From a virus (taxonomy: Duplodnaviria; Caudoviricetes), in IMG/VR virus record IMGVR_UViG_3300022198_005692, positions 1-56,102 of that record: DNA of 56,102 nt. One strand, written 5' to 3'. Of the stretch, positions 1-56,102 are shown piece by piece; positions within the stretch are counted from its first letter, which is position 1; each line of letters opens with the position of its first letter. Made by a program: the position numbers and the translations under genes. The notes beneath the pieces were generated by a model. That model ran no database searches and was not told the DNA's origin. It saw only the letters and a list, made by a program, of their open reading frames with translations.

Positions 1-2456
1 TCTCCTTCTTTTATTGGAAAATCTAGACCTCCATGATTTCTTCCGGCTCCGAATCCGTCTCCTTGGGTGTATGAAGTTAAAGACTTTCCAGAGACAGTTA
101 CATATTTTCCCGCAAGTTCCTTAAGTTGTGCTTCAGTTAGAGTACTACTGGTGGATTCTTGAATATGTACATGTGGTCCAGTACTACGTCCAGTAGAACC
201 TACTCTGCCGACAAATCCGTCAAACCCACCAGACCCACCAGACTCATTAGACCCTTGAGTAGGTTGTGGAGAAGGAGTGGCGGTTCCAGCATTCCGAGCT
301 TTTTCTTGTGCTATGGATCTCATTAAGGGATCCATGAGTTGTTTATATAATCCCTCCTTTTGAGCAGTTGATCCAGAAGTAACTATTCTTTGTACATCTG
401 GGCTCATCCTCCCCACTTCTAATATCGTTCCACCTCTTTTAGGAACACCAAGTCCATCTCTATGATTAACACTAAATGAACCATACGAAGATGAGAGGGC
501 GTCATCTAATTGCCAAATTCTTTTTCCTGCAGTGGGTGGTATTACACCGCTATGTCCATTTGTTTCATCATTATGAATCTCTATTATTTGCTTACCAGCG
601 CCCGCTGCCTGTGAGGTTTTACTAAATTGAGATCGTGGGTCATTTTCTGGAATATTTGATGATGATGGTAGATACACCTCAATATAGTCAGAGATGCCAT
701 ATGCCTGGGCATTACGTTGTGCCCATTTCACCAATTCTATATTCAACTCTCTTTCATTAGGCGCCCCAGATGGAAAATCAGCATGACCAGCCATTAATAA
801 AACCTTAGATGGTTTTGCAGTTGTGGTTGCTTTCCAGTCTTTTAATGACTGTTTTGGAGCGGGGTTTACTACATTATTACCCGGGCCAGTAGGGGCGTTC
901 TTATTTCTTACATCAGAAACCGTCTCCAATGGAGCGGCAAAATTCCAGATGAGTTGTGGATCGATGGTAACTTCTGAGTTATCATGGCCATTGATATAGA
1001 ACCTAGTCAATTCTTTCTTGTCACTAGTCGAGGAGCCAATTGGCTGGGAGGGTTTTACCTCATCGCCATTCTTGATCTTTACCTCAGAGAGATTGGTGGA
1101 TTCTTGGTAGATCCAGCGGCTAAAACACTTCTCCGACTTATCGTCTTTACAGACCTGGAACCACATCTCAGTCTTAATGACAACTCTCCCCTCCTCCTGT
1201 GAGGCACTCTCTACCTTGCCAGGAAGATAGGAGATAGCACTTGTGCCATTAGGAGCTATGCCATAAAGATTTACCTTGGTGTATCTTTTATTTTCCACAG
1301 GAGAGTTACTCCCTGCCCAGCCATATCCATCGGATCTTGGGCCCTGGCATCTCTTCTCACAGGGTTTGAATAGATCTGGGAAGGTAACTTTTTTAACTTT
1401 CTCAAGAGCCTTTATTCTTTTCTCTTTAATAACCTCCTTGAGGGAGTATTTTTCAGAGGCGAAACTTGCAGAGACATACGGATCAGCGTCGTTGATAGTT
1501 GCGCCGGTTTGGGTGTTATTCTGACCCCAGGTCACCGGTGGCTCGCCATCGATGGTATAGGCTTCGTAGAGACCCTTACCCAAATAGAATACAGTACAAC
1601 TTCCGGTGATCTCTCCTCGGCTGCAAACACTTACCCTATTTCCGTACTCCTTGATAGGGAGGGAAAGCATAGATCCACCGGTAGCACCAATAATTCTCTT
1701 CATCGCCTCATCGGGCGTAACGCCCTTGTAGATGAGTTGGCGAGGGATCGTGTAAGGGGAGTTTGCCGATCCTCCCGGTGGGACACAGAAACTTGCCTTA
1801 TATCCGCTCTCTTCAGCGATCTTTTTTAAAGCCTCCTCAACTGTCATTCCTTCATCAAACTTAACATTGATGAGGTTTTGGTTGAAGACAACTGCACGTG
1901 GATCCGTGCCACTCAGTGTCACTGATGGGAAGTTTGAACCATGATTGATACTGATTCTATTTACCTTGAAGTAATAATCAGTACCAAAAGCGGTCCCATT
2001 TACATCGTACCATAACGATATGATTATATGGGCATAAGTATCCTTCAGAGGTCTAGAGCTATCCGCCGATGAGGAGAGGGACTGGTCATCTATGGACGAG
2101 TAGGGATAGCACTTATCCTTGATTGGATCTTCGCCCTCTCCGCATGGTCGCATGATGATATTATTTGTCTGCATGGTGTTAGATGCAGACCACATAGAAG
2201 CGGCATCAAACAAAGCAGGCCAGGCTATCCCTGTCAGATATGGATCTGAGAGGGTAACCTGGCATTTTGATTGAGATAGACCAGAGGTATATGCCTGTCC
2301 TGAGGTATTGCCTTGGGAGTTTGCTGAGGAAAAAGTATTTATACCCTTGAGTTTAACACTTAGATCCTGAATCTGTCTTTCTTCAAAGACAACAACCCTA
2401 TCAGATTTGAAGGGTTTATAGGCTACTCTAGCTCGGCAACGATACAGACTAGACAC
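1..2456 (-). CDS. Baseplate hub (gpD/gp27-like) fused to an N-acetylmuramoyl-L-alanine amidase (Amidase_3-like) and an M23-like peptidase; 3' end runs off the window
   Basis: Absent from the ORF track because it is truncated. Translated by hand from GTG at 2456 (MSSLYRCRARVAYKPFK...); spot-checked segments are in one frame. Amidase Zn motifs VLLMAGHADFPSGAPNERELN, IIEIHND and TILEVG; M23 motifs GRVGSTGRSTGPHVH and GFGAGRNHGGLDFP. The hub assignment of the N-terminal part is weaker. Confidence 0.75.
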   Translation of the reverse strand, partial: MSSLYRCRARVAYKPFKSDRVVVFEERQIQDLSVKLKGINTFSSANSQGNTSGQAYTSGLSQSKCQVTLSDPYLTGIAWPALFDAASMWSASNTMQTNNIIMRPCGEGEDPIKDKCYPYSSIDDQSLSSSADSSRPLKDTYAHIIISLWYDVNGTAFGTDYYFKVNRISINHGSNFPSVTLSGTDPRAVVFNQNLINVKFDEGMTVEEALKKIAEESGYKASFCVPPGGSANSPYTIPRQLIYKGVTPDEAMKRIIGATGGSMLSLPIKEYGNRVSVCSRGEITGSCTVFYLGKGLYEAYTIDGEPPVTWGQNNTQTGATINDADPYVSASFASEKYSLKEVIKEKRIKALEKVKKVTFPDLFKPCEKRCQGPRSDGYGWAGSNSPVENKRYTKVNLYGIAPNGTSAISYLPGKVESASQEEGRVVIKTEMWFQVCKDDKSEKCFSRWIYQESTNLSEVKIKNGDEVKPSQPIGSSTSDKKELTRFYINGHDNSEVTIDPQLIWNFAAPLETVSDVRNKNAPTGPGNNVVNPAPKQSLKDWKATTTAKPSKVLLMAGHADFPSGAPNERELNIELVKWAQRNAQAYGISDYIEVYLPSSSNIPENDPRSQFSKTSQAAGAGKQIIEIHNDETNGHSGVIPPTAGKRIWQLDDALSSSYGSFSVNHRDGLGVPKRGGTILEVGRMSPDVQRIVTSGSTAQKEGLYKQLMDPLMRSIAQEKARNAGTATPSPQPTQGSNESGGSGGFDGFVGRVGSTGRSTGPHVHIQESTSSTLTEAQLKELAGKYVTVSGKSLTSYTQGDGFGAGRNHGGLDFPIKEG

Positions 2457-2468
2457 ATCTTACCTGGA

Positions 2469-3191
2469 TTATGAAACAGCAGTTACTTCAGCGAAGGCAA
2501 GTGTATCGCCATTATCCGCTCCGGCAGCAACAATGGCTACAATTTGACCAACACTAAATCCAGCTCCGCCGGCAGCGATTGTATCAATACTAATCACTTC
2601 ACCAGCAGCGATAGATACCACGCCTTGACCATCAGTATATCCGGCGGGGTTGGTATCTTCGGTGGAAGTAAAGGTTACTTGGATTACGCCATCACCAACT
2701 CCATCGATAGTATCCGTATATCCACTACCTCCATCGAGGAGGGTTAGAGTTTGAATCACTCCGGTGGGCGCTTGAGGAGCAGGGACTACTTCAGCGATGA
2801 CAGCGGAAACAGTCTCAGCGAGGTTGAAGGTAGCTACCATGAAGTGGAAGTCACCATCGCCTTCTAGACCGACGTAGCGAGTGATGTTGACAAGTTGGTC
2901 GTTGAGAGCAGTTTTGTCAGCAACGGGAACGTTGGCATTAGCAACAAGTGCCCCTACAACCAACTCAAGAGTTGCATAGGCAAACTTTTTAGCCTCGAAG
3001 CCCATTGAAGGTCCGCAGGCGACAAAAGCATTCTTGGCCGCTATACGAGCTGCGGGGGTATTTGCCCCGGTGTTATAAGAAGAGACTAGAGGGGAGGCAA
3101 TAGCCTCTCCTAGGAACTCTTGGAAGGAGATCTTATATTCAAACTCCATACCGATCTTGCGATGAAGACCAGTGTTAAGTACGGTTGCCAT
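2469..3191 (-). CDS. Putative virion structural protein
   Basis: 240 aa, Ala/Gly/Thr-rich C-terminus with GGSGYT/GGAGFS motifs typical of cyanophage structural proteins; GTTTAAAG motif upstream. Confidence 0.5.
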   Translation of the reverse strand: MATVLNTGLHRKIGMEFEYKISFQEFLGEAIASPLVSSYNTGANTPAARIAAKNAFVACGPSMGFEAKKFAYATLELVVGALVANANVPVADKTALNDQLVNITRYVGLEGDGDFHFMVATFNLAETVSAVIAEVVPAPQAPTGVIQTLTLLDGGSGYTDTIDGVGDGVIQVTFTSTEDTNPAGYTDGQGVVSIAAGEVISIDTIAAGGAGFSVGQIVAIVAAGADNGDTLAFAEVTAVS

Positions 3192-3224
3192 AGGGGTAAT
3201 ATTCCTATATCTATTCAGTTATCT

Positions 3225-3788
3225 TTAAACCATGTTAGCCAAAGAGAAATCTGCCGAGGTAGGGGAAATAATCTCATACTTAGAGAGGAGAGAACGGTTA
3301 TAGAGGTAATCCTTCATATATGCATAGTACTCCTCGTGTTCTTTCTCCCGAGCCTTAAGTTGCATATCGAGATAATAATCAGAGCATCCAGGATAGAGAG
3401 TGTTCAACTCGATGATATGGTGTGGTCGACTCCACTCCCAAGTACGCTCAATGAGGAATACTTTAATCATGTAGCTATATGCAGCGAAATATGACTCGGC
3501 GGAGTTAGCCCATTCTTCAGAGATCTCAAGATGACGGCGGAACTTTTCATAAAAACAGACTTCCGAAAACCCACGGTCACAAATTACTACTTGGGCTTTT
3601 TCCTCAAGGGCAGATTGGAACGGATCGAGGTATTGCTGGATGGGGGTATGGTGATGGGGTTGAGGTCCAGAGAAGTGAAGAGTACGGACGCATATATCCC
3701 GAGAGATTAACTCATTCTGAGTGTTCTTAACAATGGTGGATTTGCCAACTCGATCGGCTCCGAGTACGACGATGGTGCGAGGATACAT
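3225..3788 (-). CDS. P-loop nucleoside monophosphate kinase (thymidylate/dNMP kinase-like)
   Basis: Walker A GADRVGKS near the N-terminus and the VICDRG motif typical of TMPK/dNMP kinases. Confidence 0.7.
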   Translation of the reverse strand: MYPRTIVVLGADRVGKSTIVKNTQNELISRDICVRTLHFSGPQPHHHTPIQQYLDPFQSALEEKAQVVICDRGFSEVCFYEKFRRHLEISEEWANSAESYFAAYSYMIKVFLIERTWEWSRPHHIIELNTLYPGCSDYYLDMQLKAREKEHEEYYAYMKDYLYNRSLLSKYEIISPTSADFSLANMV

Positions 3789-3814
3789 ACTTCTCTGAGA
3801 CTACTTACAAAGTA

Positions 3815-3823
3815 ATTATATCA
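3815..3823 (-). promoter_or_regulatory. Extended -10 (TGATATAAT) sigma70-type promoter for the kinase gene
   Basis: Perfect TGnTATAAT about 27 nt upstream of the ATG at 3788; the identical 9-mer precedes the dCMP deaminase gene. Confidence 0.55.
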
Positions 3824-3928
3824 TGTTCTCAGGTTAAAGGCTATGGTTAAAAACCAACCTTTACCTTTTACCAGAGCAATAGTTTTAAAGTTTAAAGACT
3901 AATATAACTAGATATTTAGAGCAGGAAT

Positions 3929-4276
3929 ATGCCCGCTACTCCAGAACCTCCTTTTCACCGTTGGGGAGTCAGATTTACTGCTGACTCTACCCACGACAAA
4001 GCCTATCTCCAAAACCTTCATGACAATGACTCCTCCACTATGTACAGAGGGGAGTTATTTGTCAACGAGCCACTTGACGAGGTGTATTATGCCGATGCCA
4101 CAGGAGTGGTAAGACGGCTTGGTGACAGATCAGTGGTCCCTGTGAATTTTAGCCGAATTGACTTTACTGGGTTGAGAGAGTTCGCAGATGATACCGCTGC
4201 GGCTGCAGATGCTACCCCCGTCCCTGTTGGTGGGATGTACAGAACCGGCTCTGTACTTAAGGTCAGAGTGGTTTAA
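3929..4276 (+). CDS. Small fibre-related protein
   Basis: GELFVN motif like the fibre N-terminal GELALN domain; C-terminal FADDTAAAA...VGGMYRTGSVLKVR resembles a common phage fibre end motif. Confidence 0.5.
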   Translation: MPATPEPPFHRWGVRFTADSTHDKAYLQNLHDNDSSTMYRGELFVNEPLDEVYYADATGVVRRLGDRSVVPVNFSRIDFTGLREFADDTAAAADATPVPVGGMYRTGSVLKVRVV

Positions 4277-4330
4277 AGTTTGTCAGGATACGAAAACATT
4301 TTATGTCCTTTAGAGACATATAAATCCACA

Positions 4331-4370
4331 AGGCTCAGAAGAGATGGTAGCATCTCTCTGGGTCTTTTTT
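4331..4370 (+). terminator. Intrinsic terminator-like hairpin within the structured phoH leader
   Basis: AGGCTCAG-A-AGAGATG-GTAG-CATCTCT-CTGGGTCT followed by a T-run. Confidence 0.55.
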
Positions 4371-4395
4371 CGTATCATGGAAATTACAATTCCCC

Positions 4396-5124
4396 ATGGC
4401 AAGAAAATCCTCTAGACGTCAAAGAATCGAGCAAGGTGACATGATCCAGGCATCAAACCCCAAGTTCGAGGAGCATAAGCCCCTCCTACCTATGAACCCA
4501 TCCCAGGTTGATGCCATGAAGTATCTGAAGACAAAAACCTTGACGATTCTTACCGGGCCGCCAGGCACAGCAAAAACCTTGCTCTCCATCCATGCCGCTT
4601 GTGAAAAACTCCACAAGAGAGAGATTGAAAAAATCTACTACGTAAAACCAATTGTCTCCACGCCAGGCGAGCAGGGGATTGGTTTCTTGCCTGGTAATCT
4701 TGAGGAGAAAATTGCTCCTCACATCATGCCAATTCGCGATTCATTAGCCGTATTCATGCAAAAGGGTAAGGCCGATTACCTCCTTGAGAAAAAGATCATT
4801 GAGTTCCTGCCAATCGAGCACCTACGTGGGCGGTCGTTGCATAGATGTATGATTATTGCTGACGAGATGCAAAACGCCACCACCCACTCGGTGATGACAA
4901 TCCTCACTCGCCTGGGTGATAGCTCTTCCATCGCCCTGCTTGGTGACGTAGTTCAGCGCGACTTATCAAATCGTTATGGCAATGATGGTCTTTCCGATGC
5001 CCTCCGCCGTCTCGGCTCCAATCAATCAGTAGGCCATGTCAATTTTGGCTACGATGAAATCGTCCGTTCCGGCTTCGTCAAGTCAGTCATCCATGCTTAC
5101 TCCGACCTTTACAGTTCAAGGTGA
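4396..5124 (+). CDS. phoH: PhoH-family ATPase
   Basis: GPPGTAKT Walker A, GFLPGNLEEK, LRGRSL, IIADEMQN, LTRLG and GDVVQRD: the full PhoH motif set. Confidence 0.95.
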   Translation: MARKSSRRQRIEQGDMIQASNPKFEEHKPLLPMNPSQVDAMKYLKTKTLTILTGPPGTAKTLLSIHAACEKLHKREIEKIYYVKPIVSTPGEQGIGFLPGNLEEKIAPHIMPIRDSLAVFMQKGKADYLLEKKIIEFLPIEHLRGRSLHRCMIIADEMQNATTHSVMTILTRLGDSSSIALLGDVVQRDLSNRYGNDGLSDALRRLGSNQSVGHVNFGYDEIVRSGFVKSVIHAYSDLYSSR

Positions 5125-5170
5125 TAGGTTTAAAGATAACTATCACTACTGTTCGGCATAAGTAAATATT

Positions 5171-8100
5171 ATGGCTAGATACTCTGAAACGGGAAGAGTA
5201 AAAGTATCAACAAAACTGCCTCCTCTCAACCAATTAAAAATACCTTTGGAAACAGAGGTAAAGTATAGAGGTTTAGTAAGAGATCTAGCCCTTTCTGACA
5301 TCGAGGATCCTTCACAGGCCCTTAGTGAGGTACTTCTAGACATCCAAGATCCCGCTGAACAACAGACAGAAGGAAAATTTTTATTCCCAGACCTTGAGGT
5401 TTTAGACGGTATTATTAACTACGGTCTTAAGAATGAAGACCTTGCAATTTTAAATAATAGTTCTCTTAACTTAGAGACAGAATCGGGTAATTTAACTCCT
5501 CTTGTAAATCCCAGACAAAGAATTACTGATAGAATCAAACAACTAGAGTTTTTTGCTGGAAGAGGTACTGTGTTTCAAGGACAGGGTACTTCTATGTTTA
5601 AATATGTTGTTCCTCTAGATGAGACCGACAATGGTACAGAAACAGGTAAATTATATTCTCATACCAATCCCCCTCCGTTCTATACTCATGATCTAAATAA
5701 AGATGAAAACGATTCAACGGACCTCGTTGAAAATGGGCCGGACTTTATCCCGTCCACACCTACTGAAATTAAAAATTCGCATAGAGTAGGGTATATCAAA
5801 GACGGTGAATTTGTACCTGATATTGAAAAAGAATGGTGGTGGGCCGGAGCGTACAAAAGAGACTATAGAGGAAGAGAGGAGTATAGTGGAACTAACGCAT
5901 TTACAAACCCTTCCTTCCCCGTAGTCAGAGACGGAAATATTTCCTTCTCTTATTCGCTTCCACGCGCTGTGCCTAATCCCTACAATTGGGGTTTGAAGAT
6001 GGACTTTTGGATGAAGAGAGCATCTTCTAATGATGTTTTTGGAAAGTTCTTATTGCAGGTTTCCGGCCATATTAGAATTGATTATTTTGAAATTACCGGA
6101 TATGACTCAACTACTGGAGCAATAGAAGGTTCTTGGAAAACTGCCATTGATACGACAGATCCAAACACATATTACTCCCAACCTACAAAAGAAGTCTCTT
6201 CAGATGATCCTTTGGGCTATAGAACTTATTACATTCAAGGTGGACCTTCTAATGAGACATTAGCTCAAGAAACAACTACCAGTACTCCTATTACTCAGAG
6301 AACTGCGGCAAACGGCGCAAGTTGGGATTATGCGAACACCACCTTCAATGATTTAGAAGGAGTAACTAGAAGGTCTTTTAACCAATATGTTCCTGTAGTA
6401 ATTAGATACTGGTTCGGACAAGAAGATCCGGCAGATTACGATGCTTTAGTCGCTGATAAAGGAGAGGCGAATATTACTGCCCAAGACCGGGCAAAGTTAT
6501 CCCCAGGCCTTACTCCTGGATTTGAAATTGATTTTATTCTTGCGGCTGAAGAGAATGCTAAGTGGAATGATTATAAGGCTATTGTTAAAATTGAAACGAG
6601 TAATAATGGGGAGACTTGGCAAGCTTCCAATAGCGTAGACTTAACTGCCAATTTTAATAGTACAGTAGAAGTTCTTGCCTACTCAATTGTAACTTCACCC
6701 GATCTAACAAATATCTACGGAGATGATTGGATTTCCTCTCAAGGATATCTGAATGGCAGTATTAATCAAACTAATGGCAATTTAACAATCCCCGATCTTG
6801 GTATTACAACAAAGCCATCTATCTATGTAGCTCTAACAAACAGAGTTGTTAACGCGGCTCCTGTGAATTACTCCTCAGATGAGCTTTGGCAGGATTATAT
6901 GTTCCATCCTAACCTCCAAGGTACATATAGTAATAGGAATGATATGCTCGAAGGGGTAGGAACAAACTATTCCGAACCGGATCCTAAAAAAATACAATTT
7001 GAAAATAACTATGAGGCTTATAAGATCATCTATGGCGAGTTGCCCCCTGTAAATTTTTATGACAAATCTAGATACGATGGAGCTTTAGATAACTCGTTAA
7101 CCACACAGTCTTCAGATCGAGACTATGACTATAGTCACAATAAACTGCTCTTTATTGGAAGACAGAAGAAAGACGATCAAATAAAACTAACGCAGACCGA
7201 CGAGGTAAGAACTGATGGTGATAATTACACCTTCTTCACAATCACTGAAAATGCCGCTGGATTGGGAGGAAGCGTACTTATCTACGGAACTCCAGCAAAT
7301 AATTATGGCATAATCACTTCTTCTGCAACAACGGGTACCGTCGGTAAAGCCCTGCACATGGCAGATAATGTATCTACTTTTGATGATGATACTATCCAAC
7401 TATACTCCACATCGGCAGATTATGTAACTGCTAATTCCAACGCAGCTCAAGGGTTCTCTGTACAATTTAAATATGTAAATGGAACGGTTAGTGGGAATAA
7501 GCATTTGATTCCTGTGGACCCTGGAACCAATAAAGTAATTGCTGATAGCAACTTTGGTGCGGGGGGGACATCCGCTCCTAACATAGATAATAATCAGATG
7601 TTCCTGCCTGGGTTGATTAAGGGTGGAACAGAATATTACTTCTACGACCTAGTTGGAGTTACAAGACCCGCGGAAGAAGTAGAACTGACCATTTCTTCTG
7701 ATGGCGATCCGGCAGTTGTATCTATCACAGACTCTACATTTTTCGGCGGGGTTGTAGGGGACAGTGATGATTATCTTGGTACTCGTATAGAGATTGCAGG
7801 TACTGCGTACTATGTAACTGCTTATGACCCCGCAAATACAAAGGTAACAATTGATCACGGCACCGCCGACCCAACTACATTAGCTGGAAATAAGCAATGT
7901 AAAATTTTCTATAACTTCTTATCATTTTCCAATCTCCCCTCAGTTGTAATTGACTCTTCTCAAGCAGAAATAAGTAATCCAATCACAAATACTAATCTAG
8001 TGGATCTTATCTATGTCTATAGTTCAGGTTATCAGTTTAGAAAAATTGATTCTGGAGCAGGACTAGGAATTGCCGATTCTTTATACATAAAGGGCAACGC

Positions 8101-8668
8101 AGCAGCATCTCAATTAAATCCGTTTGCGGACGGGTCTGAAATCCCTGCTCCTCCAGCGCAGATCGTGACCCCATTTGGTCATGATAAATCAGTATCTGCA
8201 GCTGATCCCGGCCTTAATGGGATTTGTTATCCACCATATAATACCCAAGACATTCAACTACTGCCAGTAGCAAAAATTACCGAGGATATTAACTCGGCAG
8301 CAGAAGGACAATTTGATGTTTATTGGGGGTCTACTGACATCGATAAAATAGACAATCTTGGTGGTAAATATCTTAAGGTTAATAAAAAGCTGATCTTTGA
8401 CTTTGATACAAGGGAGATTACTAACATCCTTGTTTCTTTGACTCCAACGCAAAAACCTGACTTTACTGTTAGTTCTACGACCTACAACGCGAAGTTATTG
8501 GTTGAGATTCCGGCAGTTATTCCGCAGGATGCGGATAATAATTACCTGTATAAGGATGCTCTTACTTATACAGATAATCAACCTGCAAAATCTAATATTT
8601 TCTTGTTCTTGGATAAAGGAACTAGTAATATTAGCCTTCTAACCAAGAACAGCCCTACCTGGACTTAA
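5171..8668 (+). CDS. Large virion structural / tail fibre-associated protein
   Basis: 1165 aa, beta-rich, rich in S/T/N/D; N-terminal GLVRDLALSDIEDPSQALSEVL motif related to the N-termini of the 583-aa and 1245-aa proteins. Confidence 0.55.
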   Translation: MARYSETGRVKVSTKLPPLNQLKIPLETEVKYRGLVRDLALSDIEDPSQALSEVLLDIQDPAEQQTEGKFLFPDLEVLDGIINYGLKNEDLAILNNSSLNLETESGNLTPLVNPRQRITDRIKQLEFFAGRGTVFQGQGTSMFKYVVPLDETDNGTETGKLYSHTNPPPFYTHDLNKDENDSTDLVENGPDFIPSTPTEIKNSHRVGYIKDGEFVPDIEKEWWWAGAYKRDYRGREEYSGTNAFTNPSFPVVRDGNISFSYSLPRAVPNPYNWGLKMDFWMKRASSNDVFGKFLLQVSGHIRIDYFEITGYDSTTGAIEGSWKTAIDTTDPNTYYSQPTKEVSSDDPLGYRTYYIQGGPSNETLAQETTTSTPITQRTAANGASWDYANTTFNDLEGVTRRSFNQYVPVVIRYWFGQEDPADYDALVADKGEANITAQDRAKLSPGLTPGFEIDFILAAEENAKWNDYKAIVKIETSNNGETWQASNSVDLTANFNSTVEVLAYSIVTSPDLTNIYGDDWISSQGYLNGSINQTNGNLTIPDLGITTKPSIYVALTNRVVNAAPVNYSSDELWQDYMFHPNLQGTYSNRNDMLEGVGTNYSEPDPKKIQFENNYEAYKIIYGELPPVNFYDKSRYDGALDNSLTTQSSDRDYDYSHNKLLFIGRQKKDDQIKLTQTDEVRTDGDNYTFFTITENAAGLGGSVLIYGTPANNYGIITSSATTGTVGKALHMADNVSTFDDDTIQLYSTSADYVTANSNAAQGFSVQFKYVNGTVSGNKHLIPVDPGTNKVIADSNFGAGGTSAPNIDNNQMFLPGLIKGGTEYYFYDLVGVTRPAEEVELTISSDGDPAVVSITDSTFFGGVVGDSDDYLGTRIEIAGTAYYVTAYDPANTKVTIDHGTADPTTLAGNKQCKIFYNFLSFSNLPSVVIDSSQAEISNPITNTNLVDLIYVYSSGYQFRKIDSGAGLGIADSLYIKGNAAASQLNPFADGSEIPAPPAQIVTPFGHDKSVSAADPGLNGICYPPYNTQDIQLLPVAKITEDINSAAEGQFDVYWGSTDIDKIDNLGGKYLKVNKKLIFDFDTREITNILVSLTPTQKPDFTVSSTTYNAKLLVEIPAVIPQDADNNYLYKDALTYTDNQPAKSNIFLFLDKGTSNISLLTKNSPTWT

Positions 8669-10416
8669 GCAACTTGGAAGAGAGGAACTGAATATACTCT
8701 CTTCCCATCAACTGAGTTAGGCATCTCGGTGATTGTAAGAGCGGAATTCTTATGGAAATAGAATGCTCCGTTCTCTCCTGCTGGGAGTGGAGAATCTGGT
8801 ACAGAGATTCTTTGGGCATATTCAGCAATAGTTGTGTCGTAAGCGTACCAAGATTGACTAGATGAATCATATGCCTCTGCGCTGAGAGTGCCTAAAGGCA
8901 GTGAGTTTCTATTTGAACTTGCAGATCCATTGACTGTGGGGTTTTGAAGTTTTGAAGAAACTGCGCTATAAAATGGCTTATCTTTTGTTGAATAAGCACG
9001 TTTATAAACATCACCCACTTTAATGTATAGACCGGGTACAGTAAGTTTTTTAGTACCACTCTGGACAACAAATTCTGGGATAAGACTATTATCCCTTACT
9101 TGATCCCCACTGAGACCCTCTTGGGCAATTTTAGCAAGTAGGCCATCTTGATCTCTAATTACTACTCTTTGCCAAATTGCTACGTCTTTACCTTCGAAAC
9201 CATTATAGGCATATCCAAGTTTATTAGTCTCATCATCAACTAATTGTGGTTTTTTAGTATTTTGAATCGTTGTTCTGATTGATTCTAAATTTCTTGCTAC
9301 TGCATTTCCTAGGGAAGTAATATTAGAACTGATTGATCCACTTGCAAAGAACGATACTTCGCCATATCCTTCCAAATATACTCTAGAAGAAGCAAACTTA
9401 AACTGATTAAAATTATCTACCCTGATAAAATCTTCTCGTCTGATATCAATGTCTTGAACCTCCAATGTTTCTGTATCTTTGTCTAAGAAAATATACTTAT
9501 CATTTTTTCTATCAAATAAGAAAAATCCATCAGAGTCAGCACTAACCACATCGTAGTAGTATTCCCTTGTCCTGATTATAGGAGTCTGGAAGATGAAGGC
9601 AGTACCTCCTTGTCTTTGAATTCTTACCTCACTAATTGAGGCAGTGCTCGTATTGGTAAGAGTAGAATTGTTTTTATCAACTGGATAGGTAGAAGTAGTC
9701 TCTCTAATTTTTAATTTTTCAAAAATACCGTATCCAGTACCTGGATTTGTTATAACTATGTCAATAAGAATAAATCTTCTTGTATTAGAATCCTTATAAT
9801 TTTCACCTGTTGCGTGGGTTTTATCAGTGAAAGTCTCTTCTTTAAATGTCAGAGTTGCTCTAGCACTAGTCCGTCCACTTATCATCCCTTCTAAAACGAC
9901 ATCTTTTAAGACTACTACATTATCGGTTGTATCTTCAAAGTCATTATCATCATCCAAAATTGTAAATAAACTAGAGACTTTCTTTTGGAAATAAAATCCT
10001 CTTCCCCCATAAACCAACTCTATATCTGGAATTGATCCGTTGTTTGAGTAGATAGGAGAATAGAAAGAATCTTTCGTACTTGATGCAGTTACAGAAAAGT
10101 TTTTAAAGTATATCCTGTTACTATTTGTAAAAGTAAAAGTTTTAGTTAGGAATCTGGTTCTATCATATTGAACATCTTCAGTGCCTTTTCTCGCTGTAAT
10201 TTTTTCAGATTTCAAACCATAAATCTGAGTATTTACAGGGAACTCCGCGTCTGGATCAGGCTCTTTAGGACCAGAAATTACGGTAGATAAAATAGCTGAC
10301 GATAAAGAAAAAATTTCGATATCATTCTCTATTCCTGGAGCATATAATTTCTGCAGAGCCGTCTTTAGGTTTAAGTCGGTTTCTGAAAGGTTTTTAAATC
10401 GAGTTAATCCACTCAT
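8665..10416 (-). CDS. Virion structural / fibre-associated protein
   Basis: 583 aa; N-terminal KNLSETDLNLKTALQKL motif; ITNPGTGY motif. Confidence 0.5.
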   Translation of the reverse strand: MSGLTRFKNLSETDLNLKTALQKLYAPGIENDIEIFSLSSAILSTVISGPKEPDPDAEFPVNTQIYGLKSEKITARKGTEDVQYDRTRFLTKTFTFTNSNRIYFKNFSVTASSTKDSFYSPIYSNNGSIPDIELVYGGRGFYFQKKVSSLFTILDDDNDFEDTTDNVVVLKDVVLEGMISGRTSARATLTFKEETFTDKTHATGENYKDSNTRRFILIDIVITNPGTGYGIFEKLKIRETTSTYPVDKNNSTLTNTSTASISEVRIQRQGGTAFIFQTPIIRTREYYYDVVSADSDGFFLFDRKNDKYIFLDKDTETLEVQDIDIRREDFIRVDNFNQFKFASSRVYLEGYGEVSFFASGSISSNITSLGNAVARNLESIRTTIQNTKKPQLVDDETNKLGYAYNGFEGKDVAIWQRVVIRDQDGLLAKIAQEGLSGDQVRDNSLIPEFVVQSGTKKLTVPGLYIKVGDVYKRAYSTKDKPFYSAVSSKLQNPTVNGSASSNRNSLPLGTLSAEAYDSSSQSWYAYDTTIAEYAQRISVPDSPLPAGENGAFYFHKNSALTITEMPNSVDGKRVYSVPLFQVA

Positions 10417-10466
10417 ATCAGTTACTTAAGTTTTTCTAATTTACTTTAATCACTACGACTCAACGG

Positions 10467-13400
10467 TCAGAGTACAATACCAGACAGTTTTAGATTATAG
10501 TCCCCGACCAGTAGTTTATATTGATCAAGAAGAGGATCTTCATAAACCACCGTAATTTTCGGTGGGCTCTTTGAAGTATCAATAACTTCAATGAAGATAG
10601 GATTACCATCTTCATCAACTTCACCAGAATCGACTTGCTTGGTAGGAGGTACCCAAGATGGGTCGTCTATTTCCTTGGTTATTTTACTGTAGAATACATC
10701 ATCCTTCTTCCAATTCGTGTCATACCCGTTTCCATTCCACTTTGTCTGTTGGAGATTTATTTTTAGACCTGAATAACTTAATTTGTCGTTTGCCTTTTTG
10801 CTATTATAGAGTTCCTTGATAATTGATCTAATAGCCTCTACATCTAGTGGATTTTGTCTTATATCAAAAGATGTTAATTTTACAGTGCCCCCAGAAAAGA
10901 ATCCCGTAGTTGTGAATACATCGCCTGGCCACTCGGTGAATAAATTATCTGTAAGATTGACAGTTGTCAGATTTTTTGCTCCTTTAAATGTTGGAACTTT
11001 ACCGACTAGTCTATTATTTTGCAAGTCTAGAGTTTGTAAATTTGAGAATCCTTCAAAGAAATCATCCACTCTCTGTCCTCTTCTTACAAAGGCCAGAGTT
11101 TTACCAGAGAAACCGGTATCAACTCCGGCTACATGAATGAATCCTTTAGTCCCACTCTTATGTATTTGAGTTACTGTACCGATTGGGGGTCCGCTAGCAT
11201 TTCCATCTCTTATTTCGTCATTTACATAAACATCTTTGGATATGTCTATGTCTCCGTCAGCAACTACTATTCTATAAATTTTTCCGTCAGAAGATGATTC
11301 TGTATTCCAAGTTGCTGAAGGAGTAGAAACCTCCTCTGTCAATGTCCCCAAGTGGGACGGTTTGTCCTCTATACTTAAATTTGCGAGACAAGATATCATT
11401 ACCTTACTATCTACATTTTTAGTACTTAGGTTGTTGGTCAAATCCAACTTTTTCATGTTGGTAGAGGATTTAGAAAAATTAGGAATTCTGCATCCTCCAA
11501 AGTTACGAGACATATTGCTCGCAGCTAACTCAACGATTTTTTGATTTCTATCAGATCCTAAATTGGATAGGTCTTTAAAGTTATTATATCCTATATATAT
11601 GTCTATCTTAGGCGCGTCAACTTTTGCACTTAACTGAGGAAAATCACCAAAGAACCTGGACCCATTGCATCTAAATAACTTTAATTCTTGTAAAATGCTT
11701 AGGTCTCCAGATCTGAGAATAAGCCTTTTATCCTCAGAATAAAACGTGTTTAAATCATGTAGATAAATTTCTTCTAATTTTGTATTTTCTTTACTTACGA
11801 AGTTTTTAGGAAGGATATATTTATAATAACCGTTAGAAGATTCCCATTTAGTTAGGGCATCCGTAGTATCAGCATCGTATCCATCCCATCTATTCTGCCC
11901 TAATTGTAAAATTTTTAGAGTGCTCGCAACACCTTCAATACTAAATATCTTCCCTCCCCAAGCGGCATCATATGCAAGAACAGTACCAAGTTCATCTCCT
12001 TGTAAATTATCTGAAGAGTTTTCTCCTGTAGTAACTCCTTCGTTGTACTTAACATATCTATCATCAGTTCCATGAACGTGATTTATGTTAATACGGCTTA
12101 ATTTTTTCCAGTTATAAGATGAACCTTTTGCCAGTCTAAAGTAAAGATCTCTTGCCCCATATTCATGACTATAAAAAGTAATAGATGACAATTGTTTTAG
12201 CCAAGAATCCCATGCCCTAGTTACTACATCAACGTCACTACTGTCAACGAGATGGGTTACTCCTAGGACTTTAGATCCAGATACATCGTCGCTTCCAGTT
12301 AAAATACCACCCACTACATTTGTTCCTCTGAAGTTTGCTGTTTTTATATTATATCTTCCAATAAAATTATTAGGGGCGGCTAGGATTTCTGCTTCTGATA
12401 GAGAGGTCGTTACTCCTGCAGCGGTTTCAAAAGCTGTTTTTGTTGTAATCGTGCCTTTATCAATTTCATCAATCGTATTGGTCCAGAAAGGCGTATCTCC
12501 CATATAGCCTATGGAGCCTTTCATATTTGTTTGACCATGAAAATCTAAGGTGATTTGATCAGCGGTTGTGTTATTTATCTTTGGGATTAGGCCTTTTACA
12601 AGATCTGGATTAGATCCGCTGCTCGAGTCTATTGAAAGATCAAATAGATTTGGGAAGATTTGTGAAAAATCGCCATTTACTACTTTAATTTCAGACCCTA
12701 ATACCAACCTATTTAAAAGGGTAAATTTTCTAAATCCATTTTGCTTAGAAAGATTAATAGGAATAGGTTCTTCAGTAAGACCATCTGGGTTTCCTTGGTA
12801 GAGGTACTTAAATCTTTCTATGGATGTTTTTCTAGAGTCTTTCCAAAGTTTTCCGTCTGGGTTTTGGATCGTGGAATATCCTTTATAATTCTGATCTTTA
12901 CTGCCTTCTCCGTTGTGTAAATATCCACTATAGCACATAAATTCAGAAAGTGTTTTAGAAGGAGCATTATCATCTACCGATCCAGAAATGCCGGAACCTT
13001 GCATACTCTGATAATCAAATACAGAATATATAGCTCCATTTTCGTCCCAATCATTACCAGAAATATCTAACTCAATAAGTTTTTCATTGAGTGTTTTAAT
13101 CCAAGTAGGAAGAGAGGATAATCTATTTCCACTAATATTAATAGATTCTAAGTTATTAAATCCTATAAGTCCAATGTCCCTGCCCGCTTCTTCTTTAATA
13201 CCTAACCCAGAAAGATCTATTTCTGTAATTTGCTCAGGGTCAAGATAGATATATAGTAAGCAATCCTTATTAGAGGCCTCAGTTCCAGTTACATTAATTT
13301 TGATTTCTTCTACATCTCTTGTGCTAGAATCGGTGATTATCTCTTGCTTAATAATAGGTAATTCTGAACTACCAGCAGGAGGTTTGCGCAATTTCAACTC

Positions 13401-14204
13401 CCAACCATAAACAAAAGAAACGGGCGAATCTTGTTCGCTCAATCCTTGCTCTCTAGAAAGAGAAAGATTTGCCGTAGTTCCTATCCTTACAGGAAGGATG
13501 AGAGGCGAGTTTACTGTACAATAACACTCCAACAATTCGCACTTGGGCGAGGTATTCGAAGGAGTTCTTACATATGTGGGAATCTTAAAAATATGAGTAG
13601 GAGATTCGGAAACAGTTCCTCTATTTGTTAATAGAGTAGCTGCATTTGCTCTCAGTTTTAAACTGTTAATGTGAGACCTTCTTCTTATTCTTACTCTGTC
13701 GGTGTAGATGGCTTCTAAAAACTTAGCAGTTTCAGTATCCACAACTGAGTTAAAAAGACTCTCTCTTGAGGTGGGAACTATAGTCTCTTGATATTCACCT
13801 TCCTCGTCTACGTAGCTGTACTTAATGTTATTTGCAGCTAATCCGCCGTGAAGGACAATGATGTTATCAGAGTAGTCTGGAACGAAAAAGTTTTGTAGGC
13901 CAGGATCACCAATCTCTCCATCAGTTCTAAGAAGACTTTTAATTTTATTTGAAATTCCTCTCGATGTTTCTTGTGAAAGAGCCATTGAGTGGTAAACGGG
14001 TAGGTCCAACCCACCCGCGGTTCTAACATCCTCCTTGGTAAGGCCGCTTCTAGAAAGATTGTAAATCTGATCCAGTCCTTCTGGATCTAGAAGAATGTTA
14101 AAGAGAGCATCTCTCTCATCACTGCTATAAATCTCGCCCAGGTCATAAAAACTAACTAATCCGATATCTGGACGATTTTGTCTTATAAAGCTATATCCTG
14201 CCAT
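10467..14204 (-). CDS. Leucine-rich-repeat virion protein
   Basis: 1245 aa; LRRs such as LESINISGNRLSSLPTWIKTLNEKLIELDISGN and LQTLDLQNNRLVGKVPTFKGAKNLTTVNLTDN; lies within the fibre operon. Confidence 0.7.
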   Translation of the reverse strand: MAGYSFIRQNRPDIGLVSFYDLGEIYSSDERDALFNILLDPEGLDQIYNLSRSGLTKEDVRTAGGLDLPVYHSMALSQETSRGISNKIKSLLRTDGEIGDPGLQNFFVPDYSDNIIVLHGGLAANNIKYSYVDEEGEYQETIVPTSRESLFNSVVDTETAKFLEAIYTDRVRIRRRSHINSLKLRANAATLLTNRGTVSESPTHIFKIPTYVRTPSNTSPKCELLECYCTVNSPLILPVRIGTTANLSLSREQGLSEQDSPVSFVYGWELKLRKPPAGSSELPIIKQEIITDSSTRDVEEIKINVTGTEASNKDCLLYIYLDPEQITEIDLSGLGIKEEAGRDIGLIGFNNLESINISGNRLSSLPTWIKTLNEKLIELDISGNDWDENGAIYSVFDYQSMQGSGISGSVDDNAPSKTLSEFMCYSGYLHNGEGSKDQNYKGYSTIQNPDGKLWKDSRKTSIERFKYLYQGNPDGLTEEPIPINLSKQNGFRKFTLLNRLVLGSEIKVVNGDFSQIFPNLFDLSIDSSSGSNPDLVKGLIPKINNTTADQITLDFHGQTNMKGSIGYMGDTPFWTNTIDEIDKGTITTKTAFETAAGVTTSLSEAEILAAPNNFIGRYNIKTANFRGTNVVGGILTGSDDVSGSKVLGVTHLVDSSDVDVVTRAWDSWLKQLSSITFYSHEYGARDLYFRLAKGSSYNWKKLSRININHVHGTDDRYVKYNEGVTTGENSSDNLQGDELGTVLAYDAAWGGKIFSIEGVASTLKILQLGQNRWDGYDADTTDALTKWESSNGYYKYILPKNFVSKENTKLEEIYLHDLNTFYSEDKRLILRSGDLSILQELKLFRCNGSRFFGDFPQLSAKVDAPKIDIYIGYNNFKDLSNLGSDRNQKIVELAASNMSRNFGGCRIPNFSKSSTNMKKLDLTNNLSTKNVDSKVMISCLANLSIEDKPSHLGTLTEEVSTPSATWNTESSSDGKIYRIVVADGDIDISKDVYVNDEIRDGNASGPPIGTVTQIHKSGTKGFIHVAGVDTGFSGKTLAFVRRGQRVDDFFEGFSNLQTLDLQNNRLVGKVPTFKGAKNLTTVNLTDNLFTEWPGDVFTTTGFFSGGTVKLTSFDIRQNPLDVEAIRSIIKELYNSKKANDKLSYSGLKINLQQTKWNGNGYDTNWKKDDVFYSKITKEIDDPSWVPPTKQVDSGEVDEDGNPIFIEVIDTSKSPPKITVVYEDPLLDQYKLLVGDYNLKLSGIVL

Positions 14205-14209
14205 AATAA

Positions 14210-17200
14210 TTACTGTTCTTTATAGTTCAGTGTGATTGAAATTTTCCCTTCTGTCTCATCCTCTAGAGACTTAGCAATAACAAACAATGATTTATTATTC
14301 CAGAAACTAGGACCAATTGACTCAGCTGAGATATTAAACATTGAAGTAAGATCTACATCAGTTGGTGTATTCTTAGATAGATAGAAGGACCCTAAGTCAT
14401 CTCCTGTGTCTTTAAACTTAAGTGAACGGATCGGATAATCACCAACACTTGAGTAAGATGCCCCTGCCAACAGATTTCTGCTTAAGAACGAAGGGCACTT
14501 CTTCCGCTTCACTCCAGGATCACTGGGGTTAGAACTATCGATATAAGAAGTATCAGAGAAATTAACCGAAGTGTCTAAAGTATCTACTTCTGAAAAAGTT
14601 CTAATGTTCTTAATAGCAGATTTTTGAGTATCAGCACTTCCCCCGTCATGACGGTCATGTTGTCCATCATTTGTGTAATGATCGACGCTTAGAGTTTGTC
14701 CAAAAGGAGAAAATGGTGACTGGATGATTCCATTTCCGACTTCTTGACCGATGCTAAGTGAACCGATCTCTGCTCCTTCTCTCATGGCAATAAACCATCT
14801 GATTGGGAAGATATCAGATCCAGAAACAGTACTGGTAATTAAACGATCATCTTTTTTAATTAACGAGGGGGCATATAGTGCTATACCAGCATATTCTGCG
14901 ATTATTAAACCGCCTCCAAGTGCACCAAAACTTCCACTTTCAATTACTACTGGAAGTAAATATTCTTCAATGGAGCTTCCCTCTCTTTTAAAGATATCCT
15001 GTTCTTTGCCTATAGTTTTTACTTTAATGATTACATTAGTACTAAACGACCTTAAAGTTAAACTTTCAATTTTAGGATTTCCTTGAGAATCTACCCATAA
15101 TTCACTAGGCCAAGAAATATCGCTTTTCAAATAGTGAACCGTTTTTACTGTTCCGTTATCATCGTATGGGGGGTCTGTAGTTCCGCTACCATTCTCATCT
15201 TGAACGCTTACTTCTCTTTCAATAGGGCCTACTCTACAAAATAGAGCATGGCATTCCCCGCCCTCAGCGCCGGGGACACTAGGGAATTGTTCATCAATCT
15301 CGCCGGGAGAATCTCGTCCACCTTCTGATTTTTCAATACCACCGGCTCCAGTATGTAACCATCCAGCCTGACTTACCATAAGAGTATTGTCTCTGAGAGC
15401 TGGGCTAAATACATCTACAGGAAGACCTTCGTAATATCTAAACTCATCAGAGTTGGGGATTCTCTTGTCTTTAATATAGGCAGTACCGGTATCACTATCA
15501 GTACTACTTACAAACTCAATATCAATATCATCTCCCTCAATATGACTGTTATCATCAATGGTTGGGTTTACAATACCAAAACTATTTGGGTGGTTTTGAG
15601 CGCGGTCTTTGGAGACCATTCTAATAGGATATTTTTGATTTGCATAAGTATCTTTACTCCCTCTAGACCACATGACTCCGATAGTAATATCTCCAAAATG
15701 AGTATCACCATCGCACCTAGTACCAAAATACTCATCGGAACAAGGCACCCCATTATCATCTCTTCCCCCAGCTTTAGTTGTGAATAATAGATAAAACTCG
15801 CCAGAAGTGATTCCAATAGAAGAGATAAGCGTAGTATCCTTTCTGTAGGGAGAGAATTTTAATGAGTATGTATCTGGGTATCTGAAGAGGAGTTGGCCTT
15901 TACTCCAAGGCCTATCACTAGCGCTACCGCCATAAATACTGCCTCTAACTACTCTTGAGATAGCGGCTGTGGATATAGAGTTCGACCACCCTGTAAGGGA
16001 GTTAATGTACTCATTTTCAGGGTTTACATATGCACAGAATACATTGTTTCCAATGATATGTGATCCTTGGAGGGCATATTGATAAGAATTCCAGCCTTTA
16101 AACGTATAGTAGGTCGCCCAATCAGTATTTCCTAGATAATCGGTTGTATAACCAGTGCCATTAATATTTAAAAGATTGAGACTTGCTTCTGGGAAGTCTG
16201 GGTCGGGACCTTGGTATGAGATTGTGGGCGTAGGACTATCTTCAGTATAACCCAATTCTATTAGTGTATCCTCGTCAGTTTCTAGCCTATTAATTAAGAA
16301 TTTACCTCTAAGTCTTTGCGATTCTGGAAGTTCGCACTTGTAACCTTCTTGGAAAGTAAATCCATGATCAACACAACCGAACTGATTAACAAACTTAACT
16401 TCAGTGTCCACCGTAGAGATCATTGAGGCACTGATGGGAAATATTTCTTTTTTATTAAAGAATTCATTACCCTGGGTATTTGTGATAAATTTCTTTGGTT
16501 TTAACCCGAGAACCGATGCCCATCTATAAATAGGAATTTCTTGCTCAATAGTCTCTCCGGTATCGGTCTCAAGATCAGTAGATTCAATATCTCTGTTTGA
16601 AGCAATGGCACTAGAGACAGTTACTGTACCTTCGTCGCCGCCATCGATATAATACGAAGCACCGTACTTCTCGATAAATTGAGGTAGTCTGATACGAGAA
16701 GGCGAGCCCACATAAGTTCTATATTTAAAGAAGAAGAACGGGTCCTCAAGACAGGGCTTATCAATATTATTCTCAATAACCAATGTATGAAGAGTTACCC
16801 ATCTTGCATCACCATTTTTAGTTGGAATGTAGATATAGAACCTTGCGCCAATAGCACCGTACCAACCAAACTCGATCTTATACATGGTAACGGTATCTGG
16901 GTTATAAATATAACCGGTCTCGCCTTGGGAGTTAAGTCCGTCGCCGTTCATGAGATCCTGTTGGATCTCGGTTTCATATACCTTTACTTCTTTTTTATCT
17001 TCTACAAGGCGTTCGAGCCTTAATACCTCACTATCAGTTAACTCATCGCGATATTTAATTACTCCGGTTAATTGACTAATATACGCTTCTCTTTCTTCAT
17101 ATCCTGCATCAATAAATAGATCGGTGTCTCCTAGGGGGATAGTAGATCTTCTAACAATAGAGAAGTCAGTACCATCCTTTAGGCGGAAAAAGTACCCATC

Positions 17201-18730
17201 AGTATAGTTCTCTACGCCAAACTCCAAAATAGATCCTGGGCCTGCGCCTTCTTCGGAGACTCTTACGCCATAAGTAAATCCACTGATCCTGCCCGGTTGA
17301 TAACGAAAAGCGCGGGCTGATGTCATAGTAACAACAGCATAGTCGCTTTCTCTGTTACCAATTAAATTTCCTTCGGCAAGAGCGTTTGAAACCTGAGGGA
17401 TAGTTGGATCGGAGTATGTCTTTGGCCAAGATTGGCCAAAAATTAACGACTCGGAGGGAGTTTCCTTATCGAGAATTCTATAGTAAGGAAGTTTATATTT
17501 TTTCTCTGGAGAGTCTTCTGGGGGATCAGTTTCCCACACTTTAAACTCCCAGTTCTTTAGATCGTCGTACAGCGAGTCGTAGTCAAGTAACCAGTACTCT
17601 CTCCAGACTTCTTCATTTGGTTGAGTAGCAATTTCAAAGTGGCCCTTGTTGTTACTCGGCCATCTATATCTTGTTGTACCAAAAAATCCAGAAGTATAAA
17701 GTATTGATTGCTTTGAATCTGTTGTCAGTATCTGTTTTGATCTTAAAAGATTGAATCCTTCATTATCAGCAACATTAGTAGCAGTTACGTACGGAGTATC
17801 TTTAGTCTCATCAATCAGACTAAATAGATCAAGAAGAATTGCTTCCCCCTCACCAGTCATATTTTCAATACGACCTCTAGGGATAATGGGTAGATTGCCA
17901 ATAGTCTTGAATCTTCCTTGATCGATATCAAGCCAGATTTGATCCCAATAAAGTCTGTTAAATTTTCCAGAAGTTGTTTTAGGGTAGGTACTTTCTAAGT
18001 ACTCAAGTCTAAATCTTACTTTTTCTTCCTCTGTAAAATTATTTACCATGTATTCGATAACGTACATGGCGATTAGGGATTGGAGATATCTGCCCCAGCC
18101 TGGTCCAATATCGGAAGTATCTTGGCCTCTAATTAGTCTGCTAACAATAGGATTTCCAGGGGTAGTGTAGGGAACGGGATACGAAGAAATTACAACAGAT
18201 GAGCCCTCAGCATCATCAAAGTTAATTGTTGCTTGGTGACGGCCAGCAGGGGAATTTTTTCTTTCCCAATAGCCCCCTTGGCGGAAGTCTGGGTACCCAG
18301 AGTAGATAATCCAGTCTTTCCTATCTAGTCCATAAGAGCTGACATTATCAAAAATACCTTGTTGAGTCTCCCCTCTAGGAATACCCAGTAATGTCGAACT
18401 TACCTCAGTTACTTCATTAAATACTTCTTCAATAGGCAGTGCAGCTGGATTTCTTTGACCAAATTTATTCTCAAGACTTACTCCTGTTTTAGCATAAGAC
18501 TCACTATCAACTACTACCGGAGTAGAGGAAGAAGCTAAAAAGTCCCTAGGATCAGGAACTCTTTTAACTGAAGTAAGTGAGTTCCCCTCATCGGAGAAGA
18601 GAGGGGTGCCTCGATAAGCAACAAGTCGTAGTTCTTTTTCAAACGTACCCGGAGCAGTTGATTGACCTTTTAATGAAATATTTCTTGAAGAAGACTGGCT
18701 TTTTACTTTTATTTCATAATTACTAGCCAT
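14210..18730 (-). CDS. Large virion structural protein (paralog of 18734-21814)
   Basis: 1506 aa; shares the blocks LLGIPR, FRYQPGR, EFGWYGA and KYGASYYIDGGD and an -EQ C-terminus with the neighbouring gene. Confidence 0.6.
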   Translation of the reverse strand: MASNYEIKVKSQSSSRNISLKGQSTAPGTFEKELRLVAYRGTPLFSDEGNSLTSVKRVPDPRDFLASSSTPVVVDSESYAKTGVSLENKFGQRNPAALPIEEVFNEVTEVSSTLLGIPRGETQQGIFDNVSSYGLDRKDWIIYSGYPDFRQGGYWERKNSPAGRHQATINFDDAEGSSVVISSYPVPYTTPGNPIVSRLIRGQDTSDIGPGWGRYLQSLIAMYVIEYMVNNFTEEEKVRFRLEYLESTYPKTTSGKFNRLYWDQIWLDIDQGRFKTIGNLPIIPRGRIENMTGEGEAILLDLFSLIDETKDTPYVTATNVADNEGFNLLRSKQILTTDSKQSILYTSGFFGTTRYRWPSNNKGHFEIATQPNEEVWREYWLLDYDSLYDDLKNWEFKVWETDPPEDSPEKKYKLPYYRILDKETPSESLIFGQSWPKTYSDPTIPQVSNALAEGNLIGNRESDYAVVTMTSARAFRYQPGRISGFTYGVRVSEEGAGPGSILEFGVENYTDGYFFRLKDGTDFSIVRRSTIPLGDTDLFIDAGYEEREAYISQLTGVIKYRDELTDSEVLRLERLVEDKKEVKVYETEIQQDLMNGDGLNSQGETGYIYNPDTVTMYKIEFGWYGAIGARFYIYIPTKNGDARWVTLHTLVIENNIDKPCLEDPFFFFKYRTYVGSPSRIRLPQFIEKYGASYYIDGGDEGTVTVSSAIASNRDIESTDLETDTGETIEQEIPIYRWASVLGLKPKKFITNTQGNEFFNKKEIFPISASMISTVDTEVKFVNQFGCVDHGFTFQEGYKCELPESQRLRGKFLINRLETDEDTLIELGYTEDSPTPTISYQGPDPDFPEASLNLLNINGTGYTTDYLGNTDWATYYTFKGWNSYQYALQGSHIIGNNVFCAYVNPENEYINSLTGWSNSISTAAISRVVRGSIYGGSASDRPWSKGQLLFRYPDTYSLKFSPYRKDTTLISSIGITSGEFYLLFTTKAGGRDDNGVPCSDEYFGTRCDGDTHFGDITIGVMWSRGSKDTYANQKYPIRMVSKDRAQNHPNSFGIVNPTIDDNSHIEGDDIDIEFVSSTDSDTGTAYIKDKRIPNSDEFRYYEGLPVDVFSPALRDNTLMVSQAGWLHTGAGGIEKSEGGRDSPGEIDEQFPSVPGAEGGECHALFCRVGPIEREVSVQDENGSGTTDPPYDDNGTVKTVHYLKSDISWPSELWVDSQGNPKIESLTLRSFSTNVIIKVKTIGKEQDIFKREGSSIEEYLLPVVIESGSFGALGGGLIIAEYAGIALYAPSLIKKDDRLITSTVSGSDIFPIRWFIAMREGAEIGSLSIGQEVGNGIIQSPFSPFGQTLSVDHYTNDGQHDRHDGGSADTQKSAIKNIRTFSEVDTLDTSVNFSDTSYIDSSNPSDPGVKRKKCPSFLSRNLLAGASYSSVGDYPIRSLKFKDTGDDLGSFYLSKNTPTDVDLTSMFNISAESIGPSFWNNKSLFVIAKSLEDETEGKISITLNYKEQ

Positions 18731-18733
18731 TTA

Positions 18734-21700
18734 TCACTGTTCCTCCCAGGTTAGTGAAGTATTAACTTTGAATGCTTTTGGAGAAGCTGATTGTTGGATG
18801 TCAAAGTGACCAAATACGCTAATCACATCAACCTCATCTGTTAGAGGGAATGAAAGATATTCCTTATTATACGCAAAGTAATCTTGAAGGTCGAATTGGT
18901 ATCCGCCTCTGGTGACATAGTACGAGAAGATCTCGTTTCCTGTTTCTGGCACGGGGGTAAGAGCAAAGTCTTGAGCAATTTGAGTACCGGAGAGACGAGT
19001 GATTTCTTCAAACGTGGCTAGTCCGTCATTTGCAAGTTTTGTCCACTTGGTTTGATCAGCGTATCCGTCTGTAGTGGTTGAAATGGTCTTTTCTGTGAAA
19101 GATAGCCCTGTTGCTGCAGTACCTACAGAAAGATTTCTTTCATATAAAAACTTACCTTTGATATATATCGGATCAGAATAGGAAAATAATTTGGCAAAGT
19201 AATATTTACCACCTTCTCTATAGATTCTGCCTAAGATAGGCTGTCCAGAAGTTTTATTTCCAGCATTTCCAGAAATATTACTTCCGAGGAAATATCCAAA
19301 TACATATTTTCCATTGGCATTGAGAACTGTATCCAGTCCTAATTGATTCACCGCCTGATCTGAAGTAAATTCAGTGGGAAGTACTGATCTCTTTGTATTT
19401 AGAGTATCTGCCAAGTCCCCACTAAGTAAATCATCAGAGGTAGAGCCCGAGTTTGTTGTAATTAGTAGGGGATTTTTATACCCACGAATAGTAATAAGAT
19501 CAGAAGTCTCACCTTGGGAAACACCGACACCTAATTTGATTGGATAGATTTGCAGTCTGTTTCTTACCTTTTCTCCTTCTCTATTACTAATAAAATCCTT
19601 GGCTCTTAAGGTTAATAGGGACTGTTGTGATCTAGGAACAATAAGAGTAATATCGCCACTAGTATAAGAAAAAATATCACCTGTGAAATATAACTTCACA
19701 TTAGTGGCGTCAGTCTCATCCTTCTCCATCCACTTGACTTTGATAGTTACATCACCTTCGATATAAGCGCCCATTAAACCAACCAGAGTTCTGTCGTTAT
19801 TACTGCCTAAACTAACTCTGGTAGCTACAATATAATTATCAGTAGTATTTACACTAACTGGAGTGAATGTAACTGTTCCAGAAGGAACTGTTCTGCTATA
19901 ATCCGATGATTTGGATAGGAGTTTTACAGTGCCCTTATCTCCACCATCAATGTAGTAAGAAGCACCATACTTAACAAGAGTGTTTCCTATATCAATTCCA
20001 TCGTTATTTGGATCTAGACCGCTATTTAGACCACCATGGCAGAGGTATGTTATCGGTAAGAAGGCATTACCAAGTGAAGCAACTGAGTGTTGGTTTGAGG
20101 CTCTAATGTGGTGAACACGGACCCAACGTGCCTCGTTATTACCGATAGGTACGTAGCAAAGGAAAGTCGCGCCAACAGCACCATACCATGAGAACTCGGT
20201 CTTCCACATGGTGACTTTTGAGAAGTCGATATTGTATGCTGATTGTGACTCTAACTCCCCTTCTGGAGTTAGGATAATTTTACCTGGTTGATTTACAAGG
20301 CCATCTTCGGTGTCACCAAGAGAAAACTCGGCGGAGGTGTTGATATCTGACCATCTTACTTTAGTTAGGTCACCATCAAGTTTATCACCAGAGAACATCG
20401 CTCTCACCGGTCTCCATTCATAGACGAATCTATAGGGTTCGGGGACGCAGATATTAAACCATTCTTTTAGGGTTACATTGTTATTTGTATCGGAAATAGT
20501 TCTACTAATTGGTACTCCAGGGGCATTATTGTAATGCGTCTGGGTAATGTTATTGCCTCCAAGAGTATTTACAAGAAGATGCCAGATTTTAGCCTGGCTA
20601 TTGGCAGTACTAGGGTTCATGTCCCAAGCTCCAGTTCTGCTAAGAATCTGGTCATGGGTTTCATTCTCTGCATTAGTCCCTGTACCAAAGAAAGTTTCTT
20701 GCCAGTTATTAGCCGGATCAATTAACTCGGCAAAAGAATTGAGTACCTTGTTAACATTTCCTTTTCTCGCAAGGTTGGAAATTAAACCATAGAAATTACA
20801 ATGGGCATCCGCTCTGATATATTTTTCGAACATGTCCTGCAATTCACGTTCGATAGGATTATCAGGTAGGGGGTAGGTGGAGCTTTGGTCAAATGGGAAC
20901 TGGAACTTTCTATCTTTTAAAATCTCCGTATATGTCGATGTCGTACTATCATACTGAGCAAGTCTTAATGAGAAACTAGAGTTTGGTTGGAAGTCCTTTA
21001 GTTTATTTTCTGGAGAAGTGCTACTATCAATAGCGTTTACATGATCAGGATGATAAACTAGAGAAGGGTCGTAAATCGCTGCCGCTACATAGACCAGACC
21101 GTCTCTGACAATTACAGGATCGACTCCTGCAAGTCCGAAATTAGTAGATCCATTAAATTTAGCATCATTACCGTTCCTGAACCATTTTAACTCTTCGTTA
21201 TAGCCGGCGGGTTCTCCAGGAATAATGGCCTGAGTACGTCTTACGCAACGGAAGTTGTTTCCGATGCCATTATTTACAATCTCAAAGTAATATCCATCAA
21301 ACTTATCAAAAATACCCCATTTTTTAATAGATGGGGCACCTTTTTGAGTATCAGTTTCTTCGTCTCTTGTGACGTTCATCTTCACGCCCATGGTGGAAGC
21401 AGAAACACGACCAGGTTGGTAACGGAAGAAACGCTTAGAGGTCAAGACTGTAGTATTGCCATCTGAAGCAATAAGTTGAGCGCCGGCTTCTTTGGGTACA
21501 TGAACTACGCCATCAAGTACAATACTCTCTTCGGTAGAAGTTTGGTTAGTTTCTTTAGGAACATTTTGTAAAGGAAACTGAGCCCATTCTGTAGGGTTAA
21601 CGTCGTAGGTGTTAACGTCAGCAAAAATACCCAGAGCGACCTCAGAGCGAGGAATACCAAGCAGAGATAGAGAAACTTCCGACTGTACTTTATTCTGTTC

Positions 21701-21814
21701 TTCAACAGGAATAGGTTTTTGGTCTTCTGCAAAAACTACGGGCAGAGAGTTAGACGCAGGTTGTTGCCCCAAGGGTACTGGGGCTGTCTTTCCTACAGAA
21801 ACATTAGAAGCCAT
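18734..21814 (-). CDS. Large virion structural protein (paralog of 14210-18730)
   Basis: 1026 aa; same conserved blocks; ends LTWEEQ. Confidence 0.6.
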   Translation of the reverse strand: MASNVSVGKTAPVPLGQQPASNSLPVVFAEDQKPIPVEEQNKVQSEVSLSLLGIPRSEVALGIFADVNTYDVNPTEWAQFPLQNVPKETNQTSTEESIVLDGVVHVPKEAGAQLIASDGNTTVLTSKRFFRYQPGRVSASTMGVKMNVTRDEETDTQKGAPSIKKWGIFDKFDGYYFEIVNNGIGNNFRCVRRTQAIIPGEPAGYNEELKWFRNGNDAKFNGSTNFGLAGVDPVIVRDGLVYVAAAIYDPSLVYHPDHVNAIDSSTSPENKLKDFQPNSSFSLRLAQYDSTTSTYTEILKDRKFQFPFDQSSTYPLPDNPIERELQDMFEKYIRADAHCNFYGLISNLARKGNVNKVLNSFAELIDPANNWQETFFGTGTNAENETHDQILSRTGAWDMNPSTANSQAKIWHLLVNTLGGNNITQTHYNNAPGVPISRTISDTNNNVTLKEWFNICVPEPYRFVYEWRPVRAMFSGDKLDGDLTKVRWSDINTSAEFSLGDTEDGLVNQPGKIILTPEGELESQSAYNIDFSKVTMWKTEFSWYGAVGATFLCYVPIGNNEARWVRVHHIRASNQHSVASLGNAFLPITYLCHGGLNSGLDPNNDGIDIGNTLVKYGASYYIDGGDKGTVKLLSKSSDYSRTVPSGTVTFTPVSVNTTDNYIVATRVSLGSNNDRTLVGLMGAYIEGDVTIKVKWMEKDETDATNVKLYFTGDIFSYTSGDITLIVPRSQQSLLTLRAKDFISNREGEKVRNRLQIYPIKLGVGVSQGETSDLITIRGYKNPLLITTNSGSTSDDLLSGDLADTLNTKRSVLPTEFTSDQAVNQLGLDTVLNANGKYVFGYFLGSNISGNAGNKTSGQPILGRIYREGGKYYFAKLFSYSDPIYIKGKFLYERNLSVGTAATGLSFTEKTISTTTDGYADQTKWTKLANDGLATFEEITRLSGTQIAQDFALTPVPETGNEIFSYYVTRGGYQFDLQDYFAYNKEYLSFPLTDEVDVISVFGHFDIQQSASPKAFKVNTSLTWEEQ

Positions 21815-21849
21815 ATTTAACCAATGTATTTATAGTAGCTTTAAACTTA

Positions 21850-24183
21850 TTACTCAGATACATATACATTGCCATCGGCAATGAAATAATTGAACTTAAC
21901 TACCCCGAGTGTGCCACCAACAATCCTATAACTGTTATCAGCGGAGGTAAATTTATCGCTTACTCCTTGAGGGGTGTTAATGATAATAGACCCGTCCTCT
22001 AGATTTACTGCCTGGACAGTGATAGGAACACCATCAGGCCAGTTTTGGAGAGTTTTTGATTCTCCAATACCCGCGGTCTGAATACCATCATTAAGATTCC
22101 CACCTGTTGACAAATAGTTAATGTTTAAGATGTCAGCAGAGTTTCTAAAAGTCACTCTTAATGTGTTGGAAGTTTCGAACTTAATTCGATCAATCTGGAA
22201 TTTTCCAATGGCTACAGATGCTGTGATTACATAACTATATCCATAAGAAGGGCTAGCAGCATTGGGATTTAAAAGATTAAGCGTAGAAGTTCCGATAATC
22301 TTTCTGCCCCTATTAGAGGTTTCAACATCTTGGCTCTCAGTTACTGTTGTGGTTGGAAGAGTGATAGCAAAAATTCCAGCCTCAAGTTGCTCATTAGTTT
22401 CTAAAACTTGGAGGTAACCAACAGCAGCTCCGCCTCTTTGATAGTTTGAATTAAGACTATAAATCGGGGCATTAATAGAGCCTTTAGAAATGGTCATAGG
22501 AAGTCCACCATCCGTCACAGTGAAGTAAGTCGTGGTTAAAGGAATTCCTTTTTTAACATCGATGGACACTCTGCTATACTCGTTGTTGTATAGATCTACT
22601 GACTTAATTACACTGCCATTTTCATTATACGCCAGGTTGTTTTGAGCGCTCCAACTCTCAGAAGAGTTTAACAGAATTCCGGTTTGACCACAGCTATTTA
22701 CGATGTTATTGTTAATAACTGACCCTTCAATTCCAATACCACTAATAGGCCCTGTGGTATTTTCGAATAGATTCCCCTGTACTACTGCTCTAGATACTTC
22801 TCTAAGTCTGAGTGGGGAGATATTTAACTCGTAAGGCTTTGAAAGTTCATATACTCTGTTGTTTGTTATATTTAGTCTACTCGATTCTATTGCAGTTAGA
22901 GCAGAACCGGCTCCGTTATAGAATGAGCAGTTTTCAATTCTTACCGAATCAGCTCTTTCTATATAGATCGTATCATTATTCTTATCAGAGATACCATAGA
23001 AGTCTCCTGTAGGAGATACGGTGGTAAACACACTAAACTTATTCCCATCAAAGGCAAGATTTTTAACAGTAATCATGCCAATAGCATCATCAACAGTTCT
23101 TCCTCTAATATCTAATAATCCATAATTACCAACTGCGTTTACGTGGCTAGGCGTTCTTCTAATGACTGTAGAATCTCCTGCTCCGCGTAGTGTAATACCA
23201 GAGTAATAAGAGGCATCATCAGTATCATATAGTGACACGTTACCCATGTGGTATGTGCCGGAAGGGATAAAGATTTCTTTAATAGGACCTTTCGCTGCGG
23301 CATCTAAAGCTTTTTTAAGAGCAGTCGTACTATTAAAGACAAATCTTACAGAAGAACCGACAAGATCGGTAGAGAATACCTGCGGCGTAGCGCTAATATC
23401 CTTTAGTTCAATAGTCCCAGAATTCACATAAACATTTGTAATTTTAAGGGTTCTTTTTTCTAGGATGGTGGTAGCATTGATTGATGATGTGCTATAGGAT
23501 AGAATACCTTGGAGGAAAGAAGGAATGGTGTTAGTTGACTGGAGAGTTTCTCTATCCCACGAAGGAACCTGAGACAGTCCTCTATCGTTGAATACAACGC
23601 TCGTATCCGAGCCAAAAATACTATTACCTGGAGCCCCTAGGAACTTAATCGGCTCACTTCCCCACTTTCTAAAGATTAATGGGATAATTTGTGAACTCTT
23701 TCTAGAGAAGAGTAATTGTACGTAACTTTTATCATCAAAGAGCAAGTCTGGATCTTTTAAGAATTTAAAAGTTGAGGTTGTACTAACTTGATAAGGGCTG
23801 AATTTGCCAGTAAAAGGATCATACCCGTAAATATAGTAGGTAACTTTTTCTGCAGACGCGTAATTAGACGCATCAATTCCAGAACCCACTAATTTAGTCT
23901 GTGCATTAGAAATAAAGTTATTAAATGCAGAACCAGGAGAATTTGAACTTGAAGTAAAGAATACTTCAATCTCATTACCTTCCTTGAAAAACTCTAGATT
24001 AGAGTAAAAATTAGGAATCTCTGAAATATCTAATATACTACCATTAGATCTTAGATCGCTAACTACTCCGGTGAAATACCCATCAAACCCAATGGCCCCA
24101 AAGGACCTAACATTAATAAATGAGTTGGTGTCAGCATCAATCTGAACATCCCCAGCTCCAAAACCAGAACCAATGTATCTCAT
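21850..24183 (-). CDS. Tailspike-like protein with a right-handed beta-helix (pectate-lyase-like)
   Basis: INVRSFGAIG, EIFIPSGTY, ITLRGAG and LAFDGNK motifs followed by Asn-ladder repeats (IENCSF, ITNNRV, VQGNLF, INNNIV). Confidence 0.75.
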   Translation of the reverse strand: MRYIGSGFGAGDVQIDADTNSFINVRSFGAIGFDGYFTGVVSDLRSNGSILDISEIPNFYSNLEFFKEGNEIEVFFTSSSNSPGSAFNNFISNAQTKLVGSGIDASNYASAEKVTYYIYGYDPFTGKFSPYQVSTTSTFKFLKDPDLLFDDKSYVQLLFSRKSSQIIPLIFRKWGSEPIKFLGAPGNSIFGSDTSVVFNDRGLSQVPSWDRETLQSTNTIPSFLQGILSYSTSSINATTILEKRTLKITNVYVNSGTIELKDISATPQVFSTDLVGSSVRFVFNSTTALKKALDAAAKGPIKEIFIPSGTYHMGNVSLYDTDDASYYSGITLRGAGDSTVIRRTPSHVNAVGNYGLLDIRGRTVDDAIGMITVKNLAFDGNKFSVFTTVSPTGDFYGISDKNNDTIYIERADSVRIENCSFYNGAGSALTAIESSRLNITNNRVYELSKPYELNISPLRLREVSRAVVQGNLFENTTGPISGIGIEGSVINNNIVNSCGQTGILLNSSESWSAQNNLAYNENGSVIKSVDLYNNEYSRVSIDVKKGIPLTTTYFTVTDGGLPMTISKGSINAPIYSLNSNYQRGGAAVGYLQVLETNEQLEAGIFAITLPTTTVTESQDVETSNRGRKIIGTSTLNLLNPNAASPSYGYSYVITASVAIGKFQIDRIKFETSNTLRVTFRNSADILNINYLSTGGNLNDGIQTAGIGESKTLQNWPDGVPITVQAVNLEDGSIIINTPQGVSDKFTSADNSYRIVGGTLGVVKFNYFIADGNVYVSE

Positions 24184-24201
24184 GTGTTTACTCTCCCCTT
24201 A

Positions 24202-24576
24202 TCAAGCAGTGGCTGGGGTGTAGATTACGTAGGAAACTACAATATCTACATTATTTGCTCCTTCCGAATCCACCCAAGCAGAGATAGAATCTTGGTAGTT
24301 TAATACAAACTTGTTACCATTCATTACTTCAAATGAGTTTTTAGCGGGCACTGCTACATTAGAAAGAATCATAGCATTAGATCCCGCCTGTTTGTTTAAG
24401 CGAAGATTGATATCTCTAGTTCCTGCAGACTTATTTGCGACGATAATACTTAGGACTAGGGCATAGCCTCCTAAAGGAATGTCGGACGATGTAATTAGAG
24501 TTGTAGGGCTGCCTGAAGTTGCAGACACATTGGCAATAGCCTTAGACTCAAAAGAATTTGTTGGGAAAGTGGACAT
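24202..24576 (-). CDS. Small virion structural protein (beta-sandwich, fibre-associated)
   Basis: 124 aa resembling the common phage family with NxF at the start, a SIIVANKS strand and KFVL motif. Confidence 0.5.
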   Translation of the reverse strand: MSTFPTNSFESKAIANVSATSGSPTTLITSSDIPLGGYALVLSIIVANKSAGTRDINLRLNKQAGSNAMILSNVAVPAKNSFEVMNGNKFVLNYQDSISAWVDSEGANNVDIVVSYVIYTPATA

Positions 24577-24582
24577 GATTAA

Positions 24583-24873
24583 TTAACCAAGAATCAGTGA
24601 TTGAGTTTGTGTGTAGGTAATTGCTTCCATGATTTCTTGTCTTCTAACCAAGGAATTAATCGTAGTAGGAGCAACATTCACCTCAACGATGGTCTTTGAG
24701 AGGAATAGCGGTGACGTATTCCCCAGACCATCTTGTAGTCTACCTTGAGCTAATTTAGCTGGACTGCTCAAGTCAAACGGAATACCATCCGTATCTGGTT
24801 GAGCATCAATATTAGAAAGTATAACGTTTGAAAACGTTTTTGAAATTTCGTAATCTTTGATGTTGGAGGCCAT
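24583..24873 (-). CDS. Small fibre adaptor-like protein
   Basis: 96 aa; RLQDGLGNTSPLFLS motif similar to VEDGSGVKSGLKLG in the 42662 gene; ends SLILG. Confidence 0.45.
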   Translation of the reverse strand: MASNIKDYEISKTFSNVILSNIDAQPDTDGIPFDLSSPAKLAQGRLQDGLGNTSPLFLSKTIVEVNVAPTTINSLVRRQEIMEAITYTQTQSLILG

Positions 24874-24927
24874 AAGGCAATAAACCTTAATTTTATAGTT
24901 TATAGAACTATATTACTTTAAACATCT

Positions 24928-25113
24928 ATGGGAAAGAAGGAACTTGCCACTCTAATTGATGCTTATGCCGATGCTAAAGCCTCGGGGAATAAATATCTCG
25001 CTCAGGTGATGATTGCTCAACTCGAACAGGCACTTAATCAGGTCTTTGGCCCAGACGCCGGAGGCGAGGGTGTGGTAGAATCAGATGGTCCTAATGCAGA
25101 TGGCGAGTACTGA
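24928..25113 (+). CDS. Hypothetical protein
   Basis: 61 aa; TGATG coupling to the next gene. Confidence 0.5.
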   Translation: MGKKELATLIDAYADAKASGNKYLAQVMIAQLEQALNQVFGPDAGGEGVVESDGPNADGEY

Positions 25114-25460
25114 TGATTATTACGCGGCTACGGGGCGGTAATGCCCAGTTCCCTGAGTCAAAAGAACCAGGGGATACTGTGGTCTTGGCGAATGGAGATG
25201 TTTTTTGTTGGGATGGAGGGATCTGGCAGTTGATCGGTGGGAGGTTTGTGCCTAAAGCACTGAGAGAAGAGTTCCTCTCCTATGTCTCTACTGGTTGGCC
25301 CGATGCCTCCAGTGCCAAATTTGATCTTCCAACTCTGTTTGATTTGTCGATATTTAGCGATTATGGTGAGGATGATATCACCCCGGCTGATCCTAAAATG
25401 GTCCAAAGGTTTATTGACCGAGTAATTGAGGTGGCCGAAAGATGTCAAAAAGTAAAATAA
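25113..25460 (+). CDS. Hypothetical protein
   Basis: 115 aa; FP...GD...FCWDGGIW fibre-like motif; overlaps its neighbours. Confidence 0.5.
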   Translation: MIITRLRGGNAQFPESKEPGDTVVLANGDVFCWDGGIWQLIGGRFVPKALREEFLSYVSTGWPDASSAKFDLPTLFDLSIFSDYGEDDITPADPKMVQRFIDRVIEVAERCQKVK

Positions 25461-25702
25461 AGGTCATCGCCGAAGACGTTGAGTTTGGCCAGGTAGATGT
25501 TAAATATTTGACCAATGATTGCTATGTAATCTTCTACTCAGAAGAGGAAGAAGGGAGGGTTATGAGCGATATTGTCAAAGGGAAAAGAGTAGATATTTTT
25601 GATGAGTACTATGATCTAGGGATGAGGATCCGGCGGATTGATTTGGCGGGTGGGTATAGGAACCCTAAGAACTCCGAATCAGAGGTTGTATTTAAGCAAT
25701 AA
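25442..25702 (+). CDS. Conserved cyanophage-type hypothetical protein
   Basis: 86 aa; DIVKGKRVDIFDEYYD...GYRNPK resembles a small T4-like cyanophage family (recalled, not searched). Confidence 0.5.
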   Translation: MSKSKIKVIAEDVEFGQVDVKYLTNDCYVIFYSEEEEGRVMSDIVKGKRVDIFDEYYDLGMRIRRIDLAGGYRNPKNSESEVVFKQ

Positions 25703-25743
25703 AAAGGCGGGCTGGGGAATGTGATTCCCCTCCCGCTATTTTT
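25701..25743. terminator. Bidirectional intrinsic terminator between convergent genes
   Basis: AAAAA-GGCGGG..GGGGAAT-GTG-ATTCCCC-TCCCGC-TATTTTT. Confidence 0.6.
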
Positions 25744-25793
25744 CTTATTGAGTTGGACTTGGGTTTACTCCGAAGGAGTATAACCCGCCTATA

Positions 25794-26027
25794 TCAAGCA
25801 GCCGGAACTTCTTCAACTACTTCCGTAGTAGCTTCAGTTACTGCTTCGGGCTCAGCGCCATTGCCGCCTGGCTCCTCCCCAAGCTGAAGTTGCATTGCCT
25901 CAATGGCTCCTTGGAGTTTGATTGCCAGTTCCTGCCGTTGGGCAAGGGCGGTACGGAGTTGGGTAATTTCTTTCTCGAGTTTCTCGAGTTGGGCGGTGAA
26001 ATTTTCCTTGAGTGTTGTAGGTTCCAT
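25794..26027 (-). CDS. Small coiled-coil protein, fibre-associated
   Basis: 77 aa heptad pattern with the KLQGAIEAM motif. Confidence 0.55.
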   Translation of the reverse strand: MEPTTLKENFTAQLEKLEKEITQLRTALAQRQELAIKLQGAIEAMQLQLGEEPGGNGAEPEAVTEATTEVVEEVPAA

Positions 26028-26101
26028 ATGTGGACGTTTATGTATACGGATCTATTTTAAACCAAAAACCTTAGAAATGGAACCATCCTTAATGGTTAGG
26101 T

Positions 26102-26407
26102 TTACCAAGGCAAACCAGAAGCACTCTTGGGAGCGAGTTGTTCGGCAATCTGATTGGCCAAAGTGGTCTCGGTGGAGGTGACTTGCTCCTCGCCGAGTTT
26201 GTCTTTGACCCACCCGATCACGATCTCTTCGGTGAGTTCGGAGTAAGGGATCACGGTATCGCCCTCGGCGGGGGCTTCGAGGCCTACGGAGCCGTATGCG
26301 CCGGCGGAGTAATCTCCGTCAGTAGCCGATACTGTCCAGTGAGCCGTGTATACAATGCCGTCGGCGGTATGACGCTCGAGATTGGCAATGGACCAAATAG
26401 TTTCCAT
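26102..26407 (-). CDS. Tail fibre-associated / assembly protein
   Basis: 101 aa WSIANLER...FIPY-like...GLPW family usually found directly after cyanophage fibre genes; GC-rich codon usage. Confidence 0.6.
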   Translation of the reverse strand: METIWSIANLERHTADGIVYTAHWTVSATDGDYSAGAYGSVGLEAPAEGDTVIPYSELTEEIVIGWVKDKLGEEQVTSTETTLANQIAEQLAPKSASGLPW

Positions 26408-26475
26408 GAATTTATGTACTATATATGTTCTTTAATCTTTAAACTACTTTGCCGGGTTTTGTGGTTTTCTCATGA

Positions 26476-26605
26476 GTCGGACCGGGCGCGGGTTTCCCGC
26501 GGGCGGAGGGGTTTATCCCCGACGCCTTTACCCGACATTAATACTGCCGCGCCTTCGGGCAATTTAATGCTTTCCCAGACCCAGTAATGAAGGAGACTTC
26601 TCTGG
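26476..26605. ncRNA. Candidate GC-rich structured RNA/DNA element
   Basis: Several stems, including C(TTCG)G and GAAG(GAGA)CTTC tetraloop hairpins on the + strand; see findings. Confidence 0.35.
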
Positions 26606-28615
26606 TTACCAAGTAGACAGCGCAGAGCGCTTCCAAGTGTTGGTAGCAGTGCAAACGTAGACGTAGTTGGCGTCCCAGCAGATCTCACCGGCGGTTCCAG
26701 TGTCTGTCGCGGATGCAGGAGTTTTTGCACTTGCAATCCTAATACGATTGTCATTCACTTGAAGCAATGCGCCGCCACTATTGCTACCTGTGCCTATCAA
26801 TACTCGCCCAGACGTGTCAATTCTTAATTTCTCCGTACTATTTGTCCCAATAAACAGCGGGGCATTGGTAAGTGTGGATAAAAAGCCATAATTATTACCA
26901 GCGGCTAAGGCGATTTGCGTATTTGTCCCACCTCCTCCTCCTCCAAGATATTCTCCAAGAAATCCGCCGGTACTCGTTCCCGAGCCTGTGTCATTCGTTC
27001 GACTCCTAATCAGTTGTGAGCCAGTTTTTTGACAGTCAAGAAGATAACCAGGGCTTGTTGTTCCGATCCCGACGTTGCCTGCGTTGCTGATACGCATCCG
27101 CTCCGTCGGCGAAGCTGCCCCATCGGCGGTCGTGGAAAAGACAAGCCGCCCTGGCATGTCATTAGCGCCAGGGATGCCATCTACTTCGCCAAGGATTTCA
27201 GCGGCAGTTAAGAATTGAGTGCCATCATCGCCAGCAAAACGAATTTCGCCAAGTCTGTCGCTGCTTCCGACAAGTCCTCCAATAGATCCTGTAGTGCCAG
27301 ACCTTGAGTGAGCAAGGAACAACTTCCCGCTTACTCTCGCTCTACCTGAGCCGGTTGCATTTTGGAAAGAGCCAACAAAAAGATCCGCACAACCACCCGA
27401 TCCGGCGCTACTGGCACTGATTACTTTTGGAGTAATAAGGCTTTCTATTTGAAAACTACTAGACGTCCCCACTAGGAGGCGGCCGCCGGAGTCAATGCGA
27501 GCTGATTCATTAGATGACCCTTGCTTGAATATAATAGGGGCGGTTGATGTACCAGTCTCAAAAGTTAAGGGGTAGTTAGCGTAGAGGCGTAGTCCGATTG
27601 TTGCTCTAGTGTCGTAGTCAAGATCGAGCGAGCCATATACAGTAGAATCAGTATTGAATGTGAAGTCAATGGCGCCTCTTGTCCCCGTTACTCCTGACTT
27701 TAGTTTTAGAGTTGCATTATTGGCGTCTAAGATTGTATTACCACTAACTTCCAATTTTTCTGTTGGATTTGTGGTGCCGATGCCTACATTACCATCCGAA
27801 TTTATTGTGACAACATTGTTTACATTAGCTGATGTTGCTACTTCTTCAAATGTACCAGACGTTGCAGTTGAATACGTATCGAGTCTTATTTCACCACCAA
27901 CAATTCTTACTCTATCACCATTAGTTGTTTGTGTTGAATCATTTCCTTTGAATAATAAGAGTTCAGATCTTTCTGTAGTTCCCCAGATTCTTTCTCCGAT
28001 ATAAGTGTGATTATACCCACCTGGGTTATCTCCTGTAGTACCTCTAAATGCAATATAGTTTGGTCCTGCATTTTCACCACCGATATTTATATTTCCACGA
28101 ACATCTAGTTTCGCCAGAGGGTTTGTGGTTCCAATACCAACATTGCTACCAGTTACATTCAATCCATTGGTTAAAGTTATTAATCCAGTGCCGGTATCAG
28201 CGGCATCAGATCTTAAAAAACTACTACTATCAATACCATCCAGTAGATTAGAATCCGCTGCTTTAGCACTAATCCCTAGGAACCTGGCGTCGGATTCTGT
28301 CTCGGTGTAGTACCGCCCATCATGAGTATGGGAATCATTGGCAACTACAATGGCGTTATAGGTCCCACTAACATCCCCACCAAATGTTGTTGAAGTAGTT
28401 AAAGCGGTAGAAGCTGGTTGGTAATAAGAACCTTGTTGACCATCTAAAGTACTCGCGTTTGTTCCTATCTCTACAACCGATTCAGTACCATCATTTATAA
28501 GAGTATATAATTTTCCGTGGTAGGTATTGAGCGCTAATTCACCCAATGAGAGGTCACTTATCGCTGGTACTTTACCCTGAATAGCGGATCTTTTAATTCG
28601 TATTGTATTTGCCAT
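26606..28615 (-). CDS. Tail fibre protein (distal/tip)
   Basis: MANTIRIKRS...GELALN N-terminus, three NVGIGTT repeats, DMPGRLVFSTTADG and terminal GEICWDANYVYVCTATNTWKR. Confidence 0.8.
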   Translation of the reverse strand: MANTIRIKRSAIQGKVPAISDLSLGELALNTYHGKLYTLINDGTESVVEIGTNASTLDGQQGSYYQPASTALTTSTTFGGDVSGTYNAIVVANDSHTHDGRYYTETESDARFLGISAKAADSNLLDGIDSSSFLRSDAADTGTGLITLTNGLNVTGSNVGIGTTNPLAKLDVRGNINIGGENAGPNYIAFRGTTGDNPGGYNHTYIGERIWGTTERSELLLFKGNDSTQTTNGDRVRIVGGEIRLDTYSTATSGTFEEVATSANVNNVVTINSDGNVGIGTTNPTEKLEVSGNTILDANNATLKLKSGVTGTRGAIDFTFNTDSTVYGSLDLDYDTRATIGLRLYANYPLTFETGTSTAPIIFKQGSSNESARIDSGGRLLVGTSSSFQIESLITPKVISASSAGSGGCADLFVGSFQNATGSGRARVSGKLFLAHSRSGTTGSIGGLVGSSDRLGEIRFAGDDGTQFLTAAEILGEVDGIPGANDMPGRLVFSTTADGAASPTERMRISNAGNVGIGTTSPGYLLDCQKTGSQLIRSRTNDTGSGTSTGGFLGEYLGGGGGGTNTQIALAAGNNYGFLSTLTNAPLFIGTNSTEKLRIDTSGRVLIGTGSNSGGALLQVNDNRIRIASAKTPASATDTGTAGEICWDANYVYVCTATNTWKRSALSTW

Positions 28616-28631
28616 GTGGCGATTCCTAAAT

Positions 28632-28673
28632 TGCTATATAGCAGAATGTATATATCATGGTCTATATAGACCA
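28632..28673. promoter_or_regulatory. Cluster of TATATA-centred palindromes upstream of the fibre gene
   Basis: TGCTATATAGCA (28632-28643) and TGGTCTATATAGACCA (28658-28673) are perfect palindromes; a third, imperfect one lies between them. Confidence 0.45.
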
Positions 28674-28707
28674 GGTATCTATTAATTATTCAACTAATAA
28701 TAGCTAA

Positions 28708-30360
28708 TCAGAAAGTTCCGCCATCAAAAACAATATTATCAATCGTCCCGCCAGTAATGCTTACATTATTCGCATTTTGGGTGGAGATTGTACCAAGACC
28801 GAGAGTAGTACGACCGGCAGTAGCATCTGCGTCATCGATAAGACTCCGGCCGAATGATGTCAAAGTGGCTAATGCAGCGGTAGAGGCTCCGGTATAATAC
28901 GCGATTCTATCCGCTACTGGGGTAAGTCCACCGACGCTAGAGAGCGCATCAGAAAGTGCGAGAGTAGGATTACCAGCGACGCCATTTCCATTTGAAACAT
29001 TAATTCCACTTCCGCTAACTGCGATAGAACGAGCGGTGATGGTATCGGTTCCGGTCCTGGTAAAAAGGCCATTGGTTGCTAGGTTGTGGAGGGCTAGAGC
29101 CTGTCCTGTAAGACCCACACTATTAGCATCAACAGTAATACCTGTACCGGCTCCGACATCCAGAGTGTTTCCAGTTTTGGTAAGACCGGCTCCGGCAGTA
29201 ATTTGACCGGCACCACTAAATTGTGCGAATGATAGAGCAGTACCACTGGCCCCGCCAATAGTAATAGCATCGTTAGTTGTTAATACCCACCCCGAATCAG
29301 CATTAGTAGCACCCTCCGTAACAAATGTAAAGGCACCAGCAGTTACTTCAGTATCCGAATCAAAATCGGTGGCTCTATCCCATACACCATTTGCACCGGT
29401 CCCAAGAGTAGTAACCACCCAAATACCATTCTGGGCTCCAGCCGACTGATCTTTGAGAAGGATTCTATCTCCAGCTGCTAAGTTTACTCCATCTAAGGTA
29501 TTAGGCGCTGCTGTAATCTGTCCTCTACTACTTGTACCACCGGTAGCATTGTAAGTAATAGAAATATTGCCAGTCGAGGCGAGACGAACACTCTCTTTTA
29601 CATCAAGGCCACTGCGGGCTGCGTCGACATAAGCCTTGGTTGCCGCGTCTTGGGCATCTATCGGATCGGCAAGGTTGGTTATCTTCTGGTTATTAAGAGA
29701 AACAGCAGTTGTTGGGTTGGTTACCTGATCGAGCCTAGGCATCACATGAACGTGATCGGCTCTGGCATAACGTAGAGAAGTGCCGGTTGCTGCGGTACCT
29801 AGAGCATTAGGAGCAGTCGAAGAAGCCTGACCAATAACAAAGGCTGTTGTGGCGAGCTGAGTTGTATTGGTATCAGTGGAAGCCGTAGGTGCGGCGGGGG
29901 TCCCAGTGAAAGTTGGAGAATCTAAATTGGCTTTAGAGGTATCAGATGGGTGGACGTGATCAGCTCTAGCATAACGTAGAGAAGTGCCGGCAGCTTGAGT
30001 GCCATTCATCGTAATAGTAGAATTTATACTATTAGCTTGTCCTAGAACAAATGCTGTCGTGGCTACCTTAGTGGTATTATCATCTACGCTCGGAGTTGTA
30101 GCGCTAGCGCTACTTCCTAATACTATTGTACCGCTAAAGGTTTTATCTCCGGTAATTGTCTGAGTACCGGTTAGATTTATAAATGCACCAGGACCGGCTA
30201 TGGCAAGGATATTTGAGGCGGTTCCTCCGGCCCCTCCTGTACCCTCACCATAATACAGAATATCATCGACTTCATTAAAAGCTAATTCAGCATTAGCCAA
30301 AGACGACGGAGCTCCGGCATCACCGGATGATCTACGTTTGATTCTAATAGTATTAGCCAT
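28708..30360 (-). CDS. Tail fibre protein
   Basis: MANTIRIKRR...AELAFN N-terminus; duplicated ATTAFVxGQA...SLRYARADHVH repeat; DAATKAYVD and DRILLKDQ...NGIW motifs; ends DGGTF. Confidence 0.8.
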   Translation of the reverse strand: MANTIRIKRRSSGDAGAPSSLANAELAFNEVDDILYYGEGTGGAGGTASNILAIAGPGAFINLTGTQTITGDKTFSGTIVLGSSASATTPSVDDNTTKVATTAFVLGQANSINSTITMNGTQAAGTSLRYARADHVHPSDTSKANLDSPTFTGTPAAPTASTDTNTTQLATTAFVIGQASSTAPNALGTAATGTSLRYARADHVHVMPRLDQVTNPTTAVSLNNQKITNLADPIDAQDAATKAYVDAARSGLDVKESVRLASTGNISITYNATGGTSSRGQITAAPNTLDGVNLAAGDRILLKDQSAGAQNGIWVVTTLGTGANGVWDRATDFDSDTEVTAGAFTFVTEGATNADSGWVLTTNDAITIGGASGTALSFAQFSGAGQITAGAGLTKTGNTLDVGAGTGITVDANSVGLTGQALALHNLATNGLFTRTGTDTITARSIAVSGSGINVSNGNGVAGNPTLALSDALSSVGGLTPVADRIAYYTGASTAALATLTSFGRSLIDDADATAGRTTLGLGTISTQNANNVSITGGTIDNIVFDGGTF

Positions 30361-30417
30361 TTAAGAAGGAGGTAGTAAAAACTAAGAACCTATTTTATCT
30401 TTCTATCTTTCAACTAG

Positions 30418-31044
30418 TCAAAAATTGCCACCATCAGTTATGGTTATTAGGGTATTTATATCATTTACAACATATTTTTGTTCGGTTTCATTAAATACAA
30501 CAACACTTTGATTCACTCTATTTTCATCATTTACGTCTAATAAGTCCCCCAAAGATGGCTTATTTCCAATATGCCATACCTCATTTGAGTTTATACTCAA
30601 TGACTCCGCGTTTACCCCACCTTGTACTTCAACATCACCAATTACTTCTAAGACTAATAGATTATTAGTCTCTCCCTCGGTCCCTACTTGAACTTTTTTA
30701 AATTTTGATGGTATCTCAATCCACTCTGAGATGGAGCTGTCCCATGCCTTAAGCGAATAAAAACCGTCACCAGAACTACTATCTATCCAACACTCCCCAT
30801 TTGAAAGTTCTAGATAATATCCATTTTGTTCAGCATCGGCATTTGGAGCAGTAGGACCAAAATGAATTGGACCTATTTTCCTTATTTTTCTAGTCCCGTC
30901 TGGTTCTAAAGCCTTAAAATATAGTCCTGGATCTTCAGAATTATAATTAAGAGCTAGTTCTCCGTTATCTATATCATACAACTCAGGTCTTTTTGAAAGA
31001 ACAGAAGACCGCCTGAGTAAAATTTTATCTCTTAATTCGGCCAT
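30418..31044 (-). CDS. Short fibre / adaptor protein
   Basis: KILLRRS...GELALNY N-terminal domain; ends DGGNF. Confidence 0.65.
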   Translation of the reverse strand: MAELRDKILLRRSSVLSKRPELYDIDNGELALNYNSEDPGLYFKALEPDGTRKIRKIGPIHFGPTAPNADAEQNGYYLELSNGECWIDSSSGDGFYSLKAWDSSISEWIEIPSKFKKVQVGTEGETNNLLVLEVIGDVEVQGGVNAESLSINSNEVWHIGNKPSLGDLLDVNDENRVNQSVVVFNETEQKYVVNDINTLITITDGGNF

Positions 31045-31051
31045 GATTTAA

Positions 31052-31969
31052 TTAATACTCCAATGCATCAATAACATAATTCCTATCATCTCCTTGGACT
31101 ATATTATCAATAATTTCGGTTATATAGCCTTCCACATAATTTTTATTTACGGCGTCAAGTGAGTGTATTGGATCAGCGACACCAGATATCCTTCTTTCAT
31201 TTACTTCAAGTGCGGGTCTCCAAGACTCTATATTTTCTCCTAGTATCAGGTTGCCATAAAATTCCACCTGCCCGGAATTTCTTATTCTGCCAATAGAATT
31301 TGATTCCGAATCTATCCACTGTTGTACTACATTAATTTTATCAGATATAGAAGCCTTTACTGTGAGGGGAATAGCCTCATTTATACCGGGAGAGATGGTA
31401 TTTTCAATAGAAGATACCGGTTGTTTTTTTAAAAAATCTCCTCCTACGTCTATTTGAGATATTAAATTATCTACCTGAGCTTTTGTATAAGTTTGAGAGT
31501 TTGAATAATAATTCTGAGCTAAATAAGAAATAAATTCGCTATATGAATTAGATATTTTTTCATCTACTTCGAATTCTGATATAAATAGTGATATAGATTG
31601 ATTTACTTCTGTTCTTATGGAAGCGAGTAATTTATCTACCTCTTCCTCAGAATATACAAAAGATATATCAGCTTTTGTTTTTAAAAGTTTTTGAATCTCC
31701 GATTTATTATAATAATCTTCTTCACCGGAGATATTTAAAGAGGATCCTTCCGTAAATACATTCGGAGACGAAGAGAAGCTTTGATTTGTATTTAATAGCG
31801 CTTCACGAGAAGTAGGAAGAACTCTACTTGCCCCAGAATCAAAACAACTGGCCCTGGAACCCGAACTAAATACATTACTATTTGATTGATTAGATTGGGT
31901 CCCTTGAGTAGAGGTACTTAAACTTTTTATTGGAGTAGAAGATCCACCACCCCCAAACACTTTAGCCAT
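31052..31969 (-). CDS. Fibre-base / adaptor protein
   Basis: YxKxEV/ID coiled-coil repeats, ISGVADP...DAVNKNYV motif; ends IDALEY. Confidence 0.55.
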   Translation of the reverse strand: MAKVFGGGGSSTPIKSLSTSTQGTQSNQSNSNVFSSGSRASCFDSGASRVLPTSREALLNTNQSFSSSPNVFTEGSSLNISGEEDYYNKSEIQKLLKTKADISFVYSEEEVDKLLASIRTEVNQSISLFISEFEVDEKISNSYSEFISYLAQNYYSNSQTYTKAQVDNLISQIDVGGDFLKKQPVSSIENTISPGINEAIPLTVKASISDKINVVQQWIDSESNSIGRIRNSGQVEFYGNLILGENIESWRPALEVNERRISGVADPIHSLDAVNKNYVEGYITEIIDNIVQGDDRNYVIDALEY

Positions 31970-31975
31970 GATTTA

Positions 31976-33049
31976 TTATCCCTCCTGTGGTTGAGTGAGA
32001 GCGTCTATTTGCTCTTGGGTCAAAACTATCGGGGCTGAGAGAGGCTGAGCCCGGTCATTTAGATCTGGGGTTGTTGGTTTTAGTCTATAGGGCACCGGGA
32101 CTTCAACATAATGCCCAAGCGACCCAATCTGAACAACATCATAGCCTAGGGCAGGCTCCTTCTTTCTCTCGTACTCGAGGCATTTATTTCTATCTGTTCC
32201 TACGCAATATATCTTTTGCCAATATGACCCAGGAGCAAATTTAACGTACTGATTATAAACTTCCTCGGTTGCGGGCATATCTTGGATAGCAATCCATACG
32301 CAGATTACATCTGCGCATTCCCCCTCAACTAAAACAATATCCCCACGTTGATAAAAGAACTCCCTTCTCACCCTAGCGTCTTTCCATACATCAGAGCTGG
32401 AGTCTCTCATGCACTTTTCAAAATCAGCCAAACTGCCACCTTGGGCCTGACAGGACTGAAGTGCCAACTCATACGTCCCTTCGGACCAAGTACTATCCAC
32501 CTCATCCCATTGGTCGTAAAAGTACTTAAGGGAGTAGGGAGCATATCTTTCACGAAGTTCTTCGATTGTGGGCAGACCGACTTGGATCGTGGTCTTCACC
32601 CCACAGACTTTATCCCACTTCGAGTAATCAAACGGACCAGAAATGGAGACAATGTCTTGATTAGCCTCATAAAGTCCTACCTCGTACCCATCGTCTTCTA
32701 TGAGCAGGACTCTCGCCCCTTCTGGATATGCTGTGATACGACGATAGGTACCCACTGACCACTTATCGTCAGTGAGTTCAAAAAATAAGTCCGGGGTGAG
32801 TGAGGATATCTCCCAAGGAAACTCGATCTCCCCCCAAGTTTTATATAATCCCTTCTGAGTTGAGTAGATAGAGTAGTTGTCAAAAAGTTCTTGAATACTA
32901 ATCCCACAAGTATTCAGATCTTCTCTGGCACATGACCTATCTACTACGTTCCCTTCAACGTTCCCATCAGGTATCGCCTCAACTGCATTAATCTGATCCT
33001 CAGAGGGCTGCTCAAAGCACCCCCTAAAGTAGAGGTTGGAGAGAGACAT
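31976..33049 (-). CDS. Hypothetical virion protein with two CBM5/12-like repeats
   Basis: YPEGARV...KWDKV and YQRGDIV...YWQKI segments; Cys-rich. Confidence 0.45.
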   Translation of the reverse strand: MSLSNLYFRGCFEQPSEDQINAVEAIPDGNVEGNVVDRSCAREDLNTCGISIQELFDNYSIYSTQKGLYKTWGEIEFPWEISSLTPDLFFELTDDKWSVGTYRRITAYPEGARVLLIEDDGYEVGLYEANQDIVSISGPFDYSKWDKVCGVKTTIQVGLPTIEELRERYAPYSLKYFYDQWDEVDSTWSEGTYELALQSCQAQGGSLADFEKCMRDSSSDVWKDARVRREFFYQRGDIVLVEGECADVICVWIAIQDMPATEEVYNQYVKFAPGSYWQKIYCVGTDRNKCLEYERKKEPALGYDVVQIGSLGHYVEVPVPYRLKPTTPDLNDRAQPLSAPIVLTQEQIDALTQPQEG

Positions 33050-33071
33050 ACTTCAACCTCGCAAATAGGAA

Positions 33072-33500
33072 TCAATTGTAGGTAAATGTATCCATCACGA
33101 ACGTTAGTTCGATGGTGGCAGGGTTTGAGGATGTACGGTCAGCGGTGCCAAAGTTAAGCGATGTCATTTGAGCATCGGGAATAGTGATGGTGCGCTGGCC
33201 GAGGGGTTGAGGGTCCTCGCCGCAAGTGACAGGGGTGATGGTGAGAGTTACAAACTCACAACCATATGCCTTCCAGAAGTCGACGATATCAAAATGCCTC
33301 TCAGGATCGAAAGGAACCGAGAGGGTTACTTCGGAGAGGGTGCGGGGACCGCGGAGGTTAAAAATACGGCCTCTTACGCCGTCTGCGTATTGGGATGTTC
33401 CGGCAGTATCTCTAATTCCACTAAAGTTTGTAAAGTAGTGGGCGAAGGGAGAAGCCTGCAGCCAAAATTGTGATTGTGCGATTGGTTTATAATTAAGCAT
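33072..33500 (-). CDS. Tail tube protein (gp19/CIS-tube-like)
   Basis: 142 aa; FTNFSGI, EVTLS, FWK and TIELTF pattern typical of contractile tail tubes. Confidence 0.65.
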   Translation of the reverse strand: MLNYKPIAQSQFWLQASPFAHYFTNFSGIRDTAGTSQYADGVRGRIFNLRGPRTLSEVTLSVPFDPERHFDIVDFWKAYGCEFVTLTITPVTCGEDPQPLGQRTITIPDAQMTSLNFGTADRTSSNPATIELTFVMDTFTYN

Positions 33501-33538
33501 GACAGGAATGCTATAAGATATTTATCTCTATCTAGTAT

Positions 33539-34300
33539 TTAAACAATGTTGTTCTTAACATTTTCAACTCTCCATCCACGATAATATTTTAAAGAACCAT
33601 TAGCAAGGCTATACATATGTCCAGAACTTAATCCCCGCTCTTTTGCAAATTTCTTAAGGCTTTTACATATATACTTATTACCATCGGGATCAATTACTTC
33701 CCATATATTACCAAAAATTTTGCATCTAGTATTACTAATACCTTCACAATGAGAGGGTTTATTTTTCATACCCTTCCTATGGCCGATCTTTCCCCACATA
33801 TGATGTTTTTCACCACTTGTTGATTTACTAATTTTTTTCTTCATACTCTCTGGCATTGCTTTCCCCTTAAGGGGATGCTGATTATTTTTATAATAATTTT
33901 TCACCTTCATAGCAATATCAGCTTTATATTCTGGATTAGACATCAAAGATTTTGTTCTATTAGAAGTAATTTTAGAGATTTCTTGCTTAAGCTCTTCGTA
34001 TAATTTTGATGAGATATTATGAATTGCATTAGAATCTTGACTAAAGCACATTCTCCACGCAGCATAAGCCATTTTAGTAGTCCTTTGATCTTTTTCCCCG
34101 TATCTTTTTAAAAATCCCTTCCATAAAAGCATGTGAGCAATATAATGCTCCCTCGCCGTAAGACATACTACCTTGGAATTCTTTCCAAAGATAGACTTTG
34201 GGAATATATGATGTTTTTCAAAATAAGGATCTTTCCCTTTCTTCCAATTTCTATCTGATGCCTTACGCATTAAAGTGCAATAATGTTTTAAATAATTCAT
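33539..34300 (-). CDS. Free-standing HNH homing endonuclease with NUMOD3-like repeats
   Basis: EKHHIFPKS...LTAREHYIAHMLL and basic NUMOD-like tail. The true start is probably the ATG at 34300 (TAATG overlap with the portal stop), not 34363. Confidence 0.85.
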   Translation of the reverse strand: MNYLKHYCTLMRKASDRNWKKGKDPYFEKHHIFPKSIFGKNSKVVCLTAREHYIAHMLLWKGFLKRYGEKDQRTTKMAYAAWRMCFSQDSNAIHNISSKLYEELKQEISKITSNRTKSLMSNPEYKADIAMKVKNYYKNNQHPLKGKAMPESMKKKISKSTSGEKHHMWGKIGHRKGMKNKPSHCEGISNTRCKIFGNIWEVIDPDGNKYICKSLKKFAKERGLSSGHMYSLANGSLKYYRGWRVENVKNNIV

Positions 34301-36243
34301 TACATAAAGTACGGGGCAAAATACTTCATATACCCTGCCTTTTGGCAATCTACCACCACACATTCTTTATACACCACTTTGCGATTTAACCTATAAATTT
34401 TCTTATAGAGGTTAATAAGTCGCTGAACGTCACACTCACTCATTCGATCCACTCTCACCTGACTCTCAATACCTCCTAACTCCATCTCAGATGAGGAACT
34501 AACCATAGAATCTTCTGGGGAGATATACGGAGCCTTTTTAATCTCTTCGATAAGCCTCCGTACTCCGTGAGCAATTTCACCTGGTGAGGTATACTCATCG
34601 ATATGAAGTCGGGAATTAGAAGCATCTGCCTCAGAATCACCAGAAGAGATAATCCGCTGGAACCCAACATCATCAAGCGAGCCATCAAACTTAGAGGCAA
34701 TGATTTTGGCAACCTTGTCTTTCTGGGTCTTATCATCCAGGTCGTTATCCTCGTCAAACTCAGAAAAATCAAACAACTCAAGATGGGCACCTGGGTCGCC
34801 TCCAAAAGCGCCCATAGAGCCGTTTTCCACGTCCTGTGGGTTTTTATCCTCGGACATTGGCGCCTGGCCCTCAAGCCCGCCCGGGGGTGCTCCGCCGGGA
34901 GGCATGCCGCCCATCATCTGGCTCATATCCACCTTGCCAAGAGACGGAATCTCAAGTTTATCTCTTACCCAATCAAGGTCCTTGACTTCGTAGCCAATGG
35001 CCTGGAGCTGGGTAAGCATTTGAACAATCTTAACGGGGTCTTCGCGTTGCTCTAGATCGTCGAAGTTCCTACGGAGACGAGGAATCGGTGCCCCTGGATA
35101 GTTAAGTTCAACAATCCAGCGAATAAGAGTTGCATTAAGCGTCTCATCCAACTCTTCCGAAAACGCCTTAGCTTTACGCATACGCACCGAGTCGGAAATT
35201 TGATCACGGGCATAAGATCCAACATTGCCTGTCTCTTGGCCAACAGTATTCTCTCCATTGATCACAAAACTGATTTGTTGATCCACATACTCAATCAGTT
35301 TTTCATATACCTCTGAGCGACCTTGACTCTCAAGCCAGCTAATATCCATCTCATCAGGGACAACAATAGCTGTCTCTTGACCAAGGCGTTGGAGAGCGGT
35401 GAAAAGGGCGTTTACCTCATCTTCGGGCGTGCCAAGTGAGAACTTACCGACCGCAGTGGGAGTGGTATGCTTATCCGCATACTGCAGCCAGAAAGACATC
35501 AGAGTCCGTCTGAATTCCACGAGGCTATAGAGCTGGCGGCCGAGGCCAGTGCCATACGGATCCATGAAGTTGCTATAGCACCAGTGTCTATGGATGATCA
35601 TAGAACGGAGGGGAAGGGCAATACCTTCTACCGAGCTCTCCACAGTGAGTAGGCGTGGGGAGATTGTACCGTCCTCATTAAGGACAAAAAGAAACCTTCT
35701 CGGATCGCGGATTTTAATTTCGGATGGGACAATGTAATTTCCCTGTCTCATCCAGCATATCTCACCGATGCTAATTCCAAGGATAAGAGATTCACATAAC
35801 CCTCTGATAAATGTATCAAATGCGGAGTTAGAACTCACCAACATCTCTTTACCATATGCCTGGCGGGTATTCGTGCCCATACGGTAGAGTACTTGACGGA
35901 CAAACTCTGCCACCTCCTCGTCACGATCGGACGGACTTGCTGGATCTACCTCCCATTTACGTTGGATAATCTCTCCTGTTAATTTCTCCCATGCAGATAT
36001 AATTTGGCTGTCATTAAACAGCCGCATGTACTTCTCGATTGCTCGAGGTCCGCCACCACCTTCCTCAATAAGGATATCATCACGACGAGGAAGGATCGTG
36101 CCACCTGTGATGTACCCATTTCCCGCAAAAGCATAAGGATCGGCCTTATACCCCGCAAGACCGCCCTGACCTACTCCTAACGAGAAGTATCTGTCATAAT
36201 ATCCCGTTTTGGGTTTTGTTATTGAAGGGCGGTCGTCGGCCAT
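34300..36243 (-). CDS. Portal protein (Mu gp29 / DUF935-like) with C-terminal extension
   Basis: W(EV)DPAS, PYGTGL, FWLQYADKH, QQISFVINGE, GSYA and TLIRWIVELNYPG..PRL match DUF935-type portals. Confidence 0.85.
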   Translation of the reverse strand: MADDRPSITKPKTGYYDRYFSLGVGQGGLAGYKADPYAFAGNGYITGGTILPRRDDILIEEGGGGPRAIEKYMRLFNDSQIISAWEKLTGEIIQRKWEVDPASPSDRDEEVAEFVRQVLYRMGTNTRQAYGKEMLVSSNSAFDTFIRGLCESLILGISIGEICWMRQGNYIVPSEIKIRDPRRFLFVLNEDGTISPRLLTVESSVEGIALPLRSMIIHRHWCYSNFMDPYGTGLGRQLYSLVEFRRTLMSFWLQYADKHTTPTAVGKFSLGTPEDEVNALFTALQRLGQETAIVVPDEMDISWLESQGRSEVYEKLIEYVDQQISFVINGENTVGQETGNVGSYARDQISDSVRMRKAKAFSEELDETLNATLIRWIVELNYPGAPIPRLRRNFDDLEQREDPVKIVQMLTQLQAIGYEVKDLDWVRDKLEIPSLGKVDMSQMMGGMPPGGAPPGGLEGQAPMSEDKNPQDVENGSMGAFGGDPGAHLELFDFSEFDEDNDLDDKTQKDKVAKIIASKFDGSLDDVGFQRIISSGDSEADASNSRLHIDEYTSPGEIAHGVRRLIEEIKKAPYISPEDSMVSSSSEMELGGIESQVRVDRMSECDVQRLINLYKKIYRLNRKVVYKECVVVDCQKAGYMKYFAPYFM

Positions 36244-36251
36244 TCTTTTAC

Positions 36252-36443
36252 CTACTCTGAAGGTTTATCATCTTTTTTATCTTTAAACTTAGACTGATCG
36301 ATATAGACTACATCAAGGTCGAGGATGATGTCACGGAGTTCTTCAGCTGTGATTTCTCCGTTCTCGTATCGTTCAATGGCCTCTTCTGCTCCGTCGACAA
36401 TTACATTTTGCCCGGCGGTAAGTACATTTATGCCTTTTTCCAT
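36252..36443 (-). CDS. Hypothetical protein
   Basis: 63 aa, overlaps the upstream gene; GEITAEE motif. Confidence 0.5.
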   Translation of the reverse strand: MEKGINVLTAGQNVIVDGAEEAIERYENGEITAEELRDIILDLDVVYIDQSKFKDKKDDKPSE

Positions 36444-37405
36444 TTTTCTTGGTCCTCACGAGTAGAGTTTAAAATGTCATAGAGTTGTTGCTGCCACTTC
36501 TCCTCAAAAGAGGCGATATGAAGATGCCATTTCTTCGGCCACTCAGCGGCTGAGTAGCGATGCTCTAGCTCTTCAGGGAGGGTTGTGGTAAATACTTTTC
36601 GCAAGGCCCCCACCCCTGCAGCTACAAAGTTCTTGCGATTCTTCGTATAGTATTTTTCCAAGATCTCCAAAGAGACATAGGGGAAAGTTTTCTCAAATTC
36701 TGAGAATAATGGCGAGTTCTTAATATCATATTTGCTCTCTTCGACAATTTTTTCAGAGACATACATGTACGCTTCATCCAAGATCTCTCCGATAAGTGTT
36801 ATGTTGAATGGGCATTGCTCATAGTCATTGATCTCTTTCCAGAAGACTTTTAGAGATTCATACGCGGCAACTATACTATGCTTACTAAACTTAGAAAGTT
36901 TTTCTCCTACTTCTTTTTTCAAAGAAGGAATATAACTCATATCAGAAGCCTCTGGCCATTTTGCTGCTCGGTGTGAACAGCCTGAAACCCAAAGGAATAT
37001 GATCAGAAGAGTTTTAATCCGCCCCTCTTTTAGATCTTTTAGCGGAAGAACATTATTCTCATTTACATGAAAATACCAGTTTTCAAAAAGTTTTGTCGCC
37101 CGCTCATTAGCTCCCTCCCAAACCCGAGTCTTTGAAATCATCCCGAGGTGCTTATCAGTACAAGCCCCATAAGAACTTAGTTCATTGAATTTTTTATCTT
37201 CTTTTGAAAATTCTGAGTCGGATTTTACCGGAGAGGATCGACGGGAGGATGATGCGCTGAGCCTCAATTCCTCAATCTTCAGCTCATGAGCAAATGTCGC
37301 TTCTGTCTTCCAACGGTCATACTCAATTAGCCTATCCAGAATAACCTCATAGGCTGATTCATTTTTCAATTCTGAGGCAATACTAACTAGTTGTTGAAGT
37401 TCCAA
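36428..37405 (-). CDS. Hypothetical protein
   Basis: 325-aa ORF in an operon; no recognised motif. Confidence 0.6.
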   Translation of the reverse strand: MELQQLVSIASELKNESAYEVILDRLIEYDRWKTEATFAHELKIEELRLSASSSRRSSPVKSDSEFSKEDKKFNELSSYGACTDKHLGMISKTRVWEGANERATKLFENWYFHVNENNVLPLKDLKEGRIKTLLIIFLWVSGCSHRAAKWPEASDMSYIPSLKKEVGEKLSKFSKHSIVAAYESLKVFWKEINDYEQCPFNITLIGEILDEAYMYVSEKIVEESKYDIKNSPLFSEFEKTFPYVSLEILEKYYTKNRKNFVAAGVGALRKVFTTTLPEELEHRYSAAEWPKKWHLHIASFEEKWQQQLYDILNSTREDQEKWKKA

Positions 37406-37832
37406 GTTTCCGTAAAGCGACGTCGATATACCCTATTATATCACGGTAGGTATTGGTATCAATCACTTTGTTAAACAACTTAGGATCTACTCGTCCTAGA
37501 TCCATGCCAGCAGTCAAGATACGATCTATGTACTCATAGACAGAATTACCAGGCTCCTCATACATAAAAATAATCGGGCCATCATTACCTTCTAGGCCTT
37601 CTACGACCCCCAAAGTCTTAAAAATCTCCCCGAGAGTCCCACAATCATATCCACAGAACACGATAAAATCAGCGGATTTAATGGCAGGATCGGTTAACCC
37701 CTGCCTTGTCTTCAACTCAACTCCATCCTTTTCTGTCAGCACCTGCTCAAGGTGTACCGCCATCTTATTCATGTCCGACATCTCATCGACATTTTTCCCC
37801 TTGAGGAGGAGTACGGAGATTTTTGATTGCAT
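37383..37832 (-). CDS. LOG/SLOG-like nucleotide-binding protein (degenerate)
   Basis: SADFIVFCGYDCGTLGEIF resembles the LOG DAFIALPGGxGTLEE motif, followed by a GPIIFM strand. Confidence 0.45.
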   Translation of the reverse strand: MQSKISVLLLKGKNVDEMSDMNKMAVHLEQVLTEKDGVELKTRQGLTDPAIKSADFIVFCGYDCGTLGEIFKTLGVVEGLEGNDGPIIFMYEEPGNSVYEYIDRILTAGMDLGRVDPKLFNKVIDTNTYRDIIGYIDVALRKLGTSTTS

Positions 37833-37854
37833 TGATCGATCTTAAGTCCCATAG

Positions 37855-37875
37855 CTTTAAACTTAAAGTTTAAAG
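37855..37875. promoter_or_regulatory. Back-to-back GTTTAAAG candidate late promoters (representative of a window-wide motif)
   Basis: CTTTAAAC 37855-37862 and GTTTAAAG 37868-37875 each lie 22-23 nt from divergent start codons; the same arrangement occurs at 46447/46461 and 55907/55921. Confidence 0.6.
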
Positions 37876-37896
37876 TTTAAAAAAGCGAAGTGGCAG

Positions 37897-40800
37897 ATGA
37901 GTTCAGCTCTGATAGAAATACTGAGTCCTAGAATTTCTGTAATCATCTCTCAAGGTTTTTCTGCCTATGAGAGACAATTTGGATCGTTTAATACGGACAA
38001 GCAGAGAAAAGAACTCGAGAATGTAGTCAATAAGTTATTCCCAATTATTATTGAACGGATACAGAATGGCGATCCAGTATCAATCGATCCTCTAAAAACC
38101 ATTATTCTTGAGGGACTGTTTGCGGTAGGTATTGGTCAGCCATATCCCTCAGAATTATTTGACTCAATTATCAATGTTATCGAGTCATATGCCAATGAGT
38201 TGCCCGGTGGTTATACAGAATTCCTAAGAACTATTAAGGAATACGGGAACCTTATCAAAACCGGGGTTGCTGATATTAATTTTTTCTCGGCATCTTCAGT
38301 TTTTGACATTCTTCAAACCCCAGAAGAGTATCAATATTCCGAAGATCAGTTTCACTTCTCGCCATTGCAGATTGACGAAAATTCTCGTAGGTTATATACC
38401 CTTCTCCCTAAAGAGAGATACTGGGAAACTTTCCGCGAGTTATCTGATGATACCTCATACTCTCCACTGAGCTATAATAGGGTGGCCGGGCAGATTGGCA
38501 AACCATCCTACCGTCTTGCAATAAATTACGATGATTTAATCATCTACGAGGGAGAGTTATATAAACTCAATTCAAATATCTCTTCCCCATCACGGGAATT
38601 TTTTGAACCGACTCAGTGGACTAAGTATACCTCAAAAAGACTTAATTCGCTGGCAAGATTTAAAGCGGTCTTCGATAAAAACATCGAGCAGTACTACGTT
38701 GGGTTTTTGGAGAATGGCTTTGATATCAACTCGATCTCCTCCGACTCTAAGATAGAGGATTATGCTCCAGCGACTGTGGTAAATGAAGGTCTCCTTTCCA
38801 CAACCTTCGGTGGAGAAGGTAAAGCATTGTTCAGTGCGATCAAAAGGTTGAAGTCTTTGGCGGATTATTTTGGGGCTTATGAGGGGTCTATTGTAGGTGG
38901 GGTGGAGTATATTACCAAATACTCTGAGTACCTTTTCGCATGCGCCTATGGTCGTAATGAAGGTGGGGCATTTGAAATTATCAATAATCAAACCTCTTTT
39001 GGAAGATTTGATATACTTTTTGTATCAAAAACTACTACTAATAGAATTCCCGGTCTGAATTTCTTAAAGGGATTTATTAAACTAAGGTCCTTTGCTCATA
39101 GACAGCAGATGACTGACGCTATAGATATCTCAAAACAAACAATAACCTATAACCCGATTTACATCCAGTATAAGGATGGAGTGGCGGATAGATATGTACC
39201 TAAAGTTAAAAAGGATACCTATACCCTAGCTCCACAAATCGATTTACTTCTCTCCAGCCTAGAAACTCTTTATAATAGGTGTCTGTATCTAGGTGATTTA
39301 ACAAAAGCAACTCTGGATTCTTTGGATGATAGAGGGAGGTTGGCTGGTTATGAAGGGTTGGGATCTCTTGAACCACAATTAAAAGAACTTCAAAGAATAT
39401 TCCCTCCGAGTTCTTATATCAATGACCTACCCGCTGGAGTCGGACCTGGCCTATCTGGTAGTATCAAGTTCTTACTCGAGGCATACTCTCGCCTATCAAG
39501 AACATTTATCTTCACACAATTACCAGGCAAGTCATTAGAATTCATACTAGAAGTCTCCTCAGCGATCAATGAGCAGATAAAAAATATCATTGACACAATA
39601 AACAAACTCAGTATCTCCTCATTCTCTTACCTACCAAACATCTCGACAAAATCCTTCCAGTCTCAAAATACCGCGATTATTAGTTTCTTGAGATCTCTTG
39701 GGTTCAAAGACGCTGAGATCAATAACCTCCTGCAGGCGAGTAATTTTACCGAGTTGGTGGCATCCTTTGCTCCAATTTCTGACTCAAATGACCTCAAATC
39801 GTTTCTAAAGGGTTTTGAGTTATCGCAATTAATTTATGAGATCGGGGGAGATGAGGGTATTAATGCCTACCTTTCATTCCTCTACTCAACATCAGACCTT
39901 GATGGGCTATTAAATATCCTATCAATAGCTCAAAAGGATAAATCAAAGGCTACCTATATCCAGATCAGTCAGTATCCTAAGTTAGTAGGTTTGTTAATCG
40001 GACTTACTTATGCAATCGATCCGAATCAGTTAGTTAAGTTTACCAAACTACTTGGACAAAATAACCTAACCCTACTTGAGTCGATTACTTATCTCTTCCA
40101 ATCTGGCCAAGAGAATATCATCAAGTCCAGAGACAATGTTGAGATTCTCCAACCAATTATCGACCAAGTCATTCAAGGGAACTATTCTGATCCCTTTGCT
40201 TCCCCCGATCTTACATACCCTCAGGCCAATAAGACGGTTCCCATCGCCCTTAAGCAGTGGACAGAACTTCTTGGTGATAATTTGGGCAATATTCCTTCTA
40301 TTAGTTTTATTAGAAACCTTTATGATAAGTCGGTAGGTCTAACCGCAAAAGAACTCATCGGGATTTTAGGCACCACCTCCCCTATAACTCCATTGGGGCA
40401 GATGTTGGATGGGTTTAATGGGGGGAATTTTACGAGGTTTATTCAGTATGCCAACATTACCGGCCTTGGGATAAAACTTGGGTATTACAAAAACTCATCT
40501 CAGCTAAATAACTTCAAACTAGAGCAACGCGCGTCATCTCTGGGTATCCTTCCATTATTAGAAGCATTAGAGAATACTGTCGAGGCAATCAATATCATTA
40601 ATATTATCTTTGAATCAAATCTAGATTATACCCATACCTCTGAAAATAGCGAAAGACTACAAACTCTCCTAAACGCTCAGAATAAAACTTATGAGTCATT
40701 GAGCGAGACTGTATCCAGATTACTTTCTTCTACCGAGGAGGAAAACACCCCATCAATCAGAACTTTTGCTGGCAACGCTCCGATCCTTGAGTCTCCTGGA

Positions 40801-41793
40801 GTAGGTAATTCTAGATTACCAAATAGGATCCCGGTTATTAACTCAATAACCCCAGAACAGTACAGAATTCTCTTTACTCAAGGGGGAGGGGTTACATCTA
40901 TTGTTCAGTCCCTCCCCAAAGAAACTGCCTCAGGGCTCATCAATAACTTTATTAAGTTTGCCGAGGGTAATAAACTCATTAATCTAATCGACCAAACTGA
41001 CGAGCCGTTATCTCTATCCGAGACAACACGCAGAGATATATCTTGGCAACCAGCAACTCAATATGAAGCCCCACCTGCTGAAATTGTAATCCAACCTCTA
41101 GAGTACCAAGTACCTGGAATTTATTTAGATGAGGAGGGCGTAACTGGCCAATTAAAGTCTAATGTTCTTGGAGTTACATACAAAGAACAATCAGCTCTCA
41201 ATTTTCCTATCCCGTCTCAGTTATTAACTCAGTTTGATCCAGTGGCCTCTTGTCAGAGATTCGGTGGGGATAACTGCCAAGAACTTTATGCCGACGTGGC
41301 GGAGAGATGCGTTAATGAGTTAAATAAATCTATCTATCCAGAAGAGTATAAGACGATTCCTGGGGTACCCTCATCCGCAATCTCAATAGATAGACCACTT
41401 GGCTCATTTGCTGAGTTCAAACCTTCTAATGCTTTTGTTTCAACATCTCAGTACAATACCCCACCGGCTTACGTATCCCTTTTAGGTCAGAGTCTTAATG
41501 GATTTGGCAACAAAGGCGAGCCAATTACATCCCAAGTATACTCCAGTCCATTGGTATTCTCTTCAGGTGGTGGCGAGATCGCAGAATACAACAATACAGA
41601 ATTTGGAATTATTGAGGGTATAAAGGCTAAGTTAGAAAAAAATACAGAGTTCAACTGCGCAATGTTCGACTCTCCATTTGAATATCAAATCTGTATGAAT
41701 ATTATTAAATGTAAGAAATTTGCAGTACCATTTGAAGGAAAGTATTCTTTAGACTTCTGTCCTAAGACCCTCGCTGGAGGGAGATTAAAATGA
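37897..41793 (+). CDS. Large hypothetical (probably virion) protein
   Basis: 1298 aa, largely helical, one CBM5/12-like segment (YDDLIIYEGELYK...TQWTKY) and a Cys-rich C-terminus. Confidence 0.55.
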   Translation: MSSALIEILSPRISVIISQGFSAYERQFGSFNTDKQRKELENVVNKLFPIIIERIQNGDPVSIDPLKTIILEGLFAVGIGQPYPSELFDSIINVIESYANELPGGYTEFLRTIKEYGNLIKTGVADINFFSASSVFDILQTPEEYQYSEDQFHFSPLQIDENSRRLYTLLPKERYWETFRELSDDTSYSPLSYNRVAGQIGKPSYRLAINYDDLIIYEGELYKLNSNISSPSREFFEPTQWTKYTSKRLNSLARFKAVFDKNIEQYYVGFLENGFDINSISSDSKIEDYAPATVVNEGLLSTTFGGEGKALFSAIKRLKSLADYFGAYEGSIVGGVEYITKYSEYLFACAYGRNEGGAFEIINNQTSFGRFDILFVSKTTTNRIPGLNFLKGFIKLRSFAHRQQMTDAIDISKQTITYNPIYIQYKDGVADRYVPKVKKDTYTLAPQIDLLLSSLETLYNRCLYLGDLTKATLDSLDDRGRLAGYEGLGSLEPQLKELQRIFPPSSYINDLPAGVGPGLSGSIKFLLEAYSRLSRTFIFTQLPGKSLEFILEVSSAINEQIKNIIDTINKLSISSFSYLPNISTKSFQSQNTAIISFLRSLGFKDAEINNLLQASNFTELVASFAPISDSNDLKSFLKGFELSQLIYEIGGDEGINAYLSFLYSTSDLDGLLNILSIAQKDKSKATYIQISQYPKLVGLLIGLTYAIDPNQLVKFTKLLGQNNLTLLESITYLFQSGQENIIKSRDNVEILQPIIDQVIQGNYSDPFASPDLTYPQANKTVPIALKQWTELLGDNLGNIPSISFIRNLYDKSVGLTAKELIGILGTTSPITPLGQMLDGFNGGNFTRFIQYANITGLGIKLGYYKNSSQLNNFKLEQRASSLGILPLLEALENTVEAINIINIIFESNLDYTHTSENSERLQTLLNAQNKTYESLSETVSRLLSSTEEENTPSIRTFAGNAPILESPGVGNSRLPNRIPVINSITPEQYRILFTQGGGVTSIVQSLPKETASGLINNFIKFAEGNKLINLIDQTDEPLSLSETTRRDISWQPATQYEAPPAEIVIQPLEYQVPGIYLDEEGVTGQLKSNVLGVTYKEQSALNFPIPSQLLTQFDPVASCQRFGGDNCQELYADVAERCVNELNKSIYPEEYKTIPGVPSSAISIDRPLGSFAEFKPSNAFVSTSQYNTPPAYVSLLGQSLNGFGNKGEPITSQVYSSPLVFSSGGGEIAEYNNTEFGIIEGIKAKLEKNTEFNCAMFDSPFEYQICMNIIKCKKFAVPFEGKYSLDFCPKTLAGGRLK

Positions 41794-42605
41794 AAAAACT
41801 CCATTCGTTTTTTAAAGTAGCATCCAAGGATGTAAAAACATTATCCTTTGGGTTAAAACTTCCAGAAAATTTTAACTACTTAGACCTCCCAGGTTCATCC
41901 GGTACGTATGTAAATAACTCTGCCAAATTGTACAAACAAATGGTAGATTCATTCCTACTCGAGGTAAATATTGATGATAGGTACGTGGGTAATCCGGCAG
42001 AATTAAAACTTACCAACCAGGATCTTCTCACATGGGAAGATCACTGGATCGATGCCAATTCCGGCAGAATTATTGACCCTAAGATTGAGCGGATAAACCT
42101 ACAGAAGAATAAGTTAGTCCATGCAAATTTTAATCTTACTAGGAATGCATTGAAGTACATCAATCTTGAAGGTAATAAAAGCATGAGAGGAGTCTTCATC
42201 TGCGATGCTCCGCGACTAGAAGTTTTAAATATCTCCAACTGTCAAGCCCTTGATATAATCAATTTAGGAAACAATAGATCTATCAAAGCACTTATTGCAA
42301 AAAATTGCAATCTATCCTCCGCCTTGCAAGAAAGATTACTCCGTGACTTTAGGCCCACTTACGCCGCATCTTCCAATGCCTCGTTTTCGATGTTCAGAAA
42401 AACTTACGAAACAGTCTTAGACCTGAGAGGTAGTGAGATTGATTGGGGGAATAGAAGGGTGGCATCTAAGATTAGGATGTTACTCTGCAATAATTGGCTG
42501 GTGCTTTGGGACAATCCCCCACCCGTTTCGATTATCCCGCCACAAATGTATGCGTTTTTTACAACTAATCTTGAAGAATCTCTGATTAAAGAATACTATG
42601 GCTGA
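41790..42605 (+). CDS. Leucine-rich-repeat protein
   Basis: IERINLQKNKL, LKYINLEGNKSM, LEVLNISNCQAL and IKALIAKNCNL. Confidence 0.7.
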   Translation: MKKLHSFFKVASKDVKTLSFGLKLPENFNYLDLPGSSGTYVNNSAKLYKQMVDSFLLEVNIDDRYVGNPAELKLTNQDLLTWEDHWIDANSGRIIDPKIERINLQKNKLVHANFNLTRNALKYINLEGNKSMRGVFICDAPRLEVLNISNCQALDIINLGNNRSIKALIAKNCNLSSALQERLLRDFRPTYAASSNASFSMFRKTYETVLDLRGSEIDWGNRRVASKIRMLLCNNWLVLWDNPPPVSIIPPQMYAFFTTNLEESLIKEYYG

Positions 42606-42661
42606 GAGAAATATTTGGTTTAAATACTTATATAAAGATATAAACAGCGAGGGGTAGTAAA

Positions 42662-43576
42662 ATCGCGGACTTACGTTTTAGATTTATTGAAGATTATGCC
42701 GGGGGATTGCTTAATATCTCCAGACAAGAAATCTCAACAACCGGAGAGGTTCTCTCCCAAGACGGACTTACTACCGAAGGGACGATCTTTGTCGAGGATG
42801 GTAGTGGGGTTAAAAGCGGATTGAAGTTGGGCGTGAGTCTGGCAGAGGTGATGGACCCTACCACGGATATGGGGATTGTCAATGTCCGTTACGGAGATCG
42901 TACCTATGCAAAAGTACGTGATCTTAGAATTTTTACCACCGCCATCGCTTCAGCTCAATCCGCTCTTTCTGAGGCAACCTCAACATCCATCTCAAATCTT
43001 GAAACAGCATTCCAACTCCTTGAAGATGACATCAACTCTCTGGAGGAAAATCTTCAGAGTAATATCTCAAATGAAAGAGAAAAGATCCAAGAACTCACTA
43101 TAAACCAGAACGAGTTGACAGATACAATCAATTCATTGTCGACTTCCGTTAATACTCTAGTATCTAGAGTGGAATCTTTATCAAAACAGGGTGGTGACGA
43201 TTTATCTATATCAGGTAATCTAACAGTTGCCGGGGAAACTATACTCACAGAACTAACTGTAGATAATCAAATTATTTTAAAAGAAGTAAAGGAAAAAGTA
43301 TATACATTGTCTGGATCTGATATAAATCCCGCTAATGGCTCTATCCAGACTAAAACTCTAAGTTCTAGCCAAATTACATTCTCTGAGAGTTTAGAAGAAG
43401 GTCAAACAGTTGTCTTAATGCTGGAAGGAGGGGGTTCTGCGGCTGTTTCATGGCCGAGTATGACTTGGGTTAGCGCACAGGGTAATACTCCACCGACATT
43501 GACCGCAAAAGATACGTTGGTTTTTTGGAAAGTGGGAACTCAGGCATATGGAGCATATATTGGAAGTTACGCGTGA
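42662..43576 (+). CDS. Fibre protein with coiled coil; probable ATC start
   Basis: The ORF track starts at TTG 42707, but the frame is open from 42644 and ATC 42662 follows SD GAGGGG by 7 nt. Central heptad repeats; C-terminal DTLVFWKVGTQAYGAY domain. Confidence 0.65.
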   Translation: MADLRFRFIEDYAGGLLNISRQEISTTGEVLSQDGLTTEGTIFVEDGSGVKSGLKLGVSLAEVMDPTTDMGIVNVRYGDRTYAKVRDLRIFTTAIASAQSALSEATSTSISNLETAFQLLEDDINSLEENLQSNISNEREKIQELTINQNELTDTINSLSTSVNTLVSRVESLSKQGGDDLSISGNLTVAGETILTELTVDNQIILKEVKEKVYTLSGSDINPANGSIQTKTLSSSQITFSESLEEGQTVVLMLEGGGSAAVSWPSMTWVSAQGNTPPTLTAKDTLVFWKVGTQAYGAYIGSYA

Positions 43577-44919
43577 TGTTAGGTAAATTTTTAATCCAAG
43601 CGGCTATAAATAACATGGCGGGAGGAACACCAACCCCCACGCCAGCTCCTACGCCAACAATACTACCCTGGATATTACAGATCTCCGCTTCAGTAGGAAC
43701 GCTCTCTGTAAACGACGAGAACTTATATTTCTATGGTCAAGGCGGTGATTTGATGAGATTCACCACCAATGGTGGACTTTTGTGGCAGAGGAAGACATCA
43801 GCTGGGTCTAGGATATTAGATCAATTATCCGTTAAAGCCCTCTCTGATGGCGTTTACGTCCTCTCAATGGATCGCGAGTTGGACACATACATCTCCGCCA
43901 ATGTAAATCTTGTTAAATATAGTAATTCTGGGTCCCTTTTGTGGTCTAAGTCCTTAACAATACTTCCTGAAGATATAAATAGTGTACTTCCTCATTCTTT
44001 CAGTGTTAATAGTAGCGGAGATGTATATCTTATAGGTGATGGCCGCGGTGATCTTTTTGTTGCAAAATACTCAAGAACAGGAGATCTCGAATGGCAAAAA
44101 TCTTATGATTTTTCAAATCAAGTTATTTGCAATTCCACAGTGGGGGCAGATAATAATCTATATGTAATCGCCTATTGTTATGGAGCTGGCATATCCATAT
44201 TCCATACGATTTTTTATAAAATAAATCCTTCTGGCCAAATATTAGATTCTTTTAAGATAGATGGTTTCGAAGGGCAAGGGATTTTTGTTGATGATGAAAA
44301 TAAAGTGTATTTATCAGGACTTCTTTATTCTAATGTTGAAGAACTTATTTATGCACCCATATTTTTAAAGATAAATCCGACATCTCCAACGTCAATAGAA
44401 TGGCAAAAAGTAATAACCAGTGAAGATACATTAAGTCTAGACCGGATCACTAAATTATCTCATATCGGAATGTCAGATGATAGAATTCTGTTCTATGGTA
44501 CAAGAACTCATAATATTTATCAGGCAGTCGGTCTGCCTATTTTCGCATTTGACAAAGATGGTTCATATGTCAGAACCGGACAAATAGGTCATTCAGCCGG
44601 ATATGAACAATCTACTGGATTAGACACAAACTCCGAGGACTATGTCTATTTTGGAATGAAGTCTCAAGAGGACACGCCTGGGGTCGGACAAATCAACTCC
44701 TTTATTGTTAAACTTCCTAATGACGGAACGAAGACAGGAATCTATCCTGTTGAATACGGGAATATATTCTACGACTCCGAAAAATCTAGTACAACCGATG
44801 ATGGATCTCTATCTCTTGAGCAAGTAACACCGACTACGTCTGATGGAGCTCTAGTAGAAGTCACTTCTAATATTGTCGATACGACATCGACCTTGCAATA
44901 CACTAAAACAACTATCTAA
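43576..44919 (+). CDS. Beta-propeller protein (fibre tip / receptor-binding-like)
   Basis: Repeats such as KYSNSGSLLWSK and KYSRTGDLEWQK; PT linker; start probably ATG 43576 (TGATG overlap). Confidence 0.65.
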   Translation: MLGKFLIQAAINNMAGGTPTPTPAPTPTILPWILQISASVGTLSVNDENLYFYGQGGDLMRFTTNGGLLWQRKTSAGSRILDQLSVKALSDGVYVLSMDRELDTYISANVNLVKYSNSGSLLWSKSLTILPEDINSVLPHSFSVNSSGDVYLIGDGRGDLFVAKYSRTGDLEWQKSYDFSNQVICNSTVGADNNLYVIAYCYGAGISIFHTIFYKINPSGQILDSFKIDGFEGQGIFVDDENKVYLSGLLYSNVEELIYAPIFLKINPTSPTSIEWQKVITSEDTLSLDRITKLSHIGMSDDRILFYGTRTHNIYQAVGLPIFAFDKDGSYVRTGQIGHSAGYEQSTGLDTNSEDYVYFGMKSQEDTPGVGQINSFIVKLPNDGTKTGIYPVEYGNIFYDSEKSSTTDDGSLSLEQVTPTTSDGALVEVTSNIVDTTSTLQYTKTTI

Positions 44920-45282
44920 TCAGATATTCTCGTATAATTCTTCTATAACTTCTTCAATAACTTCAATACTAAGTCGGATCGAGTACAAAGGCCCGACTTT
45001 TTTTAATATAAAAAATATAACCCCAATAGATTTATCCTCCTCTGTAGGAAACATTTCTTCATAAATTTCCTTATATTTCTTTTCTCCGCCGACCATTTCA
45101 TATACAGTACCTGGGTCAAAGATCCACATACAATCGGTCCGGTCTGCAGTTGCTACATACAATGCAAAGGGAGTCCTATGAACCAATACATGCTCAAGGC
45201 ACTCCAAGGTCTCATTTAGATCCTCTGTGTTAAGAAGAGATTTTTTAAGCGCCTCTCTTTCTTCCTGTGTATTAAAATTCAT
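44920..45282 (-). CDS. Hypothetical protein
   Basis: 120 aa, ATGA-coupled to the dCMP deaminase gene. Confidence 0.55.
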   Translation of the reverse strand: MNFNTQEEREALKKSLLNTEDLNETLECLEHVLVHRTPFALYVATADRTDCMWIFDPGTVYEMVGGEKKYKEIYEEMFPTEEDKSIGVIFFILKKVGPLYSIRLSIEVIEEVIEELYENI

Positions 45283-45689
45283 GGGACCTCCTGAGTCTCT
45301 ACACCAAGGGCATTGAGGACATCAATACCATCAGTGATGCGATATTTATACTTATAATAGACTTTCTTAATCCCGCTCTGCGCGAGTAGTTTTGAACATT
45401 CAGAACAGGGAGAGTGAGTGCAGAATAACTCAGCACCCTCAATAGACTCTGTTGACTTAGCCATCTTAACAAGGACATTCTGCTCAGCATGAAGAACAAA
45501 TGGAGAAGTAACTCCATTCTCATCCTCGCAACAATTAGTCCTATACCCGCTGGGTGTACCATTCCACCCATGAGCTAAAATCGATCCATTTTTTACAATT
45601 ATAGCCCCAACTTTTAACCTTTCACATTTAGAAACCTTAGCGAATCTCTCCGCAATATCCATGTAGGCGTCGATAAGCTCAGGTTTCAT
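45279..45689 (-). CDS. dCMP deaminase
   Basis: VGAIIV, GWNG, HAEQN and SPCSEC zinc motifs. Confidence 0.93.
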   Translation of the reverse strand: MKPELIDAYMDIAERFAKVSKCERLKVGAIIVKNGSILAHGWNGTPSGYRTNCCEDENGVTSPFVLHAEQNVLVKMAKSTESIEGAELFCTHSPCSECSKLLAQSGIKKVYYKYKYRITDGIDVLNALGVETQEVP

Positions 45690-45710
45690 AAAACTGTTAC
45701 ATCTTATACA

Positions 45711-45719
45711 ATTATATCA
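45711..45719 (-). promoter_or_regulatory. Extended -10 (TGATATAAT) promoter for dCMP deaminase
   Basis: Perfect TGnTATAAT about 22 nt upstream of the ATG. Confidence 0.55.
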
Positions 45720-46025
45720 TATCTTAAAGGACCTGTTGCCAGAAATCCCGAGCTTCTTAATGATATGTTGATTAAACTTTTTAAAAAGGCGTTTATCCTC
45801 CTCGCCAATGAAGACTTTGCCGGTAGGTGTTGATGGCTTGGAAACTGATGGTAGAGCCTCTAACTTTTCTAGAGTCTCATCGAGCATCTTATCAATCTCG
45901 ATAACTTTTTTAATATTTTCCTCAACTTCTTCAATGGTCGGAAGTTTATTCTCTTCTGCTTGAGGATCTTGAAGTTGGTTTTGGTCTTCCATTTTTTGGT
46001 TACGTGGTTTGCGTCTATATGCCAT
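45717..46025 (-). CDS. Hypothetical protein
   Basis: 102-aa charged ORF coupled to the upstream gene. Confidence 0.5.
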   Translation of the reverse strand: MAYRRKPRNQKMEDQNQLQDPQAEENKLPTIEEVEENIKKVIEIDKMLDETLEKLEALPSVSKPSTPTGKVFIGEEDKRLFKKFNQHIIKKLGISGNRSFKI

Positions 46026-46420
46026 TAATATCTCCTTCGTCTACATGAGCTACAACCGCCTGTCATCCCACCAACATTATAACCTGGAGGATAGGATGCA
46101 CCTGGAATATCTGTTGAGGTGTTTTCTTCTCTAAGGCCCGTTGCCAAGTTTGATTCTTTTGAAGATGGAACATGAGCCCAATTTTGCCATCCCCACATGT
46201 CTTCTGGGGCTAGGACATGGGGAGATTGTGCTGAGTTCTTTGCCATGTTAGCCCTGGTTATTTGCTGAGGTCCCGAGTTCACTCTATTGGAAGATCGCAA
46301 GTAATCCGACTGGGATAATTGCTGACGAACCAAAGAATTTATCTGGGTGTCTGTAGATCTATAATCGGAATTTTGGCGGAGTTTCTGCCAAGCCTCATAT
46401 GGGTTGTTATTGACTGCCAC
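46025..46420 (-). CDS. Hypothetical protein with C-terminal CxxC-RRRR
   Basis: 131 aa, GTG start, ends GGCSSCRRRRY. Confidence 0.5.
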   Translation of the reverse strand: MAVNNNPYEAWQKLRQNSDYRSTDTQINSLVRQQLSQSDYLRSSNRVNSGPQQITRANMAKNSAQSPHVLAPEDMWGWQNWAHVPSSKESNLATGLREENTSTDIPGASYPPGYNVGGMTGGCSSCRRRRY

Positions 46421-46490
46421 GTAAATATCCTACCTATCTATATTAAATTTAAACAAAGAGGTTTAAAGAAAGGGACATTATATAAACACC

Positions 46491-46841
46491 ATGGCAGTAA
46501 ACAAAATGTCACGAGTTACTCAAGATGAGGTAACTGCCCTTGAAGATATTGGATTTGATTTTGGTGAGCCCGAAGTTATCCCCGTGGAGATCGCTCCTGG
46601 AAAGTTTCTTTGTCTTCAAGAACCTTCGGCTGATGATCTTATCCAGATCTCGAATATCTCAGAGGATAAAAAAATTTCTGAGGTAGAAGCAACTCTTCAA
46701 ACTATTTGTATCCTCCATTCCCCAGCGGCGGGGGAAAGAAAACTTTCCCTTAAGGATGCTAAAAGACTCCGTGCGAAACAGTTGAAGATGCTAGGTCAAG
46801 CAATCAATCAACTCCTAGGACTAAGTGGAGATGAAGAATGA
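46491..46841 (+). CDS. Tail assembly chaperone-like protein
   Basis: LQEPSADDL motif typical of myophage tail assembly chaperones; upstream of the sheath gene. Confidence 0.5.
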   Translation: MAVNKMSRVTQDEVTALEDIGFDFGEPEVIPVEIAPGKFLCLQEPSADDLIQISNISEDKKISEVEATLQTICILHSPAAGERKLSLKDAKRLRAKQLKMLGQAINQLLGLSGDEE

Positions 46842-47277
46842 TGATCTTGAGGTAATTCGTAATCACGACTATACAATCACTATAAAAGATAAAAAGGGAC
46901 GGGAAATAAGATTTAGAGACATAACCGGGGAAGATTTGGAATATCTGGATAGTGTCCTAGATGGAGAAGGAGAGGATTTACAAGAAGGGCAGAAAAGAAT
47001 CTCCTTTGAAGATATTCAGAAGATAATAGATTACTTGAATCTAGACGGAATTAAATCTGGATCTTTAACTCAAAGAATAATAGTAAAGGTATTTAATTGC
47101 GTTAAGGAGCATATTTTATGCAATTATCTTCCAAAATACTCTTGGTTAAAAACTTGCTACGGGATTCAAAATGGATCTTTTGTTAATGTTTTAGATATGG
47201 AAAAGGTTCCAATGACAAAATTTATTGCAATGGCTCAAATCCATAAAGAAGCAATCGACTCAATGAAGAATGAATGA
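46831..47277 (+). CDS. Tail/baseplate assembly chaperone-like protein
   Basis: IRFRDITGEDL motif paralleling the upstream gene; C-terminal LDMEKVPMTKF resembles chaperone-T/gp51-like segments. Start is ATG 46831 or GTG 46825. Confidence 0.45.
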   Translation: MKNDDLEVIRNHDYTITIKDKKGREIRFRDITGEDLEYLDSVLDGEGEDLQEGQKRISFEDIQKIIDYLNLDGIKSGSLTQRIIVKVFNCVKEHILCNYLPKYSWLKTCYGIQNGSFVNVLDMEKVPMTKFIAMAQIHKEAIDSMKNE

Positions 47278-47520
47278 ATGACAGACTCAGATAAGTTAAA
47301 ACTTATTCTCATTCTATGCTCCATATGCATTGAACAAGATCAAGTCGAGTTGAAATCGTTTGTAAAAGTTTGTGCTAGATACGTTGATACTAATGACTTC
47401 AATAAAATTTTACGCAAGTCAATGAAACTACTTGAGTATAAGAGATGTGGTGCTAGCTCTTGTCCAGATTGGCTGATGAACGAATTGTTCCTTCTCTACA
47501 AAAAAGATGTAGTCGTATAA
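47278..47520 (+). CDS. Hypothetical protein
   Basis: 80-aa Cys-containing ORF in the operon. Confidence 0.45.
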   Translation: MTDSDKLKLILILCSICIEQDQVELKSFVKVCARYVDTNDFNKILRKSMKLLEYKRCGASSCPDWLMNELFLLYKKDVVV

Positions 47521-47583
47521 ACAAAGTGGAATCCCTTATTTGTTTAAGGATAATAGTGAAAGATATAGTGTCTTCAAATCTCT

Positions 47584-50388
47584 ATGGCCAATCCAATTAG
47601 AATCAATGCCGCGACATTGAATAGGCCGGGGGTCTTTGTTGCTCAGGCAACAAGTGGCTCTCTTCCGCAACCCATCGCTACACATGCCGTGGGATATATC
47701 TTTGGCACTACTCCCGCCGAAGATTATTATGGAAAAGATGCTATTGATGCATATTCGTATTTAGAGCCTTATAAGCCAACTCAGATAGCATCCGCTGATG
47801 ATTATCTAGAGAAAATTGGGGCAACTGGCGTCCCTATCGGCAATAAGGGGGCCCTCGCCAGTTACGATAGTGTCAAAGCATTCTTTGATAATGTTGGAGT
47901 AAATGGTATTCTCTACTTTACCAGAGTAACTCCTACTCCAGAAACTGTAGTTGATATCGGAAAATCTACTGCTGGCACTGGATATAATGCATTTGCTATT
48001 AAAGTAAATGGTAGATATTTCGGTACTCCTATTGGTATCTACGACGCTGATAATACTGAGATCAAAGTTATTACAACAACTGGACTAGATCAGATTGACA
48101 ATGCTAGAGATGTATATACATATCTCTCTGGCAATGGAGACGGATTTGCTGATTTTTATAAAATCGAGCAAAATGCTATTGAAGCATTAGCCGGTAAATT
48201 CAGAATTTTTTCAAAGGACTCCCGTAGAGTACCAGAGATTGAAGAATTTCACGCTTATAAGTTCAGTAATTCTGAATACGCGCAAAAGATTGATCTACTT
48301 CAAGAAACTGGAGTCATATCATTTTATACTTCTGTCAAGGAAATTAACTTCCGTTGTGTATCTCGTGACCAGGCAACTAAAGAAGGTATCCTCCATCTTT
48401 CTGGAGCTCAATTAAGTTCTTTCTTTGCTGCACAGGATACTTATAATGATATTGCAACCCAGCAATCTGATATTCTTAAGGCTTTCCTTAATGATCAAAA
48501 GATTTATACAACTGGAAATATCCCCGACGACAAGTACGTAGCCATCTCAAAAGACCTTAGTACAAATACGACTAAGTGGGCTGATGCTGATGCGGTCTAT
48601 TGGCAATATGATGCTGGTACCAACGCCTTTACAAAAGTCGTAAGTGGTACTGATGCTATCGTACCAAGTGGAAATCCGGTTACCCGCCAAGGATATCTTC
48701 CTGATTCAGTTCAAGTATTCTACCTTAATGTAGCAGGAGAGAATAGAGCCATCATCGTTAATGGTTCAACTCCAGAAGAATTAACAACTGGGCTAGTCAA
48801 TGAAATCAAAGCAGTTCTTACTGAAAAGGATTTAATTGACTATTATACTGTAGAGGCGGTTTCGACAGAAACAGGAAAACTCTCAGATACTAAGTACATC
48901 CCCAACAATGGCCTTGACACAGATAGTGATCTGGTTTCAGCAGTTGGCAATCCTTACATCCGCCCTGAACTTTCTGAAATTTTCCTATCTGGAACTGTAG
49001 GAATAAGTGGCGGAGTAGTTACTGGTACTAATACATTATTTAGTACAGAATTAGCAAATGGTGGGACATTTGTTGCTAATGGAGTAACATTTACAATTGC
49101 TTCTATCTCGAGTAATACTCAGATGACAGTAACTCCTAACAATGTTACAATTGATCCAGGAGCACAAATTACTACAACTAATAAGTCGTCAGCCAATGGA
49201 TTCTATTCACATGACTACGTTCTAAGGGTAAAAATCACTTCCAAAAACGGAGTAAGTTCGCCTGTATACCCCGGCATCAATCGCTCTGGAATTTCTGATC
49301 CTAACGTAGTAAAACTAATTTCTACTGCTCAGAACGCTGGTTACGATTCTTATAAAGTATCCGCTACTGCAAAAGCCAATGATTTTGTCTATGCAATCGA
49401 GCAAGGAGTAGGCTCAGCAACATTAGCCCCGGGATTCTTATTTGCACCAGAAGCATATTCAGTGCTAACCTATGAGGCAGGAACAGGAGACTTTGCAAGT
49501 GCTTCCGAAGCTCGCCAAGAGAGGTTAAAGATTACGCAGACTCTGGTTCGCGCTGCTGAGGGCAAAATTGGAACGACTGAAGGAATTACTTCTACACAAC
49601 ATGTCGCTCTGATTGATTGTGGAGCTGACGAAGTTTCACTAGGTGATGTTCAAGATGAACTAGATCTTATCAAAGGCACAGTAGGGGTGCCATTCGGTCA
49701 CGCCGCATATTACGCTCCTTATGTGAAGAATCTAGACGATCGCTATGTTGCTCCTTCAGGATATGTAGCTGGTATTGCCTGCTCCAGATACATTAATGAA
49801 GGTTTCCAACAACCTCCTGCTGGAGCACGTTATCCACTACGTGGCGCCGTTGGACTTAAGTTCGATATCTCTGCCCAACAACAAGAAGTTACTTATGCCC
49901 TTGGTTTGAACCCAATTCGTTCACTTCCTAATCGCGGCATTGTAACATGGGGAGCAAGAACCCTCTCTACAAATCCTCTGTTTAAGTTTATTAACACCCG
50001 CGTAATTCTTAACGTCTTAGTTGATGTTCTTGGACGTAGTTTTGATGATATCTTGTTCGAGCAGATTGATTCAGCTGGTACCGTATATGCAAGAGTTAAG
50101 TCTATTGCCTCTCAGGTGTGTGGACAATTCTTCCGTCAAGGAGCATTATTTGGTTCAAGACCAGAACAGGCCTATTTAGTAGTCTGTTCATCTGCCAATA
50201 ATGATAATACATCTCTTGAACAGGGCACAGTAAGACTAGACGTTTACGTGGCCACAAGCCCAACTTTAGAACGTTTACTTGTTACTGTCGTTAGAACACC
50301 TGCTGGACAAGTGGTTCAGTTGAGTGATTCATTCTCCAGAAATGAAGAGAGATTTAGTAATCTTCTCAATACAACAAACGTATTCTGA
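47584..50388 (+). CDS. Contractile tail sheath protein with insertions
   Basis: RPGVFV N-terminus; AYYAPY, PSGYVAG, QPPAG, NPIR, WGARTL, FINTRV and FEQ motifs of the sheath C-terminal domain. Confidence 0.92.
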   Translation: MANPIRINAATLNRPGVFVAQATSGSLPQPIATHAVGYIFGTTPAEDYYGKDAIDAYSYLEPYKPTQIASADDYLEKIGATGVPIGNKGALASYDSVKAFFDNVGVNGILYFTRVTPTPETVVDIGKSTAGTGYNAFAIKVNGRYFGTPIGIYDADNTEIKVITTTGLDQIDNARDVYTYLSGNGDGFADFYKIEQNAIEALAGKFRIFSKDSRRVPEIEEFHAYKFSNSEYAQKIDLLQETGVISFYTSVKEINFRCVSRDQATKEGILHLSGAQLSSFFAAQDTYNDIATQQSDILKAFLNDQKIYTTGNIPDDKYVAISKDLSTNTTKWADADAVYWQYDAGTNAFTKVVSGTDAIVPSGNPVTRQGYLPDSVQVFYLNVAGENRAIIVNGSTPEELTTGLVNEIKAVLTEKDLIDYYTVEAVSTETGKLSDTKYIPNNGLDTDSDLVSAVGNPYIRPELSEIFLSGTVGISGGVVTGTNTLFSTELANGGTFVANGVTFTIASISSNTQMTVTPNNVTIDPGAQITTTNKSSANGFYSHDYVLRVKITSKNGVSSPVYPGINRSGISDPNVVKLISTAQNAGYDSYKVSATAKANDFVYAIEQGVGSATLAPGFLFAPEAYSVLTYEAGTGDFASASEARQERLKITQTLVRAAEGKIGTTEGITSTQHVALIDCGADEVSLGDVQDELDLIKGTVGVPFGHAAYYAPYVKNLDDRYVAPSGYVAGIACSRYINEGFQQPPAGARYPLRGAVGLKFDISAQQQEVTYALGLNPIRSLPNRGIVTWGARTLSTNPLFKFINTRVILNVLVDVLGRSFDDILFEQIDSAGTVYARVKSIASQVCGQFFRQGALFGSRPEQAYLVVCSSANNDNTSLEQGTVRLDVYVATSPTLERLLVTVVRTPAGQVVQLSDSFSRNEERFSNLLNTTNVF

Positions 50389-50391
50389 TAA

Positions 50392-52326
50392 ATGAAAGAA
50401 CACGTACTCAATTCCAACGAGCCTCTCTCATCTCAGAGACCCAAAAAGGTTGTTTTTATCGAGATGTTTAGAGCCGGTCCTCAGATCTCCTCTACTGGTC
50501 AGAAAATGATCTTTACAGAGGATGATCTAGAGCAGGTTGTTAATACATACAATCCTGATAAGCACGAGGCTCCGCTAATCATTGGTCATGACCAAGACGA
50601 CGGAACTCCCGCTCTTGGTTGGGTACGTAAAGTCTGGAGAAAAGGCAAAGAACTTTGGGGTAAGGTCGAACTTACCCCTAAGGCCGAAAACTTAATACGA
50701 GATGGAGTTTTTAAAAAGGTGAGTAGTTCATTCTACTTGCCAGATGCAGAAACAAATCCCACACCAGGGAACTTAGCCCTTCGGCACCTCGGATTGGTTT
50801 CAATCCCTGCGGTTAAAGGGCTAACCGCTTTTTCTGAACTCTCTGATTCAGAGACTATCACATTCACCCCCTCCGAAGGGGAGTCTTCTATTTCGTTTAA
50901 AGAACACTTAGGAAAAAATCAAACTATGGCTAGGAAAAAAACCAAAACAGAAACTCCTGCTTCGGTGATCGAACACTCCGAAGGGGGAATGACTGTTAAT
51001 ATCAACATTGGTGGTGGCAAGTCCGGCGCCAATGTATATGACGATAGCGGAAATAAAGTTTCAGAAACCGGTGCTCCTGCCGATTATGAAATGGATTATG
51101 GCATGGATGCAGATATGCCTCCTTCCGATCCCACAATGAGCATGGCAGATGACGCCGATCCCACCGCAGATGGTGGTGATGGCGGAGATATGCCTCCTGC
51201 TGATCCTACCGAAGACGGTGGTGATGACATGGGTGGTGATGATATGCTTACTGATGACACCGATTCAGACGATATGGGCGGTGAAGATGGTGGTGAAGGC
51301 GAAGATATGCCTCCTGCCGAGCCTTCTGAAGAAGGTGGAGATGAGGGTCCTGAAATGGAAACAGATGATGTGTCTGGAGACATGGAGGACGATGATCAAA
51401 AGATCGCTCAACTCGCCTCGGAATATGAAATTGATGAGTTAATCAAGGCTCTAGCTCTAAAAACCGATGCAGCTTCCATGATGGAAGGTGAGGATGGTAT
51501 GTCCTATGGCGAAATGCCCGAAGGACTTAAAAAAGCCATCGAAGCTAAGAAAGGTGAGAAAGAAGAGGGAGATGAGGAAGAGGAAGAGAAAACCGAAGAT
51601 ATGGGCGAAACAGTGAAAGAAGGAGAAAAGCCCTCTGAAGCTGAACATCCCACCTCCGAGGAAGTAAAGGGCGCTGAAGAACCCAAGGGAGAGCAAACCT
51701 ACGCCGAAGAGGAAGCCGAGGAAGAAACCGAAGTTTCTGATAATGGTGAGGGATGCAAAGACTACGAAGAGGATGAGGATGAGGATGAAGAGAAAAAGAA
51801 AATGAGCGATATGGCCGAAGAGACCACTGAAGAGGCTACAGGAACTCTGGATCATAGCGAACGCGCTATGGGAGTTCAGAGCGATTTACAAGCTCGGGTA
51901 GCCGAATTGGAGGAAGAACTAGCCAGACAGAAGAAGTTGATGAGAGAGAAAGAAATCTCTGAATTCTGTGAAACTCTCTATGAGGGCGGTAAGCTTACTC
52001 AGCAAATCGTTCCTAAGACCGATCTCGTACGGTTTATGGAGACTCTTAATAATAAGAACTCCGTGAACTTCTCCGAGTCAGGTAAAACTTCCCAATTTGA
52101 TTTCTTCAAGAATGTCCTTGAGAATCTACCCTCAATGGTTAGTTTTGAAGAATACGCAACCCAGGCTTCAGCTCCAGCAGCTAAGAAGTCAATCACGCCA
52201 TCAGCCGATGGGTACATCTACGACCCTTCTACAGCAGACCTCCATGCTCAGGCATTGGAATATGCTGAGAGCAAGGGAGTGGATTACACTATCGCCCTGA
52301 AGGCAATTATCTCAGATAACTCATAA
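50392..52326 (+). CDS. Mu-like prohead protease I fused to an acidic linker and scaffold
   Basis: IEMFRAG, APLIIGH, PALGWV, FKKVSSSF and LRHLGLVSIPAVKGL; very acidic middle; coiled coil and C-terminal LHAQALEYA...YTIAL scaffold end. Confidence 0.88.
   Translation: MKEHVLNSNEPLSSQRPKKVVFIEMFRAGPQISSTGQKMIFTEDDLEQVVNTYNPDKHEAPLIIGHDQDDGTPALGWVRKVWRKGKELWGKVELTPKAENLIRDGVFKKVSSSFYLPDAETNPTPGNLALRHLGLVSIPAVKGLTAFSELSDSETITFTPSEGESSISFKEHLGKNQTMARKKTKTETPASVIEHSEGGMTVNINIGGGKSGANVYDDSGNKVSETGAPADYEMDYGMDADMPPSDPTMSMADDADPTADGGDGGDMPPADPTEDGGDDMGGDDMLTDDTDSDDMGGEDGGEGEDMPPAEPSEEGGDEGPEMETDDVSGDMEDDDQKIAQLASEYEIDELIKALALKTDAASMMEGEDGMSYGEMPEGLKKAIEAKKGEKEEGDEEEEEKTEDMGETVKEGEKPSEAEHPTSEEVKGAEEPKGEQTYAEEEAEEETEVSDNGEGCKDYEEDEDEDEEKKKMSDMAEETTEEATGTLDHSERAMGVQSDLQARVAELEEELARQKKLMREKEISEFCETLYEGGKLTQQIVPKTDLVRFMETLNNKNSVNFSESGKTSQFDFFKNVLENLPSMVSFEEYATQASAPAAKKSITPSADGYIYDPSTADLHAQALEYAESKGVDYTIALKAIISDNS
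50926..52326 (+). CDS. Nested in-frame scaffold protein (Mu gpZ-like)
   Basis: In-frame ATG (MARKKTK) with AAACT context and an internal GTTTAAAG motif at 50895-50902. Confidence 0.55.
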   Translation: MARKKTKTETPASVIEHSEGGMTVNINIGGGKSGANVYDDSGNKVSETGAPADYEMDYGMDADMPPSDPTMSMADDADPTADGGDGGDMPPADPTEDGGDDMGGDDMLTDDTDSDDMGGEDGGEGEDMPPAEPSEEGGDEGPEMETDDVSGDMEDDDQKIAQLASEYEIDELIKALALKTDAASMMEGEDGMSYGEMPEGLKKAIEAKKGEKEEGDEEEEEKTEDMGETVKEGEKPSEAEHPTSEEVKGAEEPKGEQTYAEEEAEEETEVSDNGEGCKDYEEDEDEDEEKKKMSDMAEETTEEATGTLDHSERAMGVQSDLQARVAELEEELARQKKLMREKEISEFCETLYEGGKLTQQIVPKTDLVRFMETLNNKNSVNFSESGKTSQFDFFKNVLENLPSMVSFEEYATQASAPAAKKSITPSADGYIYDPSTADLHAQALEYAESKGVDYTIALKAIISDNS

Positions 52327-52340
52327 GGAGTAAACTAAAA

Positions 52341-52826
52341 ATGGCAACTGACCCACGTTACATGTCTTTTGACCACCAGTACGTTGAAACTGTGCAGACT
52401 ACAGCCGCTGTAGAAGCCCACAGATTCGTAACTCGCGCTGGTGCTTATCCCGCTGGTGGCGCTTACGCCGCTGGTGTTAGTGTTTATGCAGCCCCTGGCC
52501 AAGGTGAACTCACCGCTAAGGGCTACCAGGTTGATGATGGTTCGACTCTCGTTTACGAAGGTCAACTCAATCCTTCCACAACCCCATTCAAGACCAGTGT
52601 ATTCCCATACCAAGGTCTTCTTTCGATTGTTACCTCCGGTATTGCTATCGTTGAGGTAGATCCAACCGCTACCTTCGCTGTTGATGATGCTGTTGTTGCC
52701 AACGCCTCTGGCCAGGCTAACGATGGCGGAACAGGCGTGGTTCTTGGTCGTGCCCTAGATGCTATCACATCTGCCGGCGCTGGTCAATACATCCGCGTTA
52801 AGCTCGGTAACGAAGCTGGTGCTTGA
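52341..52826 (+). CDS. Capsid decoration/cement protein (DUF2190-like)
   Basis: Located between scaffold and capsid genes; SGIAIVE...GRALDA...GQYIRVKL pattern; SD AAGGAG. Confidence 0.75.
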   Translation: MATDPRYMSFDHQYVETVQTTAAVEAHRFVTRAGAYPAGGAYAAGVSVYAAPGQGELTAKGYQVDDGSTLVYEGQLNPSTTPFKTSVFPYQGLLSIVTSGIAIVEVDPTATFAVDDAVVANASGQANDGGTGVVLGRALDAITSAGAGQYIRVKLGNEAGA

Positions 52827-52857
52827 TAGATATCATTATTAAGGAGAACAAACTATC

Positions 52858-54739
52858 ATGATGAATTTAGATCAGGTCCGTGAATAATACGCGGCCTCTT
52901 TAGAATCAAATCCATGATAAAATAAGAAACATGATTAAATCCGGTATATACCTTATCAAACATAAATCTATTAAAAATTTAGTTTATGTGGGTAAGTCTG
53001 TTAATATCCATAAAAGATGGGAACAGCATAAAACCGGATTTAGATCTGCTAAAAAACTCCAAGAAGCATTTAAAAAATACGGAATCGATTTATTTGAATT
53101 TTCTATCCTAGAGGAAATAAATAATCCTAAAGAAATGGGAAAGAAAGAAACTCAATATATTGATTTTTATGATTCTTGGAAGAATGGATTAAATGGTTCT
53201 AGAGCCGGTGGTGAGTGGGGATCATACGCGAGAAGTTTTGTAAAAAACTCAAGTTTTAAACATTATAACAAAACAGACGCGCACAAAATCTCCTCAAAGA
53301 AAGCCGGTTCGATAGGCGGATTAAGAGCAAAATCAAATCTCTATAAAATGTTCCATGAAAATAAAATTTATATCTTCATTGGAACAACAACACCGGCTCA
53401 GTTTTTTAATATAAATCCAAATACATTTAAAAACTGGGCGACAGCAGGTAAAAACTATAAAGTTTTAAATAAATCATCAATAGAGATTTTGGGCAAAGCA
53501 AAAAACTTTGATAACATCGCTCCTAATACGATCTATCAAGAGGAAAAATCGGGTGAATTGCTGGAAGTCTTCAGAAGGGCATAATCCCCAAAAGATAATC
53601 AGCAGCCAAGCCAAGGAAGGGCTTAGTTTCCTTGGAAGGTTCAGAGACTAGGAGAATGAGTCCCAACAATAATTTCTCCCACGAGTGCCCGACATAAGAA
53701 AATAATTTCTTATGATGATATAGTCCGACACTCCGAGAAATCGGAGATCAGAGATAAAGAGCTCTGAATTAACAGATCGGTAATTGACCCTATTCTTACG
53801 CAACTCGCCCAGGGCTATAAGAACTCTGAAGGCGTAGCCACATTCTTCGCTCCTTCGGTATCTATGAATACCAGAGCTGGACGTACACTCGTTTTTGGTA
53901 AGGAGGCTTTTGCGGCTCAGTCGTTCCTCCGCGCTCCTGGAACTAACATCCAGAAGATCCAGAACGAATTCGGAACCCGTTCGTTCGCTCTCCGCCAGGA
54001 AGCGATCAGCTGGGAAATCGCCGAGGAAGTCGCTGCTGAAGCCAAGAACGGCGCTGCTCAAATTGACCTCCGTCAGTTTGCTGCTAAGGACGCTGCTAAT
54101 CGCCTCATGCAGTCTTGGGAAGTTCAGGTTGCTGATATCGTAACCGACTCCGCTCAGTACGAGACCGGTAACGTTCTCGATCTCTCCACCTATAATGGTG
54201 GTGCTGATCAGTTCAACAGCCCAACTGCTGACGTTGAGGTCCTCATGGACGACGCCAAAGAGCAAGTTCGCTCGCAGATCGGTGTCTATCCTAACAAGAT
54301 GGTGATCTCACCTGACGCCTTCAATGCCCTCAAGCGTAACAAGCGCATCCGTGACTTCATGCAGCGCGGTGTGCTCGTGGATGAGAAGACCCTAGCTCAA
54401 ATCTTCGGTCTTGATGAGATCCGTGTTGCCCGTAGACTCAAGCTCAACCAGTCCACTGGTGCTCTTGAGAACATCTACAACAACGTTGCTGTTCTCTTCT
54501 ACCATCCTTCGGGAGCAACTGATGGTTTCATGCCCGCTCTTGACGCCAACTATGGCAACCCTGCTTTCGCCTATACCTATACTCTCAGTGGTTATCCTAT
54601 CGCCACTCCTGAGCGTTTTAATATTGAGCGCAGAGTATTCACCGGCGACATCCTCGTTGAGCGTAGCTTCGAGCTCGTCGGCATGGGTGAAAATGGCAAG
54701 TGTGGTTCTGGTTTCATCTTCAACAATCCTGTTGCCTAA
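52858..54739 (+). CDS. Major capsid protein, join(52858..52881,53780..54739), 327 aa after splicing
   Basis: Exon 1 MMNLDQVR follows SD AAGGAG; exon 2 VIDPILTQLAQGYKN... is in frame with the 53864 ORF. The joined RVIDPILT is a typical N-terminus for Mu-like/cyanophage capsids; strongly biased codon usage. Confidence 0.88.
52882..53779 (+). mobile_element. Group I self-splicing intron (898 nt)
   Basis: 5' exon ends in U; GCGGCC internal guide pairs with the exon; core P AATTGCTGGAA (~53556), Q AATCAGCAG (~53597), R GTTCAGAGACTA (~53639), S GATATAGTCC (~53716); terminal omega-G at 53779. Confidence 0.92.
52931..53584 (+). CDS. Intron-encoded GIY-YIG homing endonuclease
   Basis: SGIYLI...VYVGKS...RWEQH...FEFSILE...GLN; its 3' end overlaps the ribozyme core. 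Confidence 0.9.
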   Translation: MIKSGIYLIKHKSIKNLVYVGKSVNIHKRWEQHKTGFRSAKKLQEAFKKYGIDLFEFSILEEINNPKEMGKKETQYIDFYDSWKNGLNGSRAGGEWGSYARSFVKNSSFKHYNKTDAHKISSKKAGSIGGLRAKSNLYKMFHENKIYIFIGTTTPAQFFNINPNTFKNWATAGKNYKVLNKSSIEILGKAKNFDNIAPNTIYQEEKSGELLEVFRRA

Positions 54740-54761
54740 GCCTAACTCACATATTACTTCT

Positions 54762-54787
54762 GAGGCCCCTAACCGGGCCTCTTTTTT
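54762..54787 (+). terminator. Intrinsic terminator after the capsid gene
   Basis: GAGGCCC-CTAACC-GGGCCTC-TTTTTT. Confidence 0.8.
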
Positions 54788-55100
54788 ATGTGATAAGTTC
54801 TTCTATTCTCTTTTTTAGAGAAGATATTTTCTGGATATTTATATCAAAAATATTTTTCTTTAGGTACTCGGTCTCACCAAACATCATATCCATACGAATC
54901 TCAACCAGTTCCTCAGAGTCCAAGTAATCAATGATCTTCTGATGTAGATCCTTCAACGTTTGTTGATCAACCTCTGCCATAGAATCTAGTGCATTTTGGA
55001 TATAATTAACTGTCTTCTTGATTACAAAAGTATCTACCCTGAGGTCTCTATTAATGGCCAAATCTAGTGCTTTTAAGTAGGCTTGGTAAAGAGAACTCAT
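54786..55100 (-). CDS. Hypothetical protein
   Basis: 104-aa helical ORF directly downstream of the endonuclease gene. Confidence 0.5.
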   Translation of the reverse strand: MSSLYQAYLKALDLAINRDLRVDTFVIKKTVNYIQNALDSMAEVDQQTLKDLHQKIIDYLDSEELVEIRMDMMFGETEYLKKNIFDINIQKISSLKKRIEELIT

Positions 55101-55104
55101 ACTA

Positions 55105-55875
55105 TTATGATATCATAGACCAACCCTTATATTCTTTTTTCTTACCACTAGCAACTTCCGATAACTTACTTTTATTGAGTGATAAAAAATTAAATTTTTC
55201 AACTAATTCGAATATTGCTAAATTTTTTTGAATTCCGTATAAGTCATGTTTCCAAGTTCTTAACTTGCAATTTGGATTTTTTCTTCCAGTATACATTCCT
55301 TTAGTTGATTCTGACATTTTCCTTTTTGCCTCTTTAGAATGTCCAACTCTATATAGCGGATGATTTTCACCTTTAAAAGCGCAGGAAATTTTTTTCTTTG
55401 TCTCCTCTGAATGCTTCCTTCCAAAGGCTTTATCAGCTATTTTCTTTCTAGTCTTTTCTGTATGTTTTTTTCCAAACATTCCATTTTTTGAACCTTTCCT
55501 AATTTCACTAAGTTTTGCTTTTGTTTCCTCAGACAGTGATTTACCTCTTAGAGCAAGAGATATTTTTTCTTTTCTTTCTTTCGTAAAAGGTATCGGTTTA
55601 TAATATCCAAAATATCCGGCATTTAAGCATAGAGGATCATTTATAAAATGTTTAATAAGTCTATATTCCACATCTCTACATTGTTTATAACCTTCTTCCG
55701 TATAATCAAATATCTCTAAAATTTGTTTTTTTGGCGTGTACACATCCCAATACCATTTATTTGTTTTAGGAGATCCAAAATACTCTTCATTAAATATTTT
55801 TTCTTTTTTACTCCCAAAATAATAAAAAGGAACTTCCTCAAAGGTTATTTTATAAATGTATATCCTAGGTTTCAT
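55105..55875 (-). CDS. Free-standing GIY-YIG (Seg-like) homing endonuclease with NUMOD3 repeats
   Basis: IYIYKIT...YYFGS...YFGS and repeated HSEETKKKIS / HTEKTRKKI motifs; very AT-rich. Confidence 0.85.
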   Translation of the reverse strand: MKPRIYIYKITFEEVPFYYFGSKKEKIFNEEYFGSPKTNKWYWDVYTPKKQILEIFDYTEEGYKQCRDVEYRLIKHFINDPLCLNAGYFGYYKPIPFTKERKEKISLALRGKSLSEETKAKLSEIRKGSKNGMFGKKHTEKTRKKIADKAFGRKHSEETKKKISCAFKGENHPLYRVGHSKEAKRKMSESTKGMYTGRKNPNCKLRTWKHDLYGIQKNLAIFELVEKFNFLSLNKSKLSEVASGKKKEYKGWSMIS

Positions 55876-55949
55876 GGGTGTAATCTATATTAGTTAGTTT
55901 AACTATATTTAAACCATAATGTTTAAAGTTAAAATAGATGATTAAAGGT

Positions 55950-56102
55950 ATGTCACAACCATATCCAGATAAATTTGGGTTATCTGACAATTGTAATCCC
56001 GCGTCTGTAGATTACTTTATTGAAATATTTGGTTATCAAGAAGCTTTGGAATTAGGATCAATAGACGATCCGACTAGGAATGATATCAATTACGATAAGA
56101 TT
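55950..56102 (+). CDS. Head-tail adaptor (Mu gp36 / DUF1320-like), partial
   Basis: Hand translation MSQPYPDKFGLSDNCNPASVDYFIEIFGYQEALELGSIDDPTRNDINYDKI matches the gp36-like A..D....FG..E...L...D pattern; lies after the capsid gene, with GTTTAAAG at 55921. Confidence 0.6.
   Translation, partial: MSQPYPDKFGLSDNCNPASVDYFIEIFGYQEALELGSIDDPTRNDINYDKI

What the first reader, a model, noticed from the sequence alone, without database searches (positions are those of the whole stretch)
26606..31969. Candidate head-to-tail fibre chain: C-terminal DGGxF tails paired with the next gene's MANTIRIKR/GELALN N-terminal domain
Seen: four consecutive co-oriented genes. The 305-aa protein lacks the N-domain and ends VIDALEY. 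The 208-aa protein starts KILLRRS..GELALN and ends ITDGGNF. The 550-aa protein starts MANTIRIKRR..AELAFN and ends VFDGGTF. The 669-aa protein starts MANTIRIKRS..GELALN and ends in a tip domain with no tail motif. Every tail-bearing gene is followed by a gene with the N-domain; the first gene has only a tail and the last has only the N-domain. Inference: a plug-and-socket system in which gene order encodes assembly order of an extensible fibre, allowing segments to be inserted or swapped. The 115-aa gene at 3929 (GELFVN plus end motif) could be an alternative minimal cap.
Basis: partly seen in the sequence, partly recalled or inferred. Interest (0 to 1): 0.8.

Follow-up and report, generated by a model that had tools for sequence, protein, structure and literature searches.

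The report
Serial plug-socket joints in phage fibre
Four neighbouring genes of an uncultured S-TIM5-like cyanophage encode pieces of one long fibre that very probably clip together end to end through the same kind of joint that links gp36 to gp37 in the phage T4 long tail fibre, which gives a sequence rule for reading fibre architecture from genomes.

Summary
On the minus strand, four consecutive genes (305, 208, 550 and 669 aa) carry the reported tails and N-domains. The one error is the 115-aa gene at 3929, which has no tail motif and no N-domain.

The N-domain is homologous to the N-terminus of T4 gp37, the region that gp36 binds. T4 gp36, encoded 8 nt upstream, ends in DFGYY (PMC3004832).

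The pairing generalises:
- In 80 IMG/VR loci plus the window, 115 of 128 N-domain genes follow a gene ending D[GA]xx[FY].
- In scans by tail motif alone, 78 of 78 TDGGNF-stop genes and 47 of 75 IDGGTF-stop genes are followed by an N-domain gene.
- Codons and spacers at the junction vary freely, so selection acts on the protein.

A 3+3 complex model of the 550 tail with the 669 N-domain scored 0.87, against 0.02 for the best control.

Tails and sockets fall into matched classes. The 208-aa protein is a fusion of a socket module and a plug module that are separate genes in a relative.

Verdict: a serial, modular variant of the T4 gp36-gp37 joint. Binding is modelled, not shown. The scan reached the same reading before on other DNA.

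The parts
31052..31969 (-). 305-aa root segment of the chain. It has no N-domain. It is a homologue of cyanophage S-TIM5 gp133, which is annotated as a virion structural protein. It ends in the class-0 plug ..VIDALEY.
   Evidence: It is 36% identical over its full length to S-TIM5 gp133, which ends ..IVDALEY. Homologues in L089-L095 and L097 end D[AC]L.Y and are followed by an N-domain gene in 8 of 8 loci that have downstream sequence.
31055..31069 (-). Class-0 plug: the last five codons (DALEY) of the 305-aa gene.
30418..31044 (-). 208-aa adaptor. It combines a class-0 socket (N-domain, about residues 5-60, window 31032-30865) with an A-type module ending in the class-I plug ITDGGNF.
   Evidence: The N-domain profile hits it. 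Residues 1-114 are 69% identical to the N-terminus of the L089 305-aa fibre. Residues 111-208 are 61% identical to the separate L089 101-aa protein that ends TDGGNF. PHROG 356 'minor tail protein' matches residues 12-103.
30421..30435 (-). Class-I plug: the last five codons (DGGNF) of the 208-aa gene.
   Evidence: In the scan by the TDGGNF-TAA pattern, 78 of 78 assessable matches are followed by an N-domain gene, and 77 of 80 of these are of the NAELA[FY] type.
28708..30360 (-). 550-aa middle segment. It has a class-I socket (MANTIRIKRR..NAELAFNE, residues 1-55, window 30360-30196), a fibre shaft, and the class-II plug VFDGGTF.
   Evidence: (tail-fibre PHROGs). It is 66% identical to the L089 524-aa protein.
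28711..28725 (-). Class-II plug: the last five codons (DGGTF) of the 550-aa gene.
   Evidence: In the complex model, residues 541-550 (76 and 80-90 of the 90-residue piece) make the contacts. D, G and G are invariant in 12 of 12 aligned relatives.
26606..28615 (-). 669-aa distal segment. It has a class-II socket (MANTIRIKRS..GELALN, residues 1-55, window 28615-28451), then shaft and tip, and no plug.
   Evidence: (tail-fibre PHROGs 9942 and 18345). The N-domain profile hits T4 gp37 residues 6-45. tblastn with its first 60 residues hits the gp37 of Yersinia phage fHe-Yen9-01.

Best explanation
The four genes encode successive trimeric segments of one virion fibre of an S-TIM5-like cyanomyovirus. 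The segments are joined head to tail by three joints of the type that links gp36 to gp37 in the T4 long tail fibre.

In each joint, the last roughly ten residues of the proximal protein end in D-G-G-x-F/Y (D-A-L-x-Y at the first joint). In the model they lie as a strand alongside the first roughly ten residues (MANTIRIKRS) of the next protein's roughly 50-residue N-terminal trimer domain.

Gene order 305 > 208 > 550 > 669 is the proximal-to-distal order.

The joints come in matched classes: DALxY with a KILLRRS-type socket, TDGGNF with a RIKRR..NAELAFNE socket, and xDGG(T/S)(F/Y) with a KRS..GELA(L/I)N socket. These classes would fix the order of assembly and let segments be inserted or exchanged as cassettes.

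Shown here: the sequence features, their homology to the T4 gp37 N-terminus, the genomic pairing in both directions, selection at the protein level, and the fusion origin of the 208-aa adaptor.

Inferred: physical binding (model only), trimer stoichiometry, orthogonality of the classes, and where on the virion the 305-aa root sits.
For: 1. Homology to T4.
- The profile of the N-domain (alignment A1) matches T4 gp37 residues 6-45 at 32 bits, conditional E 8e-12.
- It also matches the gp37 of Yersinia phage fHe-Yen9-01 (tblastn E 6e-5).
- T4 gp36 lies 8 nt upstream and ends DFGYY. The fHe-Yen9-01 gp36 ends DFGTY.
- 118 of 120 listed gp36 relatives end D.G.[FY].
- The review PMC3004832 (passages read) states that trimeric gp36 binds the N-terminal region of gp37.

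2. Forward enrichment.
- There are 138 N-domain ORFs in 80 IMG/VR loci plus the window, and 128 have a co-oriented upstream gene.
- Of those 128, 115 follow a gene ending D[GA]..[FY] and 109 follow one ending DGG.[FY].
- After collapsing to 84 junction clusters, 75 of 84 have the motif.
- Of 121 motif-ending genes with a co-oriented downstream gene, 115 are followed by an N-domain gene.

3. Reverse scans chosen by tail alone.
- TDGGNF-TAA: 78 of 78 assessable matches.
- IDGGTF-TAA: 47 of 75 by profile, plus 7 that look Mtd_N-like by eye. One of those 7 was confirmed as Pfam PF18454 at 31.8 bits.

4. Selection acts on the protein.
- All synonymous codons and all three stop codons are used at the conserved positions.
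- Spacers range from -1 to 129 nt across 69 junctions.

5. Complex model.
- Input was the 550 C-terminal 90 residues in 3 copies plus the 669 N-terminal 90 residues in 3 copies.
- ipSAE was 0.87 in each of 3 runs, with a best control of 0.02. Partner pLDDT was 96 and the runs agreed in 100% of their contacts.
- That mark was reached by 58 of 80 solved complexes and 2 of 110 mismatched pairs. These counts hold only roughly here, because my own alignments were used.
- Contacts: tail residues 76 and 80-90 with N-domain residues 1-11, 15, 17-18, 21, 23 and 28.
- No solved chain matches the N-domain profile, so a pass from memory of a like complex is unlikely.

6. Matched classes.
- TDGGNF is followed by R at N-domain position 10 in 60 of 64 unique cases. 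IDGGTF is followed by R there in 1 of 38. Fisher p = 4e-22, not corrected for relatedness.
- In the model, tail residue -2 touches N-domain residues 8-10.

7. Modularity.
- The 208-aa protein is a socket module joined to a plug module, and these are two separate genes in L089.
- L091 has the same four-gene chain.
- The TDGGNF plug sits on at least three unrelated N-terminal modules.
- The N-domain heads proteins of 74 to 1604 aa, and 3,932 representative proteins match at E <= 1e-3.
Against: - Binding is only modelled; no experiment was done. The model's calibration was for pairs of single chains, not 3+3 assemblies.
- Adjacency is not universal. 13 of 128 N-domain genes lack the motif upstream.
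- The N-domain fibre genes of P-SSM2 and S-SKS1 follow an HNH endonuclease gene, and RsoM2USA genes 416 and 418 have no plug upstream.
- 28 of 75 IDGGTF-ending genes have no profile-detectable N-domain downstream. About 21 of those are followed by something else, such as small coiled-coil proteins.
- The plug carriers are not gp36 homologues. There is no PF03903 hit, and BLASTP of the 208-aa protein against gp36 gives E 0.077.
- The class statistics are not corrected for shared ancestry of three-gene cassettes.
- The fold search with the N-domain monomer gave only weak matches, all with Z below 5.
Confidence: 0.8

Rival explanations
1. The 208, 550 and 669 aa proteins are independent, alternative fibres. 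Each would attach through the shared N-domain to the same virion site, as with shared anchor domains of multi-tailspike phages. The C-terminal DGGxF would be an unrelated feature such as a trimer cap or a chaperone signal. Adjacency would then reflect only inheritance of a fibre gene cassette.
For: Some N-domain genes have no plug-bearing gene upstream: P-SSM2, S-SKS1 and RsoM2USA, and 13 of 128. Some IDGGTF-ending genes have no socket gene downstream (28 of 75 by profile). The N-domain heads very diverse proteins, as a shared anchor would.
Against: The pairing holds in both directions across mosaic contexts. Tail classes match socket classes. Proteins with the class-II socket almost never carry a tail themselves (1 of 150), as expected of distal ends. 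In T4 the homologous N-terminus is the gp36-binding end, not a baseplate anchor. The model places the tail on the N-terminal strand with high confidence.
Confidence: 0.1
2. The conserved stop-start junction is a DNA or RNA feature. It would be either a homologous-recombination hotspot for swapping fibre cassettes or a translational-coupling signal, rather than a protein-protein joint.
For: Fibre genes are mosaic, and conserved motifs have been proposed to mediate shuffling (PMC3157838, passages read). Many junctions are tight: gaps of -1 to 3 nt in 15 of 69.
Against: Synonymous positions are randomised: four Gly codons, six Arg codons and all three stop codons are used. Spacer length varies from -1 to 129 nt. 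Conservation extends over about 50 residues of protein.
Confidence: 0.03
3. The joints are real but the assembly is branched or competitive rather than a single linear chain. For example, one plug would accept several sockets, so that 550 and 669 are alternative distal parts on the same stem.
For: Vibrio phage 1.293.O has two plug-bearing paralogues (g20 and g21) ahead of two socket genes. Cross-pairs between classes occur at low frequency: 3 N-with-S, 1 S-with-R, 2 A-with-R, 1 D-with-R and 1 K-with-R among 84 clusters. Cross-specificity was not modelled.
Against: The class association is strong: 60 of 64 against 1 of 38. The covarying residues are in contact in the model. The order A, then class I, then class II is conserved.
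Confidence: 0.07

Closest known systems
Phage T4 long tail fibre, distal half-fibre joint gp36-gp37 (genes 34-35-36-37)
   Same: - The N-terminal domain of the distal protein is homologous.
- The proximal protein is encoded immediately upstream and ends D-x-G-x-aromatic.
- Gene order equals assembly order.
- Trimeric gp36 binds the N-terminal region of gp37 (PMC3004832).
   Different: - T4 has one such joint. The window has three in a row, with three motif classes.
- The plug carriers here are not PF03903 gp36 homologues.
- The tail is DGGxF or DALxY rather than DFGYY.
- No gp35-like hinge protein was identified.
- The host phage is S-TIM5-like, not a T4-type phage.
Cyanophage S-TIM5 gp133-gp132 (annotated virion structural proteins)
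   Same: gp133 is the homologue of the 305-aa protein and ends IVDALEY. gp132 follows after 3 nt and starts with the class-0 N-domain. The portal, 142-aa and 357-aa-like genes upstream are syntenic.
   Different: In S-TIM5 the socket heads a 674-aa terminal protein, giving one joint. In the window it heads a 208-aa adaptor that carries a further plug, which extends the chain by two more segments.
Pfam Mtd_N (PF18454), the N-terminal domain of Bordetella phage BPP-1 Mtd and of HylP-type fibres
   Same: It has the same position (extreme N-terminus of fibre proteins) and a similar pattern (basic strand ... GE ... T/N ... G). A gene after an IDGGTF-ending gene in L245 is a true PF18454 member at 31.8 bits.
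   Different: The window's three N-domains and T4 gp37 do not reach any Pfam family even at E <= 10. The structural match to Mtd (1yu0_A residues 5-49) is weak: Z 2.6, rmsd 3.0, 42 residues aligned.
Multi-polypeptide side fibres proposed for podoviruses ICP2 and SIO1 (Hardies et al. 2016, PMC4819975)
   Same: Fibre domains are spread over three adjacently encoded polypeptides, and the authors compare this to the T-even long tail fibre (passages read).
   Different: In the passages I read, that paper names no terminal plug motif, no socket domain and no specificity classes.

Membership tests
T4-type gp36-gp37 fibre joint | The distal protein begins with the gp37-type N-terminal domain | tested here: met
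   The profile of window-type N-domains hits T4 gp37 residues 6-45 at 32 bits, conditional E 8e-12, and fHe-Yen9-01 gp37 at E 1.2e-12. tblastn with the 669 N-terminus hits fHe-Yen9-01 gp37 at E 6e-5.
T4-type gp36-gp37 fibre joint | The proximal protein is encoded directly upstream and ends D-x-G-x-aromatic | tested here: met
   The window has DGGNF and DGGTF. T4 has DFGYY and fHe-Yen9-01 has DFGTY. 118 of 120 gp36 relatives end D.G.[FY]. The first joint (DALEY) departs from this pattern.
T4-type gp36-gp37 fibre joint | The proximal protein belongs to Pfam PF03903 (Phage_T4_gp36) | tested here: not met
   There is no PF03903 hit for the 305, 208 or 550 aa proteins at E <= 0.1. BLASTP of the 208-aa protein against T4 gp36 gives a best E of 0.077.
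T4-type gp36-gp37 fibre joint | The two trimers physically bind through these ends | not testable with these tools
   Model only: ipSAE 0.87 against a best control of 0.02, partner pLDDT 96, and 100% contact agreement between runs.
T4-type gp36-gp37 fibre joint | A gp35-like hinge and a gp34-like proximal half-fibre are present | not tested
   No dedicated search was made. The only related result is partial PHROG hits of the 669-aa protein to families named proximal or distal subunit.
Pfam Mtd_N (PF18454) | Profile match above the gathering score | tested here: not met
   There is no hit for the first 100 residues of the 669, 550 or 208 aa proteins, or for T4 gp37, at E <= 10. A positive control, the gene after an IDGGTF tail in L245, scores 31.8 against a cutoff of 26.3.
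Pfam Mtd_N (PF18454) | Same fold as the Mtd N-terminal domain | tested here: inconclusive
   VIA-align gives 1yu0_A residues 5-49 at Z 2.6, rmsd 3.0, 42 aligned, and 2c3f_A residues 7-69 at Z 2.5. All matches are below Z 5. The best Foldseek E is 0.21, to the collagen XVIII trimerization domain.
S-TIM5-like (Aurunvirus) gp133/gp132 virion protein pair | Homology of the root protein and of the following socket, with conserved synteny after the portal and the 142-aa gene | tested here: met
   The 305-aa protein against gp133 gives 36% identity over the full length, E 2e-46. Residues 5-87 of the 208-aa protein against gp132 give 48% identity, E 3e-19. Synteny is shown. The tail sheath is 57% identical to that of S-TIM5.

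The most novel reading that the evidence does not exclude
A portable plug-and-socket code operates across thousands of phage fibre proteins. A C-terminal pentapeptide strand (D-G-G-x-F/Y and variants) docks on a gp37-type or Mtd_N-type N-terminal trimer domain. There are at least three mutually orthogonal specificity classes, set by a few contacting residues such as tail position -2 against socket position 10. If so, the order, length and branching of multi-segment fibres can be read directly from genome sequence, and segments can evolve by cassette insertion, as in the 208-aa fusion seen here.
Probability: 0.45. Interest if true: 0.78.

Novelty: new variant of a known kind. Interest (0 to 1): 0.62.

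Why it matters
Tail fibres decide which hosts a phage can infect, yet multi-protein fibres are almost never annotated as such. Most of the proteins here are labelled 'hypothetical', 'head decoration' or 'collagen-like' in public records.

A sequence rule would let fibre architecture be inferred for uncultured phages: a gene ending D-G-G-x-F/Y followed by a gene starting with this N-domain marks a joint. The rule would also explain how long or composite fibres arise by inserting segments.

It gives a testable atomic hypothesis for the T4 gp36-gp37 joint. No solved chain in the PDB copy searched matched the N-domain profile.

The N-domain occurs at the N-terminus of at least 3,932 representative proteins, so the rule would apply widely.

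Tried and rejected
- The 115-aa gene at 3929 as a 'minimal cap' is rejected. It has no tail motif, scores 1.4 bits against the N-domain profile, has no family hit, and lies on the other strand 22 kb away.
- A DNA-level explanation (recombination hotspot or coupling signal) is rejected as the main cause, because synonymous sites and spacers are randomised.
- Filing the plug carriers as gp36 family members is rejected.
- The search for related loci with the 208-aa protein found no relatives. Relatives were found later through the 305-aa protein.
- megablast of the region against named phages gave no match.
- The profile search of solved structures with the N-domain gave only chance-level hits to designed propeller proteins.
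- Fold searches with the N-domain monomer model (mean pLDDT 74.6; residues 1-50 at about 88-95) gave nothing above Z 4.7 or below E 0.21. The top rows were collagen XV/XVIII trimerization domains. This is a weak lead that the domain is a trimerization unit, nothing more.
- The protein-atlas look-up for the 305-aa protein gave only leads below 0.9: HylP-like, tail fibre and gp36-like clusters.

Literature searches:
- 'C-terminus of gp36' together with gp36 and gp37 returned 0 papers.
- The motif strings DGGTF, DGGNF, DFGYY, MANTIRIKR and DGGSF returned 20 papers, of which 15 were listed and none concerned phage.
- General searches and passages of PMC3004832, PMC3157838, PMC12143355, PMC4819975 and two 2026 bioRxiv preprints describe the gp36-gp37 joint only coarsely.
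- The library lacks most subscription journals, and supplements were closed, so prior description elsewhere is not excluded.
- The original S-TIM5 paper was not seen. That its virion proteins were identified by proteomics is my recollection. Here I rely only on the GenBank product names.

Not done:
- The second structure job.
- The sequencing-run tools.

Full report
**Observation.** The window is a 56-kb IMG/VR viral contig, estimated about 35% complete. It belongs to a myovirus related to cyanophage S-TIM5: the tail sheath is 57% identical over 96% of its length. The portal and a weak tail-tube match lie just upstream of the finding.

On the minus strand there are four consecutive genes, separated by 7, 57 and 92 nt:

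| Coordinates | Length | Start | End |
|---|---|---|---|
| 31969-31052 | 305 aa | no N-domain | VIDALEY |
| 31044-30418 | 208 aa | ..KILLRRS..GELALN | ITDGGNF |
| 30360-28708 | 550 aa | MANTIRIKRR..AELAFN | VFDGGTF |
| 28615-26606 | 669 aa | MANTIRIKRS..GELALN | ..ALSTW |

Of the window's 244 ORFs of 40 aa or more, only these three consecutive genes end D[GA]..[FY]. PHROG hits mark the 208, 550 and 669 aa proteins as tail or tail-fibre proteins.

The 115-aa gene at 3929 is not part of this. It has no end motif, scores 1.4 bits against the N-domain profile, and has no family hits.

**What the N-domain is.** A search restricted to residues 1-60 of the 669-aa protein found 26 proteins among 44 candidates. 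They share the first roughly 55 residues but have quite different bodies.

A full HMMER pass over 1.84 billion representatives found 3,932 proteins at E <= 1e-3 and 490 at E <= 1e-10. In all 150 listed, the match starts within the first five residues, and the proteins range from 74 to 1604 aa.

A profile of 16 such N-termini (A1) matches T4 gp37 residues 6-45 at 32 bits, conditional E 8e-12. It matches no other T4 long-tail-fibre protein. tblastn with the window's domain also reaches the gp37 of Yersinia phage fHe-Yen9-01.

Neither Pfam-A nor NCBIfam has a model covering this domain in T4 gp37 or in the window. No solved chain matched the profile.

According to the review by Leiman et al. (PMC3004832, passages read), trimeric gp36 binds the N-terminal region of gp37. 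T4 gene 36 ends 8 nt before gene 37, and gp36 ends DFGYY. 118 of 120 listed gp36 relatives end D.G.[FY]. The window's tail-plus-N-domain pair therefore has the same anatomy as the T4 gp36-gp37 joint.

**Is the pairing more than chance?**

- *Forward test.* At least 403 IMG/VR stretches encode the N-domain, and the best 80 loci were fetched. With the window they hold 138 N-domain ORFs, of which 128 have a co-oriented upstream gene. Of those 128, 115 follow a gene ending D[GA]..[FY] and 109 follow one ending DGG.[FY].
- *After collapsing near-duplicates.* The junctions reduce to 84 clusters, and 75 of the 84 keep the motif.
- *Within the same loci.* 129 of 1271 crude genes end in the motif, and 121 of those have a co-oriented downstream gene. 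For 115 of the 121, that gene carries the N-domain.
All 78 with at least 200 nt downstream are followed, at -1 to 44 nt, by an N-domain gene. The pattern for IDGGTF-TAA gave 82 matches, 75 of them assessable, and 47 are followed by a profile-detectable N-domain.
- *The 28 misses in the IDGGTF scan.* Seven start with an Mtd_N-like sequence by eye, and one of these was confirmed as Pfam PF18454. The rest are followed by other genes, several of them small coiled-coil proteins.
- *Cultured phages.* S-CBS2 has gp50 (..SGGSF), then gp51 (N-domain..IDGGTF), then gp52 (N-domain). Vibrio phage 1.293.O has g21, then g22, then g23. Exceptions are P-SSM2, S-SKS1 and RsoM2USA, whose N-domain genes have no plug gene upstream.

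**Protein-level or DNA-level conservation.** At 69 deduplicated junctions the conserved residues use all synonymous codons: both Asp codons, four Gly codons and six Arg codons. All three stop codons occur, and the spacers run from -1 to 129 nt. Conservation is therefore selected at the protein level.

**Model of the joint.** The last 90 residues of the 550-aa protein (alignment A2, 12 rows) and the first 90 residues of the 669-aa protein (A3, 20 rows) were folded together, three copies each.

- ipSAE was 0.87 in each of three runs.
- The best of three controls scored 0.02.
- Partner pLDDT was 96, and the runs agreed in 100% of their contacts.
- That mark was reached by 58 of 80 solved complexes and 2 of 110 mismatched pairs. 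These counts hold only roughly here, because my own alignments were used and the job is a 3+3 assembly.

The contacts are tail residues 76 and 80-90 (T..IDNIVFDGGTF) with N-domain residues 1-11, 15, 17-18, 21, 23 and 28. They run in a rising register (83-90 against 3-10), as in a parallel strand pairing. This supports binding but does not show it.

The N-domain monomer model is confident for residues 1-50 and contains four short strands. Fold searches gave only weak matches: collagen XV/XVIII trimerization domains at Z 4.7, Mtd 1yu0 residues 5-49 at Z 2.6, and HylP1 at Z 2.5.

**Matched classes.**

- Tails ending (T/S)DGGNF precede N-domains of the form MANTxRIKRR..NAELA(F/Y)NE.
- Tails ending xDGG(T/S)(F/Y) precede MANTIKxKRS..GELA(L/I)NT.
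- In the 84 clusters the counts (tail position -2, socket position 10) are N/R 24, T/S 28 and S/S 9. The cross-pairs are N/S 3, S/R 1, A/R 2, D/R 1 and K/R 1. The other 15 clusters carry a different residue at tail position -2.
- In the reverse scans, R at position 10 follows TDGGNF in 60 of 64 unique cases and follows IDGGTF in 1 of 38. Fisher p = 4e-22, not corrected for relatedness. The NAELA(F/Y) signature occurs in 77 of 80 against 0 of 51.
- In the model, tail residue -2 touches N-domain residues 8-10, so the covarying positions are neighbours.
- Proteins with the class-II socket are nearly always terminal: 1 of 150 ends in a plug.
- The window obeys the rule. 208 (DGGNF) precedes 550 (RIKRR..AELAFN, ending DGGTF), which precedes 669 (KRS..GELALN).

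**The first joint and the origin of the chain.**

- Homologues of the 305-aa protein in eight IMG/VR loci with downstream sequence end D[AC]L.Y. All eight are followed by a gene with a divergent N-domain of the form RDK..LRRS..KRP..GELA(L/V)N.
- The same holds in L036.
- It also holds in cultured cyanophage S-TIM5. There gp133 (ending ..IVDALEY) is followed by gp132, and both are annotated as virion structural proteins.
- In S-TIM5 and most relatives, that socket heads a long terminal protein. In the window and in L091 it heads a short adaptor that ends TDGGNF.
- BLASTP shows the window's 208-aa protein is a fusion. Residues 1-114 are 69% identical to the N-terminus of the L089 305-aa protein. 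Residues 111-208 are 61% identical to the separate L089 101-aa protein that ends TDGGNF.
- The TDGGNF plug is found on at least three unrelated N-terminal modules in other phages.

**Comparison with what is known, and novelty.** Multi-protein fibres, and the fact that gp36 binds the gp37 N-terminus, are textbook knowledge. Three-polypeptide fibres 'reminiscent of T-even long tail fibres' were proposed for podoviruses ICP2 and SIO1 (PMC4819975).

I did not find the following in the library searched (and the passages cited above):
- the terminal pentapeptide plug;
- its pairing with the gp37-type N-domain as a general sequence rule;
- its serial use;
- its specificity classes.

The library is incomplete and supplements were closed.

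Earlier agents of this scan reached the same T4 gp36-gp37 reading on other genomes. I saw those notes only after deriving the reading here, and they are not independent evidence.

I file this as a new variant of a known kind, with the joint itself about 80% likely to be real.

**Limits.**
- Nothing here measures binding.
- My gene calls in the loci are crude (longest non-overlapping ORFs).
- The loci are related to each other to an unknown degree.
- Cross-class specificity and the virion location of the 305-aa root were not tested.

Noticed in passing
window 24583-24873 (-) and 24202-24576 (-): This is a second recurring gene pair. A protein ending ..LILG / ..ILALG / ..SIALG is followed within a few nt by a 110-127 aa protein starting MA..N.F(K/Q)T. 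The pair occurs in the window (96 aa then 124 aa), in P-SSM2 genes 293/294, S-SKS1 12/11 and S-TIM5 gp131/gp130, and in L036, L089 and L092-L095. It may be another joint type or a fibre-plus-tip (or chaperone) pair.
   Followed up: partly
window 33539-34363 (-): A 274-aa homing/HNH endonuclease gene (PHROG 655, E 1e-33) sits between the portal gene and the 142-aa tail-tube-like gene. In S-TIM5 and in L089-L097 the portal gene is followed directly by the 142-aa gene, so this looks like a mobile insertion.
   Followed up: partly
window 21850-24183 (-): A 777-aa protein with a right-handed beta-helix (Pfam PF13229, E 1.2e-7; PHROG tail spike) lies downstream of the fibre chain. It is followed by very large structural genes of 1026, 1506 and 1245 aa. 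The phage therefore carries a tailspike-like protein besides the segmented fibre.
   Followed up: no
L221, L229, L280 and L077, downstream of IDGGTF/LDGGTF-ending genes: Several plug-ending fibre genes are followed not by a socket gene but by a small coiled-coil protein of 60-83 aa (pattern ..VN.LV..YN....L..QN.LLEA.L..L). Its role is unknown. These cases account for some of the misses in the reverse scan.
   Followed up: no
L084 (Vibrio phage 1.293.O), locus 5037-8768: Two paralogous small proteins both end in a plug: g20 ends ..LIDGGDY and g21 ends ..TVDGGSF. They precede two socket genes, g22 (which itself ends ..IIDGGSF) and g23 (a pectin-lyase-fold tip). This suggests a branched or two-fibre arrangement.
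   Followed up: no
L100-L178, the genes ending TDGGNF: The TDGGNF plug sits on at least three unrelated N-terminal modules. One is a 112-aa type starting MATNYP.SLD..NP. One is an Mtd_N-like type with ..RQRIQLRRDTAANW... One is a type with a collagen-like GP.GP stretch. This suggests that different virion anchors feed the same joint.
   Followed up: partly
window 26102-26407 (-) and 25794-26027 (-): Two small conserved genes of unknown function lie directly after the distal fibre gene: one of 101 aa (PHROG 7802, E 1e-36) and one of 77 aa (PHROG 580, E 4e-15). They are candidates for fibre assembly factors.
   Followed up: no
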